From Bacteroidota bacterium (GTDB lineage Bacteria > Bacteroidota > Bacteroidia > UKL13-3): 41,347 nucleotides of DNA. The translations under genes were made by a program, and so were the position numbers. The stretch's first letter is position 1. The number at the start of each line of letters is the position of its first letter. Location: contig JAZKGM010000184.1 of the NCBI GenBank assembly GCA_040385895.1, positions 1 to 41,347 of the forward strand, written 5' to 3'. Below the pieces are notes generated by a model. The model was not told where the DNA came from and ran no database searches. It saw only the letters and a program-made list of their open reading frames with translations. Of the stretch, positions 1 through 41,347 are shown one piece after another.

Positions 1-50
1 CCCCTAAAGCCACACAGAACAACGCTTAATTATATTCTAAGTATAGATCT

Positions 51-85
51 ACGGCCGCCCATTCCGGGTGGCCGTTTCTGTTCTT
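51..85 (+). terminator. Rho-independent terminator-like hairpin, presumably for an upstream off-window gene
   Basis: 10-bp GC-rich stem acggccgccc / gggtggccgt (one G-T pair) with a 5-nt loop, followed by the T-rich tract ttctgttctt. Confidence 0.5.
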
Positions 86-129
86 ACCGGCTGAAAACTA
101 TGCCCTTATCAAAACAATAGGTAAAACGT

Positions 130-159
130 TTTGCACACAACAAACTTTACTTATATTTG
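130..159 (+). promoter_or_regulatory. Bacteroidetes-type promoter for tRNA-Leu (-33 TTTG, -7 TAnnTTTG)
   Basis: TTTG at 130-133 and TATATTTG at 152-159 (a perfect TAnnTTTG match) with an 18-nt spacer. The tRNA starts 37 nt downstream. Confidence 0.6.
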
Positions 160-195
160 CCACCCCGTTATCAGGAATTTATTCATGATGTACAT

Positions 196-275
196 GCCCG
201 GATGGCGGAATTGGTAGACGCACTAGTCTCAAACACTAGCGAGAAATCGTGCCGGTTCGACTCCGGCTCCGGGTA
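196..275 (+). tRNA. tRNA-Leu (anticodon CAA), type II with a long variable arm; CCA not encoded
   Basis: The cloverleaf folds by hand. Acceptor gcccgga (196-202) pairs with tccgggt (268-274). Anticodon stem is ctagt/actag with loop ctCAAac (anticodon at 230-232). T-arm is gccgg-ttcgact-ccggc, variable arm is 11 nt, discriminator is A275. Confidence 0.92.
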
Positions 276-283
276 CTAAGCTG

Positions 284-316
284 AAAAGCCCTTGAATTTC
301 AAGGGCTTTTTCTTTT
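284..316 (+). terminator. Rho-independent terminator after tRNA-Leu
   Basis: Stem gcccttga / tcaagggc flanked by an A-run and followed by ttttt-c-tttt. Confidence 0.8.
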
Positions 317-337
317 AAGCCAAGCGGCATATTTAGA

Positions 338-1000
338 ATGCAATTCTCTTTAAAGTCTTGTCGACATTGGCCTCAGCATGGCTGGGTTTTTATGAAAGAA
401 TTAGCTTTTTGGCGCTTGGCGAAAAAACGGATTTCAAAGCACGAAACTATCTGCCAGGATGTTATATTTATTTTCTCTCCATATAATAAGGCGCTGATTG
501 AACAGAATAAAAAATTATTTCCGGTTAGGTGGAGCTCTTCTAAAAATGCATGGTATATTTCGGACGGGCAGCACATTATTTAAACTATCCCCTAAGCCTG
601 CAGGCAAAAATGCATTGCTTGCTATAGCGGAAATCAATCAATCTGCTTTTACAAAATTACAGGAACAGCTTCAATTAAAAGGATATAGCGAAAACACAAT
701 AAAGGTTTATAGCTTAAGCTTTGCCCAACTGTTATATGCCATAAAAGACCACCAGGTCGACAGCCTGTCTTATGAACGATTCCGGGCTTACTTCCTGTAT
801 TGCAACCGGGAGTTAAAACTATCGGAAGTACTTATCCATAACCGCATTAACGCTGTAAAGTTCTATTTCGAGCAGGTATTGGGGCGCGAGAAATTTCTTA
901 CAGATCTTCCCCGGCCTAAAAAAGCATCTCAAAGCTGAAGCTTGCCAATTGGTTATCATACGAAGCAAGGATTTTCCTTATGAAACCAAACATCTGTTAG
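338..1000 (+). pseudogene. Tyrosine recombinase/integrase remnant: only the N-terminal arm-type and SAM-like core-binding regions, frameshifted, catalytic domain absent
   Basis: ORF 338-583 ends ...FPVRWSSSKNAWYISDG, which matches the N-terminal module of Bacteroidetes integrases. Overlapping ORF 498-938 in another frame carries the SAM-like core-binding domain (LKGYSENTIKVYSLSFAQLL...INAVKFYFEQVLGREKF...LPRPKK). A third short frame at 935-1000 (KLANWLSYEARIFL) weakly resembles the LPxVLSxEE linker. No R..HxxR..Y catalytic domain follows. The remnant lies directly 3' of a tRNA. Confidence 0.75.
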
Positions 1001-1011
1001 CAGCTGACATC

Positions 1012-1476
1012 CTATTTTGCCTGTAAATGGTTGTCTATTTTCTTAATGGCTTCAGAAAAATATTTTATCTGATTTTGGTTTTTAGACGAATGTTCCCGGC
1101 TTACCCACCAGTTAATGTTCCATTCATAATTATCCTTTAAATCCTTAAGAAAATCATTAAGCGATTTCTTTGTCTCCGGAATATCAACATAAGTGTTAGC
1201 CCAACCAATAAAATTCAACACTCCAATATCATGTAATGCCCTGATTGAGTTCCATGCCTTAATATTGTCCGTCTTGGGGGCCCTGAATTTAGGGCCGATA
1301 TAGTTTGTGGGTTTACCACAGTCCGGACATTTATGTGCTTTTTCTTCAATGTCTTTGTCAGGCATGATGTCAGATAGCACTTTTCTCTTAAATGATTTCC
1401 TACAGTCTATGCAGATATACTTCGACTTATAAGGTCTTTCAATTTCGTAGTAATTCGGGTTATCGGTCATGTCCAT
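1012..1476 (-). CDS. Hypothetical protein with a CxxC...CxxC zinc-ribbon
   Basis: Clean 154-aa ORF. It has ICIDCRKSF ... HKCPDCGKP (four Cys in two CxxC knuckles). I recognise no family. The DNA is visibly AT-richer than its neighbours. Confidence 0.6.
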   Translation of the reverse strand: MDMTDNPNYYEIERPYKSKYICIDCRKSFKRKVLSDIMPDKDIEEKAHKCPDCGKPTNYIGPKFRAPKTDNIKAWNSIRALHDIGVLNFIGWANTYVDIPETKKSLNDFLKDLKDNYEWNINWWVSREHSSKNQNQIKYFSEAIKKIDNHLQAK

Positions 1477-1593
1477 GGTCTGTGGTTGTTGTATTATGGT
1501 TGCTAACCATGCAGCGCTCGCTGCAGTACCTAATTCCCGGTAGACGCGTATTAGCAGATGTTATTAGCCTCCTTCTTAGCCGGTGTCATTCGC

Positions 1594-2058
1594 TTATTTA
1601 AGTTCTGAAAGTATTAACTTTTTCTGTTTAAATGTATTCTTCATTGCCTTTTCTCTAACCTGAGGGTCATCGCTGTTAATAAGGTCGAAATATTCAACGG
1701 GAACAACCTGCCACGATAAACCATATTTGTCTTTACACCAGCCACAAGAACCTTCTTCGCCACCGTTGGCAGTTAATGCAGCCCAATAATAATCTACTTC
1801 TGCCTGGTCTTTGCAATTAATCACAAACGAGATGGCTTCATTAAATTTGAACAATGGACCTGCAGCCAAAATGCTGAATGCGATACCGGCAATTTCGATA
1901 GTCGCTGTTTCAAAGTGCTGCCCTCCTGCTTCCGGTGGATTCTGATATTGGCGATAGTCTTTCAGTTCACCGTCTTTAAAAATAGAAAGGTAATAATCTG
2001 CTACTGCTTTTGCGTCTTTCTCAACCCAAAGGCAAGGTGTTATTTTTTGCGTAATCAT
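1594..2058 (-). CDS. VOC/glyoxalase-fold protein of the PhnB / 3-demethylubiquinone-9 3-methyltransferase-domain family
   Basis: ITPCLWVEKDAKAVADYYLSIF ... CGWCKDKYGLSWQVVP is the typical signature of this family. I chose the start at internal ATG 2058 (MITQKITPCLW); the 34-aa extension to 2160 is low-complexity and overlaps the upstream gene. Confidence 0.8.
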   Translation of the reverse strand: MITQKITPCLWVEKDAKAVADYYLSIFKDGELKDYRQYQNPPEAGGQHFETATIEIAGIAFSILAAGPLFKFNEAISFVINCKDQAEVDYYWAALTANGGEEGSCGWCKDKYGLSWQVVPVEYFDLINSDDPQVREKAMKNTFKQKKLILSELK

Positions 2059-2140
2059 ACCAGGCGTTTTTGTTAAAGTTTGATTGGATGTTGTATCAAT
2101 TTTATTATTGTCGTGGGCATGCTGTTGAGCCGTTCGTTGT

Positions 2141-2692
2141 TTACTCCCATGTCGGCTCATAATAAAATACTGTTGAGCCTGAGCTCAGTATTTTTGTCTT
2201 AATGAGTTTTAACATAATCCGGTCCTTGACCTGGTCAAATAGTAGCAGCCCGTTCCCTTCGATGATGGGATGAATACAAATTTGTAATTCGTCAATAAGC
2301 TTATTGTTTAAAAGTTGAATGATCAAACTCCGACTTCCAACAAGAATGTCCTTCTCTGCATGTTGCTTCAGTTCCAGTACTTCCTCCTCAAGAGGTCTTT
2401 TTGCAATTTTTGCACTGTCCCAGCCCGTCTCTTTCAGTGTGTTTGAAAAAACAAGTTTTTGAATTTTGTCGATTGAAATTGCAAAGTCTTCCATGGACTT
2501 TTCACCGGAAGGTTTTTTCAAGAGTTCTTGCCAAAATTGCATGAGCTGGTAGGTTGTACGCCCATATAATATCGTACCGCCATGATCTATCAGTTCAGCG
2601 TAGTGTTGGTGTAGTTCTTCGCTGGCAACTCCTGTAGTATGGTCGCACACGCCATCAAGTGTCATATTGAATGCTGCAATTACCTTTTTCAT
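2141..2692 (-). CDS. Dihydrofolate reductase family protein (RibD C-terminal domain type)
   Basis: MKKVIAAFNMTLDGV...ILYGRTTYQLM...LVFSNTL...ILVGSRSLIIQLLNNKLIDELQICIHPIIEGNG matches the RibD_C/YwjB-like pattern. Start taken at ATG 2692 (MKKV). Confidence 0.8.
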   Translation of the reverse strand: MKKVIAAFNMTLDGVCDHTTGVASEELHQHYAELIDHGGTILYGRTTYQLMQFWQELLKKPSGEKSMEDFAISIDKIQKLVFSNTLKETGWDSAKIAKRPLEEEVLELKQHAEKDILVGSRSLIIQLLNNKLIDELQICIHPIIEGNGLLLFDQVKDRIMLKLIKTKILSSGSTVFYYEPTWE

Positions 2693-2779
2693 ATTTCTTT
2701 TTTTCAGCCTGTTTCGTAGGTCGTCCTGCAATAACCGCTAACGCATTCGGGGCTTGCGATGGGGCCGGGCTACGGAGGC

Positions 2780-2798
2780 ATATTCGTTTTCCGAATAT
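2780..2798. promoter_or_regulatory. 7-bp-arm inverted repeat in a divergent intergenic region (possible operator)
   Basis: atattcg-ttttc-cgaatat; a further ccgaat copy lies about 25 nt downstream. Function unknown. Confidence 0.25.
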
Positions 2799-2889
2799 AA
2801 AAATAAAATTGAAACGAAAACCGAATGTTGGAATGTCAACCCGTAAAGCGTGAATATTTGAGGTGTTTGGAAGGTTAGGGGCTGTAGGA

Positions 2890-2897
2890 TATATTTG
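2890..2897 (+). promoter_or_regulatory. -7 promoter element (TATATTTG) for the paralogous lipoprotein pair
   Basis: Perfect TAnnTTTG 25 nt upstream of ATG 2923. It lies inside the GTG-extended ORF 2863, which argues for the 2923 start. Confidence 0.55.
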
Positions 2898-2922
2898 CCG
2901 GCACTATAACCATTTGTTGCTG

Positions 2923-4287
2923 ATGCAAAAAAACTGCCTGCTTATTCTTTTCCTTTTTTCATTCCTTTTTATCACCTGTAAAAAAAAGAATGATCCCGAA
3001 CCGGTTGGGCTGCTTGATGTTAAAAAGAGCGGTTTTTCAGTAAAGGATTCCGTTTATATCTTATCGTACAATCGCTATGACACGTTCTACATAGAAAATA
3101 CGGGTGAAACCACGCTCAGGTGGGTTTTAGAGGCCGACCCGCAATTAATAAAGGTGAACCTTGCCTCATCTGAGCTCATGCCCGGTGCGAAGAATTTTTT
3201 AATTGTGAGGCTGGCCGATCACATCACCATTGATCAACCTTTTAACACCATCCTTAAGTTAACAGCAAATGGGGCGACCAGGAATATTGTTGTTACGCAT
3301 GGCATGAAAAATACAGTTTTTTTGCCGGCTAATGACATTGCTGATGCTGCATTCGACCAGCAGCATAACACCTTATATTTTATTTCCGGCAAGGAGGATC
3401 AGTTATATAAATATAATACGGTAACCCATGCTTTTTCTGCGCTTGACCTGGGAACAAACCCTACCTGCCTTGCCCTTTCCCCCGACTTTTCTTACGCGGT
3501 TACCGGGCATGATCAACTGGTCACATTCATCGACCTGGGTTCTTTTTCGGTTTTCAAAGCAGTGCAAACCGATTTTACGGCACATGATATTATTCTTAAT
3601 AATCAAAAGATGGCTTATGCATCAGGTGTACATCCTGCTTATGGGGTCAAGTGGATCTCAGGTGATGCAGCATCGGTCTTTTCGATGATGCTTACCCATG
3701 GCCTGCAATACTCAGGTATCCATATCGAATTTGACTCTTCCGGTAAATATATCTATGCCAATGCACCGGGTGTATCGTCAGCGAATTTGCACAAATACAG
3801 GATCAGTAACGATACTCCTTATTTCGACCTGTCATGGCCTTATCATGGTGAGTATGATGCAGGAAACAAGGTCTGGCTTTCAGAAAAAAGAGATGTTATT
3901 TTCAGCAGTACAGGCAATACATTTAAAGCGCGTAAAAGCAACGATAAGCTTGATATGAGTTATAACGGCAGGCTTAACAATATAACTGCTGTTGCGCACC
4001 TGGCCCATAACGCACCTGCAAACTCGGTCTACCTGGTTTCTCCTTACCAGCCAACAGGCAAACCGCAGGTATATGTATATGATGCCATTTCTTTGCTGCT
4101 TAAAAATACCATTGCTGCTGATGTGTATAAAACCATGAACGATGCCAATTATGATGAGGTGGTGCATTCGCCCCAACCCAAATTCGTGTTCTGCAATGCA
4201 GCCGGTACAACACTTTTTGTGATCGCAAACATGGAGGAGCTTAAAACCGCTCATACATGGGCCTTACAGCAACTTGCAGTGAAATAG
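2923..4287 (+). CDS. Lipoprotein of unknown function, paralog A (N-terminal Ig/BACON-like module plus beta-propeller-like body)
   Basis: Signal peptide with lipobox (LFSFLFITC|KKK). It shares long colinear motifs with the next ORF (FLPA..I.D.AFDQ....LYFISG...PTC...SPD..YA..G.D..VTF.DL). Confidence 0.8.
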   Translation: MQKNCLLILFLFSFLFITCKKKNDPEPVGLLDVKKSGFSVKDSVYILSYNRYDTFYIENTGETTLRWVLEADPQLIKVNLASSELMPGAKNFLIVRLADHITIDQPFNTILKLTANGATRNIVVTHGMKNTVFLPANDIADAAFDQQHNTLYFISGKEDQLYKYNTVTHAFSALDLGTNPTCLALSPDFSYAVTGHDQLVTFIDLGSFSVFKAVQTDFTAHDIILNNQKMAYASGVHPAYGVKWISGDAASVFSMMLTHGLQYSGIHIEFDSSGKYIYANAPGVSSANLHKYRISNDTPYFDLSWPYHGEYDAGNKVWLSEKRDVIFSSTGNTFKARKSNDKLDMSYNGRLNNITAVAHLAHNAPANSVYLVSPYQPTGKPQVYVYDAISLLLKNTIAADVYKTMNDANYDEVVHSPQPKFVFCNAAGTTLFVIANMEELKTAHTWALQQLAVK

Positions 4288-4291
4288 CAAT

Positions 4292-5647
4292 ATGTTAAAA
4301 ATGAAAAGAAATTTTATCCTGCTGCTTTCAGCGGCCTTCATATTGATCAGCTCGTGTAAAAAAGAAACTCCTGATCCATCGCTACCTGCTACTTCCCCGG
4401 TCCCTGGCTTTTACTCCCAGGGTTCGATCTTTATCCTTTCGTTCGAACGGCTGGATACGCTGCTTATTACGAATTCGGGTTCCGTGCCTTTGAACTGGGC
4501 ACTCAGCATCGATACCGGGTATTTAAGCGCTGTGCCTGCTTCAGGTGTTATTCAGGCAGGGCAGCTGATGAGGGTATTGCTTAAAGCAGCTCCTTCGGTT
4601 CCTGAAAACAGCTCTTTTAACACGATTGCAAAATTAACGGGCAACGGAGTGAGTAAAGAGATAGAAATTAAATACGGGCCAGAGGATAAGGGAAGGACTT
4701 TTTTACCTGCAGAAACAATTAAGGATGTGGCATTCGATCAGTTAAACAGCATGTTGTATTTTATATCCGGGAACAGCACATCGCTTTTCAGGTATGATTT
4801 AAAAACTGCAGCGTTTGATAAACTGCCTGTTAATTATCGCCCTACCTGCATCGGTATTTCGCCAGACTCCAAATATGCTGCAATAGGACAGGATGGAAAA
4901 GTGACGTTTGTTGACCTGGCTAATTTTACGGTGAATAAAACAGCAGATGTTGGTTTTGAAGTATATGATATAGAGATGAGCAATAACGATATGGCTTACC
5001 TGTCGGCAAATGCAGAATCAGGCTTGTATGGCCTTTCGCTTGCGGGTGCTTCGGTGTTTAACTTTAGCATTCAAAATTTCCGGGAGAAGCAGATAAACCT
5101 GGCTTTGGATGCAGGCGGACAATTTATCTATTGCGCAACAACCCAGAGTTCGGATAATACGGTTTCTAAAATGAGCCTGGGTAATGACACCCCTTATTTG
5201 TACCGCAGCACCACCCACGGAGCAGGGGCAAATATCTGGCTGTCGGAAAACGGGAAGTTATTGTTCGGTGATGTGGGAAATGTGTTTAACAGCGATGATC
5301 TAAGCTCATCCGGATCGTTCAGCAACCGCGGTCGTATAACATATGCAGCGCACAGCCTTAAGCAGCATTCAGCTTATGTTGTATTGAATAACATTTTTAC
5401 TGAAGTGCGTCCTGATGTATATGTATTTGATCCGGCTACGTTTGCGCTGAAAGGAACCATCAAAATGGACAAGTATGTACACATTAACTACCAGGCTACG
5501 AAAACAGAACTGGAAGCAGAACCCAGGTTTATTTTTTATAACAAGGACCAGGATGAACTGTTACTGGTTACACGCTTAACGGATGTTATCAATAATATAG
5601 AAGCTCCGCTCAGGTTTCCCTGGTCGCTTCAAAGGATCCGGCTGTAA
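4292..5647 (+). CDS. Lipoprotein of unknown function, paralog B
   Basis: Lipobox LISSC|KKE. It starts 4 nt after paralog A and has the same domain order and motifs. The start could instead be ATG 4301. Confidence 0.8.
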   Translation: MLKMKRNFILLLSAAFILISSCKKETPDPSLPATSPVPGFYSQGSIFILSFERLDTLLITNSGSVPLNWALSIDTGYLSAVPASGVIQAGQLMRVLLKAAPSVPENSSFNTIAKLTGNGVSKEIEIKYGPEDKGRTFLPAETIKDVAFDQLNSMLYFISGNSTSLFRYDLKTAAFDKLPVNYRPTCIGISPDSKYAAIGQDGKVTFVDLANFTVNKTADVGFEVYDIEMSNNDMAYLSANAESGLYGLSLAGASVFNFSIQNFREKQINLALDAGGQFIYCATTQSSDNTVSKMSLGNDTPYLYRSTTHGAGANIWLSENGKLLFGDVGNVFNSDDLSSSGSFSNRGRITYAAHSLKQHSAYVVLNNIFTEVRPDVYVFDPATFALKGTIKMDKYVHINYQATKTELEAEPRFIFYNKDQDELLLVTRLTDVINNIEAPLRFPWSLQRIRL

Positions 5648-5692
5648 GGAAATGTTTTTCTTCTGGCAGTTTCCGGGTGCGGGTATCACCTT

Positions 5693-5726
5693 AAAAGCCC
5701 TTGCGAAGCAAGGGCTTTGTTTTTTG
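5693..5726. terminator. Bidirectional rho-independent terminator between convergent genes
   Basis: 11-bp stem aaagcccttgc / gcaagggcttt with loop gaa, followed by gtttttt and preceded by an A-run. Confidence 0.8.
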
Positions 5727-5772
5727 TAGACGAGTTTCCGCAACCCATGCTTAGCCTTTACAAGGTGGCTTA

Positions 5773-6321
5773 TTACGATAAGGCAGGCTTATTTACGATC
5801 GCTTTTCTTTTTAAAATGAATGAACTGATCAGCGTTACGATCAAGCCCACCGGTAAAATTTCTGCGTAAGTCATCATCGCATTAAAGAATGGATTTTTAT
5901 ACATCGTGGCAAAGTCTGCCATTTCTTTTATCTGAGCATCTATTTCTGCCTGGCTTGCCCCGCTTGCTTTCATTTCATCAAGCATGTGTGTTGAATATTT
6001 TTCCATAAAGTCGGGGATAAAGAAAAAGTAGTCGATCAGCCAGGCGACCACATACATGGTAGAAGCAATTAAAGCAATCATAATTCCTGTTTTAAACGCA
6101 TGGCCAAAGCTGATCACACCGTGATTATACTTATCCCTGTAATTGCGGATGCCGACAAAAACCAGCGAAAAGGCAACAAGCATAGAAGCATACCCGATGA
6201 GCATGCTTATGCCATAATCAACATTGCCTTCACAATGACTTAAATAGTTCATGCTAACCAGCATTAGAACCGATACAATGCTGCCGGAAATTAGTCCGTA
6301 GATAATAATGTTCTTTTTCAT
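5773..6321 (-). CDS. DUF4199 family membrane protein
   Basis: 182 aa with four hydrophobic helices. The N-terminus MKKNIIIYGLISGSIVSVLMLV and the overall layout are typical of Bacteroidetes DUF4199 proteins. Confidence 0.7.
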   Translation of the reverse strand: MKKNIIIYGLISGSIVSVLMLVSMNYLSHCEGNVDYGISMLIGYASMLVAFSLVFVGIRNYRDKYNHGVISFGHAFKTGIMIALIASTMYVVAWLIDYFFFIPDFMEKYSTHMLDEMKASGASQAEIDAQIKEMADFATMYKNPFFNAMMTYAEILPVGLIVTLISSFILKRKAIVNKPALS

Positions 6322-6428
6322 GTTTTATTTTTTTGTTGCACAAATGTGGCCAATGCGCGGCTTTTCGGGCTCATACTTTCGGCCATTTTTTTGTTATCCT
6401 GCCTGTTTTCATACCAAAGTATGAGGCT

Positions 6429-6908
6429 TTAAGGGATGAGATTTAGCCTTTTAGCTTTTTCAACGGCCTGTATCCGTCTTTTCACATCTAACTTTTCAAA
6501 AAGATTCTGATTGTGTGTTTTGACGGTGCTTAACGAAACGAAAAGTTTTTCGGCAATTTCCTGGTTGCTGTGTCCTTGTGCCAATAAACCCAATATTTCC
6601 AGTTCCCGTTTGCTTAGCTCCAATCGGGAAACAAGCGATGCATCAAGAACAAAGTTTTCACCCCTGTTTATATACACTTCTTTTTCCACCAGTACGGTTT
6701 CAATTTTCGGTTTCGAAAGTTTTAAGGCAAGCCATATCCCTAATGAAGTAAAAATCAATGCGATCAACCCGATGTAGAGCTCAAATGAATGCCTGAATAT
6801 GATAAACCGAAGTTCCAGCCATTTGAGAAGGAACAGCAGGAAAGCCAGGCTGATGCTATAAAGTATAGTTGCTTTATTCCTCAGCAAAAAGTGTTTGTTA
6901 CCTGTCAT
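6429..6908 (-). CDS. Membrane-anchored LuxR/FixJ-type HTH transcriptional regulator (two N-terminal TM helices, no receiver domain)
   Basis: C-terminal [52 protein letters not shown] is a canonical LuxR HTH. The N-terminal approximately 65 aa form two hydrophobic helices. Confidence 0.85.
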
Positions 6909-7039
6909 TGTATAATGTCGAGTTACGCGCGGTTATCCGAATTTACACCATTACGGCAATTTTTTCATAACGGTTTTTGCATCCCGGGCGCAACGACAGT
7001 TTTTAATGAAGCAGATCAGGCATCAACAAGCCAGACAGC

Positions 7040-8353
7040 TCATGAAGCGATCTCTATTTTAATTTTCCTGTTCTTGATCTTTTCATTTTTGATCAGCTGC
7101 AGTGTTTGCGTGATCTTGTGCGACCGCACAGCGGCATAAGCCGAGTGGTCAAGTATATCGATCCTGCCCAGCTCTTCTTTTTGCAGGTTGCCTTTTTTCA
7201 GTAGCATACCCACCACGTCCATTTTGTTTATTTTATCTTTTTTACCCGCACCTATATACAATGTTTGCCATTCAGCAGGTTGAGGCAACACCATCTTTTT
7301 AGGCAAAGCTTCTGCAGGCGGTGCTGTGGTGATAAACTTTGGCAACTGGTGTTCCGTGTCCAGTAAAAAATAAGCAGTTCCTGTTGCGTTCATCCTGGCT
7401 GTGCGCCCGTTCCGGTGGATCATCACATCTTCGGTAGCAGGCAGCTGGTAATGGATCACAACAGCCACTTCCGGAATATCCAGTCCGCGTGCGGCCAGGT
7501 CGGTTGTTACCAGTATGGCAGCGCTTCCGTTGCGGAACTTGATCAGTGTTTTTTCACGGTCGATCTGCTCCAGGCCCCCGTGGTAAAAACCATGCGCTAC
7601 CTTATGAATGGTGAGCTGCTCCGAGATCCTGTTCACCGCATCGCGGTGGTTACAAAACACAATGACAGGTCCGGGACTCGTTTTTCCAAGCAGCAACATC
7701 AGTGCTTCCAGCTTATCATCGCCTTCTACCTGCACCGATCTTACCGTGAGCGATGAGGCCAGCTCTTTGTGTTGGGTGGTATAATTTAATGAAACGCTGT
7801 TCTTTAACCCCACAAATTTCGGAATCTTATCCAAAGCAGTGGCCGAAGTTAAAATACGCTTTTCAAGCTGTGTGCAGTGTTTGATAATAAATTCCATGTC
7901 GTCCTGGAAGCCCGCTTCCAGCGACTTGTCGAACTCATCTAAAATAAGGGTATGCGCTGTTTCCGCTTTGAGCAGCTTGGTGCTGATGTGATGAGCCACC
8001 CTGCCCGGTGTACCCACCAGCACAGCAGGAGCCTGTTGCAGGTTATTCTCTTCAATGCGCACCGCGTGGCCGCCATAGCATGAATTCACTTTAAAGGCCG
8101 TTCCCATTTGTTTAAATACGTTCTCGATCTGTATGGCCAGTTCCCTGGATGGCACCAGGATCAATACCTGCAGTCCCTCTGTGCCGGGCTTTAACAAGGA
8201 TAACACAGGCAGTAAAAAAGCCAGTGTTTTTCCCGAGCCCGTAGGCGAGATCAGCATCACATCATTTGATTTCGGGATGGTTTCCAGCGCTGCTTCCTGC
8301 ATGTTGTTAAGCGCTGTGATGTTAAAAGCAGAAAGGATAGGCTCCAGATTCAT
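7040..8353 (-). CDS. DEAD-box ATP-dependent RNA helicase with a DbpA-type C-terminal RNA-binding domain
   Basis: Motif I SPTGSGKT, motif II DEFD (a variant of DEAD), motif III SAT, motif VI HRNGRTAR. The C-terminal WQTLYIGAGKKDKINKMDVVGMLL...RIDILDHSAYAAV resembles the DbpA RBD. Confidence 0.9.
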   Translation of the reverse strand: MNLEPILSAFNITALNNMQEAALETIPKSNDVMLISPTGSGKTLAFLLPVLSLLKPGTEGLQVLILVPSRELAIQIENVFKQMGTAFKVNSCYGGHAVRIEENNLQQAPAVLVGTPGRVAHHISTKLLKAETAHTLILDEFDKSLEAGFQDDMEFIIKHCTQLEKRILTSATALDKIPKFVGLKNSVSLNYTTQHKELASSLTVRSVQVEGDDKLEALMLLLGKTSPGPVIVFCNHRDAVNRISEQLTIHKVAHGFYHGGLEQIDREKTLIKFRNGSAAILVTTDLAARGLDIPEVAVVIHYQLPATEDVMIHRNGRTARMNATGTAYFLLDTEHQLPKFITTAPPAEALPKKMVLPQPAEWQTLYIGAGKKDKINKMDVVGMLLKKGNLQKEELGRIDILDHSAYAAVRSHKITQTLQLIKNEKIKNRKIKIEIAS

Positions 8354-8379
8354 GATGGGGACGTATAGTAGTGAACCGG

Positions 8380-8387
8380 CAAAGATA
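8380..8387 (-). promoter_or_regulatory. -7 promoter element (TATCTTTG) for the helicase gene
   Basis: The reverse complement of caaagata is TATCTTTG, a perfect TAnnTTTG, about 27 nt upstream of ATG 8353. Confidence 0.5.
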
Positions 8388-8638
8388 ACCGAATAGTTAA
8401 GGGCATCCGGTAAACAGGTGGATGATATAATTGATTAAAATCATGGCTTTGTTTGTGAGGTTCAAGGTGAACTTTACTAAGCCGAAATTTAAGGTTTTTT
8501 TAAGCAGGCGGACAAGGCCTGTTTAACAGGCCTTCAAAGGTTCTCAGCCTGTTCTTTCACAGCAATTGTACTACTTTACCCAACCTTTACGTTCCCGATT
8601 TGTATTTATTACCAAGTTGATATAGCTTCGCCCACCGA

Positions 8639-9049
8639 ATGTCAAGGCCTGTTAAATATTTTTTTCTCTCCATATTCATCATACTGCTTAGCGGTTCCAG
8701 CCAGCTTTCGGGCCAGCGCAGCATGGATAGCAGCAATCATTGTGCGAAGCAAGCCCTTGCCTTTCCCGATTTTGCAAATATCCGTAAAGCCATCGATGGC
8801 CTTTACATAGTTCATTCCCCGCTTCAAAAGGCTACTTATGAGATCAGCGTTTCCTTCTTCGAAAACGAAGAGGATGATGACCTTTCCTCATTCAAAAAAC
8901 ATTTTAAAAGCTGTGGCTTCCCAATCCTTTTGCTTACCCGGGTATTGGGTAATGCTTTTAGCTGCGATAATACCATCACACCTTCTTACGGGCATTATTC
9001 TTATACGTCATCGCTTGGGAATATCGGGCTCCAGGTATTCAGAATATAA
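8639..9049 (+). CDS. Hypothetical small secreted protein (doubtful)
   Basis: 136-aa ORF with a signal-peptide-like N-terminus (FFLSIFIILLSGSSQLSG). It competes with antisense ORF 8642-8827 and several broken antisense frames. No recognisable family. Confidence 0.3.
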   Translation: MSRPVKYFFLSIFIILLSGSSQLSGQRSMDSSNHCAKQALAFPDFANIRKAIDGLYIVHSPLQKATYEISVSFFENEEDDDLSSFKKHFKSCGFPILLLTRVLGNAFSCDNTITPSYGHYSYTSSLGNIGLQVFRI

Positions 9050-9207
9050 TTTAATGAAACAGGCAGGCTACCCCGGGCAGTTATTGCCTGCGCGGTAATC
9101 CTTTCGCCTGCCGTTTGGTGTGCTCTTCCAAAAGAATGCACCCGGTGTGTTGTGTTTTGCGCAATACACCTCTTTTTCCAACTAAACCAATTACTAAAAT
9201 AACAATA

Positions 9208-10299
9208 ATGATACTGAGACGCACTCTCATGTTCCTGGGCTTATGTACTGCACTGCTGGTTTATACCGGCTGCCACTCAGGACACACAGATGAAAAAGAA
9301 GCTGAAACCCGGTTTTCAGTTACCAACCCGTTAAAAAAAGACACCCTTACAACAAGAGAGTATGTATGCCAGATCCATTCGATCCAGCACATTGAGTTAA
9401 GGGCCCTGGAAAGGGGTTACCTGCAGAAGATTTATGTAGATGAAGGACAGTTTGTAAAAAAAGGACAACTGATGTTCCAGATCATGCCGCTGGTATACCA
9501 GGCCGAGCAGCAAAAGGCCAAAGCCGAAGTTGATTTTGTAGAGATCGAATACCTGAACACCAAACAGCTTGCCGACAGCAATGTGGTGTCGAAAAATGAG
9601 CTTGCACTGGCTAAGGCCAAACTGAATAAAGCAAAGGCTGAGCTGGCGCTGGCACAAACCCACCTTCAGTTCACGGAGATCAGGGCGCCATTTGATGGTA
9701 TCATGGATCACTTCTATGTAAGACAAGGAAGTCTTCTGGATGAAGGCGATCTGCTTACCACCTTATCAGACAACAGTAAGATGTGGGTGTACTTTAACGT
9801 ACCCGAAGCTGAATACCTGAACTATAAAACACATGTTGAAAAAGACAACATGAAAGTCAACCTGATGATGGCAAACAGCCAGCTGTTCAGGTATCCGGGT
9901 ATAGTTGAAACAATAGAAGCCGATTTTAACAATGAAACAGGAAACATCGCTTTCAGGGCAACCTTCCCAAATCCTGACAGGTTGCTGAGGCATGGTGAGA
10001 CAGGAAATGTGCAGGTGGCGGCACCGTATAAAAATGCCCTGATCATTCCTCAAAAAGCCACCTTCGAGGTGCTTGAGAAAAAATATGTGTATGTAATAGA
10101 TAAGGATAATAAAGTGAAGTCGAGGGAGATTACCATTGCCGCAGAATTGCCGCATATTTTTATCGTAAAAAGTGGCCTTAAAGAAACCGACAGGATCCTG
10201 CTTGAGGGATTGCGCCAGGTGAAGGAAAATGAAGAGATAGGATACAATGTGGTGAAGGCTGATTCTGTGATCGCCCACCTTGATTTGTATGCCGAGTAA
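9208..10299 (+). CDS. RND efflux periplasmic adaptor (membrane fusion protein, HlyD/AcrA family), lipoprotein
   Basis: Lipobox LLVYTGC|HSG. It has a coiled-coil hairpin region (QAEQQKAKAEVDF...LAKAKLNKAKAELALAQTHLQFTEIRAPFDGI) and a beta-barrel/MPD tail. Start taken at ATG 9208 rather than TTG 9115. Confidence 0.9.
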   Translation: MILRRTLMFLGLCTALLVYTGCHSGHTDEKEAETRFSVTNPLKKDTLTTREYVCQIHSIQHIELRALERGYLQKIYVDEGQFVKKGQLMFQIMPLVYQAEQQKAKAEVDFVEIEYLNTKQLADSNVVSKNELALAKAKLNKAKAELALAQTHLQFTEIRAPFDGIMDHFYVRQGSLLDEGDLLTTLSDNSKMWVYFNVPEAEYLNYKTHVEKDNMKVNLMMANSQLFRYPGIVETIEADFNNETGNIAFRATFPNPDRLLRHGETGNVQVAAPYKNALIIPQKATFEVLEKKYVYVIDKDNKVKSREITIAAELPHIFIVKSGLKETDRILLEGLRQVKENEEIGYNVVKADSVIAHLDLYAE

Positions 10300-10321
10300 T
10301 CAACCCTAAAAACAAAATAAC

Positions 10322-13300
10322 ATGTTTAGTAAGTTTATACGCAGACCGGTATTTGCGATAGTCATATCGGTCGTCATCATCTTTGTGGGTGTACTGGCCA
10401 TCAAAAAGCTGCCTATTTCGCAGTTCCCTGATATTGCACCCACAACAGTAAATATTTTTATCGCTTATCCCGGATCGAGTGCTGACGTACTGGTAAAATC
10501 AACCCTGATCACACTGGAGCAGGCCATCAACGGGGTACAGGACATGAGGTACATTGCAACCGATGCCACCAGTGCCGGTGAGGCCACATTACGTATCATT
10601 TTTGAACCGGGCACCGATCCCAACGATGCCGTTATCAGGGTGAAAACAAGGGTAGACCAGGTGATGCCGCTTTTGCCTGAGCTGGTTCAACGCGAAGGGG
10701 TTATTATTACGCCCATTCAGCCCAGTATGTTGATGTATGTCAACCTCTATTCGAAGGATAAGAGCATTGACGAAAAATTCCTGTTCAACTATGCCACTGT
10801 AAAAATGATCCCCGAGATCCAGCGGACCAAAGGCGTGGCAAGGGCCCAGATCCTGGGCAGCCGGAGATACGCCATGCGTGTTTGGTTGAATCCCGAACGG
10901 ATGCGTGCCTATAAGATTTCGGTGGAAGAAGTGATGAAGGCAATAGGCGAACAGAGCATCATCGGGCGCCCGGGAAGGATCGGGCAAAGCTCGGGTATTG
11001 CTGCGCAATCGCTCGAATATGTACTCACCTATAAAGGAAGGTACAATAAGCCTGAAGAATATGAAGCGATTATTATCCGCGCCAATCCGGAAGGTGAAAG
11101 TATTCACCTGAGAGACATTGCAAGGGTAGAGCTGGGGAGTGAATTCTTCGACATCTATTCGAATCTTGACGGGCATCCTTCGGCCGCTATTGTGTTAAAG
11201 CAAAATTATGGCAGCAATGCGAGCGATGTAATTGCAGAAGTGAAAGCGAAGCTCGATGTGATGAAAGAATCTTTTCCTCCGGGAGTGGATTATAAGATCA
11301 GCTATGATGTTTCTCAATTCCTGGATGCTTCTATAGAGCAGGTGCTCCATACGCTGCGGGATGCCTTTATACTGGTGGCCATCGTGGTGTTCATATTCCT
11401 TGGCGACTGGCGTTCTACGCTGATCCCCATCCTTGCTGTTCCCGTCTCGCTTATCGGTGCATTTTTCGTGATCCAGTTCTTTGGGCTTTCCATCAACCTG
11501 GTTACGCTTTTCGCACTTGTGCTTGCAATCGGTATTGTGGTCGATGATGCGATCGTGGTGGTGGAGGCTGTGCATGCGAAGATGGAGGAGAAACCCAACA
11601 TCAGTCCTTACAATGCAGTCAGGGAAGTGTTGGGTGAGATCAGCGGGGCCATTATCGCCATCACCATGGTTATGGTGTCGGTGTTCGTTCCTATTTCATT
11701 TATGTCGGGGCCGGTAGGAACATTTTACCGCCAGTTTTCCATCACCATGGCCAGTTCGATCGTGATCTCTGCCTTGATCGCTCTTACGCTTACACCTGTG
11801 CTATGTGCCATGTTGCTGAAAAACCACCATGGCCATCCGAAGAAAAAAAACATCCTCACCAGATCGCTTGATGGTTTCAACAGGGGCTTTGAAAAGCTTA
11901 CCGGAAAATATGTTTGGTTGCTCAAATTGATCGTTCACAGAAGGGTGGTTACGTTTGGCGTATTGCTCTTGTTTTGCGCGGGGATCTACTACGAAAGCCA
12001 GGTTGTTCCATCCGGGTTTATTCCCAATGAAGACCAGGGGACGATATATGCCATTATTCAGACCCCCCCGGGTTCTACGCTTGAAAAAACCAACCAGGTT
12101 TCGCAAAGGCTTCAGAAGGTGTGTGAAGAAGTTGAAGGTGTTGAATCCGTATCATCACTGGCAGGTTATGAGATCATGACGGAAGGACGCGGATCGAATG
12201 CCGGTACCTGCCTGATCAATCTCAAGAACTGGTCGGATCGCCACCATACCGTTAAAGAGATCATGGAAGAACTGGAAGAGAAGTCGAGAGGCCTTGGTGC
12301 TGTTGTCGAATTCTTTGAACCACCGGCAATTCCCGGCTTCGGTACATCAGGAGGCTTTTCTATGCGTTTGCTGGATAAAACCGGTAGCGATGATTACCAT
12401 GGCTTTGATGTGATCAATAAGGAGTTTATGGATAACCTGGGTAAGCGCAAAGAGCTTACCGGTTTGTTTACCTTTTTCGCTGCCAATTATCCGCAATACG
12501 AACTGGAGATCGATAACAACCTGGCCATGCAAAAAGGGGTGTCTATCGGAAAAGCGATGGATAACCTCAATATATTGATCGGAAGTACTTACGAACAGGG
12601 TTTTATTAAGTACAACCAGTTTTTCAAAGTATACGTGCAGTCCGATCCCAAATTCAGGCGGCTTCCATCCGACCTCTTAAACCTTTTTGTGAAAAACGAC
12701 CGTGGAGAAATGGTGCCGTATTCCGCATTTATGAGGCTCAAAAAAGGCCAGGGACCGAATGAAATTACACGCTTCAACCTGTACAACTCAGCGGCCATAC
12801 AAGGTCTTCCTGCCAAAGGATACACCACAGCCGATGCCATACAGGCGATACGTGAAGTTTCGGCCAAAACCTTACCCAGGGGATACGACATTGCCTTTGA
12901 AGGTTTATCGTACGATGAATCGATACGGGGCAATGAGGCACTTTATGTGTTCATCATCGTATTGTTGTTTGTGTATTTTGTATTGGCTGCACAGTATGAA
13001 AGTTTCATCATTCCGTTGGCTGTAGTGCTCTCGCTGCCGGTGGGGGTGTTCGGCTCATTTTTAATGCTTAAGCTGATGGGATTGGAGAACAATATATATG
13101 CACAGGTGGGATTGATCATGCTGGTGGGATTATTAGGTAAAAATGCGGTATTGATCGTAGAGTTTGCCATTCAGAAACGCCACCAGGGGGCAACCATCCT
13201 GGACGCAGCCATTGAAGGGGCAAAGGTACGTTTTCGCCCGATCCTGATGACCTCATTCGCCTTTGTTGCGGGACTGATCCCATTAATTATTGCAACGGGT

Positions 13301-13531
13301 GCTGGTGCTATCGGTAACCGCACCATCGGTGGTTCGGCTTTGGGAGGGATGTTGTTCGGAACTGTTTTCGGTGTGATCATCATCCCCGGGCTCTATTTCA
13401 TTTTCGCCAAGCTTGCCGATGGCCGTCACCTGATCAAACATGAAGACGAAGATTCGCTGACCGAAAACCTGGTTCACCAGATGGATAGTTTCTCTCAAAC
13501 CAACAATGAAAGTGAAGATCAAGAACATTAA
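10322..13531 (+). CDS. RND efflux transporter permease (AcrB/HAE1 family)
   Basis: 1069 aa with 12-TM AcrB architecture. The N-terminus MFSKFIRRPVFAIVISVVIIFVG..L.I.QFPDIAPT, LVLAIGIVVDDAIVVVE (TM4 DD motif) and LIMLVGLLGKNAVLIVEFA are all family hallmarks. Confidence 0.95.
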   Translation: MFSKFIRRPVFAIVISVVIIFVGVLAIKKLPISQFPDIAPTTVNIFIAYPGSSADVLVKSTLITLEQAINGVQDMRYIATDATSAGEATLRIIFEPGTDPNDAVIRVKTRVDQVMPLLPELVQREGVIITPIQPSMLMYVNLYSKDKSIDEKFLFNYATVKMIPEIQRTKGVARAQILGSRRYAMRVWLNPERMRAYKISVEEVMKAIGEQSIIGRPGRIGQSSGIAAQSLEYVLTYKGRYNKPEEYEAIIIRANPEGESIHLRDIARVELGSEFFDIYSNLDGHPSAAIVLKQNYGSNASDVIAEVKAKLDVMKESFPPGVDYKISYDVSQFLDASIEQVLHTLRDAFILVAIVVFIFLGDWRSTLIPILAVPVSLIGAFFVIQFFGLSINLVTLFALVLAIGIVVDDAIVVVEAVHAKMEEKPNISPYNAVREVLGEISGAIIAITMVMVSVFVPISFMSGPVGTFYRQFSITMASSIVISALIALTLTPVLCAMLLKNHHGHPKKKNILTRSLDGFNRGFEKLTGKYVWLLKLIVHRRVVTFGVLLLFCAGIYYESQVVPSGFIPNEDQGTIYAIIQTPPGSTLEKTNQVSQRLQKVCEEVEGVESVSSLAGYEIMTEGRGSNAGTCLINLKNWSDRHHTVKEIMEELEEKSRGLGAVVEFFEPPAIPGFGTSGGFSMRLLDKTGSDDYHGFDVINKEFMDNLGKRKELTGLFTFFAANYPQYELEIDNNLAMQKGVSIGKAMDNLNILIGSTYEQGFIKYNQFFKVYVQSDPKFRRLPSDLLNLFVKNDRGEMVPYSAFMRLKKGQGPNEITRFNLYNSAAIQGLPAKGYTTADAIQAIREVSAKTLPRGYDIAFEGLSYDESIRGNEALYVFIIVLLFVYFVLAAQYESFIIPLAVVLSLPVGVFGSFLMLKLMGLENNIYAQVGLIMLVGLLGKNAVLIVEFAIQKRHQGATILDAAIEGAKVRFRPILMTSFAFVAGLIPLIIATGAGAIGNRTIGGSALGGMLFGTVFGVIIIPGLYFIFAKLADGRHLIKHEDEDSLTENLVHQMDSFSQTNNESEDQEH

Positions 13532-14960
13532 AAACAGGCTGAGCAGTGCCGCGATCGGTGCTGCCCTGATACTGGCTACGGGATGTAGTTTACCATCAAC
13601 AATAAAGCTCAGGCAGGAAAATAAAACGGTTCCTTCGGGGTATAGCGGTGCATCGAAGGATACAGTAAACTCGGGGATGATCCAGTGGAAAAATTTCTTC
13701 ACCGATCCATACCTTCATGCATTGATCGATACTGCGCTTCAAAACAACCAGGAGTACAATATCATGATGCAGGAGATCAATATTGCGCAAAGTGAAGCGA
13801 AGGCAAGAAAAGGAGAATACCTGCCATTTCTGAATATTGGTGGGAGTGCCGGGGTTGAAAAAGCCGGAACGTATACAAGGAATGGTGCCGTTGAAAGAAA
13901 CCTCGAGCTCAATCCCGGAAAAGAAAATCCGGAGCCGCTTCCCGATTTTATGATAGGTGCCAATGCCTCGTGGGAGCTTGATATCTGGAAGAAGCTGCGC
14001 AATACTAAAAAATCGGCAGTGCTTAAATACCTGGCTACCGTTGAAGGCAGAAATTTTATGAGAACCAACCTCGTTGCCGAAATTGCCAGCTCTTATTATG
14101 AGTTGATGGCATTCGATAACCAGCTCGATATTCTGAAGCAGAATATTGAGATCCAGCAAAACGCGCTTGAGATTGTGAAAATGCAGAAGGAAGCGGCCAA
14201 AACCACAGAGCTGGCAGTGCGCAAGTTTGAAGCAGAGGTGCTCAAAAACCAGGCCCACCAGTACTACATTATGCAACAGATCACGGAAGCAGAAAACAAG
14301 ATCAATTTTCTTGTGGGAAGATTTCCGCAACCTGTACCACGCAACTCACAGGCTTTTGTCAATTTGCTTCCCGATTCCATTCATGGCGGCATTCCCTCCC
14401 AGCTGTTGAGCAACCGTCCTGATATCAAACAGGCAGAACTGGAGCTTGCTGCAGCCAAACTGGATGTAAAAGCAGCCAGGGCCAATTTTTATCCGTCTCT
14501 AAGGATCACGGCAGGTATAGGTTACCAGGCTTTTAATCCGCAGTTTATCCTCAAGTCGCCCGAGTCGATGATCTATTCGGCAGCAGGAGAACTGGTGGCT
14601 CCATTGATCAACCGGAATGCGATCAAAGCTTACTATTATTCAGCTTCATCAAAACAACTCCAGAACGTGTACAACTACGAACGCACCATTTTAAGGGCGC
14701 ATATTGAAGTAGCCAACCAGCTTTCCAACATCTCCAACCTGGAGAAAAGTTACGCCTTTAAAGAAAAGCAGGTGCAGGCGCTAAATGAATCGATCAATAT
14801 TTCAACAAGGCTGTTCAAGTCGGCCCGCGCTGATTATATGGAAGTGTTGCTCACACAACGTGATGCACTGGAATCGCGGTTTGAACTGATCGAAACCAAA
14901 ATGCAACAGCTGAACGCACGGGTGAATATGTACCAGGCGTTAGGCGGGGGCTGGAACTAA
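13506..14960 (+). CDS. Outer-membrane efflux factor (TolC/NodT family lipoprotein)
   Basis: Lipobox LATGC|S, NRPDIKQAELELAAAKLDVKAARANFYPSL and C-terminal YQALGGGW are classic OMF motifs. It overlaps the pump gene by 26 nt. Confidence 0.92.
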   Translation: MKVKIKNIKNRLSSAAIGAALILATGCSLPSTIKLRQENKTVPSGYSGASKDTVNSGMIQWKNFFTDPYLHALIDTALQNNQEYNIMMQEINIAQSEAKARKGEYLPFLNIGGSAGVEKAGTYTRNGAVERNLELNPGKENPEPLPDFMIGANASWELDIWKKLRNTKKSAVLKYLATVEGRNFMRTNLVAEIASSYYELMAFDNQLDILKQNIEIQQNALEIVKMQKEAAKTTELAVRKFEAEVLKNQAHQYYIMQQITEAENKINFLVGRFPQPVPRNSQAFVNLLPDSIHGGIPSQLLSNRPDIKQAELELAAAKLDVKAARANFYPSLRITAGIGYQAFNPQFILKSPESMIYSAAGELVAPLINRNAIKAYYYSASSKQLQNVYNYERTILRAHIEVANQLSNISNLEKSYAFKEKQVQALNESINISTRLFKSARADYMEVLLTQRDALESRFELIETKMQQLNARVNMYQALGGGWN

Positions 14961-14982
14961 AAGTTTTTCTTCATGATGAATA

Positions 14983-15018
14983 GCGGGATGTCATACCTTA
15001 TGGCATTCCGCTTTTTTA
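14983..15018 (+). terminator. Terminator of the efflux operon
   Basis: Imperfect hairpin gcgggatgtcat-acctt-atggcattccgc (two G-T pairs) followed by tttttt. Confidence 0.6.
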
Positions 15019-15209
15019 TGTCTTTGAACCATCGGCTTAAACAGATGTTAAGCTATTCTTTTATCCTAGTTGGCGTGCCTGTTCATTGTATCACCGGGCC
15101 ACTTATTAACCGACCGCTGCCAGTTAATTCAAAATCCTTCCCACTTATAAAGTGAGCTGTATACGTGAATGCATGATGTGTGATCTTCGGTTGCCTAATT
15201 CTACACATT

Positions 15210-18200
15210 ATGAAAAGCAAATTTACTTTAATGCTCTTTTATGCCATCAGCTTGTTGCTGGTGAGCATGGAAGCAAAAAGCCAGATCGCCAGAAAAGTTT
15301 ATGGCGGCCCGGCCAATGAAACCAATGCGCATGTACAGCCCTCCCTGGGAGGGTTCCATTACATCATTTCAAAAACGGGTACAGGAACCCCACAAACCAT
15401 TCATATAAGCAGGTATGATGCAGCAGGAAATATGATCTGGCGGAAAAACTACACCGGTGTTTTAGGGAATACAGATGAGGTGGTATCTACCCTGGAAGAC
15501 CGCTCGGGAGCGCTGGTATTGCTTGTTAATGATGTTACCCCGCCTCCGCCTCCACCAGGCCTGAGCATCCTCCAGTATTTCAAAATTGTTAAAATAAATG
15601 CTGCCGGGGGACTGATCTCGTTCTGGTCGTATGCACCCGGCCTGATCGCGATCCCTCTTCAGCACACACGTGGTGTAAAGATCATGCAAAGCTTTACCGA
15701 TGATAATTATTATGTGATCGGCAACAGGATCCCGGCCGGAGCAAACCAGTTAGATGTGGGCGTGATCTTCAGAATAGATAATCTTGTGGGCTCCGTGCTG
15801 CATCAAAACCAGTTTCAATATAATTTTAACGGTACAAAACGCGATATCGGGTTCTATGACCTGGCGCAGATCAATGCAACCAACTGGGTAATCAGCGGGG
15901 CTTATTTGCCATTGCCAGCTAATACCCGGTATAATAACCTTGCCCTGGTATATAACTTCTCAGGAACCGGTTCGATCGTTGCCGTGAAACAGATCGAGTT
16001 CGACCAGAATAACCACGAAGCCTTTGACCGGGTGGTAGTAGACCAAAACCGGGGCAGGATCTATTTCGGGTATCATTTACATACAACGAACATACAGCAC
16101 AATATAGGCGTGGTATGTACCGATTACCTGCTTAATGTGACCTGGCGCACACGTATTACGCCTGTAACGGGAGAAGCCGAACGAATGAGCAGCATGATCT
16201 ACGATGCAGTTTCTGACCAGATCCTCACATCGGGATTTAGCGTAAGCACAGACCATGGCTTTATCACCAGCTTTTCTCCCACCGGCATCCGCAACTGGAC
16301 CAAAATTCCATCGGGTCTTGCGCTTAACGCTGCCCAGGCTCCGTTCCGCATCGCCTTATCAGCCAACAATACGATCTTATACAGCAGTGATATTCAAAAT
16401 GGCGGAAACAGGGACCTTACCTGGGGATCTACCGGCATATCCGGTGAACCGGGCGCATGTTTTAATCCTAAAGCGTATAATGCTGCCGTTCTTCCTTTTG
16501 TGCAATCACAGGACCCGATCGATCTGTCAGATCCTATGTTTTATCGCGATAACACGGAGTGTGCTGTTGCAGACATGCCTATGCCGGAGCAGGGAGTTTG
16601 TGCAAATTGTGTATTACCTGGCGATGTGATCAAATATGGCTATGCGGTGCTGCTTGGAAGTAATTTCTGGGGTACACAAACGCAGGGGGCCAAATATTAT
16701 ATTGACGGGGTGCTTACTGTTCCTTCGGGAGCCACGCTCGACATCACCAATGTGGATGTGATCTTCGGAAAAAACGGGGCCATCGTGTTCCAGGACGGAG
16801 CCATCCTCAGGGCCAACAATTCGGTGTTCCGTCCCTGCGATCCGGACCTTACCTGGAAAGGCATCTCTTTCCAGGGCAATGCCAAAGGCGTGGTTAACAA
16901 CTGCATATTTAAAAATGCAGCTTTTGCACTCGATATCGCTAACGGAAGGAACCAGCTTAAGATCACCAATAACCAGTTTTCCAATTGCCTGGTCAGCATC
17001 AGGATCACCAACACCCATACCGAACATGCTTCTGTTACCGGAAATAAGTTCTTTGCCGATTATTCAGACCTTGACTTCGGAATGGTGAACCCGGTATATT
17101 TATTCAGCAATACCTACACCGGGGTTCTGCTCCGTGCAAATACCGAAAGCATCGTGATCTCGCAGAATGAGTTCCTGCTTACCAGGAGTGCAGGCAATGT
17201 GCACATGTTGTATGGCATATATGCCACTCAGTCCAATACCGATATTTCGTCAAATGCATTCACCAGCTGCTACCGGGCGGTCGACCTGTTGCAACCCCTC
17301 GGTTTCAGTGTAGAGAATAACAAGATGGAAGTGACCCGTAAAAAGCATGACCAGGATTACCAGGTAAAAGTAACCTCCTCGGGTGCGTTACTTGCTACCA
17401 TTGCCAATAACCAGATCAGTAATTTTAATATGGCCAATGAGTTTATTTCAACACAGGCCGCTATTTACGCTGATTTTTCAAGTTACCTTAAGATCCATGA
17501 TAATGAGATCAAGGGGTTTGAAACCGGGTTGAAGATCAACCAGCTTACCGGTGCAAAGATCTATTCCAATCACATTACAGGCTGTCATATGTATGGAATT
17601 CATGCAGAAAATTGCATGTCGACCACCATAAAATGCAATGTAATAGACATGAACTACACGAAAGACAATACCCGCAACTGTGCAGGGATCAGGTATTATC
17701 AAACCCTCCCTCATCATAATAACCTGGACATACGTGGCAATTGTATCTTAAATACATATGATGCCATCGTCCTTTTTTCTTCCATGAGTTGGGTTACCAT
17801 ACCGGTAATCCGGAACAATTACCTGTATAACTATATCTATAACGGAATTTATAACGATAATTTCACGGGCTCTATCGGTACGGCCGCAGCAGCGCCCGGT
17901 GCAGGTAAAAATGTATTTATCAGCAATAACTATAACCCGTTTAGCGGTGCGATCGATATCTATTCAACTGTGCTTTTGTATGAAAACGGAAATTACAATA
18001 TCATGTCAACAGGCGGCATGGTTGGCAGCATGGGCGGAAGCAACCATTCTTCGGCTTCGTGCGGCCACTTTTTTGCCGGGAACAATAACAATGCACAGCG
18101 TATAGAACAGGAAGATAAATGCGACAGTGATGCTTCTTCGTCAGGAACACTGATCCCGCGCAGCGCCACTCCACCTTATGCCGGGTTGTTTGTTAAGCCC

Positions 18201-18932
18201 GAAGGAAGTTTGGGCTACCCGGTAGCAGATCATGCAAACACTTACGAGAGGCTGGTACACTGGTCGCAAACCGCACGGTCAATTTCTGCGACACCTTTCG
18301 AGCTGGAAAAGTTTACACAATGGCTGGCAACAAGCGAAACGAACAACGATGTGAAATTATTGGTGCAGGCCTATGTAAATATTCTTGCCGGTAAACATGC
18401 CGATGCAAGCACTGCACTTTTGCAGGTGAATAAGCCGGAGTGGAAGACCACGGTAGAAAGGATGCAGCTTCTGAATACGGTATCGGTAAAAGGATTCGTA
18501 GCTGACGAAACCACCCGGGCAAGGGCATCATTACTGGTGCAGGACAACGACTTTTTTGCTGCTGCATTGGGCATGGTGTTCGAACCATGGCATGATGAGT
18601 TTCACTATACGTTTGCTTCCGACAGGCCATATGAACGGCAAAAAGGGGACTATTCAAGGATCGACCATCCTGTGGTAACCTTTTCGGTATACCCTAACCC
18701 GGTAAAAGACGGCAGTTTTAAAGTAAATATTTCTACTCCAAACAACAGCGAAAGCACTTTATACATAAGGGACCTGTTGGGCAGGACCTTATTTTCAAAG
18801 GAAGTACCGTTCTCGGCAGGGACACTCGAAGTGTCTGTTAATGATCTTCCATTGGGCATTTACATTGCATCGGTAGAAAGCACGGATAATGTGCTGAAGA
18901 CCGAAAAGATTGTTATTTCGGGTCACAAGTAA
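15210..18932 (+). CDS. Large secreted protein: N-terminal beta-rich region, central right-handed parallel beta-helix repeats, T9SS C-terminal sorting domain
   Basis: Signal peptide MKSKFTLMLFYAISLLLVSMEAKSQ. There are at least 10 periodic I/V-x-x-N-x-F/I beta-helix turns (ITNNQFSNC, VTGNKFF, ISQNEF, ISSNAF, VENNKM, IANNQISN, IHDNEIKG, IYSNHITGC, IKCNVIDM, IRGNCILN, IRNNYLYN). The C-terminus VYPNPVKDGSFKVNIS...LPLGIYIASVES...KIVIS is a Por_Secre_tail type CTD. Start at ATG 15210 rather than GTG 15180. Confidence 0.88.
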   Translation: MKSKFTLMLFYAISLLLVSMEAKSQIARKVYGGPANETNAHVQPSLGGFHYIISKTGTGTPQTIHISRYDAAGNMIWRKNYTGVLGNTDEVVSTLEDRSGALVLLVNDVTPPPPPPGLSILQYFKIVKINAAGGLISFWSYAPGLIAIPLQHTRGVKIMQSFTDDNYYVIGNRIPAGANQLDVGVIFRIDNLVGSVLHQNQFQYNFNGTKRDIGFYDLAQINATNWVISGAYLPLPANTRYNNLALVYNFSGTGSIVAVKQIEFDQNNHEAFDRVVVDQNRGRIYFGYHLHTTNIQHNIGVVCTDYLLNVTWRTRITPVTGEAERMSSMIYDAVSDQILTSGFSVSTDHGFITSFSPTGIRNWTKIPSGLALNAAQAPFRIALSANNTILYSSDIQNGGNRDLTWGSTGISGEPGACFNPKAYNAAVLPFVQSQDPIDLSDPMFYRDNTECAVADMPMPEQGVCANCVLPGDVIKYGYAVLLGSNFWGTQTQGAKYYIDGVLTVPSGATLDITNVDVIFGKNGAIVFQDGAILRANNSVFRPCDPDLTWKGISFQGNAKGVVNNCIFKNAAFALDIANGRNQLKITNNQFSNCLVSIRITNTHTEHASVTGNKFFADYSDLDFGMVNPVYLFSNTYTGVLLRANTESIVISQNEFLLTRSAGNVHMLYGIYATQSNTDISSNAFTSCYRAVDLLQPLGFSVENNKMEVTRKKHDQDYQVKVTSSGALLATIANNQISNFNMANEFISTQAAIYADFSSYLKIHDNEIKGFETGLKINQLTGAKIYSNHITGCHMYGIHAENCMSTTIKCNVIDMNYTKDNTRNCAGIRYYQTLPHHNNLDIRGNCILNTYDAIVLFSSMSWVTIPVIRNNYLYNYIYNGIYNDNFTGSIGTAAAAPGAGKNVFISNNYNPFSGAIDIYSTVLLYENGNYNIMSTGGMVGSMGGSNHSSASCGHFFAGNNNNAQRIEQEDKCDSDASSSGTLIPRSATPPYAGLFVKPEGSLGYPVADHANTYERLVHWSQTARSISATPFELEKFTQWLATSETNNDVKLLVQAYVNILAGKHADASTALLQVNKPEWKTTVERMQLLNTVSVKGFVADETTRARASLLVQDNDFFAAALGMVFEPWHDEFHYTFASDRPYERQKGDYSRIDHPVVTFSVYPNPVKDGSFKVNISTPNNSESTLYIRDLLGRTLFSKEVPFSAGTLEVSVNDLPLGIYIASVESTDNVLKTEKIVISGHK

Positions 18933-18950
18933 AAAATAACCCACGATATA

Positions 18951-18986
18951 GGAAAAGCCGTTAGCAATAACGGCTTTTCCTATTTA
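18951..18986 (+). terminator. Strong rho-independent terminator
   Basis: Perfect 12-bp stem ggaaaagccgtt / aacggcttttcc with a 6-nt loop, followed by tattta. Confidence 0.8.
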
Positions 18987-19302
18987 ATACATAGTCGTGT
19001 TAATTGATGCGATCAGGAAGTACTTTCATCGAAATTCCCCCCCGGCAAAAGTTATAGTGGTCCTGAATATTTTATCAGGAAGAAAAATGACTAAAATTTT
19101 TTTAACGTGCATACACCCGGTAATTGCTTAATGTGTGCAATAACATTCCCACAGTCAAATCAATCTCTACAGTCTCTTGTTTTTTGGTCGGAGTCAACAA
19201 TCATACCAACTATTGAATATTAAAAGGTGCTAAGCACCGGGGAAACCAATTGCACTATATATACGTAGTTAGTCTGTATCACTTTACAAAAAACAATTAA
19301 TT

Positions 19303-21054
19303 ATGAAAAAAATTCAACTCCGGTTTGCCAGGTTAACAATGGCAATGTGTGCAGGATTTCTGCTTCTGGGCAGTTCTGCATTCGCTTCCAGTCATAGGGA
19401 AGCACCATTAATCTCAAACGATCCGCTGGCGGATAACACCGATCTTTATGCTTTCAGAAGCCCTGATAACACGAATACGGTTACCATCGTGGCCAATTAC
19501 ATTCCTTTTCAATTACCGGAAGGCGGTCCGAACTGGACCTCTTTTGGCGAGAACATCCGTTATGAAGTATACGTAGATAATGATGCGACCAAACCGGGCG
19601 CTGAAATTGTTTACCGCTTCACCTTCACTAAAATGAACATGGACCCGTCTACGTTCTTTAACATCCGTTTAGGCAAAGAAAACCTTAAAACAACCTATAA
19701 ACTGGAACGCAGTATCAATGGCGGGCTTACTTTTGCAACCATTATCGCTGCAGGTGTAGTGCCTCCGCCAAATATCGGTGCACGCTCAATCGAAGGTGCT
19801 GCCGGTTTAAACACCAATTATTCAACCCTGGTTAATAATGCGATCACCACTGCCGGAACAGGCGAAAAAGTATTCTGCGGCCCTGCCGATGATCCTTTCT
19901 TTGTTGACCTTGCAGGCGCATTCGATCTTGGAAACTTCCGCCCTTCAGACAATACAACGAATGCCCCTAAAGATGGGGTTGCCCGTTTTAATGTGCATTC
20001 TATTGTGATCCAGATCCCTATTGCCACTTTACAAAAAGCAGGCAAAGATGTGAGCATGGCTGCCAATATTTTAGATCCTGATTTTGTGATCGGTGTATGG
20101 GCTGCTGCTAGCCGTCCTCAAATGAGAACACTGGATGCCAATGGTGCCGCTTCGAACTATTCAGGCAACTGGGTTCAGGTATCACGTTTGGGCATGCCTT
20201 TAACAAATGAAGCCATTATTCCGATCGGTTCAAAAGACAAATGGAATGCAACAACCCCTGCTGGCGATCTTCAGTTCGCTAAATACTTCACCAATCCTGA
20301 ATTGGCCTTATACATGGATGATTCAAAATTTGGCGGAGCAGTTCCTGCGCTAAATTCATTACGCATCCAGAGCAATTCACTGGGATCGTTTGATTTCAGG
20401 AACGGACAACCCGGCTTGTTCTCTTTAAAAGGAACAGCTGCTTTAGATGGTACAGCCCTGGCTGAATCTGCATTTGGCGGTATCTTATTACCGGATGCCA
20501 CAAGCCCGCGTGCAGTCGATCTGCTTCCGATATTTTATACGGGTGTTCCTAACATGCGTCCTTACCAGTTGGCCACAGGCAAAAACGGTGACCCATTAGC
20601 GGCCGGTAAACCTTTCATTCATAATTTCCTTCCTTCTTTAGGAGATATGTTACGCCTGAACATGGCTGTACCGGTTACCCCGAGGAACGATCCTAAATTC
20701 AGTTCCCTTGGAATTGTTTCTGCTGCCGTATTGGGATTAACAGATACCATGTACAACAAATCAACAGCGCTGCAAATGATCCCCAACATGGATGGTTTCC
20801 CGAACGGAAGACGCCTGGAGGATGACGTAACCACGATTGAGTTACAAGCGGTGAGCGGTGTTGCTTTGGCTGCGATCGGTTTATGGTATAATGATTATTC
20901 TGGTGGAACAGCAAGCCCTGTTACAGACAGGCTAGTTAAAGTGTTAAGCTTTACTGCAGGTCCTACTAAGAACGACATCAATTTTAAAGCAGTATTTCCT
21001 TACGTGCAGGAGCCATGGAGAGGTTCTGACTATTCATTACAAGACAGATTCTAA
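19303..21054 (+). CDS. DUF4331 domain protein, paralog 1 (signal peptide, no T9SS CTD)
   Basis: Signal peptide ending SAFA|SSHREAPLISNDPLADNTDLYAFRSPDN, the hallmark N-terminal motif of DUF4331. Also VFCGPADDPFFVDL, VSRLGMPLTNEA and MDGFPNGRRLEDDV. Confidence 0.9.
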   Translation: MKKIQLRFARLTMAMCAGFLLLGSSAFASSHREAPLISNDPLADNTDLYAFRSPDNTNTVTIVANYIPFQLPEGGPNWTSFGENIRYEVYVDNDATKPGAEIVYRFTFTKMNMDPSTFFNIRLGKENLKTTYKLERSINGGLTFATIIAAGVVPPPNIGARSIEGAAGLNTNYSTLVNNAITTAGTGEKVFCGPADDPFFVDLAGAFDLGNFRPSDNTTNAPKDGVARFNVHSIVIQIPIATLQKAGKDVSMAANILDPDFVIGVWAAASRPQMRTLDANGAASNYSGNWVQVSRLGMPLTNEAIIPIGSKDKWNATTPAGDLQFAKYFTNPELALYMDDSKFGGAVPALNSLRIQSNSLGSFDFRNGQPGLFSLKGTAALDGTALAESAFGGILLPDATSPRAVDLLPIFYTGVPNMRPYQLATGKNGDPLAAGKPFIHNFLPSLGDMLRLNMAVPVTPRNDPKFSSLGIVSAAVLGLTDTMYNKSTALQMIPNMDGFPNGRRLEDDVTTIELQAVSGVALAAIGLWYNDYSGGTASPVTDRLVKVLSFTAGPTKNDINFKAVFPYVQEPWRGSDYSLQDRF

Positions 21055-21090
21055 GATAAGGAAAGTTTAAATCACATAATTTTTAACGAA

Positions 21091-23133
21091 ATGAAAAAAT
21101 TGAATATACTAAGAACGATCATTGCTTCTGCGCTATTGGCAGCAACAGGCAATGTAATGGCATCAAGCCACAGGGAGGCACCCCTGATCTCAAACGATCC
21201 ACTGGCAGATAATACGGATCTGTATGCGTTCCGTAGTCCTGATAATCCGAATACGATTACCATTATCGCTAACTACATTCCTTTCGAATTGCCGCAAGGC
21301 GGGCCTAACTGGTCAACATTCGGAGAGAACATCCGTTACGAGATCAACATCGATAACGATGCATCAAAACCGGGCGCGGAAATTATTTACCGTTTCACTT
21401 TCAGCCGTATTAATGAAGATACAACCACTTTCTTTAACATCCGCCTGGGCAAACAGAATTTAAAAACAACCTACAAGCTGGAGCGCAGCACAAACGGAGG
21501 TATTTCTTTTACAACCATCGTTGCCAAAGGAACAGTTCCGCCAAATAACATTGGCCCGCGTTCTATTGAAGGAGCTGCCGGAATGGGCGCTGCCAACTAC
21601 AAAGCGTTGATGAATGCTTCGATCACTACAGCCACTTCAGGTGAGAAAGTTTTTTGCGGTCCTGCAGACGATCCTTTCTTTGTTGACCTGGGTGGTGCTT
21701 TCGACTTAGGTGGTTTCAGGAAAACCGGTGCAAGAGATGGTGTAGCTAAATTTAACTGCCATACCATTGCGATCCAGGCACCTATCGAAAACCTTCAGAA
21801 AACAGGCTTAACACTGGCCAGTGCTACCAGCATCCTTGATCCTAATTTTGTGATCGGTGTTTGGGCTACAGCAAGCCGTCCACAGATAGAAACCTTAAGC
21901 GATATGGGAGCTACTCCCGGTGTTTCAGGCAACTGGGTTCAGGTATCACGCTTAGGCATGCCTTTAACCAACGAAGCTGTTATCCCGCTTGGCGATAAAG
22001 ACAAATGGAATGCTACTTCACCGGTGAACGACCTTCCGTTTGCTAAATATTTCAGCAACCCTGAGCTGGCTTTATACATGGACGACTCCCAGTTTGGCGG
22101 AGCTGTACCAGGCCTTGCAGACCTGAGGATCCAAACCAACTCGTTGGGTAAATATGATTTCCGTAACGGAAAAGCAGGTTTATGGAGCTTGAAAGGAACT
22201 GCTGCAGTTGCAGGAACAGCATTGGATGATGCCGCTTTTGGTACCATTTTATTGCCTGATTCCATAAGCCCGCGTGCAGTGGATCTGCTTCCCCTGTTCT
22301 ATACAGGTGTGCCAAATCTTGCGCCTTACCAGTTAGCTGTTAATAAAGGTGAAAATCCTTTGGCGGCCGGTAAGCCTTTCATTAATAATTTCCTTCCTTC
22401 ATTGGGTGATATGTTACGCCTGAATATGGCTGTACCTGCAACACCAAGGAACTCTCCTGATTTCAGCCCGCTTGGAATTATCGGGGCGGCAGCTTTAGGT
22501 TTAACAGATGCACGTTTTAACGGAGACATCAGCCTTGATACGATCCCTAACATGGATGGTTTCCCGAACGGAAGACGCCTTGAGGATGACGTAACTACTA
22601 TTGAATTGCAGGCAGTAAGCGGTATCGCGCTGTTCGCTATCGGTTTGTATTACGATGATTATTTCAGCATACTTGGAGTAGGAAATCCGTTAACACAGGA
22701 CTTCAGCGATGTGTATGGTTTCAGGGCTGGTCCTACCCAGAATGATACTGCTTTCCAGGCAAATTTCCCTTACGTTCAACAACCGTGGGCAGGTTTCAGG
22801 GGTGCATCTTATGCAGCTCCGGTATTGCCTCCGGTAACTGGTTTGAAAAATCTTGGCATCGGTTCAAGAGATCAGCTGGTTGCAAACAACTATCCTAATC
22901 CGTTCAGCGGAACCACAACGATTAAATATAATGTAACCACTGATTCGAAAGTAACGGTTGTTGTATTTGATATTAAAGGACAAAAAGTAGCTACGCTTGT
23001 TAACAATGAATTGAACAAAGCAGGTGTGCATACTGTTGACTTTAATGCAGCGGGCCTGCAGGCAGGAACGTACTTTGCACAGATCACTACCAAAGACAGC
23101 CAGGGAACTGTTAAACTTCTCATCTCAAAATAA
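21091..23133 (+). CDS. DUF4331 domain protein, paralog 2, with a T9SS C-terminal sorting domain
   Basis: Colinear with paralog 1 and highly similar to it throughout. It carries an extra ~90-aa tail NYPNPFSGTTTIKYNV...VVVFDIKGQKVATLV...AGTYFAQITT...VKLLISK, which is a T9SS CTD. Confidence 0.9.
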   Translation: MKKLNILRTIIASALLAATGNVMASSHREAPLISNDPLADNTDLYAFRSPDNPNTITIIANYIPFELPQGGPNWSTFGENIRYEINIDNDASKPGAEIIYRFTFSRINEDTTTFFNIRLGKQNLKTTYKLERSTNGGISFTTIVAKGTVPPNNIGPRSIEGAAGMGAANYKALMNASITTATSGEKVFCGPADDPFFVDLGGAFDLGGFRKTGARDGVAKFNCHTIAIQAPIENLQKTGLTLASATSILDPNFVIGVWATASRPQIETLSDMGATPGVSGNWVQVSRLGMPLTNEAVIPLGDKDKWNATSPVNDLPFAKYFSNPELALYMDDSQFGGAVPGLADLRIQTNSLGKYDFRNGKAGLWSLKGTAAVAGTALDDAAFGTILLPDSISPRAVDLLPLFYTGVPNLAPYQLAVNKGENPLAAGKPFINNFLPSLGDMLRLNMAVPATPRNSPDFSPLGIIGAAALGLTDARFNGDISLDTIPNMDGFPNGRRLEDDVTTIELQAVSGIALFAIGLYYDDYFSILGVGNPLTQDFSDVYGFRAGPTQNDTAFQANFPYVQQPWAGFRGASYAAPVLPPVTGLKNLGIGSRDQLVANNYPNPFSGTTTIKYNVTTDSKVTVVVFDIKGQKVATLVNNELNKAGVHTVDFNAAGLQAGTYFAQITTKDSQGTVKLLISK

Positions 23134-23149
23134 TACACAATAAAATAAA

Positions 23150-23183
23150 ATGCGGGCTGATGATCAATCAGCCCGCATTTATT
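23150..23183 (+). terminator. Hairpin terminator/attenuator between DUF4331-2 and the TPR gene
   Basis: Perfect 12-bp stem atgcgggctgat / atcagcccgcat with loop gatca and a weak T tail (ttatt). It ends only ~20 nt before ATG 23203. Confidence 0.6.
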
Positions 23184-23202
23184 AAAAAGCCAAACCTGAA
23201 CA

Positions 23203-24507
23203 ATGAAATTTTTATCAAAACTTATTTTTGCAGTATGCCTGTTAACTTGTATTACTGCCTGCGATAACAACGCACAAACAAAAAAAGATACCGGTTCGTT
23301 CATGCCATTGAAGGCACGGAACGGGGAGCTGGCAAAATCGGAAGAGTGGCCCGTTGTGCAGCAAAAAGCACAGGGATTAAATGAAAAGATCGCAAAAGAT
23401 CCTTCCGACCTTAAATCGAAATTATTATTAGCACAATTATATATGCAGGAAGCCCGCATCACAGGCGAGCATCCTTATTACTATCCTGCAACACTTACTA
23501 TTTTAGATGATGTACTAAGCCGCGATGCCAACAATTTTGAGGCATTGGCGTATAAAGCATCTGTTGAGCTTTCATTGCATCATTTTGCCGATGCGCTTGC
23601 AACAGGCTCCAAAGCAAAAAAGATCAATGCCTCCAATGGATTTATTTTTGGCGTGCTGTGTGATGCCAATGTAGAGTTAGGGAACTATGACGAAGCCGTT
23701 AAAATGTCGGAGCAGATGCAGGCATTGCGCCCGGGATTGGAATCATATTCGCGGGCATCTTATTTAAGGGAAATTTACGGGAACAATGCAGCAGCCATTG
23801 AAGCGATGAAAATGGCATACAACGCAGGCCTGCCGGGATCGGAAGAAGCTTCATGGGCAGGCAATACCCTTGCCGGGCTTTACGAAAGCACAGGCGACCT
23901 GAAGAATGCAGAGAACACCTATACACAGATATTGACACAACGGCCTTCGTATGCATTTGCTATGGCAGGCCTGGCGCGTGTTGAAAAAGCAAAAGGAAAC
24001 TATGACAAGGCGCTTGCCATGCTTGATAAAGCCATCGCCATGATGCCCGAGTTCTCTTTTTATGAAGACAAGGCTGATGTATATGCTGCACAGGGACAAC
24101 CTGAAAAAGCAAAACAGATGTATACCGAAGTGATCGGAATGCTGAATGAGGATGCTGCAAGCGGCCATTATGCCGATATGGAGCTGGCCAAGGCATACCT
24201 TCATACAGGCAATATGGATAAGGCATTGGAGCATGCTACAATAGAATATAAAAGAAGACCTGAGAACATTGATGCAAACAGCACCATGGGCTGGGTACTT
24301 TACCAGAAAGGAGAATATGCCAAAGCAAAAGAACACATGCAGAAAGCCGTTCGCATGAATACGCAAAATGCAGAATTATTATGCAAAGCAGGCATTATAG
24401 AAGCAGCTGCCGGTAACAAAGCAAAAGGCACTGAATGGGTGAAAAAAGCAATGAAAATCAACCCCAACATGCCCGAAGACCTTAAAGCCAAAGCAAAAAC
24501 GGTTTAA
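23203..24507 (+). CDS. Tetratricopeptide-repeat (TPR) lipoprotein
   Basis: Lipobox LLTCITAC|DNN. Repeated 34-aa A/Y/L-rich TPR units run throughout (e.g. NFEALAYKASVEL, GNYDEAVKMSEQMQALRP, GNYDKALAMLDKAIAMMP, GEYAKAKEHMQKAVRMN). Confidence 0.85.
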   Translation: MKFLSKLIFAVCLLTCITACDNNAQTKKDTGSFMPLKARNGELAKSEEWPVVQQKAQGLNEKIAKDPSDLKSKLLLAQLYMQEARITGEHPYYYPATLTILDDVLSRDANNFEALAYKASVELSLHHFADALATGSKAKKINASNGFIFGVLCDANVELGNYDEAVKMSEQMQALRPGLESYSRASYLREIYGNNAAAIEAMKMAYNAGLPGSEEASWAGNTLAGLYESTGDLKNAENTYTQILTQRPSYAFAMAGLARVEKAKGNYDKALAMLDKAIAMMPEFSFYEDKADVYAAQGQPEKAKQMYTEVIGMLNEDAASGHYADMELAKAYLHTGNMDKALEHATIEYKRRPENIDANSTMGWVLYQKGEYAKAKEHMQKAVRMNTQNAELLCKAGIIEAAAGNKAKGTEWVKKAMKINPNMPEDLKAKAKTV

Positions 24508-24540
24508 TACATCATTATTTATAAAACCCTGTTACATCAC

Positions 24541-24750
24541 ATGAAAAAAATTATTTTAAACGCATCACTTGTATCTGCAATTGCTCTCGGGTTAACCGCA
24601 TGCAGCAGTTCACCTGAAAAAGCGGATACCAACGAACAAAAGATAGAAGCAGAACATAGTGAAGAGCATGAGCATGCTCATGTTCACGGAGATTCAACAC
24701 ACACGCACGATCACATGCACGAAGGTGATACTTCCATGCACGATCATTAA
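24541..24750 (+). CDS. Small His/Met/acidic-rich lipoprotein (putative metal-binding)
   Basis: Lipobox ALGLTAC|SSS gives a mature peptide of ~49 aa. The last 34 residues contain 11 His (EAEHSEEHEHAHVHGDSTHTHDHMHEGDTSMHDH). Confidence 0.7.
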   Translation: MKKIILNASLVSAIALGLTACSSSPEKADTNEQKIEAEHSEEHEHAHVHGDSTHTHDHMHEGDTSMHDH

Positions 24751-24759
24751 TTGTTTCCG

Positions 24760-24797
24760 GCAGAAGGCTCAATAAAATATTGGGTCTTCTGCTTTTG
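24760..24797 (+). terminator. Hairpin terminator/attenuator between the His-rich gene and the TonB-dependent receptor
   Basis: Stem gcagaag / cttctgc, extendable through an AT-rich inner stem, followed by ttttg. Confidence 0.5.
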
Positions 24798-24849
24798 TAA
24801 AAACCACTTACTGAACGATAACGTATCTGTAAAACAACCTGTACATACG

Positions 24850-27111
24850 ATGAAAAAAAATATACAATTTCTCTTTTTATTGATCACACTTTTAACCGGG
24901 CATGCAGCATTCTCGCAAGGGGCTTCTGTTTCGGGGAAAGTGACCGATGCTTCGCTGCAACCGGTTTATGGTGCGGAGGTTTCCCTTAAAGAAACCAGCA
25001 TTAAAACCTTTACCGATTCGAACGGGGTGTTTGTATTAAACAACATCGGCAATGGAAAATATACGGTAAGCATCACCAGGCGTGGTTATGAACCACAACT
25101 CAAAAACATTGAAATAAAAAATAACAGGCCGGCTAACATTGCTTTCAACCTTAAAGCAGATTACCTCAACCTGAAAGAGGTAGTGATCACCGGGGATAAC
25201 AGCACACAGGCAAATACCATTGTTAACCGCATTGATATGCAGCTACGCCCGGTGAATTCATCGCAGGACCTGCTGCGCCTGGTACCGGGTTTATTTATAG
25301 CCCAGCATGCAGGCGGGGGAAAAGCCGAACAGATCTTTTTAAGGGGATTTGATGTGGACCATGGAACCGACTTTGCCATTTATGTAGACGGAATGCCGGT
25401 GAACATGCCTTCGCATGCCCACGGCCAGGGTTATGCCGACCTGCATTTCCTGATCCCTGAGACCGTGCGCGAACTGGAAGTGAACAAAGGTCCTTATGCC
25501 ACCAAATATGGCGACCTGGCTACATCCGGATCGGGAGAGTTTAAAACGCTGAATGCCTTAAGCAAAAACCAGGTGAAGCTTGAATATGGCATGTTCAACA
25601 CACAACGTATGCTGGGAATGTTTAATGTACTGGATAAAAAACACTTGTTCTCCAGGAAAAAAGAAAACCTGTATGTAGCAGGTGAGTACCGGTATTCGGA
25701 TTCCTATTTTCAAAGCTCGCAGGATTTTAAGCGTGTTAATTTATTTTCTAAATACACAGGCGTGCTTAACAACGGATCGCAGCTTTCCATCACACTCTCC
25801 ACGTTTCAAAGCAACTGGGATGCATCGGGCCAGATCCCGGATCGTAAGGTAAATGATGGCACCATCAGCCGTTTTGGAAGCATAGACAACACAGAAGGCG
25901 GAGAAACAGGCCGCACCAACTTTAATGTAACCTATACCAAGCCTTTAGAGAACGGTTCGTTCAAGAACCAGGTGTATTACAGCCGTTACGATTTTAAACT
26001 CTATTCCAACTTTACTTTCTTTTTAAATGATTCTGTAAATGGCGACCAGATCAAGCAGGAAGACCACCGAAACATTTATGGCTATACCAGTACCTTAAAC
26101 CTGAACAACTACCTGGGTTCAAAAAAACTAAGTTCAACTTTTGGCGCAGGGGTAAGGTATGATAATTCGAACATCAGCCTTGACCACACCGTAAAAAGGG
26201 AATTTTTAAATGAGATCGTAAGGGGAACACTGAACCAGGTGAATGCATGGGTTTATGTAGACGAGAACCTGGAACTAACATCTAAACTGAGGTTAAACCT
26301 TGGCTTAAGAGGAGATATATATAATTTCGATTTCAAGAACCAAACCGTTGATACCGCTTCGGGAAATGTAACCAAAGCTGTATTCAGTCCAAAGCTGAAC
26401 CTTTTTTATACGCTGAATCAATCTGTTCAGTTGTTCGCAAAATCAGGATATGGTTTTCACTCGAACGATGCAAGAGCAGTTGTTGTGGGGAAATTAGAAA
26501 ATACGCTGCCTAAAGCATTGGGCTATGAAGTGGGTTCTACTTTTAAATTGGGAAAACGGGCATTGGTGAACGTGGCTTTATGGGGCCTCGACCTGGAGAG
26601 TGAACTCGTATATGTAGGCGATGAAGGAATTGTGGAAGCAGCCGGAAGGTCGAGAAGGTTGGGTGTTGATTTTGGCGTGCGTTACCAGCTGACGCAGTAT
26701 TTATTTTTAGATGCTGATGTGAACATGAACAACGGACGTTTGCTGGATGAACCGGCAGGTGCGAACCGCATTCCGCTTGCACCAACATTTACCAGCATTG
26801 GTGGCATAAGCTATAAACGCCCGGCAGGGTTCAGCGGAAGCGTTCGCTACCGTTATATAGGCGATAGGGCTGCTACAGAAGATAATTCCATCATTGCACA
26901 TGGTTATTTTTTAGTGGATGCAGTGATCAACTACACAAAAGGAAATTACCAGTTTGGGCTAACAGCTGAAAACCTGTTGAACCGCGAATGGAAAGAGGCG
27001 CAGTTTGCAACAGAAAGCCGCCTGCAAAACGAAACCCAATCGGTTAACGAGATCCATTATACACCAGGCACACCTTTATTTATAAGAGGCAGTGTGAGTT
27101 ATTTTTTCTAG
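24850..27111 (+). CDS. TonB-dependent outer-membrane receptor (CarboxypepD_reg N-domain, plug, 22-strand barrel), non-SusC type
   Basis: Signal peptide MKKNIQFLFLLITLLTGHAAFSQ, then the SGKVTDA...GAEVSL...TDSNGVF.L.NI..GKYTVSI...GY carboxypeptidase-regulatory fold. Plug motifs are LLRLVPGLFIAQHAGGGKAEQIFLRGFD and DGMPVN. The C-terminus ends in an aromatic residue (...SVSYFF). No SusD partner gene follows. Start at ATG 24850 rather than TTG 24751. Confidence 0.9.
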   Translation: MKKNIQFLFLLITLLTGHAAFSQGASVSGKVTDASLQPVYGAEVSLKETSIKTFTDSNGVFVLNNIGNGKYTVSITRRGYEPQLKNIEIKNNRPANIAFNLKADYLNLKEVVITGDNSTQANTIVNRIDMQLRPVNSSQDLLRLVPGLFIAQHAGGGKAEQIFLRGFDVDHGTDFAIYVDGMPVNMPSHAHGQGYADLHFLIPETVRELEVNKGPYATKYGDLATSGSGEFKTLNALSKNQVKLEYGMFNTQRMLGMFNVLDKKHLFSRKKENLYVAGEYRYSDSYFQSSQDFKRVNLFSKYTGVLNNGSQLSITLSTFQSNWDASGQIPDRKVNDGTISRFGSIDNTEGGETGRTNFNVTYTKPLENGSFKNQVYYSRYDFKLYSNFTFFLNDSVNGDQIKQEDHRNIYGYTSTLNLNNYLGSKKLSSTFGAGVRYDNSNISLDHTVKREFLNEIVRGTLNQVNAWVYVDENLELTSKLRLNLGLRGDIYNFDFKNQTVDTASGNVTKAVFSPKLNLFYTLNQSVQLFAKSGYGFHSNDARAVVVGKLENTLPKALGYEVGSTFKLGKRALVNVALWGLDLESELVYVGDEGIVEAAGRSRRLGVDFGVRYQLTQYLFLDADVNMNNGRLLDEPAGANRIPLAPTFTSIGGISYKRPAGFSGSVRYRYIGDRAATEDNSIIAHGYFLVDAVINYTKGNYQFGLTAENLLNREWKEAQFATESRLQNETQSVNEIHYTPGTPLFIRGSVSYFF

Positions 27112-27140
27112 GATAGATCCGTATCATATTAATTTCTTCC

Positions 27141-27177
27141 AAGAAGCCTTAGTATCTGTGTTAAGGCTTCTTTTTTA
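27141..27177 (+). terminator. Rho-independent terminator after the TonB-dependent receptor
   Basis: 11-bp stem aagaagcctta / taaggcttctt with a 10-nt loop and a tttttt tail. Confidence 0.8.
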
Positions 27178-27314
27178 TGGGAAAAGAACACGTTCATAGA
27201 TCCCTGATCGCCCGTGCTGCTTTAAGCTAACGCCAAAAATGTTTCAGGCATGATTAAAAGAAACAAAAGCATTTTACTTACTTTGGATCTTACAGTTTTA
27301 GCGTAAAGTAACTT

Positions 27315-29450
27315 ATGGAAACAATCAATCACATCTGGAGCTTTTCAACAGTAGGCGGAGTTAAACGGGTTAACCTTGAATCCGGTACGGACCTGTTGCA
27401 CCTGGCTTCGTTAGACCAGAAATTATGGACAGCCCTGGGTTGCCCTGTGGAAGGCCTTGAAATAGACCGGGCCACGCTGCGGCTTATTGATAAAGATGGT
27501 GACGGACAGATCCGTGTACCGGAGGTGCTGACCGCAGTAAGCTGGGTGCTTAACATATTGAAAGATCCAGACGACCTGCTTAAACAGGATAACACACTTC
27601 CTCTTTCGGTGATCAGCAACGGAACCGAAGCGGGAAGGCAATTGCTGGCCTCGGCCAAAATTATATTGAGCAACCTGGGCAAACCCGATGCAGATCATTT
27701 AACCATTGAAGATACTTCTGATCTTGAAAAGATCTTTGCTTCCACACGTTTTAACGGGGATGGGATCATCACAGAAGATTCAGCCAATACCCCTCAAAGT
27801 GTTTTGCTTCTTAACGAGGTAATGGCCTGCATGGGCAGCCTTACCGACAGGGGAGGCAAGCAGGGTGTTGACCAGCCGATGCTTGAAAATTTCATACAGG
27901 CCTGTTATGCCTATAAAACATGGTTTGAAAGTGCTGATGATTCTGTCCGTCCCTTCGGTGCAGCTACCGGCCAGGCACACCTCGTTTACCAGAAAGTAAA
28001 AACCAAAATAGACGATTATTTTATCCGCAGCCACATGGCCGGGTACGACCCTGCATCGGCACATGTATTAAATGTACTGGTGGCGCAGGTGGAGGCAATA
28101 AGTCCAAAAGATCTTTCGGGCAGCCTAGAAGAAATTGCCGCCTATCCTTTGTCGAAAATTGAAGCGGGAATGCCTTTAAAATTAATAGAAAGCGTTAATC
28201 CTGCATGGCAAAATGAGCTTGCTTTGTTTAAGCAACAAGTAAGCGATCCCTTGTTTTCCGCTTCAGCCACACTTAGCGAAGCACAATGGAAAACAGTAAA
28301 AGCGCAGTTTGTGGCCTATGAAAAATGGATGGCCGAAAAGCAAGGTGCAGAAGCAGAGCTGCTAGGTATTTTAAGGGTCAATGAAATTATAGCCGGGAAT
28401 ACGGTGCAGGAGCTTTACCAGCTTGTGATGCAAGACAAAGAGCTGGAAGAAGAAGCCAACAATATGATCCTGGTTGACCAGCTGGTTCGCTATTACCGCG
28501 ATCTTTTTAAGCTGCTTAAAAACTTTGTTACCTTCTACGATTTTTATTCGCCCGGGCATAAAGCCATTTTCCAGGCCGGTACTTTGTTTATCGACCAGCG
28601 GAGCTGCGACCTGTGCATCCGTGTAAATGATATTGCCAGGCACGCTGAAATGTCTGCTTTCAGTGGCATGTTCTTAATGTATTGTGAATGCGCATCGCGT
28701 TCAACCAACGAAAAAATAACCATTGCAGTAGCACTCACCAATGGCGATATTGATAACCTGGTTCCGGGCCGCAATGCCATTTTTTACGACCGCAACGGAT
28801 TGGACTGGGATGCCACGGTTGTGAAAATAATTGATAACCCCATCAGCATGAAGCAGGCATTCTGGTCGCCATACCGCAAAGTTTCGCGGTTTATCGAAAC
28901 CCAGATCAATAAAGTGGCAGCAGCCCAGGACAATAAAGTAACTGGCGATGTAACCAAAGGGATTGAAGACACCAGGCTGAAAAATGAACCGGCTCAGGCA
29001 CCGCCACCACCTTTTGATGTAGGAAAATTCGTAGGGATCTTTGCGGCAATTGGTTTGGCATTGGGAGCAATAGGAACAGCAGTGGCATCGGTAATTGCAG
29101 GCTTTATGGGCCTGGCCTGGTGGAAAATGCCTATTGCAGTGCTGGGCATCATGCTGTTGATATCAGGCCCTGCAATGGTAATGGCTTATTTAAAATTAAG
29201 GAAGCGCAACCTTGCACCAATACTCGATGCAAATGGCTGGGCCGTAAATGCGAGTGCCGTTATTAATATCCAGTTCGGAAATACATTAACGCATATTGCC
29301 GAGCTACCTAAAGGGGCTAAGGTGAACCTGAATGATCCGTTCACCAAAAAGAAACGCCCGGTATTGCCAATGATCATCCTGGGCATCGTTGTCATCGCAC
29401 TTGTTCTTTATCTTTTAGACAGGTATGGTTTCATACAGGTCCATTTTTAA
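27315..29450 (+). CDS. Orphan 711-aa protein: N-terminal canonical EF-hand Ca2+-binding loop, large soluble body, three C-terminal TM segments
   Basis: DKDGDGQIRVPE (27489-27524) fits the 12-residue EF-hand loop D-x-D-x-D-G-x-I-x-x-x-E exactly. The C-terminus has hydrophobic stretches FVGIFAAIGLALGAIGTAVASVIAGF, MPIAVLGIMLLISGPAMVMAYL and VLPMIILGIVVIALVLYLL. I recognise no family for the remaining ~450 aa. Confidence 0.8.
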   Translation: METINHIWSFSTVGGVKRVNLESGTDLLHLASLDQKLWTALGCPVEGLEIDRATLRLIDKDGDGQIRVPEVLTAVSWVLNILKDPDDLLKQDNTLPLSVISNGTEAGRQLLASAKIILSNLGKPDADHLTIEDTSDLEKIFASTRFNGDGIITEDSANTPQSVLLLNEVMACMGSLTDRGGKQGVDQPMLENFIQACYAYKTWFESADDSVRPFGAATGQAHLVYQKVKTKIDDYFIRSHMAGYDPASAHVLNVLVAQVEAISPKDLSGSLEEIAAYPLSKIEAGMPLKLIESVNPAWQNELALFKQQVSDPLFSASATLSEAQWKTVKAQFVAYEKWMAEKQGAEAELLGILRVNEIIAGNTVQELYQLVMQDKELEEEANNMILVDQLVRYYRDLFKLLKNFVTFYDFYSPGHKAIFQAGTLFIDQRSCDLCIRVNDIARHAEMSAFSGMFLMYCECASRSTNEKITIAVALTNGDIDNLVPGRNAIFYDRNGLDWDATVVKIIDNPISMKQAFWSPYRKVSRFIETQINKVAAAQDNKVTGDVTKGIEDTRLKNEPAQAPPPPFDVGKFVGIFAAIGLALGAIGTAVASVIAGFMGLAWWKMPIAVLGIMLLISGPAMVMAYLKLRKRNLAPILDANGWAVNASAVINIQFGNTLTHIAELPKGAKVNLNDPFTKKKRPVLPMIILGIVVIALVLYLLDRYGFIQVHF

Positions 29451-29560
29451 AGGCATCGCTATAAGATCACGATCCTGGCGGAATGTTGTTAATGGTGTTG
29501 GTGTATTTAACGCATGACCAGCAGCCACAGGTTTGCAGCATTAAACTAAACCTTGCAGCA

Positions 29561-30067
29561 TTATAGATGATCCCACAATGTTGGGTTGTTTGTATTTTCG
29601 AGCCGGAGCAGTGTTGATTTGTTATGAAGCCCGCCCCCGAATCCAACCAGTTTTCCGGAAGCGCCAATCACCCTATGACAGGGAACAATGATCGAAACAG
29701 GATTTTTATTGGCTGCCATTCCCACTGCCCGCATGGCTTCCGGGTTATTGATCTGTTTTGCGATCTCCCCGTAAGTACGGGTTTCCCCGAATGGTATCGT
29801 TAATAAAGCTTCCCACACTTTTTTCTGGAATGCTGTTCCGGTAAGGTCCAGTTCAATAGTGAATATCCGCCTCTTTTTTTCAAAGAACTCCACCAGTTGT
29901 TTTTCTGTTTCAACCAGAACAGGATGGGTATGGTTTTCAATCCCTGTTTCCACCTCGGCTCTTTGCTGGTCATCACTTTCCCACAATACTGCCGCAAGCC
30001 CCTTATCATTTGCAATAAGCGTTAGCTCACCAACAGGGGAATTTATTTTTTTACAGCAGTATTCCAT
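29561..30067 (-). CDS. ogt: Methylated-DNA--protein-cysteine methyltransferase (O6-alkylguanine DNA alkyltransferase)
   Basis: Active-site motif IIVPCHRVIGASGKLVGFGGG plus FQKKVWEALLTIPFGETRTYGEIA. Confidence 0.92.
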   Translation of the reverse strand: MEYCCKKINSPVGELTLIANDKGLAAVLWESDDQQRAEVETGIENHTHPVLVETEKQLVEFFEKKRRIFTIELDLTGTAFQKKVWEALLTIPFGETRTYGEIAKQINNPEAMRAVGMAANKNPVSIIVPCHRVIGASGKLVGFGGGLHNKSTLLRLENTNNPTLWDHL

Positions 30068-30089
30068 TTTTTCTTTTTTAAACCTGCTA

Positions 30090-30662
30090 TCAACGGATAT
30101 CGAGCTTGTATTTATGCAGCAGACCCGACAGGTTATGCGATGAGAACCGCGCTTTGGTTACGGTGTTCTTTTCTGGGTCGATAGAGAAATTGACCGCAGA
30201 CCTTAGATCGGCTTGCGAAAGGGTTGTTGCGTCAAATGTTGCATTCAACAGGTCGCAATCATCAAACAGGCCCTTGGTCAGATCGGCTTGTGTAAAATCA
30301 ACGCTTTCGAGCTTGCAGCGGTTAAAGATGGTTTGCCTGATCTTGAGCTGGTAGAACGAAGAAAAATTCAACGTACAGTTTTCGAAACCGAACGAGACCA
30401 GGAATGTATTGCATTCGTCAAAGCGCAGGCCCAGCATTTTACAATGGTTGAATTTTATGTCCCTGATGGTAGCACCCTTTAGTTTGGCCAGGCTCAGGTC
30501 GCAGTGCTCAAATACACACTCGCTGAATATAAGCCTGCTCAGGTCTGCATTGGCAAAACTACATTCAATGAACGTACAGTTTTCATATTCCTTTCCCGGC
30601 AACGGGGTTGCACCAAAGTTCTCCCCTTTAAAAGTGGCATTGCTTATATAATCTGCGTGCAT
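30090..30662 (-). CDS. Pentapeptide-repeat protein (Qnr/MfpA/McbG-like size and layout)
   Basis: About 190 aa made almost entirely of A(D/N)LxX-type pentapeptides (CTFIECSFANADLSRLIFSECVFEHCDLSLAKLKGATIRDIKFNHCKM...VDFTQADLTKGLFDDCDLLNATFDATTLSQADLRSA). Start at ATG 30662 (MHADY). Confidence 0.85.
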   Translation of the reverse strand: MHADYISNATFKGENFGATPLPGKEYENCTFIECSFANADLSRLIFSECVFEHCDLSLAKLKGATIRDIKFNHCKMLGLRFDECNTFLVSFGFENCTLNFSSFYQLKIRQTIFNRCKLESVDFTQADLTKGLFDDCDLLNATFDATTLSQADLRSAVNFSIDPEKNTVTKARFSSHNLSGLLHKYKLDIR

Positions 30663-30668
30663 AGTATG

Positions 30669-30703
30669 ATAAAAATAAAAGCTGCACGGCAACATGCAGC
30701 TTT
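30669..30703 (-). terminator. Terminator of fabD (minus strand)
   Basis: 9-bp stem aaagctgca / tgcagcttt with an 8-nt loop. On the minus strand it is followed by atttttatc. It ends ~7 nt before the pentapeptide-gene ATG. Confidence 0.6.
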
Positions 30704-30726
30704 AAAAGGCATTAATTCGTTTTGGT

Positions 30727-31605
30727 CTATAGCGCTGAAGTAACCGCGTCTTTATGGATCTTTTTAACAAGGCCTTGCAATACATTTCCGGGCCCGCACT
30801 CTATAAACTCGCTTGCCCCGCCTGCCACCATCGCCTGCACGCTTTGGGTCCATTTTACAGGTGCAGTAAGTTGTGCGATCAGGTTATTTTTTATTTCATC
30901 CACATTGGTAATGGCGGTTGCTGTTACATTCTGGTAAACAGCACAAACCGGTGTGTTAAACTGTGTTGATCTTATAGCCGCTTCCAGCTCCAAACGCGCA
31001 GGTTCCATCAATGGCGAATGAAAAGCGCCACCAACCGGTAATACCAAAGCACGCTTGGCACCTGCCGCTTTCAGTTGTTCGCAGGCTGCATTTACCCCGT
31101 CAAGCGAACCTGAAATAACCAGCTGGCCCGGGCAGTTATAGTTGGCCGGAACCACCACACCTGCTGTAATTGCTGCACATACTTCTTCCACTTTTGCATC
31201 CTCGAGCCCAAGCACTGCGGCCATTGTTCCAGGCTGGATCTCGCAGGCTTTTTGCATGGCATTGGCACGTTGTGCCACCAGTTTTAAACCGTCTTCAAAG
31301 CTCAGGGTCTTGTTAGCAACCAGTGCACTGAATTCGCCAAGCGAATGCCCGGCTACCATATCGGGGCTGAATGATCCGTCCGCCACCAGCGCTTTAATTA
31401 CCGAATGAAGAAAAATAGCCGGTTGCGTAACTTTGGTTTGCCTCAGCGCTTCATCCGTTCCGTTGAACATGATATCCGTAATGCGAAACCCTAAAATTTC
31501 ATTGGCTTTTTCAAACAGGTTTTTTGCCGTTTCGTTGCTTTCATATAGCTCTTTACCCATGCCCACAAACTGTGAGCCTTGTCCCGGGAATACGTATGCT
31601 TTCAT
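30727..31605 (-). CDS. fabD: Malonyl CoA-acyl carrier protein transacylase
   Basis: MKAYVFPGQGSQFVGMG, active-site GHSLGEFSAL, and VLPVGGAFHSPLM. Start at ATG 31605. Confidence 0.95.
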   Translation of the reverse strand: MKAYVFPGQGSQFVGMGKELYESNETAKNLFEKANEILGFRITDIMFNGTDEALRQTKVTQPAIFLHSVIKALVADGSFSPDMVAGHSLGEFSALVANKTLSFEDGLKLVAQRANAMQKACEIQPGTMAAVLGLEDAKVEEVCAAITAGVVVPANYNCPGQLVISGSLDGVNAACEQLKAAGAKRALVLPVGGAFHSPLMEPARLELEAAIRSTQFNTPVCAVYQNVTATAITNVDEIKNNLIAQLTAPVKWTQSVQAMVAGGASEFIECGPGNVLQGLVKKIHKDAVTSAL

Positions 31606-31700
31606 TGTTTTGTGTTTTTGCAGCTGCAAGTAATAAAAACTTCGGGCAAAAAAATAACCGGAGTTGTTCACGTCCGGTTACTAATATTTTTGAGGAGTTT

Positions 31701-32324
31701 CTAATTAAACATCTTCAGGTCGTTCAATGCTTTTTCCAGGTCGGCAGTAGCAATCACGTGTTTGCGCTTGCCCACCCAAAGCGTGCATTCAACAGGTTTT
31801 TCGGTTGCTGTTCTTTTTTCAAGGCTTAAAATAATATCCGAGGCAATGGTGTAATCGATATAAACCACTTCGCCCATACCCGGCCGGGCAGATGCATATT
31901 GTGCTTTCAACCCGCTCATGGCGTCAGCAAGCATGGCAGCCCTTCCTGCCGTAACATGGGTAAAAAATATAGAAAGATCGCCCATCTGGCGGATAAAATC
32001 ATCGCCACGTACACGGCTGTAAAGGTCGTTCACGTCAAAAGAATAAAGGCTGTCGTGGATATAGAACGATTTGGCCACTTTATGCGAACCGATCACCAGG
32101 TATTTTACCGAGTCTCTTTTAAAAGCCACGAGTTCGATCTGCGCCTTATTTGTTCTTTCGTTCACACGCAAAAGCAACTTGCTTTTTGACGTGCTGTTTT
32201 GCCCTGCTTTATGGGTTTCAACCTCATTCTTTAAATAATAGTCGTAAACATTGGTTACAGAGCTGGAACAAGATGCTAAAACGGTAAGCGTTAAAATGGC
32301 CAGGCCTTTAAAAATCGATTTCAT
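31701..32324 (-). CDS. Hypothetical lipoprotein
   Basis: Lipobox LTVLASC|SSS; 207-aa clean ORF; no recognised family. Confidence 0.65.
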   Translation of the reverse strand: MKSIFKGLAILTLTVLASCSSSVTNVYDYYLKNEVETHKAGQNSTSKSKLLLRVNERTNKAQIELVAFKRDSVKYLVIGSHKVAKSFYIHDSLYSFDVNDLYSRVRGDDFIRQMGDLSIFFTHVTAGRAAMLADAMSGLKAQYASARPGMGEVVYIDYTIASDIILSLEKRTATEKPVECTLWVGKRKHVIATADLEKALNDLKMFN

Positions 32325-32455
32325 GATCAGGGTTAATACTTGTATTGAATCAAATATAATGGTTTTTGTATGAAGTGCAAGAAAGGCCGTAGTTTATAGC
32401 AAGCAGCTTATAGGGCGTGGTTATTAGGATGCGATGGCAATCCCGGCACCCGGTA

Positions 32456-32878
32456 TTATTCCCCGTAATATTCCACGAACTGTCGTTCGGTTTCGTATAG
32501 CTTTATGCAATGCAGGTTTCCATCCGTAATAAGCGGCTCAAGCTGCTCCCAGATCTCCACCACCAGGTTTTCGATAGAAGCGATCTTGCCCTGCATAAAA
32601 TCCACATCCTGGTTAATATTCTTATGGTCTATCTTGTCAACCACATATTCATTGATAATGTCTTTCAGCTTTTTAAGGTCCATCACCATTCCTGTTTCCG
32701 GGTTCGCAATACCTTTAATCGTTACGTACATATCAAAATTATGCCCGTGGTAGAACTTATTGGAGCATTTGCCAAAGAAGGCTTCGTTCTGCTCTTCGCT
32801 CCAGTTCGGGTTATACAGCCTATGAGCCGCATTAAAATGCACCTTACGGGTAATGTATACTGTTCTCTTTTTCTGCAT
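32456..32878 (-). CDS. queD: 6-carboxy-5,6,7,8-tetrahydropterin synthase (PTPS family, queuosine biosynthesis)
   Basis: FNAAHRLYNP...FGKCSN..YHGHNFDMYVTIKG...TGMVMDLKKLK; the His triad and the size (140 aa) are typical of QueD/PTPS. Confidence 0.88.
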   Translation of the reverse strand: MQKKRTVYITRKVHFNAAHRLYNPNWSEEQNEAFFGKCSNKFYHGHNFDMYVTIKGIANPETGMVMDLKKLKDIINEYVVDKIDHKNINQDVDFMQGKIASIENLVVEIWEQLEPLITDGNLHCIKLYETERQFVEYYGE

Positions 32879-32898
32879 TATGGCTTAAAAACGAGGCG

Positions 32899-32906
32899 CA
32901 AATATA
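32899..32906 (-). promoter_or_regulatory. -7 promoter element (TATATTTG) for queD
   Basis: The reverse complement of caaatata is TATATTTG, located 21 nt upstream of ATG 32878. Confidence 0.55.
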
Positions 32907-32959
32907 CAAACGGAAAAACATCAAACGCAAACATTTGGATGCAAACTTCAAATTGATTA

Positions 32960-32987
32960 GATATTAGGCTTAATATCTGTATTTTTG
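32960..32987 (+). promoter_or_regulatory. Perfect 8-bp-arm palindrome abutting the hldD -7 element (TATTTTTG)
   Basis: agatatta-ggct-taatatct (32960-32979) is immediately followed by TATTTTTG (32980-32987), 26 nt upstream of ATG 33013. Confidence 0.45.
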
Positions 32988-33012
32988 GGCAATATTGATC
33001 TGTTTTTAAGTT

Positions 33013-33978
33013 ATGATAATAGTTACTGGTGCTGAAGGATTTATTGGCAGTTGCCTGGTGGCCGGATTAAATGCTGCAGGCTACAACGACCTGGTTTTGG
33101 TGGATGATTTCGGCATGAAGGTTCGTGAAGACAACCTGGAGGGAAAAATATTTACGGCCAAAGTTGAGCGCAAACAGCTTGCTGCCTGGCTTGACGGGAA
33201 CCACCGGTTGGTGCAGTTTATTTTTCACATTGGTGCCCGCACCGATACCAGTGAAATGGATGAGCAGATCTTTAAAGAGCTGAACGTGGATTACAGCAAG
33301 ATGCTGTGGGCGAAATCTATTGAATATGGTTTGCCCATTGTTTATGCCTCTTCGGCAGCCACTTATGGCAATGGTGAGCATGGATATGATGATGATGAAA
33401 CAAAACTGGGATTGCTCGAACCGTTAAATCCGTATGGAAGATCCAAGAACGATTTCGACAAATGGGTGATCGCACAGGAAAGTAAACCCTATTTTTGGGC
33501 GGGGCTAAAGTTTTTCAATGTGTATGGCCCCAACGAATACCATAAAGAACGGATGGCCAGCGTGGTGTTGCATGCATTTAAGCAGATCAACGGATCGGGA
33601 GGCGTAAAACTTTTCCGTTCCCATAATCCCGGTTATGCTGATGGCGGCCAGATGCGCGACTTTGTTTATGTAAAAGACCTTGTTGATGTATGCCTGTTCC
33701 TGATGCAGCACCGCAAAAACAGCGGCATTTATAACCTGGGCAGTGGCGAAGCCCGTACTTTTAAAAGCCTGGTTGGTGCAATTTTTACTGCACTCGATAA
33801 ACCCGAAAACATCAGCTATATTGATACACCGGTTGATATCCGCGACAAGTACCAGTATTTTACAGAGGCAAACATGCAGAAGCTGGTCCGTATCGGTTAT
33901 ACAAAACCTTTTACCAGCATCGAAAGCGGGGTGAAAGATTACGTAATTAATTATTTGAAGCCCGCAAAACATATTTAA
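33013..33978 (+). CDS. hldD: ADP-L-glycero-D-manno-heptose-6-epimerase (SDR family)
   Basis: IIVTGAEGFIGS (Rossmann GxxGxxG), ASSAATYG, PLNPYGRSK (catalytic YxxxK), FNVYGPNEYHKERMASVV; the 321-aa length is typical of HldD/RfaD. Confidence 0.85.
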   Translation: MIIVTGAEGFIGSCLVAGLNAAGYNDLVLVDDFGMKVREDNLEGKIFTAKVERKQLAAWLDGNHRLVQFIFHIGARTDTSEMDEQIFKELNVDYSKMLWAKSIEYGLPIVYASSAATYGNGEHGYDDDETKLGLLEPLNPYGRSKNDFDKWVIAQESKPYFWAGLKFFNVYGPNEYHKERMASVVLHAFKQINGSGGVKLFRSHNPGYADGGQMRDFVYVKDLVDVCLFLMQHRKNSGIYNLGSGEARTFKSLVGAIFTALDKPENISYIDTPVDIRDKYQYFTEANMQKLVRIGYTKPFTSIESGVKDYVINYLKPAKHI

Positions 33979-33992
33979 CCCCTCAGCTGAAA

Positions 33993-36900
33993 TTGAAAAA
34001 AGGCGTTCGCTTATATTGGATTTTATTAGCCATTGGCTGCGCTGCAATTTTACTGTTAAGCTTTTACGAACAGAAGCAGATCCGCAGCCTCGAAAAACAG
34101 CTGGCCATAGGCTATGAGAAAACGCAGGCCATTATCCGGAATAAAGAGCTCACCTTTGTTAAAGTACTGCAGGGTGAGTTGTTAAGCGATACGATAAATT
34201 ACCAGCGCAACTGGAGCGATATTTACGAGCAGCTTCAGTCGGAAAACATAAACCTGTTTATTACGCGTGGCGATACGTTACTTTATTGGAGCACGAACAA
34301 CATTGGTTTAGCCAGCCTCGACTTTAAGAATAAACCCAACAACACGATCATAAAAGCACCCAATGGATGGTACATCGCCTATAAGCAGGTAAGGGGAAGC
34401 TATTATTATTATTTTACATACCTGGTAAAGAACCAGTACGCCTATAAAAACCAATACATACAAAATACATTCAACCGCGAGCTTGGTTTTTTGCAGGAGG
34501 GCATGATCACGGCTACAAAAGGAGTTGACAAATTTGTAGACATCAGTTCGATCTCGGGCCAGTACCTGTTTTCGTTGCAGATCTTTGCATTGAACAAAAA
34601 CGCATCAGCATGGGTTGTGGCACTGCTTATCCTTGCCATTTTTTATTGCGTGCTGTTTATTCACGTGCTGGTGCGCTATTACATCCGCAACCACGTTTGG
34701 TTCACCACGGCCATGTTCTTTATGGTGTTTATCTGGATCCGCTGGATCACCACGTTTTATAATATTCCCAATTTTATATACAACACCAGGCTGTTCAGTG
34801 CAGGGGTGTATGCCTCTTCTTCCTGGTTTCCTTCGCTGGGCGACCTGCTTATCGATTCGGCCATTATACTCTGGTATTTTATTTTGCTCGAAAACAGGAA
34901 AAGCCATTCGCGGGTGCGCAAGAACAGCAGCGGCCATATTGAAGTTGTGATCTACGGCATCCTCAGCATTTTCTCGGCCAATGCCGTATTCAGCTCTATA
35001 AAAAGCCTGGCCATTGATTCGCAGATCTCTTTCGATATCAATAACATTTCGGCCATTAATGCCTTTACCTATTTTGCCATTGCCATATGCATTATCCAAT
35101 TGCTGGTGGTGTATTTTATCAGCAGGAATTTTACACGTTCCATACAAAAATTTAAAGGGAACAAGGCGTGGCCCTGGGCAATTGCTGCAACCCTTGCGCT
35201 GGCCTACCTGCTTATTGCCAATAAGATCTTTGAGCACGACATACTCAGGTACTGGTCGGTGGTTATTTTGGCTGCGGTTTTTGTTGTATTTAAATTATTA
35301 ACGCCAAAGCTCAACCGGTTCCAGCAATATTTTATTGTTATATTCATCATATCAAGCTATAGTGCGGCCAGCATCTGGCATTGGTATAATGTGCGGGAAC
35401 AGGACAACCGGAGGCTTTTTGCAGTAAAGCAAATTTCACAAACCGATATCACCAACGATTATTTTCTGCGTGGCATTGATAAAAAGATAAAGCGCGATAA
35501 TTATATAAAAGACTATTTTGAGAACCCCATACTGATCAAGTCACAGTTTGAAAAGCGCACCAGGCAACTTTATTTTACAGGTTATTTAAGCAAGTTCGAT
35601 GTACAGGTTTTTGATTACGATACGCTGGGCTATCATTTTAAAGAAAAGAATGAGCTGAGCTTTGCCCAGGCCAATCAGCTGTATGAAATGCAAAGCATGG
35701 AATCGTTTGCCGAATCGTTTCATTACATGCAGAATGCTGGCGATATAAAAGGCTATATCGGTAAGTTCATTATCCGCAAGAACAGGCAACGCATCGGTTA
35801 TTTGTTCATCCTGCTAAAGCCAAAGCTGATTCAGAACGAAAACCGTTTTGATGAATTACTGGTGGAAGGAAACACGGCAGTGAATGCCAAACAAACCGAA
35901 TACTCGTATGCGGTTTATAAAGACAAGAACCTGGTGTACCAGAGTGGTGATTACCCCTACCGCATCATCAACACATGGGGCGAGAACAATAAAGAGTTCC
36001 GTTTTTTTAAGGAGAACGATTTCAGCCACCTCATTTATACAGACAGGCAACCGTTAACCATCATTGTGAGTAAGCCGGCAAACAGCATAAGCCAGGCGGT
36101 GGGTTTGTTTTCCTTCATTTTTACCTGTTGCACCGTTGTGCTCATTTCTGTGCTCACCATTTATATTATTCTCAATTCGCAATTGCTGAGGCATTGGCCC
36201 ATAACAGACAACCCGGCCACCAGGTGGGTAAGGAGCAGCCTTTTAAAGCTGATGATGATTGAAGACAACCAGATCATCCTGATCCGCACAAGGATCCAGA
36301 CGTCTATTGTTTTTATTGTGTTCACCACGCTTATTTTCAGTTCTTATTTCACCATAAAATTCACCACCGATAAATATAATACCCGGCAAACCGACCGGCT
36401 GATGAAGAAGCTGCGCAATATTGTGATCAGCATAGAAAATGAGCGGATAACAACCAACACGCGCAATTTACCGGAAGGTGAAGTAGAGGCCTTTATTAAC
36501 CAGATCGCTGATTTTTATGATACCGATATTACGTTGTATGATACCAAAGGGAAAGTGATTTCATCGAGCATCAGCAAATTATATGATGAAGGGATCGCAG
36601 GGACACAAATGCATCCCCAGGCTTATTTCCATTTAACCCAGTTGCGCGAATCGCAGTACAGCCAGAACGAACAGATCGGTAACCTTACTTTCCAGGCAGC
36701 ATATTCCCCTGTATTTAACCCGAAAAGTGAAGTGGTGGGTTATCTGCAACTGCCTTATTTAAGCAGGCAGGTAGACTTGTTGAGCGAGATCTCATCGGTT
36801 GTAATTGGTTTCGTGAACCTGTACGTGCTGTTGTTCATCATCATTGTGATCCTTGCGTATTACGTGTCGCGAAATATTTCGTACCCGCTCACTTTGATCC

Positions 36901-37721
36901 AGCAGCGTTTATCCAAAACGAAACTGGGCAATCGCAACGAACCTATTTTATGGCAGCGCGATGATGAGATCGGGGAGCTGGTGAAGCAATACAACAGCAT
37001 GATCGACCAGCTGGAGGAAAGTGCACAAAAGCTTGCTGAAACAGAACGCCAGGGCGCTTGGCGTGAAATTGCGCGGCAGATCGCCCATGAAATTAAGAAC
37101 CCGCTCACCCCGATGAAACTGAGTGTTCAGCACCTGCAAAGGGCATGGGCCAATAAGGATGCGAATATTGAAGACAAGCTGAAAAGAACGACAAACCTGC
37201 TCATCAGCCAGATCGATATCTTATCGGAGCTGGCCAACGAGTTTTCATCGTTTGCAAAAATGCCGGCACCGCTTTACGAGACCATTGATGTATACAAAGT
37301 GCTTTCGCAACTTAAAGACCTTTATGACCAGGGGAATGAACACCATATTATCCTTGACTGCCCTAAAGAACTATATATTTCTTTTGATGCAGGATATTTT
37401 AACCGGGCGGTTTCGAACATTGTAAAAAATGCCTTGCAGGCTATGCCCGAGGATGAGATTGGCGAAATTAAGATCACGGTTTTTGACCACAATGAAACCA
37501 TGCGCCTTTACGTTAAGGATAACGGCACCGGCATGACCGAAGAACAGGCGGATAAGATCTTTGTACCTTATTTCAGCACTAAGATTTCGGGAATGGGATT
37601 GGGGCTGCCCATTGTGAAAAACATGATCGAGAGCGGAGGGGGATCGATCAGCTTTACCACCAGGGTTGGAGAAGGAACCGAATTTTGCATTATTTTACCC
37701 AAACAACAAAGCACAACATGA
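33993..37721 (+). CDS. Large multi-TM sensor histidine kinase (NtrY-like HAMP-HisKA-HATPase C-terminus)
   Basis: H-box AWREIARQIAHEIKNPLTPMKLSVQHLQRAW. The N box is VKNALQAM, the G1 box is DNGTGM and the G2 box is GMGLGLPIVK. It has more than 10 hydrophobic helices in two clusters. The ORF opens with TTG at 33993, 15 nt after the hldD stop. No response regulator is adjacent. Confidence 0.88.
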   Translation: MKKGVRLYWILLAIGCAAILLLSFYEQKQIRSLEKQLAIGYEKTQAIIRNKELTFVKVLQGELLSDTINYQRNWSDIYEQLQSENINLFITRGDTLLYWSTNNIGLASLDFKNKPNNTIIKAPNGWYIAYKQVRGSYYYYFTYLVKNQYAYKNQYIQNTFNRELGFLQEGMITATKGVDKFVDISSISGQYLFSLQIFALNKNASAWVVALLILAIFYCVLFIHVLVRYYIRNHVWFTTAMFFMVFIWIRWITTFYNIPNFIYNTRLFSAGVYASSSWFPSLGDLLIDSAIILWYFILLENRKSHSRVRKNSSGHIEVVIYGILSIFSANAVFSSIKSLAIDSQISFDINNISAINAFTYFAIAICIIQLLVVYFISRNFTRSIQKFKGNKAWPWAIAATLALAYLLIANKIFEHDILRYWSVVILAAVFVVFKLLTPKLNRFQQYFIVIFIISSYSAASIWHWYNVREQDNRRLFAVKQISQTDITNDYFLRGIDKKIKRDNYIKDYFENPILIKSQFEKRTRQLYFTGYLSKFDVQVFDYDTLGYHFKEKNELSFAQANQLYEMQSMESFAESFHYMQNAGDIKGYIGKFIIRKNRQRIGYLFILLKPKLIQNENRFDELLVEGNTAVNAKQTEYSYAVYKDKNLVYQSGDYPYRIINTWGENNKEFRFFKENDFSHLIYTDRQPLTIIVSKPANSISQAVGLFSFIFTCCTVVLISVLTIYIILNSQLLRHWPITDNPATRWVRSSLLKLMMIEDNQIILIRTRIQTSIVFIVFTTLIFSSYFTIKFTTDKYNTRQTDRLMKKLRNIVISIENERITTNTRNLPEGEVEAFINQIADFYDTDITLYDTKGKVISSSISKLYDEGIAGTQMHPQAYFHLTQLRESQYSQNEQIGNLTFQAAYSPVFNPKSEVVGYLQLPYLSRQVDLLSEISSVVIGFVNLYVLLFIIIVILAYYVSRNISYPLTLIQQRLSKTKLGNRNEPILWQRDDEIGELVKQYNSMIDQLEESAQKLAETERQGAWREIARQIAHEIKNPLTPMKLSVQHLQRAWANKDANIEDKLKRTTNLLISQIDILSELANEFSSFAKMPAPLYETIDVYKVLSQLKDLYDQGNEHHIILDCPKELYISFDAGYFNRAVSNIVKNALQAMPEDEIGEIKITVFDHNETMRLYVKDNGTGMTEEQADKIFVPYFSTKISGMGLGLPIVKNMIESGGGSISFTTRVGEGTEFCIILPKQQSTT

Positions 37722-40700
37722 TGAAGCATGCAGTAATGCCGGTGCTTGTGTTGCTGTGTGTGTGTGCAGTAAAGGCACAGGTTCCGGGAAGTTACCGCAG
37801 CCGCACTGTGATTTTTACAGGCGATAGTTTACTGCTCGATACCATGGTGATTGCCAGGGGAAGCTTGTTGCTTTATGATGGCGACAGCTTACTGAAAGAA
37901 AAGCAGGATTACTCCGTTGATTATTATTCGGGTTACCTCAAACCCATTGCGGTTGCAAAAGACAAACCCCTTGTTGTGTCCTACAAAACGGTTAACCTCG
38001 ATTTAAAAAAACCGTTAAGCCATAAGCCCAGGAGCCTGCAGTTCCCGGCCCTTAACTCAAACCGGTACGATTACGGGTATACCCCGTCAACAGGCTCATC
38101 ATTGAATATATTCAGTGAAGATGGTTTAAAGCTGAATGGCTCCATCTCACGGGGCCTGGGTTTTGGAAATAACCAGGATATTGTGCTTAATTCAAACCTT
38201 AACCTGCAAATGAGCGGAAGGTTGAACAATGACATTGATGTGATTGCTGCCATCAGTGACGAGAATAACCCGATCCAGCCGGAAGGGAACACCCAGCAGC
38301 TGCAGGATTTCGATCGTGTGTTTATCCAGCTGAGCAAGAACAAGACCACGTTAACTGTTGGCGATTTTGAAATGGTGCGGCCTGAAGGAAGTTATTTCAT
38401 GAACTATTACAAAAAATCGCGTGGGGGGCAGATCAGTACCGCATTTAAGCTTGGGGAAAAAGCATTGATGAAAGTGGGTGGCGAAGGCGCTTTAAGCCGT
38501 GGACGTTTTGCGCGCAACACCATCAACGGGTTGGAAGGCAACCAGGGACCCTATCGTTTATCGGGTACGAACGGGGAGCTGTTCATCATCATTGTTTCGG
38601 GTACAGAGGCTGTTTACTTAGACGGGCAAAAGCTTACGCGTGGCGAGCAGAATGATTATATCATTGATTACAACAGTGGCGAGATCTCCTTTACGGCCCG
38701 CAGGCCCATTACGCAGTACAGCCGTATTGTGGTCGAGTTCCAGTTTGCCGACAGGAACTACGCCCGTTCTGTTTTTCATGTAAACACGGGTTATGAAACA
38801 GCAAAGTATAAGCTCAGGTTTAATTACTTTACCGAGCAGGATAATAAGAACCAGCCTTTTCTTCAAACCTTAACCGATACCAGTAAACGTATTTTAGCTT
38901 CGGTGGGCGATAACCTGAATAATGCGGTGATGCCAAGCGAAGTGCGCAGCAGTTTTGATCCGAAAAAGATCCTGTACCGCAAAACCGATACGATAGGTTT
39001 TACCAATATTTATGTATTTGCACCCACACAAGGCAGCGACAGTGTTTTTTATGAAGTGAGGTTTAGTCTGGTAGGTGCCGGCCGTGGTAGTTACCGGCAA
39101 AGCATAAGCAATGCAAACGGGCGGGTGTTCGAATGGGTTGCGCCTGTGGGAGGCGTTCTGCAAGGTGATTATGAACCGGTGATCTTACTGGTGAGTCCTA
39201 AACGTAACCAGATGCTTACCGTTGGAAGCGAGATTACGGTTATAAAAAATATGGTTATTAATGTAGAAGTGGCAAACAGCTTTAACGATAAAAATACCTT
39301 TTCCGACCTTGATAAGAATAATGATGCAGGTTATGGCATAAAAGCATCTGTGGTAAATAACTCGCCCCTGGGTTCGGCTTCCACCGAAAAAAAATGGGGG
39401 CTTAAAACAGAACTTAATTATGAATACGTGGATCAGAATTTCAGGTACGTGGAGCGTTACCGCAATGTGGAGTTCGACCGCACCTGGAACCGTTTGTTAA
39501 CCAACCAGGCAGCAACAACTGATACGGGTTATGAAGAGCATATTTCTTCATTCAGAACAACTTTAAGCAAAAACGGGGTCGGGGGGATTTATTACCAGGC
39601 CGGGCTGTACAACCGCAACAAAGCATTTAACGGGATGCAAAACCTTGCCGGGGCCCATGTTTCAATAGGCAAGTATAATGCCTCGGCCGAAGGCGAATAC
39701 CTGAATACAAAGAACCGGGTTGCCGGTACATTAAACAATGAAGTGAGCCGTTACCGGGCCGAGTTGAGCCGTACGGTTTTTAACCTGCTTGCCGGTGTAA
39801 AGGGAGAAAGCGAACAAAGTATTTACAACCGGGCAACGGATACACTTTTAGCCGGGAGTTACCGCTACGATCAGTTTGGGGCATTTGTAAAAAATACGGA
39901 CTCCACCACGCTGAAGTACAGGCTTGAGTATAATCACCGCACCGATTACCTGCCCCGGAGTTCGGAGTTTAACCAGGCAACCGTGGGGCAGATATTTACG
40001 GCCGCAACAGAGGCGATCCAGAAAAACGGCAACCGCCTTTCGGCCAGTTTTACGTACCGGGAGTTTCAAATAAAAGACACGAATGTAATTTCTGTTCAGC
40101 CCGAAAATACCATCCTTGCCCGCATCGAATATGATTACAGTTTTATAAAAAAAGTATTTACTGCAAACACCTATTACCAGGTTGGTTCTGGGCAGGAGTT
40201 GAGAAGAGATTTCCAGTATGTAAAAGTATTGGTGGGGCAGGGGCAATATGTTTGGAAAGATTTTAACAGGGATGGTTCGGAGCAGCTTGATGAGTTTGTG
40301 CTTGCAGGAATTGCCGATAAACCGCAGGCGGATTACATCCGTGTTTTTTTACCAACCAACTCGTTCATCAGTACCAATTTAAACCAGTTCAACCAAACGC
40401 TCAACATAAACCCGGCCATGGTTTGGAACGGAAAAAAAGGGGTGCGAAAAGTAGTGGGCAAGTTCAGTAATCAAACGGCATTTAAAACAGACCGGAAAAC
40501 AAGAGAGCTCGACACGCGTAATTTTTTAAACCCGTTCTTCCTGAATGTGAATGACACATCACTTATTTCATTGCAATCGCTTTTCAGGAACACCTTATTT
40601 TTTAACCGCAGCAATGCTACTTTCGGAGCGGATATAAGCTACCAGAACCAACGCGGCAAAACATTTTTAACCAACGGGTTTGAAGCGCGCAACCGCACGG

Positions 40701-41218
40701 AGCAAACGCTGAACATCAGGTGGAACCTGAGCAGGGCATGGACCATTACCAACGCGCTTACTACAGGGCAACGTGAATATACTTCCGATTTTTTCAGTGC
40801 AAATAATTTCAATTACGGTTTTTATGAAATTAAGCCGAGGTTGATCTACCAGCTCAATGCCAGCCTGCGGATCACCGCCATTATCAGCTATTTTGAAGGG
40901 AACAACAAGGCCGAACTGGGCAATCAAACATCAACCAACCGGGAGCTGGGCAGTGAGTTACGCTATAATTTAACAAAGCAGGGAGTAATAGGCGGTAAGT
41001 TCAGCTATTATGAAGTTTCGTTTAATGGCGATGCCCAAAGCACGCTTGGATATGATATGTTGCAGGGGCTTGTGGTGGGAAGAAACAATTTATGGAACAT
41101 TAACTTCCAGCAAAGGCTGGGAAGCAATTTACAGATCACCATAAACTATGATGGCCGCAGTGCCGAAGGCCAGAAAACCGTTCACATAGGAAGAATGGAA
41201 GCCAGGTACCTGTTCTGA
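37718..41218 (+). CDS. Large (~1166 aa) outer-membrane beta-barrel-type protein of unknown function
   Basis: Signal peptide MMKHAVMPVLVLLCVCAVKAQ. The sequence is rich in alternating Y/N/T/G beta-strand patterns throughout and ends in an aromatic residue (...GRMEARYLF), typical of OMP barrels. ATG 37718 overlaps the kinase stop codon (ATGATGA). Confidence 0.75.
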   Translation: MMKHAVMPVLVLLCVCAVKAQVPGSYRSRTVIFTGDSLLLDTMVIARGSLLLYDGDSLLKEKQDYSVDYYSGYLKPIAVAKDKPLVVSYKTVNLDLKKPLSHKPRSLQFPALNSNRYDYGYTPSTGSSLNIFSEDGLKLNGSISRGLGFGNNQDIVLNSNLNLQMSGRLNNDIDVIAAISDENNPIQPEGNTQQLQDFDRVFIQLSKNKTTLTVGDFEMVRPEGSYFMNYYKKSRGGQISTAFKLGEKALMKVGGEGALSRGRFARNTINGLEGNQGPYRLSGTNGELFIIIVSGTEAVYLDGQKLTRGEQNDYIIDYNSGEISFTARRPITQYSRIVVEFQFADRNYARSVFHVNTGYETAKYKLRFNYFTEQDNKNQPFLQTLTDTSKRILASVGDNLNNAVMPSEVRSSFDPKKILYRKTDTIGFTNIYVFAPTQGSDSVFYEVRFSLVGAGRGSYRQSISNANGRVFEWVAPVGGVLQGDYEPVILLVSPKRNQMLTVGSEITVIKNMVINVEVANSFNDKNTFSDLDKNNDAGYGIKASVVNNSPLGSASTEKKWGLKTELNYEYVDQNFRYVERYRNVEFDRTWNRLLTNQAATTDTGYEEHISSFRTTLSKNGVGGIYYQAGLYNRNKAFNGMQNLAGAHVSIGKYNASAEGEYLNTKNRVAGTLNNEVSRYRAELSRTVFNLLAGVKGESEQSIYNRATDTLLAGSYRYDQFGAFVKNTDSTTLKYRLEYNHRTDYLPRSSEFNQATVGQIFTAATEAIQKNGNRLSASFTYREFQIKDTNVISVQPENTILARIEYDYSFIKKVFTANTYYQVGSGQELRRDFQYVKVLVGQGQYVWKDFNRDGSEQLDEFVLAGIADKPQADYIRVFLPTNSFISTNLNQFNQTLNINPAMVWNGKKGVRKVVGKFSNQTAFKTDRKTRELDTRNFLNPFFLNVNDTSLISLQSLFRNTLFFNRSNATFGADISYQNQRGKTFLTNGFEARNRTEQTLNIRWNLSRAWTITNALTTGQREYTSDFFSANNFNYGFYEIKPRLIYQLNASLRITAIISYFEGNNKAELGNQTSTNRELGSELRYNLTKQGVIGGKFSYYEVSFNGDAQSTLGYDMLQGLVVGRNNLWNINFQQRLGSNLQITINYDGRSAEGQKTVHIGRMEARYLF

Positions 41219-41347
41219 TCAGGCTTAAGCGTTGCAACATGAATGCGTAATTATTTGTCAATGGGTGAAAATTAATCAAAGGATTAAGCATACATTGACA
41301 TGTTGAACTTATTGTTTTATTTTAGCCCGATTTGTATGAATGATATA

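Follow-up and report, generated by a model that had tools for sequence, protein, structure and literature searches.

Results

A five-gene cluster between two terminators

The window, a 41,347-nucleotide stretch of DNA from a Bacteroidota bacterium (contig JAZKGM010000184.1), carries on its forward strand five genes that the original prediction had read as a candidate metal scavenging and import module. All five open reading frames are present where they had been placed, and their positions and domains match the ORF and profile results:

18951..18985, + strand: left intrinsic terminator, of the upstream T9SS beta-helix gene; 12-bp stem, then a T-rich tail
19243..19267, + strand: ECF-sigma-type promoter P1, AAACC-N16-CGTA (-35 GAAAC, 17-nt spacer, -10 CGTA)
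19303..21054, + strand: DUF4331 paralog a, 583 aa; PF14224 432.8 bits (cutoff 27), E 2e-129
21091..23133, + strand: DUF4331 paralog b, 680 aa, T9SS sorting domain at the C-terminus; PF14224 419.9 bits, E 2e-125
23148..23180, no strand assigned: GC-rich hairpin, 14-bp, after the DUF4331 genes and before the TPR gene; -24.8 kcal/mol, z -8.5 (folding)
23203..24507, + strand: TPR lipoprotein, 434 aa; TPR families, lipobox I-T-A-C
24541..24750, + strand: orphan ORF for a His-rich mini-lipoprotein, 69-aa precursor, lipobox L-T-A-C
24801..24825, + strand: ECF-sigma-type promoter P2, motif and spacing as in P1
24853..27111, + strand: TonB-dependent transporter, 752 aa; CarboxypepD_reg, Plug and TonB barrel (Pfam)
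27141..27172, + strand: right intrinsic terminator; -17 kcal/mol, z -3.6 (folding)

The two flanking terminators, already proposed from the sequence, fold as real hairpins (-29.7 kcal/mol and z -8.4 for the left one, at 18951-18980) and are the left and right boundaries of the module. Because a third hairpin (23148-23180) and a second promoter-like motif (24801-24825) lie between them, the cluster is unlikely to be transcribed as one simple unit. A strong hairpin occupies the same position as this third one in 34 of 40 related loci despite differing sequences, and is likely a partial terminator or an mRNA-stabilising element. Just upstream in the window lies an RND efflux operon (9115-14960), which is not conserved in relatives.

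The encoded proteins

Pfam profiles gave the DUF4331 and plug/barrel assignments as predicted, with both DUF4331 paralogs above cutoff. The paralogs share 69% identity. Paralog a carries a Sec signal peptide but lacks a T9SS domain, which predicts a periplasmic location; paralog b ends in a type A sorting domain (residues 601-678; PF18962 43.9 against a cutoff of 27, TIGR04183 45.1 against 23), which predicts display on the cell surface or release. A T9SS-displayed copy together with a copy without sorting domain is the standard arrangement: the domain is found on 59 of 102 DUF4331 C-termini and is missing from 42, and the order of a copy without it followed by a copy with it recurs in 33 loci. 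DUF4331 is a large, well-conserved family, with ~70% identity between Bacteroidota genera. A confident AlphaFold model of paralog a (pLDDT 82, pTM 0.86) and profile searches revealed no relatives in the PDB, and no known enzyme fold or family resembling it. It is an exported family without assigned function or fold, at the core of the module. There is a single invariant His and no Cys; the other invariant residues (D44, D47, Y49, Y87, D208, Q292, R295, R403) look more like a site for Ca2+ or Fe3+, or an active site, than one for Ni or Zn.

The lipoprotein encoded after the DUF4331 genes is, as described, an all-TPR protein with an intact lipobox. It is a near-obligate partner of DUF4331: its gene follows DUF4331 in all but two of the 36 complete Bacteroidota loci and occurs also in DUF4331 loci of Chloroflexota and Actinomycetes, with H126, F128, D154, E158, G160, Y162, P177, R184, G193 and A270 invariant across phyla.

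The His-rich mini-lipoprotein had been treated as a key clue. Its translation is as reported, with Cys21 at the lipobox, 49 mature residues and 11 His among the last 33. A homologue search found none, the only other copy being an identical one on a metagenome contig, and the ORF is absent from a relative (L005) that is 89% identical. It is an orphan and not part of the conserved module; its slot in relatives is taken by a HupE/UreJ_2 permease and/or a small His-motif membrane protein.

The longest transporter ORF begins at a TTG (24751), but the ATG at 24853, followed by a signal peptide (MKKNIQ...), is the plausible start and yields 752 aa, in keeping with the ~750 aa expected. The transporter reaches only 66 of the 368 bits that the SusC/RagA model requires, and no SusD gene was found in the module, so the view that this is not a glycan PUL stands. 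The subfamily to which it belongs is restricted to DUF4331 loci, with orthologues of 600-840 bits in 22 of the 36 complete loci. Invariant His residues lie in the plug (152, 170, 188, 190) and outside it (His536); three of the four in the plug are missing from an unrelated transporter of the same architecture. Among solved structures, none is closer than YncD and PqqU (E 1e-11).

DUF4331 neighbourhoods in other genomes

We counted neighbours across 72 Bacteroidota loci, 36 of them complete. The expected co-occurrence of DUF4331, TPR, His-rich ORF and transporter genes was borne out in part: the TPR gene (34/36) and the transporter subfamily (22/36, lacking nearby in the other 14) recur far above chance, and the neighbourhood is conserved in related genomes, while the His-rich ORF drops out. 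A HupE/UreJ_2 permease (Pfam E 3e-45), of the nickel/cobalt transporter superfamily, lies nearby in 16/36 and a gene for a small His-motif membrane protein in 8/36. In 6 loci of Chloroflexota and Actinomycetes a gene for a NicO-domain permease comes after the DUF4331-TPR pair; where enough downstream sequence is available, this holds for 5 of the 9 loci with a TPR gene. With HupE/UreJ_2 in Bacteroidota and NicO in Chloroflexota and Actinomycetes, two different nickel/cobalt-type permease families were recruited independently. Unrelated small His-rich proteins lie beside DUF4331 in three lineages: the lipoprotein of the window, proteins of Rubricoccaceae (L061, L064, L065, L070), and a small protein with His-rich inserts (L127, L141, L161, L162). 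The metal-acquisition reading draws independent support from the permeases and recurring His-rich proteins of relatives and loses that of the orphan ORF in the window, which also holds no HupE or NicO gene. Of the models, RcnA, for nickel/cobalt efflux, gives the NicO fusion its highest score, although below the cutoff, so transport may run in either direction. An S26 signal-peptidase gene adjoins DUF4331 in four loci (L024, L028, L076, L080), and the conserved neighbourhood contains no glycoside hydrolase, peptidase, SusD or ABC sugar-system gene.

An invariant motif at the predicted mature N-terminus

The 213 intact DUF4331 homologues that we compared all share the motif small-x-(A/G/S)|Ser-Ser-His-Arg-Glu-Ala-Pro, with the invariant His at a median position of 32. 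The residue before this His is Ser in 213/213 and the one before that in 210/213; the third residue before it is A, G or S, and the fifth A, S, V, L, T, G, I or M, a pattern consistent with signal peptidase I cleavage under the -1/-3 rule. Paralog a would then start, once processed, at Ser29-Ser30-His31. The DUF4331 domain lies at the N-terminus in every case, including proteins as long as 1200-1500 aa. The predicted mature terminus, NH2-X-X-His, would form an ATCUN-type Cu/Ni site, although the invariance of both Ser residues exceeds what ATCUN binding requires and may count against a simple reading of this kind. In the partner permeases a signal peptide is followed by Ala|His in 24/24 HupE_UreJ_2 proteins and 5/6 NicO fusions, the sixth having an N-terminus that looks miscalled.

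A conserved ECF-sigma-type promoter

The region upstream of the first gene had been thought to lack an obvious promoter and perhaps to carry a metalloregulator operator. Instead, it contains P1, which ends 35 nt before the ATG of paralog a; P2 ends 27 nt before that of the transporter. Of 68 Bacteroidota loci, 35 carry a match to AA[AT]C[CT]-N16-18-CGTA ahead of their first DUF4331 gene, against a background of 0.015 per 200 nt, and the window has three, where 0.23 matches are expected. An equivalent of P2 precedes the transporter gene in L001, L005, L025, L037 and L050. No long palindrome that could serve as a Fur/Zur-type operator was found in the 316-bp upstream region, and the search for a riboswitch or metalloregulator operator found none. 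Genes for a SigK-like or TIGR02943-like sigma factor and an RskA or ChrR-cupin anti-sigma factor adjoin DUF4331 in 12 of 72 Bacteroidota loci; elsewhere, an ECF sigma gene is nearby in 18 of 83 loci and an RskA gene in 14 of 83. The window has no gene for the cognate sigma factor. Control by an ECF sigma factor and a ChrR- or RskA-type anti-sigma factor is more typical of a stress response than of metal starvation.

Discussion

As the original prediction assumed, DUF4331 has no experimentally assigned function; because our literature search found no experiment or paper addressing the family, we infer every functional step (metal binding, identity of the metal, direction of transport, hand-over between proteins) from gene content, conserved neighbourhood, sequence motifs and the promoter motif. 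On this basis we put at about even the chance that the module captures and imports a transition metal, for example nickel or copper. Surface DUF4331 would capture scarce ions, most likely Ni(II), next Cu(II), and possibly Co or Zn, at least through its processed NH2-Ser-Ser-His, and would pass them to the transporter with its invariant plug His cluster; the periplasmic copy would accept them with the help of the TPR lipoprotein. One displayed and one domain-less copy fit such capture outside and hand-over inside. For the crossing of the inner membrane, relatives would use the permease with the N-terminal His; the organism studied here must carry the gene for this step at another locus, and its orphan His-rich lipoprotein may act as a buffer for the ion. 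Expression would start from the ECF-sigma-dependent promoter before DUF4331 and from its second copy before the transporter gene, and the hairpin after the DUF4331 genes would probably keep DUF4331 in excess over the downstream genes.

Parts of this scheme resemble known systems. T6SS-secreted metal chelators dock on TonB-dependent transporters (TseM-MnoT, TseZ-HmuR), and in Cytophaga hutchinsonii ion assimilation is T9SS-dependent, with binding proteins and receptor still to be identified (PMC11611037). TseM-MnoT, TseZ-HmuR, TseF-FptA and HasA-HasR all pair an exported protein with an energy-dependent outer-membrane importer, and T6SS metallophores and hemophores share the logic of capture outside followed by TonB-dependent entry (PMC11611037). 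However, these use T6SS or T1SS, whereas DUF4331 uses T9SS with a sorting domain, or Sec in monoderms; they have no similarity in sequence or fold to DUF4331 and no counterpart of the periplasmic paralog or the obligate TPR partner. The SusD-SusC, BtuG-BtuB, XusB-XusA and HmuY-HmuR pairs of Bacteroidota likewise set the gene for a surface binding protein beside one for a TonB-dependent transporter, but that protein is a lipoprotein instead of one anchored or released by a T9SS C-terminal domain, the ligand is a glycan, corrinoid, siderophore or heme instead of the metal ion that we propose, and, relative to SusD-SusC, the transporter is of another type and SusD is absent. Classical HupE/UreJ proteins function without partner proteins, exported or in the outer membrane, in contrast to HupE_UreJ_2 (PF13795) and NicO (PF03824), which recur in relatives as inner-membrane partners of DUF4331-TPR; a literature search found no characterised member of the PF13795 branch. 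Metal sites exposed by processing are known from ATCUN motifs, the NiSOD Ni-hook and the His1 "histidine brace" of LPMO and CopC. In every DUF4331 homologue the His would lie at position 3 of the mature protein, as in ATCUN, and in the partner permeases at position 1, but ATCUN needs no Ser-Ser, and ATCUN peptides and NiSOD have no counterpart of the ~550-aa domain behind the predicted DUF4331 site. The promoter recalls those of regulons under ECF sigma factors whose anti-sigma factors are RskA-type (SigK-like) or ChrR-cupin (-35 GAAAC / AATCC, 16-17 nt spacer, -10 CGTA), and no DUF4331 target is described for the SigK-like and ChrR sigma groups (PMC7826278).

An excess of conservation speaks for DUF4331 being an extracytoplasmic metalloenzyme (e.g., a Ni/Cu redox or antioxidant enzyme) whose active site would be formed by the processed N-terminus and whose cofactor would be supplied and inserted by the TPR protein, the His-rich proteins, the permeases and the transporter: Ser-Ser-His in 213/213 and a strictly N-terminal domain are more than simple capture needs, invariant polar residues are many in both DUF4331 and its TPR partner (H126, D154, E158, Y162, R184), and a large family of ~70% identity across genera is what enzymes often form. 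SodX is a dedicated S26 protease that exposes the N-terminal Ni site of NiSOD, which the S26 genes beside DUF4331 in four loci recall. The adjoining sigma genes pair with ChrR-cupin or SigK/RskA-type anti-sigma factors, families known for redox and singlet-oxygen sensing (PMC7826278 for SigK-RskA). Against an enzyme, DUF4331 resembles no known enzyme fold or family, surface and periplasmic copies beside an outer-membrane importer read more easily as a relay, and an extracellular enzyme could obtain its metal without an inner-membrane permease; we consider an enzyme unlikely, though likelier than the two alternatives that follow. The same regulatory genes suit a defence against metal excess or envelope stress, switched on by the ECF sigma factor, in which DUF4331 would sequester toxic ions extracellularly and NicO/RcnA-like proteins would export them. 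ECF sigma/anti-sigma pairs control Ni/Co resistance, as in CnrYXH-type systems (PMC7826278), the conserved promoter here is of ECF type, the NicO fusion is closest to an efflux model, His-rich proteins could buffer, and the RND efflux operon lies upstream in the window. That operon is, however, outside the conserved neighbourhood, an energy-dependent outer-membrane importer accompanies 22/36 loci, HupE/UreJ family members are importers wherever studied, and sequestration leaves the periplasmic paralog unexplained, which makes defence quite improbable.

Slimmer still is the chance that DUF4331 binds or hydrolyses an organic nutrient for the transporter, or is a Ca2+/Mg2+-binding surface protein, with nearby permeases incidental. 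Bacteroidota TonB-dependent transporters with surface-protein partners import mostly organic substrates, the conserved DUF4331 Asp, Asn and Tyr suit Ca2+, sugar or phosphate, and T9SS is required for Ca2+/Mg2+ assimilation in C. hutchinsonii; yet monoderms have DUF4331-TPR without the transporter and with a NicO-type cation permease as recurrent membrane partner, His-rich companions recur, and the conserved neighbourhood lacks hydrolase and peptidase genes for such nutrients as well as SusD and ABC sugar systems.

We conclude that the cluster is one case of a widespread envelope module with a core of exported DUF4331 and a membrane-anchored TPR protein. To this core the Bacteroidota have added a T9SS domain on one DUF4331, usually a second, domain-less copy, a dedicated transporter and often a HupE/UreJ_2 permease, an assembly that may serve in capture and import of a transition metal.

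Composition of the module

The five genes of the original prediction are all present on the + strand, as read directly from the sequence, and Pfam searches confirmed the DUF4331 and plug/barrel assignments.

Genes of the module in the window
19303-21054, +: DUF4331 paralog a (PF14224, 432.8 bits against a cutoff of 27; profile positions 1-421 of 421)
21091-23133, +: DUF4331 paralog b (PF14224, 419.9 bits against 27; profile positions 1-421 of 421)
23203-24507, +: TPR protein, all-TPR, lipobox ITAC
24541-24750, +: His-rich ORF, 69-aa precursor, lipobox LTAC
from ATG 24853, +: TonB-dependent transporter, 752 aa, with CarboxypepD_reg, Plug and barrel

The two paralogs are 69% identical. The TPR protein (...LTCITAC/DNN, the slash marking cleavage) and the His-rich ORF (...ALGLTAC/SSS) both carry the bacterial-lipoprotein pattern [LVI][ASTVI][GAS]C in the sequence as read, and the mature form of the latter would have 49 residues, with 11 histidines in the final 33. 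ATG 24853 is the most plausible start of the transporter. TonB-dependent transporters are defined by a Plug domain ahead of a 22-strand barrel, and both domains are matched here (PF07715, 69.2 bits against 23.9; PF00593, 94.2 against 27). A SusC/RagA-SusD locus pairs a TIGR04056-type transporter with an adjacent SusD-family lipoprotein; here the TIGR04056 score is 66, below the cutoff of 368.25, and no neighbouring ORF matches SusD, bearing out the view that this is not a glycan PUL. The hairpins at 18951 and 27141, proposed as bounding terminators, both fold strongly. ORF and domain searches found no HupE_UreJ, HupE_UreJ_2 or NicO permease gene within the window.

We rejected three flanking candidates as parts of the module, none of them conserved beside DUF4331 in relatives: an RND efflux operon at 9115-14960, a T9SS beta-helix protein at 15180-18932 and a 711-aa protein at 27315-29450. 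The beta-helix protein, encoded directly upstream of the module on the + strand, is a 1250-aa T9SS cargo with a right-handed beta-helix/NosD-like region and a Por_Secre_tail. The 711-aa protein, encoded on the + strand after the module's terminator, has several hydrophobic segments at its C-terminal end. Neither this ORF nor those at 37685-41218 (+, 1177 aa) and 2863-4287 (+, 474 aa) has a Pfam match, and the 711-aa ORF has no NCBIfam match either.

DUF4331 has no solved relative

DUF4331 is a large family (4,515 representatives at 50% identity, E <= 1e-3) of several thousand sequence clusters spread across Bacteroidota, Chloroflexota, Actinomycetota and other phyla; Bacteroidota members are about 70% identical across genera. 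Literature searches on DUF4331 and PF14224 returned no papers. Searched against Pfam, NCBIfam and PDB, the DUF4331 proteins matched DUF4331 only, and showed no homology to the hemophores HasA, HmuY or HusA by sequence or fold. An AlphaFold model from a 69-sequence alignment is confident (pLDDT 82, pTM 0.86), and predicts an N-terminal beta-sandwich half and a mixed C-terminal half. Foldseek comparison of this model with PDB gave nothing below E 1e-3 (best E 8e-3, best TM-score 0.12), and PDB searches with a single sequence and with a profile gave no match; because all three approaches came back empty, we conclude that DUF4331 has no relative of solved structure.

Paralog b has the features of a T9SS type A cargo, namely an N-terminal Sec signal and a sorting domain at the extreme C-terminus (residues 601-678; PF18962, 43.9 against 27; TIGR04183, 45.1 against 23). 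Paralog a has no T9SS sorting domain, and the window contains no T9SS machinery genes. Among 102 DUF4331 proteins from Bacteroidota-type loci, 57 end in Por_Secre_tail, 2 in CHU_C and 42 with DUF4331 itself. A copy without a sorting domain precedes one with it in 33 loci, and the T9SS copy stands alone in 20; the surface copy is therefore the default, and the presumed periplasmic copy a frequent addition. Such an arrangement suits hand-over across the outer membrane.

DUF4331 and a TPR protein keep company with metal permeases

We took a census of 80 genome loci and 80 metagenome loci, the latter seeded by a non-Bacteroidota alignment, in which ORFs were called and labelled with the window proteins and the remainder clustered. 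Counts for Bacteroidota refer to the 36 Bacteroidota-type loci with complete flanks.

Genes accompanying DUF4331 in Bacteroidota-type loci
TPR protein after DUF4331: 34/36
Same transporter subfamily (600-840 bits): 22/36
HupE_UreJ_2 permease: 16/36
Small His-motif membrane protein: 8/36
ECF sigma factor: 6/36

The predicted association of DUF4331 with the TPR protein and transporter thus recurs, but the His-rich ORF is not a conserved component. In relatives the HupE_UreJ_2 gene (Pfam E 3e-45) usually lies between the TPR and transporter genes, the slot that the His-rich ORF occupies in the window. In Chloroflexota and Actinomycetes loci the gene after DUF4331-TPR encodes a NicO-domain membrane protein; a NicO permease is present in 6 non-Bacteroidota loci, and lies downstream in 5 of the 9 TPR-bearing loci whose sequence extends far enough. 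That two nickel/cobalt-type permease families have independently been recruited beside DUF4331-TPR speaks more strongly than anything else for a transition-metal role. Culturable carriers of the DUF4331 genes include Dyadobacter, Runella, Spirosoma, Hymenobacter and Pontibacter. Literature searches found nothing relevant on HupE with TonB in Bacteroidetes, and no papers on PF13795.

The His-rich lipoprotein had been proposed as a working part of the module. Its homologue search was empty, and the TPR-transporter slot is empty in the closest relative (L005, 89% identical); we therefore regard it as a lineage-specific orphan. His-rich small proteins nevertheless occur near DUF4331 in three settings: in the window; in Rubricoccaceae, as proteins of 183-200 aa whose genes separate the TPR gene from the transporter gene; and in other phyla, as a small protein encoded downstream of DUF4331 with His-rich inserts that vary (MHSHGHSHSHSHE in locus L127, for instance). 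This recurrence adds to the transition-metal argument.

Further small proteins surround DUF4331 in the loci fetched for comparison (L numbers). One family, of 120-200 aa and unmatched in Pfam and NCBIfam, recurs between the HupE/TPR and transporter genes (L013, L016, L017, L018, L026, L032, L057, L073 at 15098-15493, L076 and L080; in Rubricoccaceae, L061 13813-14415, L064 13656-14210, L065 6947-7498 and L070 3572-4153). Its members share the motif ..H.F....H...VH..NG..H.H.E.., a membrane helix at the N-terminus and PPP(R/K) at the C-terminus, and the Rubricoccaceae versions are very His-rich. Other phyla show a second context, in which a TAT-signal protein of ~95 aa lies immediately upstream of DUF4331 in about 19 loci (for example L148 27-326, L121 1383-1664 and L124 212-571). 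Immediately downstream, in about 11 loci, is a protein of ~105-140 aa without a signal peptide, often with His-rich inserts (for example L085 2078-2392, L127 5311-5706 and L141 11371-11802). Neither protein received a family assignment.

Predicted processing would expose a Ser-Ser-His N-terminus

Among 213 homologues whose N-termini are intact, DUF4331 has an invariant histidine (His31 in paralog a) at median position 32. The residue directly before it is Ser in 213/213, and the one before that is Ser in 210/213; upstream of Ser-Ser stands A/G/S, and two residues further upstream, across a variable position, stands A, S, V, L, T, G, I or M. This is the -1/-3 pattern of signal peptidase I, from which the predicted start of the mature chain is NH2-Ser-Ser-His-Arg-Glu-Ala-Pro, with cleavage at A-F-A/S-S-H in paralog a and V-M-A/S-S-H in paralog b. 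A histidine at position 3 of the mature chain is the sequence mark of the ATCUN Cu(II)/Ni(II) site, which also involves a free alpha-amino group and square-planar binding of the ion; the predicted DUF4331 N-terminus would fit the ATCUN definition. DUF4331 is the first domain in every case, even in proteins of 1200-1500 aa, which beyond DUF4331 contain just unannotated spacers and T9SS tails; this fits a need for a free N-terminus.

The permeases have a pattern of their own: all 24 HupE_UreJ_2 proteins and 5 of 6 NicO fusions read signal peptide-Ala/His, the sixth NicO N-terminus appearing miscalled, which predicts an N-terminal histidine after processing. An S26 signal-peptidase gene (~330 aa) lies near DUF4331 in four loci (L024, L028 at 1298-2314, L076, and L080 at 8121-9113), within ~120 nt in three and about 5.5 kb off in L076. 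SodX is the N-terminal processing protease for NiSOD, and by analogy the S26 gene hints at dedicated N-terminal processing.

Besides H31, DUF4331 keeps D44, D47, Y49, Y87, D208, Q292, R295 and R403 invariant. Invariant residues extend to the partners. Plug histidines 152, 170, 188 and 190 are invariant among transporter orthologues, and three of the four are missing from an unrelated transporter of the same architecture. The TPR protein has an invariant polar patch (H126, D154, E158, Y162, R184); its profile matches only generic TPR proteins in PDB, over the C-terminal half only, and the patch lies outside the matching region.

An ECF-type promoter motif precedes the module genes

The motif AA[AT]C[CT]-N16-18-CGTA occurs in 35/68 upstream regions against about 1 expected (background 0.015 per 200 nt), and its strict form in 23/68 against a background of 0.005. 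A -35 element GAAAC or AATCC, a 16-17 nt spacer and a -10 element CGTA make up the architecture of ECF-sigma promoters. Judged by a -35 (..AAC) and -10 (CGT.) separated by 16-17 nt and kept upstream of orthologues, the motif is a predicted ECF-sigma-dependent promoter, conserved before orthologues. In other loci it also stands ahead of transporter, TPR or His-motif genes. In the window it occurs 3 times, where 0.23 hits would be expected.

Promoter motifs in the window
19243-19267, +: P1, ending 35 nt before the DUF4331a ATG
24801-24825, +: P2, ending 27 nt before the transporter ATG
6952-6976, -: third copy, exact AAACC-N16-CGTA, ending 43 nt before the ATG of ORF 6429-6908 (-)

The region upstream of the module had been described as lacking an obvious TAnnTTTG promoter and as a possible place for a metalloregulator operator; it carries the ECF-type motif P1. 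The ORF behind the third copy encodes a 159-aa LuxR/GerE-type regulator and is followed by a DUF4199 membrane protein gene (5773-6321); these two may be members of the same ECF regulon, unless the motif hit is due to chance.

Genes for SigK-like or TIGR02943-like ECF sigma factors with RskA or ChrR-cupin anti-sigma factors lie beside DUF4331 in 12/72 Bacteroidota loci; among the 83 other loci, an ECF sigma gene is nearby in 18 and an RskA gene in 14. Loci with an adjacent ECF sigma and anti-sigma include L080 and L057. The window has no ECF sigma gene, and the ORFs at 1594-2731 and 5773-6908, considered as the cognate sigma, belong to other families. The main text of the ECF reclassification (PMC7826278) does not mention the DUF4331 family.

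A strong hairpin, differing in sequence from locus to locus, separates the last DUF4331 gene from the TPR gene in 34/40 loci (23148-23180 in the window). Transcripts of DUF4331 are likely abundant; some transcription would continue into the TPR gene and the small ORF, and the transporter would have a promoter of its own.

A search for a metalloregulator operator of the Fur/Zur/NikR kind found no inverted repeats with arms of at least 10 nt in 18980-19310. A perfect but non-conserved 6-1-6 palindrome, GGTGCTaAGCACC, lies at 19226-19238, 4 nt upstream of the P1 -35 element; it was flagged by the scan as a terminator-like site on the - strand, and no equivalent was seen in the last 120 nt upstream in L005. 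No riboswitch was found in the window or in six HupE-containing loci. A c-di-GMP-II-GAG aptamer (RF03169, 67.7 bits against 40) occurs in L082, a Chloroflexota MAG contig (JBDTYC010000015.1), at 3538-3621 (+), some 500 nt ahead of the DUF4331-TPR-NicO genes and separated from them by an antisense tRNA; 20 further DUF4331 loci showed no such aptamer. In L030 (about 1010-1130 and 5309-5402) and L066 (14080-14185), short tandem repeats (CATGAAACC..., ATGATGAATG...) fill the intergenic regions around DUF4331, and form very long hairpins (-43 to -45 kcal/mol).

Function of the module

From these sequence patterns we put the chance at about even that the module captures and imports a transition metal. 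Ni(II) is favoured because of the permease families and His-rich companions; the N-terminal motifs make Cu(II) the leading alternative. Against capture and import stand the single invariant histidine of DUF4331, the lack of a permease gene in the window, the uncertain direction of NicO transport, and ECF control, which is not typical of metal-starvation regulons. A more tentative proposal, which goes further, is that DUF4331 represents a new fold serving as a proteinaceous Ni(II)/Cu(II) metallophore. Removal of the signal peptide would create the NH2-Ser-Ser-His site, and in Bacteroidota T9SS would display the protein; the ion would then follow a path of histidines from the plug cluster of the transporter, through the periplasmic paralog and TPR protein, to the N-terminal-His permease, with the whole pathway under an ECF sigma factor.

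DUF4331 could instead be an extracytoplasmic metalloenzyme, with a site made by N-terminal processing and the other genes supplying cofactor. In favour of this are its invariant serine pair, its large number of invariant polar residues, the neighbouring S26 signal peptidase and the redox-type anti-sigma factors; we consider it rather unlikely. Lower still we place a role in handling metal excess or envelope stress, and lowest an organic nutrient or Ca/Mg as the ligand.

The nearest functional counterparts of a metal capture and import module are hemophores and secreted protein metallophores, which deliver to TonB-dependent transporters, and the surface-protein and transporter pairs of Bacteroidota (PMC11611037); the logic is shared with both, the families with neither. 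The module differs in its T9SS display, periplasmic paralog, obligate TPR partner and ECF control, and it belongs to neither the SusC/SusD systems nor the hemophores nor, within the window, the HupE/NicO systems. According to PMC11611037, T9SS-dependent ion assimilation still lacks identified ion-binding T9SS substrates and an identified outer-membrane receptor; the module is a candidate. Its central family, DUF4331, is uncharacterised and its fold unsolved.

DUF4331 now has a fixed TPR partner, recurrent metal-transport neighbours, a universal Ser-Ser-His at the predicted processed N-terminus and a conserved ECF-type promoter motif, and so offers a concrete, cheaply testable hypothesis. Were it instead a metalloenzyme, it would be a new extracytoplasmic one with a processing-dependent active site. 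If the metallophore reading is true, this would be the first T9SS-dependent metal-acquisition pathway and would give T9SS a role in trace-metal nutrition; it would provide a physiological context for an uncharacterised HupE_UreJ_2 branch, and would assign DUF4331 a role across Bacteroidota, Chloroflexota, Actinomycetota and other phyla as a new class of exported metal-capture protein.

Follow-up and report, generated by a model that had tools for sequence, protein, structure and literature searches.

A window of 41,347 nucleotides from a Bacteroidota bacterium (contig JAZKGM010000184.1, the whole stretch of DNA analysed here) encodes two neighbouring members of the DUF4331 family (Pfam PF14224). 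The question raised by this locus is what the family does with the extreme N-terminus that both copies are predicted to expose upon export. The original prediction was that cleavage by signal peptidase I would leave both proteins with Ser-Ser-His at the mature N-terminus, and that this end would bind Cu(II) or Ni(II) as an ATCUN-type site, which is defined as NH2-X-X-His (PMC3945884, PMC12509749). Literature searches for DUF4331, PF14224, IPR025566, or the motifs SSHREAP and SDHQDT found nothing relevant, and no paper on a DUF4331 operon was found in the literature on the HupE/UreJ regulon. The family is represented by 4515 clusters at 50% identity (E <= 1e-3) from at least five phyla.

Two DUF4331 paralogs and their predicted mature N-termini

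The features of the locus are listed in Table 1. Both paralogs were found to span 421 of the 421 positions of the PF14224 profile, with scores of 432.8 (paralog 1) and 419.9 bits (paralog 2) against a cut-off of 27. Residues 29-571 of paralog 1 align to profile positions 1-421, and in both proteins the first Ser of SSH is position 1 of the profile.

Table 1. Features of the DUF4331 locus in the window, with positions numbered from the first nucleotide of the window.
Feature	Position	Strand	Details
DUF4331 paralog 1 (ORF1)	19303..21054	+	583 aa; PF14224, E 2.3e-129
Signal peptide, paralog 1 (predicted)	19303..19386	+	n-region MKKIQLRFAR, hydrophobic core, c-region SSAFA (A at -3 and -1)
Predicted mature Ser-Ser-His, paralog 1	19387..19395	+	codons tcc agt cat
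DUF4331 paralog 2 (ORF2)	21091..23133	+	680 aa; PF14224, E 1.9e-125
Signal peptide, paralog 2 (predicted)	21091..21162	+	c-region GNVMA (V at -3, A at -1)
Predicted mature Ser-Ser-His, paralog 2	21163..21171	+	codons tca agc cac
T9SS C-terminal sorting domain, paralog 2	22891..23124	+	PF18962 Por_Secre_tail, residues 601-678, E 3e-11
TPR lipoprotein, conserved DUF4331 partner	23203..24507	+	434 aa; lipobox ITAC; multiple TPR Pfam families
Putative His/Met-rich lipoprotein	24541..24750	+	69 aa; lipobox LTAC; tail EHSEEHEHAHVHGDSTHTHDHMHEGDTSMHDH; strain-specific insertion
TonB-dependent receptor, N-terminal CarboxypepD_reg	24850..27111	+	PF00593, PF07715, PF13715
Terminator-like hairpin, operon end	27141..27172	+	14-bp stem followed by a T run

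With a slash marking the predicted cut, the N-terminus of paralog 1 reads MKKIQLRFARLTMAMCAGFLLLGSSAFA/SSHREAPL and that of paralog 2 reads MKKLNILRTIIASALLAATGNVMA/SSHREAPL. Both have the characteristics of a Sec substrate of signal peptidase I, namely a basic n-region and a hydrophobic h-region, with a small residue at each of -3 and -1 and a residue other than Cys at +1. The AxA and VxA originally described directly before S-S-H were seen in the sequence, where the two signal peptides open with MKK and end in AFA/ and VMA/, respectively, and the codons and coordinates of both Ser-Ser-His triplets are exactly as claimed. From these features, we infer that S-S-H is the probable mature N-terminus of both paralogs, where the alpha-amine would be free.

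The two proteins are 69% identical overall. The signal peptides bear no relation to one another in sequence, whereas from SSH onward 28 residues are the same in both, so the divergence of the signal peptides around an identical mature start that had been pointed out was confirmed and given an extent. Over this 28-codon stretch, 17 of the 84 nucleotides and 15 of the 28 codons differ, including all three codons of Ser-Ser-His, and every change is synonymous. Because the protein is unchanged, the nucleotide differences are all synonymous, and the signal peptides are unrelated, the identity of the two N-termini is, judging from the codons, a product of purifying selection and not of recent gene conversion. 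The strong constraint proposed for the mature N-terminus is thus upheld by the codon changes, and also by the retention of His3 in every lineage sampled.

Neither a lipobox nor a Por_Secre_tail domain was found in paralog 1 by profile searches, and without a C-terminal sorting domain this protein is predicted to be periplasmic. The C-terminus of paralog 2 also matches TIGR04183 (E 7.6e-12), and this protein is a predicted type IX cargo that would reach the cell surface and be attached there through its C-terminus.

Two AF2 models of DUF4331 are confident overall, with pLDDT values of 82 and 89.8 and pTM values of 0.89 and 0.91. In both models, most of residues 1-11 have a pLDDT below 50, although this is the most conserved part of the protein; low pLDDT at a terminus is weak evidence when taken alone. 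A Foldseek search of both models against the PDB found no match at E <= 0.001, and none of its alignments was good enough to be of use; a sequence search of the PDB gave no match for DUF4331 or for the HupE_UreJ_2 partner that is found in related loci. DUF4331 is a family without a solved or structurally similar protein.

The N-terminal X-X-His across the family

Cleavage was judged across the homologues by the -3/-1 rule together with a check for a hydrophobic core. A total of 338 homologous sequences were scored at positions +1 and +2, and 213 carry signal peptides. The predicted cleavage site is supported by this comparison, since the -3/-1 rule is satisfied at /X-X-His in 207 of the 213: A (198), G (11), or S (4) precedes the cut, and 210 have one of the small or aliphatic residues A, S, V, L, T, G, and I at -3. 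A cut one residue later would often place F, M, Y, Q, E, or K at -3, which the rule disallows. Residue +1 is S in 334 of the 338 sequences and residue +2 is S in 336; position 2 is occupied by S, D, N, H, or G, and never by Pro. The expectation that His would fall exactly three residues after the cut also held, with constant spacing among the 213 prefixed homologues. His is found at +3 in all sampled lineages, the single exception being a 276-aa fragment that has Tyr. The distance from the processing site to the His remains constant even in lineages with an otherwise altered motif, and also in the clades where Met removal would expose the end, a pattern that is far beyond chance in the sequences compared. 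Members reach 1512 aa in length, and the DUF4331 domain is still always found at the very N-terminus.

In one alignment of the family (A1), S1, S2, and H3 are invariant, and in a second (A2), which covers three phyla, S1 and H3 are invariant. R4-E5-A6-P7, together with S1 and S2, is nearly invariant in most clades. E5, D12, D16, and D19 were found to be invariant and H204 nearly so, and there are many conserved Asp and Asn residues in the family.

Proteobacterial members of 27% identity keep A/SSHREAP. The corresponding sequence in cyanobacteria is AxA/SDHQDT (120 of 120), and in Croceicoccus it is GMA/ADHLDPP. Some members have Ala, Thr, or Gly as their first residue (ASH, ADH, TSH, and GGH), and SNH and GGH variants are present among the representatives at 50% identity. 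An actinobacterial clade has no signal peptide, and 115 of its 119 sequences start with M-SSHREAP; in three of the four actinobacterial loci checked, in-frame stops and a Shine-Dalgarno sequence lie upstream of the M-SSH start. Removal of Met would therefore expose the same S-S-H end in these proteins, which carry no export signal of their own and may be cytoplasmic. The start is M-SNH in Methylocystis and M-SHH in M. abscessus, and in Rhizobium MSHH occurs within the annotated ORF, at a Met that is taken to be the true start. In these comparisons, the divergent lineages lose REAP and keep X-X-His only, and the N-terminal X-X-His is, at the level of sequence, the defining feature of the whole DUF4331 family.

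Gene neighbours and the transport context

In a comparison set of 80 related Bacteroidota loci, a homologue of the TPR protein is present in 59, a homologue of the TonB-dependent receptor lies within the same operon in 31, and HupE_UreJ_2 is found in 29. A TPR gene lies after DUF4331 in Proteobacteria, Streptomyces, Nostoc, and Miltoncostaea as well, and HupE/UreJ follows DUF4331 in Pseudoalteromonas, Marinobacter, Lichenicola, Comamonadaceae, Croceicoccus, and Rhizobium. At a Chlorobiaceae locus, DUF4331 is followed by a NicO-type transporter (Pfam NicO) with His-rich loops, and homologues of this protein follow DUF4331 in Nostoc and Streptomyces, where they are annotated as "sulfite exporter TauE/SafE family protein" and "nickel transporter". 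Across five phyla, the neighbours of DUF4331 are a TPR protein and a transporter of the HupE/UreJ or NicO type, or a TonB-dependent receptor. The HupE/UreJ or NicO permease is an operon feature in the 29 Bacteroidota loci and in loci of four other phyla, and the predicted mature N-terminus of these permeases is itself His1. His-rich segments recur across DUF4331 loci; of four actinobacterial loci, three have a downstream gene for a His-rich partner of about 135 aa, and the fourth (P0320) has this partner fused to DUF4331. There is no TPR gene in the actinobacterial M-SSH loci, and the Methylocystis and M. abscessus members of about 340 aa have no TPR neighbour. On the basis of gene order, the related loci support a Ni/Co-type transport context.

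Within the window itself, no HupE/UreJ, HupE_UreJ_2, or NicO permease gene was found by tblastn, and a search of the whole window with Rfam identified only a tRNA, with no NiCo or cobalamin riboswitch. A k-mer search of 76 orthologous upstream regions recovered A/T runs and start codons only, and no regulator site that would name a metal. The TonB-dependent receptor is likely to start at MKKNIQF, and the listed ORF begins at 24751. The closest solved relatives of this receptor, YncD and PqqU, are weak matches that name no metal, and an assignment of the metal from receptor homology was rejected. The His/Met-rich neighbour had been offered as a hint of copper or nickel, but this proved to be poor evidence when taken alone, as the 69-aa gene is strain-specific: it is missing from a contig of 94.7% identity (L091) and has no homologue or counterpart in the 80 related loci by BLAST and a scan for His density. 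In many relatives, a HupE_UreJ_2 gene occupies its place.

A candidate amino-terminal metal site

The DUF4331 family probably binds a metal, because His3 is kept in every sampled branch and transporters of the Ni/Co type are gene neighbours. We favour, at a probability of about 0.55, the proposal that the cleaved NH2-Ser-Ser-His is an ATCUN-type metal site of an extracytoplasmic metal-acquisition system, for which Ni(II) is a better candidate than Cu(II). As in an ATCUN motif, His is residue 3 of the predicted mature chain and residue 2 is not Pro. Signal peptidase I would cut between Ala and Ser to free the alpha-amine of Ser1, and the metal would be bound by this amine, the next two backbone amides, and the imidazole of His3; in a close variant, side chains such as Glu5 might also take part. 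The metal would most likely be Ni(II), which is preferred because of the transporter families involved, with Cu(II) second, and we infer that the direction of transport is uptake. The DUF4331 proteins would be the extracytoplasmic components for capture and hand-over. Paralog 2, held at the surface by its C-terminus after type IX export, would present a free N-terminus, paralog 1 would remain in the periplasm, and the TonB-dependent receptor would connect the two compartments; in many relatives, a HupE/UreJ-type or NicO-type permease would carry the metal over the inner membrane. The exchange of Cu(II) and Ni(II) bound to ATCUN sites is slow, which is awkward for a relay.

A minimal ATCUN motif does not call for near-invariance of S1, S2, and R4-E5-A6-P7, and the segment must therefore do something more or something else. 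This excess conservation could be explained by a composite site in which the strand folds back, so that the amine, His3, and Glu5, together with D12/D16/D19 or H204, bind the metal. Coordination would then be octahedral or tetrahedral, with Zn, Co, Fe, Mn, or six-coordinate Ni as the possible metals. The invariant acidic residues, the nearly invariant H204, and the many conserved Asp and Asn residues are consistent with such a site, and the His-rich partners and HupE/NicO transporters are not specific to square-planar metals. We nevertheless consider it unlikely, as cyanobacteria and the ADH, SNH, and SHH lineages vary positions 4-7 while only X-X-His stays, and the N-terminal segment is not docked on the protein body in either AF2 model.

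TPR domains often grip terminal peptides, and across phyla most loci have a TPR gene after DUF4331. The N-terminal peptide, an invariant and extended segment that the monomer models leave unplaced, might be a docking or plug motif for the TPR protein, the receptor, or the permease, with no role in metal binding. This is quite improbable, however, since SSHREAP is still kept in the actinobacterial M-SSH loci that have no TPR gene, and the short Methylocystis and M. abscessus members also have no such neighbour. The divergent lineages change the peptide while the His stays third from the free end, so amine chemistry fits better than peptide recognition. That the segment is purely structural, for example a folding strand with the His used for packing and a spacing that merely reflects the start of the domain, was already raised with the original prediction and agrees with Ser1 being position 1 of the PF14224 profile. 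There is little chance of this, given that no other part of the two confident models is placed with so little confidence as this segment, that His3 and its position at the terminus are kept where the other motif residues diverge, that two processing routes reach the same end, and that metal transporters are gene neighbours. The idea of Ser1 as an N-terminal nucleophile of the Ntn hydrolase type, with His3 assisting catalysis, draws on the exposed Ser in 334 of 338 sequences and on the likeness of the M-S start to those Ntn enzymes that are activated by Met removal, but it was rejected as extremely improbable because Ala, Thr, or Gly takes the place of Ser1 in part of the family, Foldseek gave no Ntn or other hydrolase fold for either model, and the context is one of transport and not catabolism.

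The proposed ATCUN-type site can be compared with those of serum albumin (DAH), histatin 5 (DSH), hepcidin (DTH), and the extracellular N-terminus of human Ctr1 (MDH), in the last of which the motif serves metal uptake. DUF4331 shares with these proteins His3 of the predicted mature chain, a residue other than Pro at position 2, and a predicted extracellular or extracytoplasmic location, and it would share their free alpha-amine, but its putative site heads a folded protein of about 550 aa, and four to five further residues are conserved along with it. Hemophores such as HasA and HmuY, which are secreted or sit at the surface, supply TonB-dependent receptors with the ligand that they capture. 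DUF4331 is likewise a predicted secreted or surface protein encoded beside such a receptor, with a periplasmic paralog added in this window; it has no homology to HasA and HmuY, and its presumed ligand is a bare metal ion held by the N-terminus of the protein. Ni is also ligated by an N-terminal amine, after proteolytic or Met processing, in the "Ni-hook" of Ni-superoxide dismutase and in HypA, RcnR, and NmtR. The ligand sets of NiSOD (Cys) and HypA (His2) differ from that of DUF4331, and those proteins are cytoplasmic and unrelated in sequence. HupE/UreJ and NicO (NiCoT/RcnA-like) share operons with DUF4331 in five phyla, but they are membrane transporters and are not homologous to it.

In NikM/CbiM, a conserved N-terminal loop binds Ni/Co in a square-planar site of four nitrogens that was likened by its authors to ATCUN; the ligands are the terminal amine and backbone and imidazole nitrogens, the site is used in uptake, and an exact N-terminus is needed (PMC3945884). 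These substrate-capture components of ECF-type Ni/Co importers have in common with DUF4331 a strictly conserved extreme N-terminus. NikM differs in being an integral membrane protein with His at position 2 and a distal His67, and it has no relation to DUF4331 in sequence or fold. PcoB was considered as a precedent for an ATCUN motif exposed by signal-peptide cleavage and was rejected, as the paper says only that internal His motifs "resemble" ATCUN.

Extended to the whole family, the proposal becomes more tentative. DUF4331 may be a family of structurally novel fold that captures Ni(II), or possibly Cu(II), through an N-terminal X-X-His outside the cytoplasm or, in some actinobacteria, possibly as Tat passengers. 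The metal would be handed over to His1 permeases or receptors in a relay made largely of N-terminal amine sites, and the Bacteroidota would have a version with two paralogs, a type IX surface copy and a periplasmic copy, across a TonB-dependent receptor. The X-X-His terminus, the two maturation routes, and the links to HupE/UreJ and NicO give DUF4331 a concrete and cheaply testable function. They point to a missing extracytoplasmic partner for the nickel/cobalt permeases of the HupE/UreJ type, and they suggest that Bacteroidota may have a protein-based metal scavenger. If the proposal is true, DUF4331 would provide a rare ATCUN-type site that is a working part of a bacterial uptake system.

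Predicted Mature N-Terminus of the DUF4331 Proteins

The two DUF4331 paralogs, ORF1 and ORF2, are 69% identical, and in both cases position 1 of the Pfam profile coincides exactly with the first Ser of the SSH sequence. At its C-terminus, ORF2 additionally bears a sorting domain for type IX secretion, matched by PF18962 and TIGR04183. The S-S-H codons assigned in the original prediction were confirmed in the sequence. From SSH onward the two proteins are identical for 28 residues, and their signal peptides are unrelated. Over this same stretch 17 of the 84 nucleotides differ, in 15 of the 28 codons, and all of the differences are synonymous. The identity is therefore ascribed to selection rather than to a recent copy, which bears out the constraint proposed earlier for the mature N-terminus.

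Cleavage was assessed by comparative evidence and a simple rule that combines small residues at −1 and −3 with a hydrophobic core. In the 213 homologues that carry an N-terminal prefix, position −1 is taken by Ala (198 sequences), Gly (11), or Ser (4), and in 210 of them position −3 is occupied by A, S, V, L, T, G, or I. The complete rule is satisfied in 207 of the 213, in agreement with the predicted cut before SSH. A cut one position further on would place residue −2 at −3, and this residue is often F, M, Y, Q, E, or K, all disfavored there. Conservation within the family begins abruptly at −1, and Pro is never found at mature position 2.

An actinobacterial clade of DUF4331 proteins lacks any signal peptide, and 115 of its 119 sequences start with M-SSHREAP. 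Just upstream of this start, in-frame stops and a ribosome-binding site were found in three of the four loci checked, where the ATG shows coupling to the gene before it. Because methionine aminopeptidase cleaves off a Met that precedes Ser, this clade would arrive at the identical S-S-H end in another way, in independent support of S-S-H as the predicted mature terminus. At four of these loci the preceding gene encodes a twin-arginine (Tat) signal protein of 83–109 residues, with stop and start codons that often overlap. The placement of this gene directly before a DUF4331 protein without a signal suggests that the latter may be exported, already folded, as a Tat “hitchhiker”.

The main result of this analysis is that the spacing of the His, third after the predicted processing site, is constant across the family, as it is in the two paralogs for which an amino-terminal Cu(II)/Ni(II)-binding (ATCUN, NH2-X-X-His) site was originally proposed. 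Among representatives chosen at 50% identity, the most remote of which share about 40% identity with the query, the sequence (A/G/S)↓SSHREAP (↓, predicted cut) is preserved almost without exception, the variants being ASH, TSH, SNH, and GGH. Proteobacterial members of 27% identity retain A↓SSHREAP. A cyanobacterial subfamily has lost REAP and reads AxA↓SDHQDT in 120 of 120 sequences. Among still more distant members, those of Croceicoccus, Methylocystis, and M. abscessus read GMA↓ADHLDPP, M-SNHFTG, and M-SHHFDT, respectively, and that of Rhizobium reads MSHHYSG at an internal Met of the annotated ORF, which we take to be the true start. The sole exception to His3 is a 276-aa fragment with Tyr instead. 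The domain is always located at the extreme N-terminus, including in proteins of 700–1500 residues with C-terminal extensions.

Gene Context in the Window and in Other Phyla

The operon in the window encodes DUF4331, DUF4331 with the sorting domain, a TPR lipoprotein, a 69-aa His-rich lipoprotein, and a TonB-dependent receptor, and is closed by a terminator-like hairpin; no HupE or NicO gene is present in the window. In 80 related loci from Bacteroidota and Chlorobiota the usual order is a ∼585-aa DUF4331 protein lacking the sorting domain, a ∼690-aa DUF4331 protein that has it, TPR, HupE_UreJ_2 (∼220 aa), and a TonB-dependent receptor. At least two DUF4331 copies occur in 55 of the 80, a TPR gene in 59, HupE_UreJ_2 in 29, and the receptor in 31, counts that include many loci broken off at contig ends. 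An ECF sigma factor (13 loci) and an RskA-like anti-sigma factor (11 loci) are encoded in the same partly truncated set, and neither is found in the window. The TPR partner of a Flavobacteriaceae locus contains an internal His-rich insert, GDTHDSDHDHDHGHSHASSSGHGHNHE.

The His/Met-rich neighbor was originally cited as evidence for metal. The 69-aa gene has no counterpart in a 94.7%-identical metagenomic relative (L091) or in the 80 loci, and it is poor evidence when taken alone. The segment of ∼330 bp that carries it is replaced by ∼70 bp in L091, and the gene is a strain-specific insertion. It occupies the spot where HupE_UreJ_2 sits in many relatives.

Outside Bacteroidota, a Chlorobiaceae locus encodes a NicO protein of 718 aa whose loops are rich in His. 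In Pseudoalteromonas, Marinobacter, Lichenicola, Comamonadaceae, and Croceicoccus, DUF4331 is followed, sometimes after a small protein, by a TPR-like or unannotated protein of ∼400 aa and HupE/UreJ. Pfam confirms the TPR assignment for Pseudoalteromonas and Marinobacter, and the operons of Pseudoalteromonas and Croceicoccus come with an ECF sigma/anti-sigma pair. A classical 191-aa HupE/UreJ adjoins DUF4331 in Rhizobium. The order in Streptomyces is DUF4331, TPR, a gene annotated “nickel transporter”, and a second DUF4331; in Nostoc, DUF4331 and TPR are followed by a protein that is homologous to the Chlorobiaceae NicO protein, contains a His-rich loop, and is annotated as a “sulfite exporter TauE/SafE family protein”. 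The actinobacterial M-SSH loci encode a small Tat-signal protein, DUF4331, and a His-rich protein of ∼135 aa, which in one actinobacterial protein (P0320) is fused to DUF4331. The link of DUF4331 to Ni/Co-type transporters and His-rich proteins thus spans phyla. In Rhodobacterales (L084 and L092; Sulfitobacter and Paracoccus), DUF4331 and a small lipoprotein lie beside a type II secretion cluster, not a HupE gene.

In all of the HupE/UreJ, HupE_UreJ_2, and NicO-type partners inspected, the signal peptide ends in a small residue directly followed by His (for example, ALQA↓HVISY, ADA↓HPLGNF, and ASA↓HTAGG). These partners are thus predicted to begin with His1 once mature, which would give the DUF4331 operons another type of N-terminal amine/imidazole site. 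A predicted mature N-terminal His is likewise present in roughly a third of the TonB-dependent receptors encoded in these operons (for example, AFA↓HLGSISG), but not in the receptor in the window.

The 1250-aa protein encoded directly upstream of the operon has no homologue among the 80 related loci and hence is probably unrelated to it. The 711-aa ORF past the terminator has no Pfam match and is not conserved beside DUF4331. The tRNA gene and the integrase fragment may mark the edge of an integrated element.

Coordinates of features in the window and in related DUF4331 loci or contigs (L numbers)
Feature	Location	Size	Remarks
tRNA gene	window 196-275
Phage-integrase N-terminal domain, fragment	window 498-938
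RND efflux operon	window 9115-14960		complete: membrane-fusion protein, AcrB-family pump, outer-membrane factor
Beta-helix protein	window 15180-18932	1250 aa	right-handed beta-helix/NosD-like repeats, T9SS sorting domain
ORF1, DUF4331 paralog 1	window 19303-21054	583 aa	PF14224 over whole profile, E 2e-129
S-S-H codons, paralog 1	window 19387-19395		tcc agt cat
ORF2, DUF4331 paralog 2	window 21091-23133	680 aa	PF14224 over whole profile, E 2e-125
S-S-H codons, paralog 2	window 21163-21171		tca agc cac
Segment with 69-aa gene	window 24508-24849		compared with L091:5889-5967
ORF past terminator	window 27315-29450	711 aa	EF-hand-like DKDGDGQIRVPE segment, C-terminal transmembrane stretches
TPR partner with His-rich insert	L021:11300-12715
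HupE/UreJ, HupE_UreJ_2, and NicO-type partners	L002:13167-13835; other HupE_UreJ_2 ORFs in L005-L028; L083:10087-11187; L085:9844-10953; L086:8441-9907; L087:3589-5241; L029:11373-13529; L093; L094; L096:5987-6559; L099:7751-8869		predicted His1
TonB-dependent receptors	L003:13309-15591; L006:13384-15642; L009:13454-15712; L002:13862-16132; L014; L015; L018; L019; L033; L048; L079		predicted N-terminal His
ECF sigma/anti-sigma, examples	L018:7085-7669; L030:6879-7736; L083:5582-6798; L099:8915-10265
Tat-signal protein and M-SSH DUF4331	L081:7602-9783; L082:7675-9784; L089:4745-6775; L090:4748-6764

Candidate Metal Site and Alternatives

After export, signal peptidase I would expose NH2-Ser-Ser-His, and a metal ion could then be held in ATCUN geometry by the terminal amine, two backbone amides, and the imidazole, possibly aided by Glu5. 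Paralog 2 would be displayed on the cell surface by attachment through its C-terminus, which would therefore leave the N-terminus free, and paralog 1 would be periplasmic. The metal may then pass inward via the receptor and, in relatives, through a permease of the HupE or NicO type. The DUF4331 copies of Streptomyces have C-terminal membrane-anchor-like tails and an adjacent sortase gene and, by analogy, would follow the same anchoring logic. The transporter families favor Ni(II)/Co(II) and the motif chemistry favors Cu(II)/Ni(II), the overlap being Ni(II), the candidate metal. The nearest working parallel is NikM/CbiM: here an importer holds Ni/Co in a square-planar four-nitrogen site built by a conserved N-terminus that must be exact (PMC3945884).

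In an alignment across three phyla the only invariant residues are Ser1, His3, and a set of Asp, Phe, Pro, Gly, and Arg positions; of the other His residues, only H204 is nearly invariant. A composite metal site that uses Glu5, Asp residues, and H204 is a less likely alternative. Residues S1, S2, and R4–P7 are almost invariant in most clades, whereas an ATCUN site requires just a free end and His3; this extra invariance reflects either processing or tuning constraints or a further role of the segment.

AlphaFold2 models of mature paralog 1 (mean pLDDT 82, pTM 0.89) and of an actinobacterial member (mean pLDDT 89.8, pTM 0.91) both have an N-terminal half rich in beta-strands and a helical C-terminal half. 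Foldseek found no match to either model in the PDB at E ≤ 0.001, and a sequence search of the PDB for DUF4331 also gave no match. Most of residues 1–11 are modeled with pLDDT < 50 in both, although no other stretch of the family is as conserved. Such an invariant but unpacked segment in the modeled apo monomer suggests, short of deciding the matter, a tail that becomes ordered when a ligand or partner is bound. That the segment is a docking peptide for the TPR partner is nevertheless unlikely, given the lineages that keep just X-X-His and the actinobacterial loci without TPR. The same two observations weigh against a purely structural role, which we regard as somewhat less likely still. Ser1 as an N-terminal nucleophile is very improbable, since Ala and Gly variants occur at position 1 and no hydrolase fold was matched by either model.

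The ATCUN interpretation of the DUF4331 N-terminus is thus supported as a prediction. This type of motif is itself already known, but in the literature searched no account was found of X-X-His as the defining feature of a large uncharacterized protein family that has a fold judged novel from the models and is tied to Ni/Co transporters.

Follow-up and report, generated by a model that had tools for sequence, protein, structure and literature searches.

A 69-codon open reading frame (ORF) on the + strand (24541-24750) of a 41,347-nt Bacteroidota contig, hereafter the window, is, judged by how its codons vary among homologues, a genuine gene under selection at the protein level. The contig belongs to a metagenome-assembled genome (MAG) of 376 contigs and 3.35 Mb, 88.6% complete. 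With moderate confidence, we read the whole as an accessory, lipid-anchored micro-lipoprotein, a putative histidine-ladder metal binder encoded near a TonB-dependent transporter (TBDT) on an inserted cassette.

Read from the sequence, the ORF starts with an ATG at 24541 and stops with a TAA at 24748-24750. Its translation, MKKIILNASLVSAIALGLTAC followed by SSSPEKADTNEQKIEAEHSEEHEHAHVHGDSTHTHDHMHEGDTSMHDH, gives in the + strand frame the complete 69-residue product MKKIILNASLVSAIALGLTACSSSPEKADTNEQKIEAEHSEEHEHAHVHGDSTHTHDHMHEGDTSMHDH. A type II signal peptide (24541-24603, +) can be read directly: a charged MKK n-region, the hydrophobic core IILNASLVSAIALG, and a lipobox L-T-A-C that conforms to the pattern [LVI][ASTVI][GAS]C, with the codon of Cys21 at 24601-24603. 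This lipobox cysteine is the sole one in the product. It is followed by an acidic and polar linker of low complexity (residues 22-38, SSSPEKADTNEQKIEAE; 24604-24654, +), which varies in length and sequence among the homologues described below, and the protein ends with a histidine-ladder motif (residues 43-69, HEHAHVHGDSTHTHDHMHEGDTSMHDH; 24667-24747, +). Histidines occupy positions 39, 43, 45, 47, 49, 54, 56, 58, 60, 67 and 69, and methionines positions 59 and 66. The ORF, its lipobox Cys21, and the 11 His and 2 Met within the last 34 residues are thus as the first-pass annotation of this DNA had described them. Its estimate of one third histidine holds for these 34 residues but not for the mature chain as a whole, where 11 of 48 residues are His (23%), next to 13 Asp or Glu and 2 Lys or Arg. 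When all 20,095 ORFs of 40 aa or more in the six frames of the 3.35-Mb assembly were scanned, only 3 had eleven histidines in a 34-residue window, and the other two are R/H/P-rich, in antisense-like frames, and devoid of a signal peptide. Because such a density is rare genome-wide, and because three independent homologues exist, the ORF is not a chance feature.

These homologues came from an exhaustive phmmer search of 1.84 billion representative proteins, which returned exactly three of them for the 69-aa query (P0002, P0003 and P0004, of 70, 63 and 69 aa). E-values ranged from 7.5e-7 to 1.5e-4 in this search, and from 1e-27 to 6e-24 with the family profile; identity to the ORF product is 38-46%. 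Lipoboxes of the homologues read FSAC, FTSC and MTSC, the cysteine being invariant in all four members, and the four proteins have in common the C-terminal motif HxHEHxHGD[ST]xH[ST]HxHxH[ED]GDTx[ML]H[AD]H-COOH. In the alignment (A1), the ORF product has all the traits that define the family, i.e. a length of 60-70 aa, a lipobox Cys, a variable acidic linker and the C-terminal His motif. Eighteen columns are invariant (M1, C21, S40, ten His, two Gly, two Asp and one Thr), among which fifteen fall in residues 43-69: H43, H45, H47, H49, G50, D51, H54, H56, H58, H60, G62, D63, T64, H67 and H69. Going by this alignment, the invariant columns form a position-specific pattern, beyond plain histidine richness. 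When the four genes were compared, more than one codon was in use at 14 of the 18 invariant residues, and over the last 28 codons amino-acid identity was 57-68%, versus 36-46% at third positions. Varied codons at invariant residues, together with low third-position identity, indicate that selection acts on the protein. The proposal of a genuine lipoprotein gene is strengthened by this synonymous turnover and by the conservation of the cysteine and of the His motif in three homologues.

The family is best filed as rare, unnamed and new, a small family of a known kind. A single-protein word-indexed homologue search with the ORF product found nothing, and searches of its sequence against Pfam, NCBIfam and PDB gave no meaningful match, the weak NCBIfam matches covering about the first 50 residues and lying for the most part on the lipoprotein signal. 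When 40 relatives were searched in six frames, there was no significant match, only N-terminal similarity that was mostly lipoprotein signal (E at least 0.02); one match of this search, in L003, was inspected and discarded as an unrelated small lipoprotein. Likewise, the family profile run in six frames over 400 sampled genomes of the same class detected no true member. All matches of that run were reviewed, the ten longest-reaching ones by sequence, and were rejected as mainly signal peptides or acidic His-containing linkers of longer proteins (e.g. GHHHIIIDG-domain lipoproteins). The first-pass annotation had proposed to look for small His-rich ORFs upstream of orthologous TBDTs; the A1 profile combined with a His-rich ORF scan revealed no family member in 162 other TBDT loci, from genomes and metagenomes. 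A different His-rich lipoprotein, of 126 aa, was seen in one of these loci (L070). Our literature search found no paper on DUF4331, the domain of two neighbouring genes, and none describing a His-ladder lipoprotein family. Small ORFs of this kind are under-called, which bears on the apparent frequency of the family. That gene callers might miss this one had been a concern of the first-pass annotation, and it was borne out: the exact 69-aa protein is absent from a collection of 15 billion proteins, although the products of the TPR, TBDT and first DUF4331 genes of the same contig are present in it.

The conserved C-terminus has a predicted fold. In the AF2 model, strands 41-49 and 52-60 form a β-hairpin with its turn at G50-D51, with a pLDDT of about 90 when the four-sequence alignment was supplied, a confidence that rests on those four sequences. 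Folded alone, the homologue P0004 gave the same β-hairpin, with a pLDDT of 72-78. Residues 20-34, covering part of the linker, have a pLDDT below 50 and are predicted to be disordered. The register of the modelled strands would pair H43 with H58, H45 with H56 and H47 with H54 on one side, and the predicted β-hairpin would set the histidines on one face.

The ORF lies in a cluster of genes on the same strand. The cluster is headed by two DUF4331 paralogues (19303-23133, +), the second of which has a T9SS sorting domain. They are followed by a TPR protein gene matching Pfam TPR families (23203-24507, +), the ORF, and a TBDT gene for which CarboxypepD_reg, Plug and β-barrel domains were recognized and orthologues found (24850-27111, +). 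The TPR ORF ends at 24507, which confirms the 33-nt gap reported between it and the small ORF, and this gap is without terminator. Downstream, the ATG of the TBDT gene is at 24850, 99 nt past the stop codon of the ORF. This spacer contains, 8 nt 3' of the stop, a terminator-like hairpin (24759-24798, +) with a 16-bp stem and a 3-nt loop, followed by TTTTGT. Its folding energy is -22.4 kcal/mol (z = -4.73), and none of 200 shuffled sequences folds as well. Closer to the TBDT start codon is a ACGTATCTG element (24821-24829, +), a possible promoter or operator, which is common to the short TPR-TBDT spacers of relatives and resembles a CGTATATAG element upstream of DUF4331 genes. On this ground, the TBDT-proximal part of the spacer looks like the ancestral TBDT upstream region. 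An Rfam scan of the window gave no riboswitch near the cluster. With the terminator-like hairpin standing between ORF and TBDT, the DUF4331-TPR unit seems to end with the ORF, which would then not be a leader of the TBDT; the TBDT would use its own upstream element.

The same hairpin could be taken for part of a regulatory device, in that it forms a strong terminator ahead of the TBDT and the eleven His codons stop 8 nt short of it. Either attenuation at the His codons or the sensing of metal by a nascent, exported CutF-type peptide would then control read-through into the transporter gene. A bioRxiv preprint (10.1101/2022.11.11.516240) reportedly describes CutF-type control through such a nascent peptide. 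We regard such a role as most improbable. Unlike classical leader peptides, including those of the his-operon type, this ORF has 69 codons and a signal peptide, and what is conserved goes beyond the content in His codons, since G, D and T positions and the lipobox Cys are kept as well. The homologues lie 3' of a TBDT or before convergent genes, neither the placement nor a comparable hairpin being conserved, and the TBDT of close relatives has no leader of this sort.

These relatives were recovered by using the first DUF4331 protein as a query, which brought up much closer ones than scans with the TBDT. The closest, a Logan assembly (L223), is 94.7% identical in DNA over 5.9 kb, a stretch that runs from upstream of the cluster through both DUF4331 genes and the TPR gene, and 92.9% identical at the 5' end of the TBDT gene. 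In L223, 79 nt separate the TPR stop codon from the TBDT ATG. Homology between L223 and the window ends at 24509 and restarts at about 24839, so that the segment 24510-24838 (+), with the ORF, the hairpin and part of the spacer, is absent from L223. In further relatives (L224-L231), whose first DUF4331 protein is 89-90% identical, the TPR-TBDT spacer is 62-67 nt, and in L024 and L025 some 70-100 nt without any small ORF lie between the end of the TPR gene and the TBDT. The ORF is therefore missing at the matching position from all these loci, which have the flanking genes, and it does not belong to the core of the module. In view of these short spacers, about 329 nt, ORF and hairpin included, are specific to the window's lineage. 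Since every other relative examined is without the segment, and since the homologues are only 38-46% identical, gain of the ORF by insertion appears more parsimonious than repeated loss.

These comparisons undo part of the first-pass annotation, which had argued from its position that the ORF is real: L223 and the relatives at 89-90% keep both flanks with only 62-79 nt between them. Absence of the ORF from close relatives that retain the flanking genes had even been named in advance as a ground for dismissing it, and absent it is. As we read the comparison, this absence makes the gene an accessory one instead of a core component, and it is no less real for that. It also follows, in so far as gene content can tell, that the DUF4331-TPR-TBDT module works without the lipoprotein gene, which is missing from the closest relatives having both flanking genes. 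The same absence could point to something without function, such as a chance ORF, a chimera of MAG assembly or an unexpressed, recently acquired remnant, the more so as the ORF is uncalled in the annotation behind the protein collection and the assembly is a MAG in 376 contigs. We hold this to be very improbable, for the reading frame is unbroken and has both a canonical lipobox and the complete motif, the homologues are under protein-level selection, and the junctions of the insert are clean in an otherwise collinear region of 93-95% identity.

The family counts four members, two of them on contigs of 528 and 630 nt, and statistics of genomic context are consequently thin. P0002 is on the 528-nt contig, which gives no context. 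On the 630-nt contig (L186), P0003 starts 71 nt past the stop codon of a TBDT gene, and the C-terminus of this TBDT (...NVDWNEAQFDTESKLKNENTSVSELHFTPGTPFFIKGSLTLFF) is clearly of the same clade as the window's TBDT. The proposed link to TonB-dependent uptake thus recurs in a second place. P0004, from an NCBI MAG (L184, GCA_038222995.1), starts 31 nt after a SusD-like gene; a very similar SusD-like gene stands before a 65%-identical TBDT in a metagenome locus (L104). MbnP and a CxxCH protein are encoded on the opposite strand in L184. Elsewhere in the P0004 genome, one contig has HupE, a TM-anchored His-rich protein and a TBDT of the same clade (44% identity), and a second contig has two DUF4331 genes. 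From these few loci, the family appears repeatedly beside outer-membrane uptake genes in variable order, which fits a small accessory gene. A leader peptide tied to one downstream gene is at odds with such variable order.

The module itself, DUF4331-(DUF4331)-TPR-TBDT, recurs in Saprospiraceae, Chitinophagales, Hymenobacter and other Bacteroidota. It is patchy closer to the source: no TBDT orthologue was found in 24 genomes (16 of the same genus and 8 of the same family), so that the whole cluster appears patchy there. Many loci have, between TPR and TBDT, a gene for a HupE/UreJ_2 permease and one for an unrelated TM-anchored His-rich protein of 85-170 aa. In the latter family (alignment A2), the TM helix is N-terminal, the His cluster reads 'AHTFW..QHMATVH.ENG.YH.H' and the C-terminus carries PPPK, as SPPPKA in the alignment. 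Its profile matches 18 of the 162 TBDT loci, each time in the gene immediately before the TBDT. Its place is that of our ORF, between TPR or HupE and TBDT, and it is likewise membrane-tethered with a His cluster; it differs by its unrelated sequence, a TM helix instead of a lipid, a length of 85-170 aa and a PPP conserved at the C-terminus. In the source genome it was looked for without success. Both His families co-occur in genome G420 and are therefore not simple substitutes, which weakens the idea that the lipoprotein functionally replaces the TM-anchored protein. Distant relatives of the TBDT adjoin NikR, a transporter with a His-rich loop, or a cytoplasmic His-rich protein. In L179, the cytoplasmic His-rich protein is beside NikR. 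The nearest solved structures to the TBDT are YncD and PqqU (E about 1e-11). Judged from its neighbours, the TBDT clade sits in metal-handling neighbourhoods.

We infer alike the lipidation, topology, hairpin fold, metal binding and hand-off role of the protein, and the mechanism that we propose would run as follows. An accessory cassette, made of the ORF and its own terminator, would have been inserted 3' of the TPR gene in the window's lineage only, and the ORF would presumably be transcribed by read-through from the DUF4331-TPR unit. Cleavage by signal peptidase II would leave a lipidated Cys21 anchoring a 48-residue chain to the outer membrane, with some 17 disordered acidic residues serving as a tether. 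The conserved 27-residue C-terminus would form a β-hairpin, alone or upon metal binding, with histidines on one face, and the last two His and one Met would lie in the short GDTxMHxH tail. The conserved tail of alternating histidines probably binds metal, and the ladder would take up divalent transition-metal ions, with Zn, Ni, Co or Cu as candidates. Facing the periplasm, the peptide could act as a tethered acceptor or buffer for metal coming from the adjacent TBDT and the DUF4331 proteins.

A periplasmic orientation is favoured by the residues after the cysteine. In B. thetaiotaomicron, surface export needs acidic residues at +3/+4 after the Cys (PMC6222051). Lipoprotein export signals (LES) of the patterns CS(D/E)2-3, K-(D/E)2 or Q-A-(D/E)2 were defined in Bacteroides and Capnocytophaga (PMC6222051). 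The ORF has C-S-S-S-P-E-K, which does not conform to these patterns, a rule that was not defined for the window's lineage and is indicative only. As acidic residues are lacking at +3/+4, the lipoprotein probably faces the periplasm. The main rival is that it is exposed on the surface as an ion-level counterpart of BtuG, hemophores or SusD, collecting metal outside and passing it to the TBDT. We give this rival a low but real probability. Bacteroidota often pair TBDTs with surface lipoproteins, SusD and HmuY being examples. BtuG is another such lipoprotein (PMC6143338). In line with surface capture, the gene just before one homologue is SusD-like and the gene just before another encodes a TBDT, and the second DUF4331 paralogue, as a T9SS cargo, would place part of the module's action at the cell surface. 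Sequences after the Cys in the homologues (CSNEEK in P0002, of which CSNEE is partly LES-like, then CGGSEK and CGGDNK) are not conserved in the family, and this, with the missing +3/+4 acidic residues of the ORF product, speaks against it.

As to the metal, the neighbourhoods disagree: Ni or Co would fit the HupE and NikR genes beside TBDT relatives, and Cu the MbnP near P0004. In the source assembly a ZIP transporter is present, and urease, NiFe hydrogenase, ZnuA and HupE were not found in this 88.6%-complete MAG, which may weakly favour Zn. A different kind of metal handling would be that of a periplasmic sponge protecting against metal excess in the manner of SilE and PcoE, unrelated to uptake. 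The protein is small, acidic, mostly disordered and contains His and Met, its gene, like many resistance determinants, is accessory and varies between strains, and in relatives whose first DUF4331 protein is about 90% identical a CzcB/RND efflux pair is directly upstream of the DUF4331 cluster. In the window, however, no efflux or resistance gene is adjacent and the neighbours are of uptake type; Pfam and NCBIfam searches gave no match to characterised families, SilE/PcoE included, and with only two Met a Cu(I)/Ag(I) site of the SilE type would be unlikely. We therefore consider a sponge quite unlikely. A bolder extension of the uptake reading would be a minimal lipid-tethered 'protein metallophore', in which a 27-residue His-ladder hairpin on a flexible leash would catch free metal ions at the outer membrane and hand them to, or take them from, a TBDT clade importing metal with no small-molecule chelator. 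A self-contained cassette of about 300 bp, with the ORF and its terminator, would carry it from strain to strain; we put this forward as a speculation that is unlikely to hold.

Taken as an analogy, the ORF product would work like His-rich metal binders and like TBDT-partner lipoproteins, being a member of none of these groups. Hpn and Hpn-like proteins of Helicobacter pylori, and the tails of UreE, SlyD and HypB, are short, His- and acid-rich, bind several Ni(II) or Zn(II) ions, and serve as buffers or donors. The likeness lies in a short sequence dominated by His and acidic residues. Hpn-type proteins are cytoplasmic, with neither signal peptide nor lipid anchor, and have His runs and Cys pairs, whereas our product is a predicted exported lipoprotein with another motif, has a signal peptide and the lipobox Cys only, and matches no family or PDB entry. 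SilE and PcoE are small, exported, disordered proteins that gain structure on metal binding, and are accessory and strain-variable. The ORF product resembles them in being small, exported, disordered and accessory. They are soluble, with HxxM/MxxH sites for Ag(I)/Cu(I), and belong to efflux or resistance operons, while the ORF product has a predicted lipid anchor, a HxHxHxH ladder, only two Met and no family match, in an uptake-type cluster with DUF4331, TPR and TBDT neighbours. With BtuG, SusD-like proteins and HmuY it has in common a lipoprotein gene adjoining a TBDT and a proposed handling of substrate; those are folded proteins of 20-60 kDa, surface-exposed via an export signal, and this one is a 48-residue mature peptide without LES or homology to them. 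Streptococcal Pht lipoproteins, and the N-terminal His stretches of ZinT and ZnuA, capture Zn(II) through His motifs and pass it to an importer. Pht proteins are large, Gram-positive, and carry repeated HxxHxH triads in folded domains, unlike the ORF product, which has no Pfam match.

The present status of this work remains that of a well-supported annotation joined to a hypothesis, not that of the discovery of a mechanism. If our reading is right, the protein would be among the smallest envelope metal-handling proteins described, and would illustrate how gene callers pass over small ORFs. Its conserved HxHxHxH-GD-xxHxHxHxH hairpin would then be a compact metal-binding module. The DUF4331-TPR-TBDT clusters are widespread but uncharacterised in Bacteroidota, and the presence or absence of the gene between strains about 95% identical would offer a natural, isogenic-like comparison of whether accessory peptides of this kind tune the uptake of metal through them.

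A search for orthologues of the TonB-dependent transporter (TBDT, 24850-27111, forward strand) in 16 genomes of the same genus and 8 of the same family, limited to this gene of the cluster, returned none. Yet the same TBDT is common elsewhere in the phylum, so that the DUF4331-TPR-TBDT cluster is probably accessory, and possibly horizontally acquired, in the genus.

In four loci of relatives (L224-L227) in which the first DUF4331 protein shows 90% identity, the cluster is directly preceded by a gene for a CzcB-type adaptor and one for an RND pump of 1449 aa that carries a fused OEP domain (L224:966-6456). One metal island thus brings together efflux genes and putative uptake genes in these relatives. 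A CGTATATAG / ACGTATCT(A/G) element precedes the first DUF4331 gene as well as the TBDT gene by 30-60 nt (19252-19266 and 24821-24829 in the window). It recurs in several genomes, in both orientations: near 701 and 5974 in L024, and 5' of the first DUF4331 gene in L050, L052 and L066. The sequence TATATACG occurs once in the 41-kb window. This element may be an operator or promoter common to the module. In the TBDT itself, the barrel loops contain no His-rich stretch; a conserved His-containing stretch of the plug, VDHGTD...PVNMPSHAHGQGYADLHF (residues about 176-200), is also present in the orthologues from two other genomes (G025 and G420), and could be a metal contact site.

Metal-type genes also adjoin more distant TBDT relatives (L078:5515-5931 and 8367-9077; L079:5399-5800; L128:2609-3319; L179:908-1937). 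NikR flanks the TBDT in this set, and in L078 a palindrome, GTGTTACT-N11-AGTAACAC, separates the two genes. Some distant relatives also adjoin the gene for a DsbD_2-like membrane protein of 236 aa, which has an HTHKHIH...HTHTHTH loop, and L179 includes a 98-aa cytoplasmic protein of about 40% His.

Immediately 5' of TBDTs belonging to the clade of the window's transporter, we found an unnamed family of 85-170 aa proteins (alignment A2; L027:5386-5757, L035:5326-5727, L031:5497-5880, L216:2859-3239 and others), usually preceded by a HupE/UreJ_2 gene. Its members have an N-terminal TM helix, an 'AHTFW..QHMATVH.ENG.YH.H' motif, a central part that varies and is often rich in His, and SPPPK[A] at the C-terminus. 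The family has no match in Pfam; its profile matches 18 of the 162 TBDT loci scanned, and no member was found in the window's genome.

Other His-containing lipoproteins were also detected. A second small one in the window's genome (76 aa, G000:C144:828-1058, reverse strand; L222:429-659) ends in SHEGHEGHSH and adjoins an lptB-like ABC ATPase gene; its counterpart in a genome of the same genus (G001), beside a near-identical ATPase gene, is without the His tail. A MAG under the label 'Bacteroidetes bacterium isolate SAP1' encodes a 126-aa lipoprotein (L070:2831-3211, lipobox AYSC), which differs from the 69-aa family and carries DSLGHxH repeats and a GGHGGHGGHGGGH tail. A same-clade TBDT lies some 3 kb downstream of its gene. 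This His-rich lipoprotein, found near the same type of transporter, appears to be a case of convergence. Finally, lipoproteins of 174-186 aa from other genomes of the window's class (L187:1501-2061, L188:1501-2025, L193:1123-1653) have, after the lipobox, an acidic His-containing linker resembling that of the 69-aa lipoprotein (e.g. MHDHGDSMHSHDEG), followed by a GHHHIIIDG-containing domain. Among Bacteroidota lipoproteins, the HGDSxHSH turn motif may recur as a metal-binding element.
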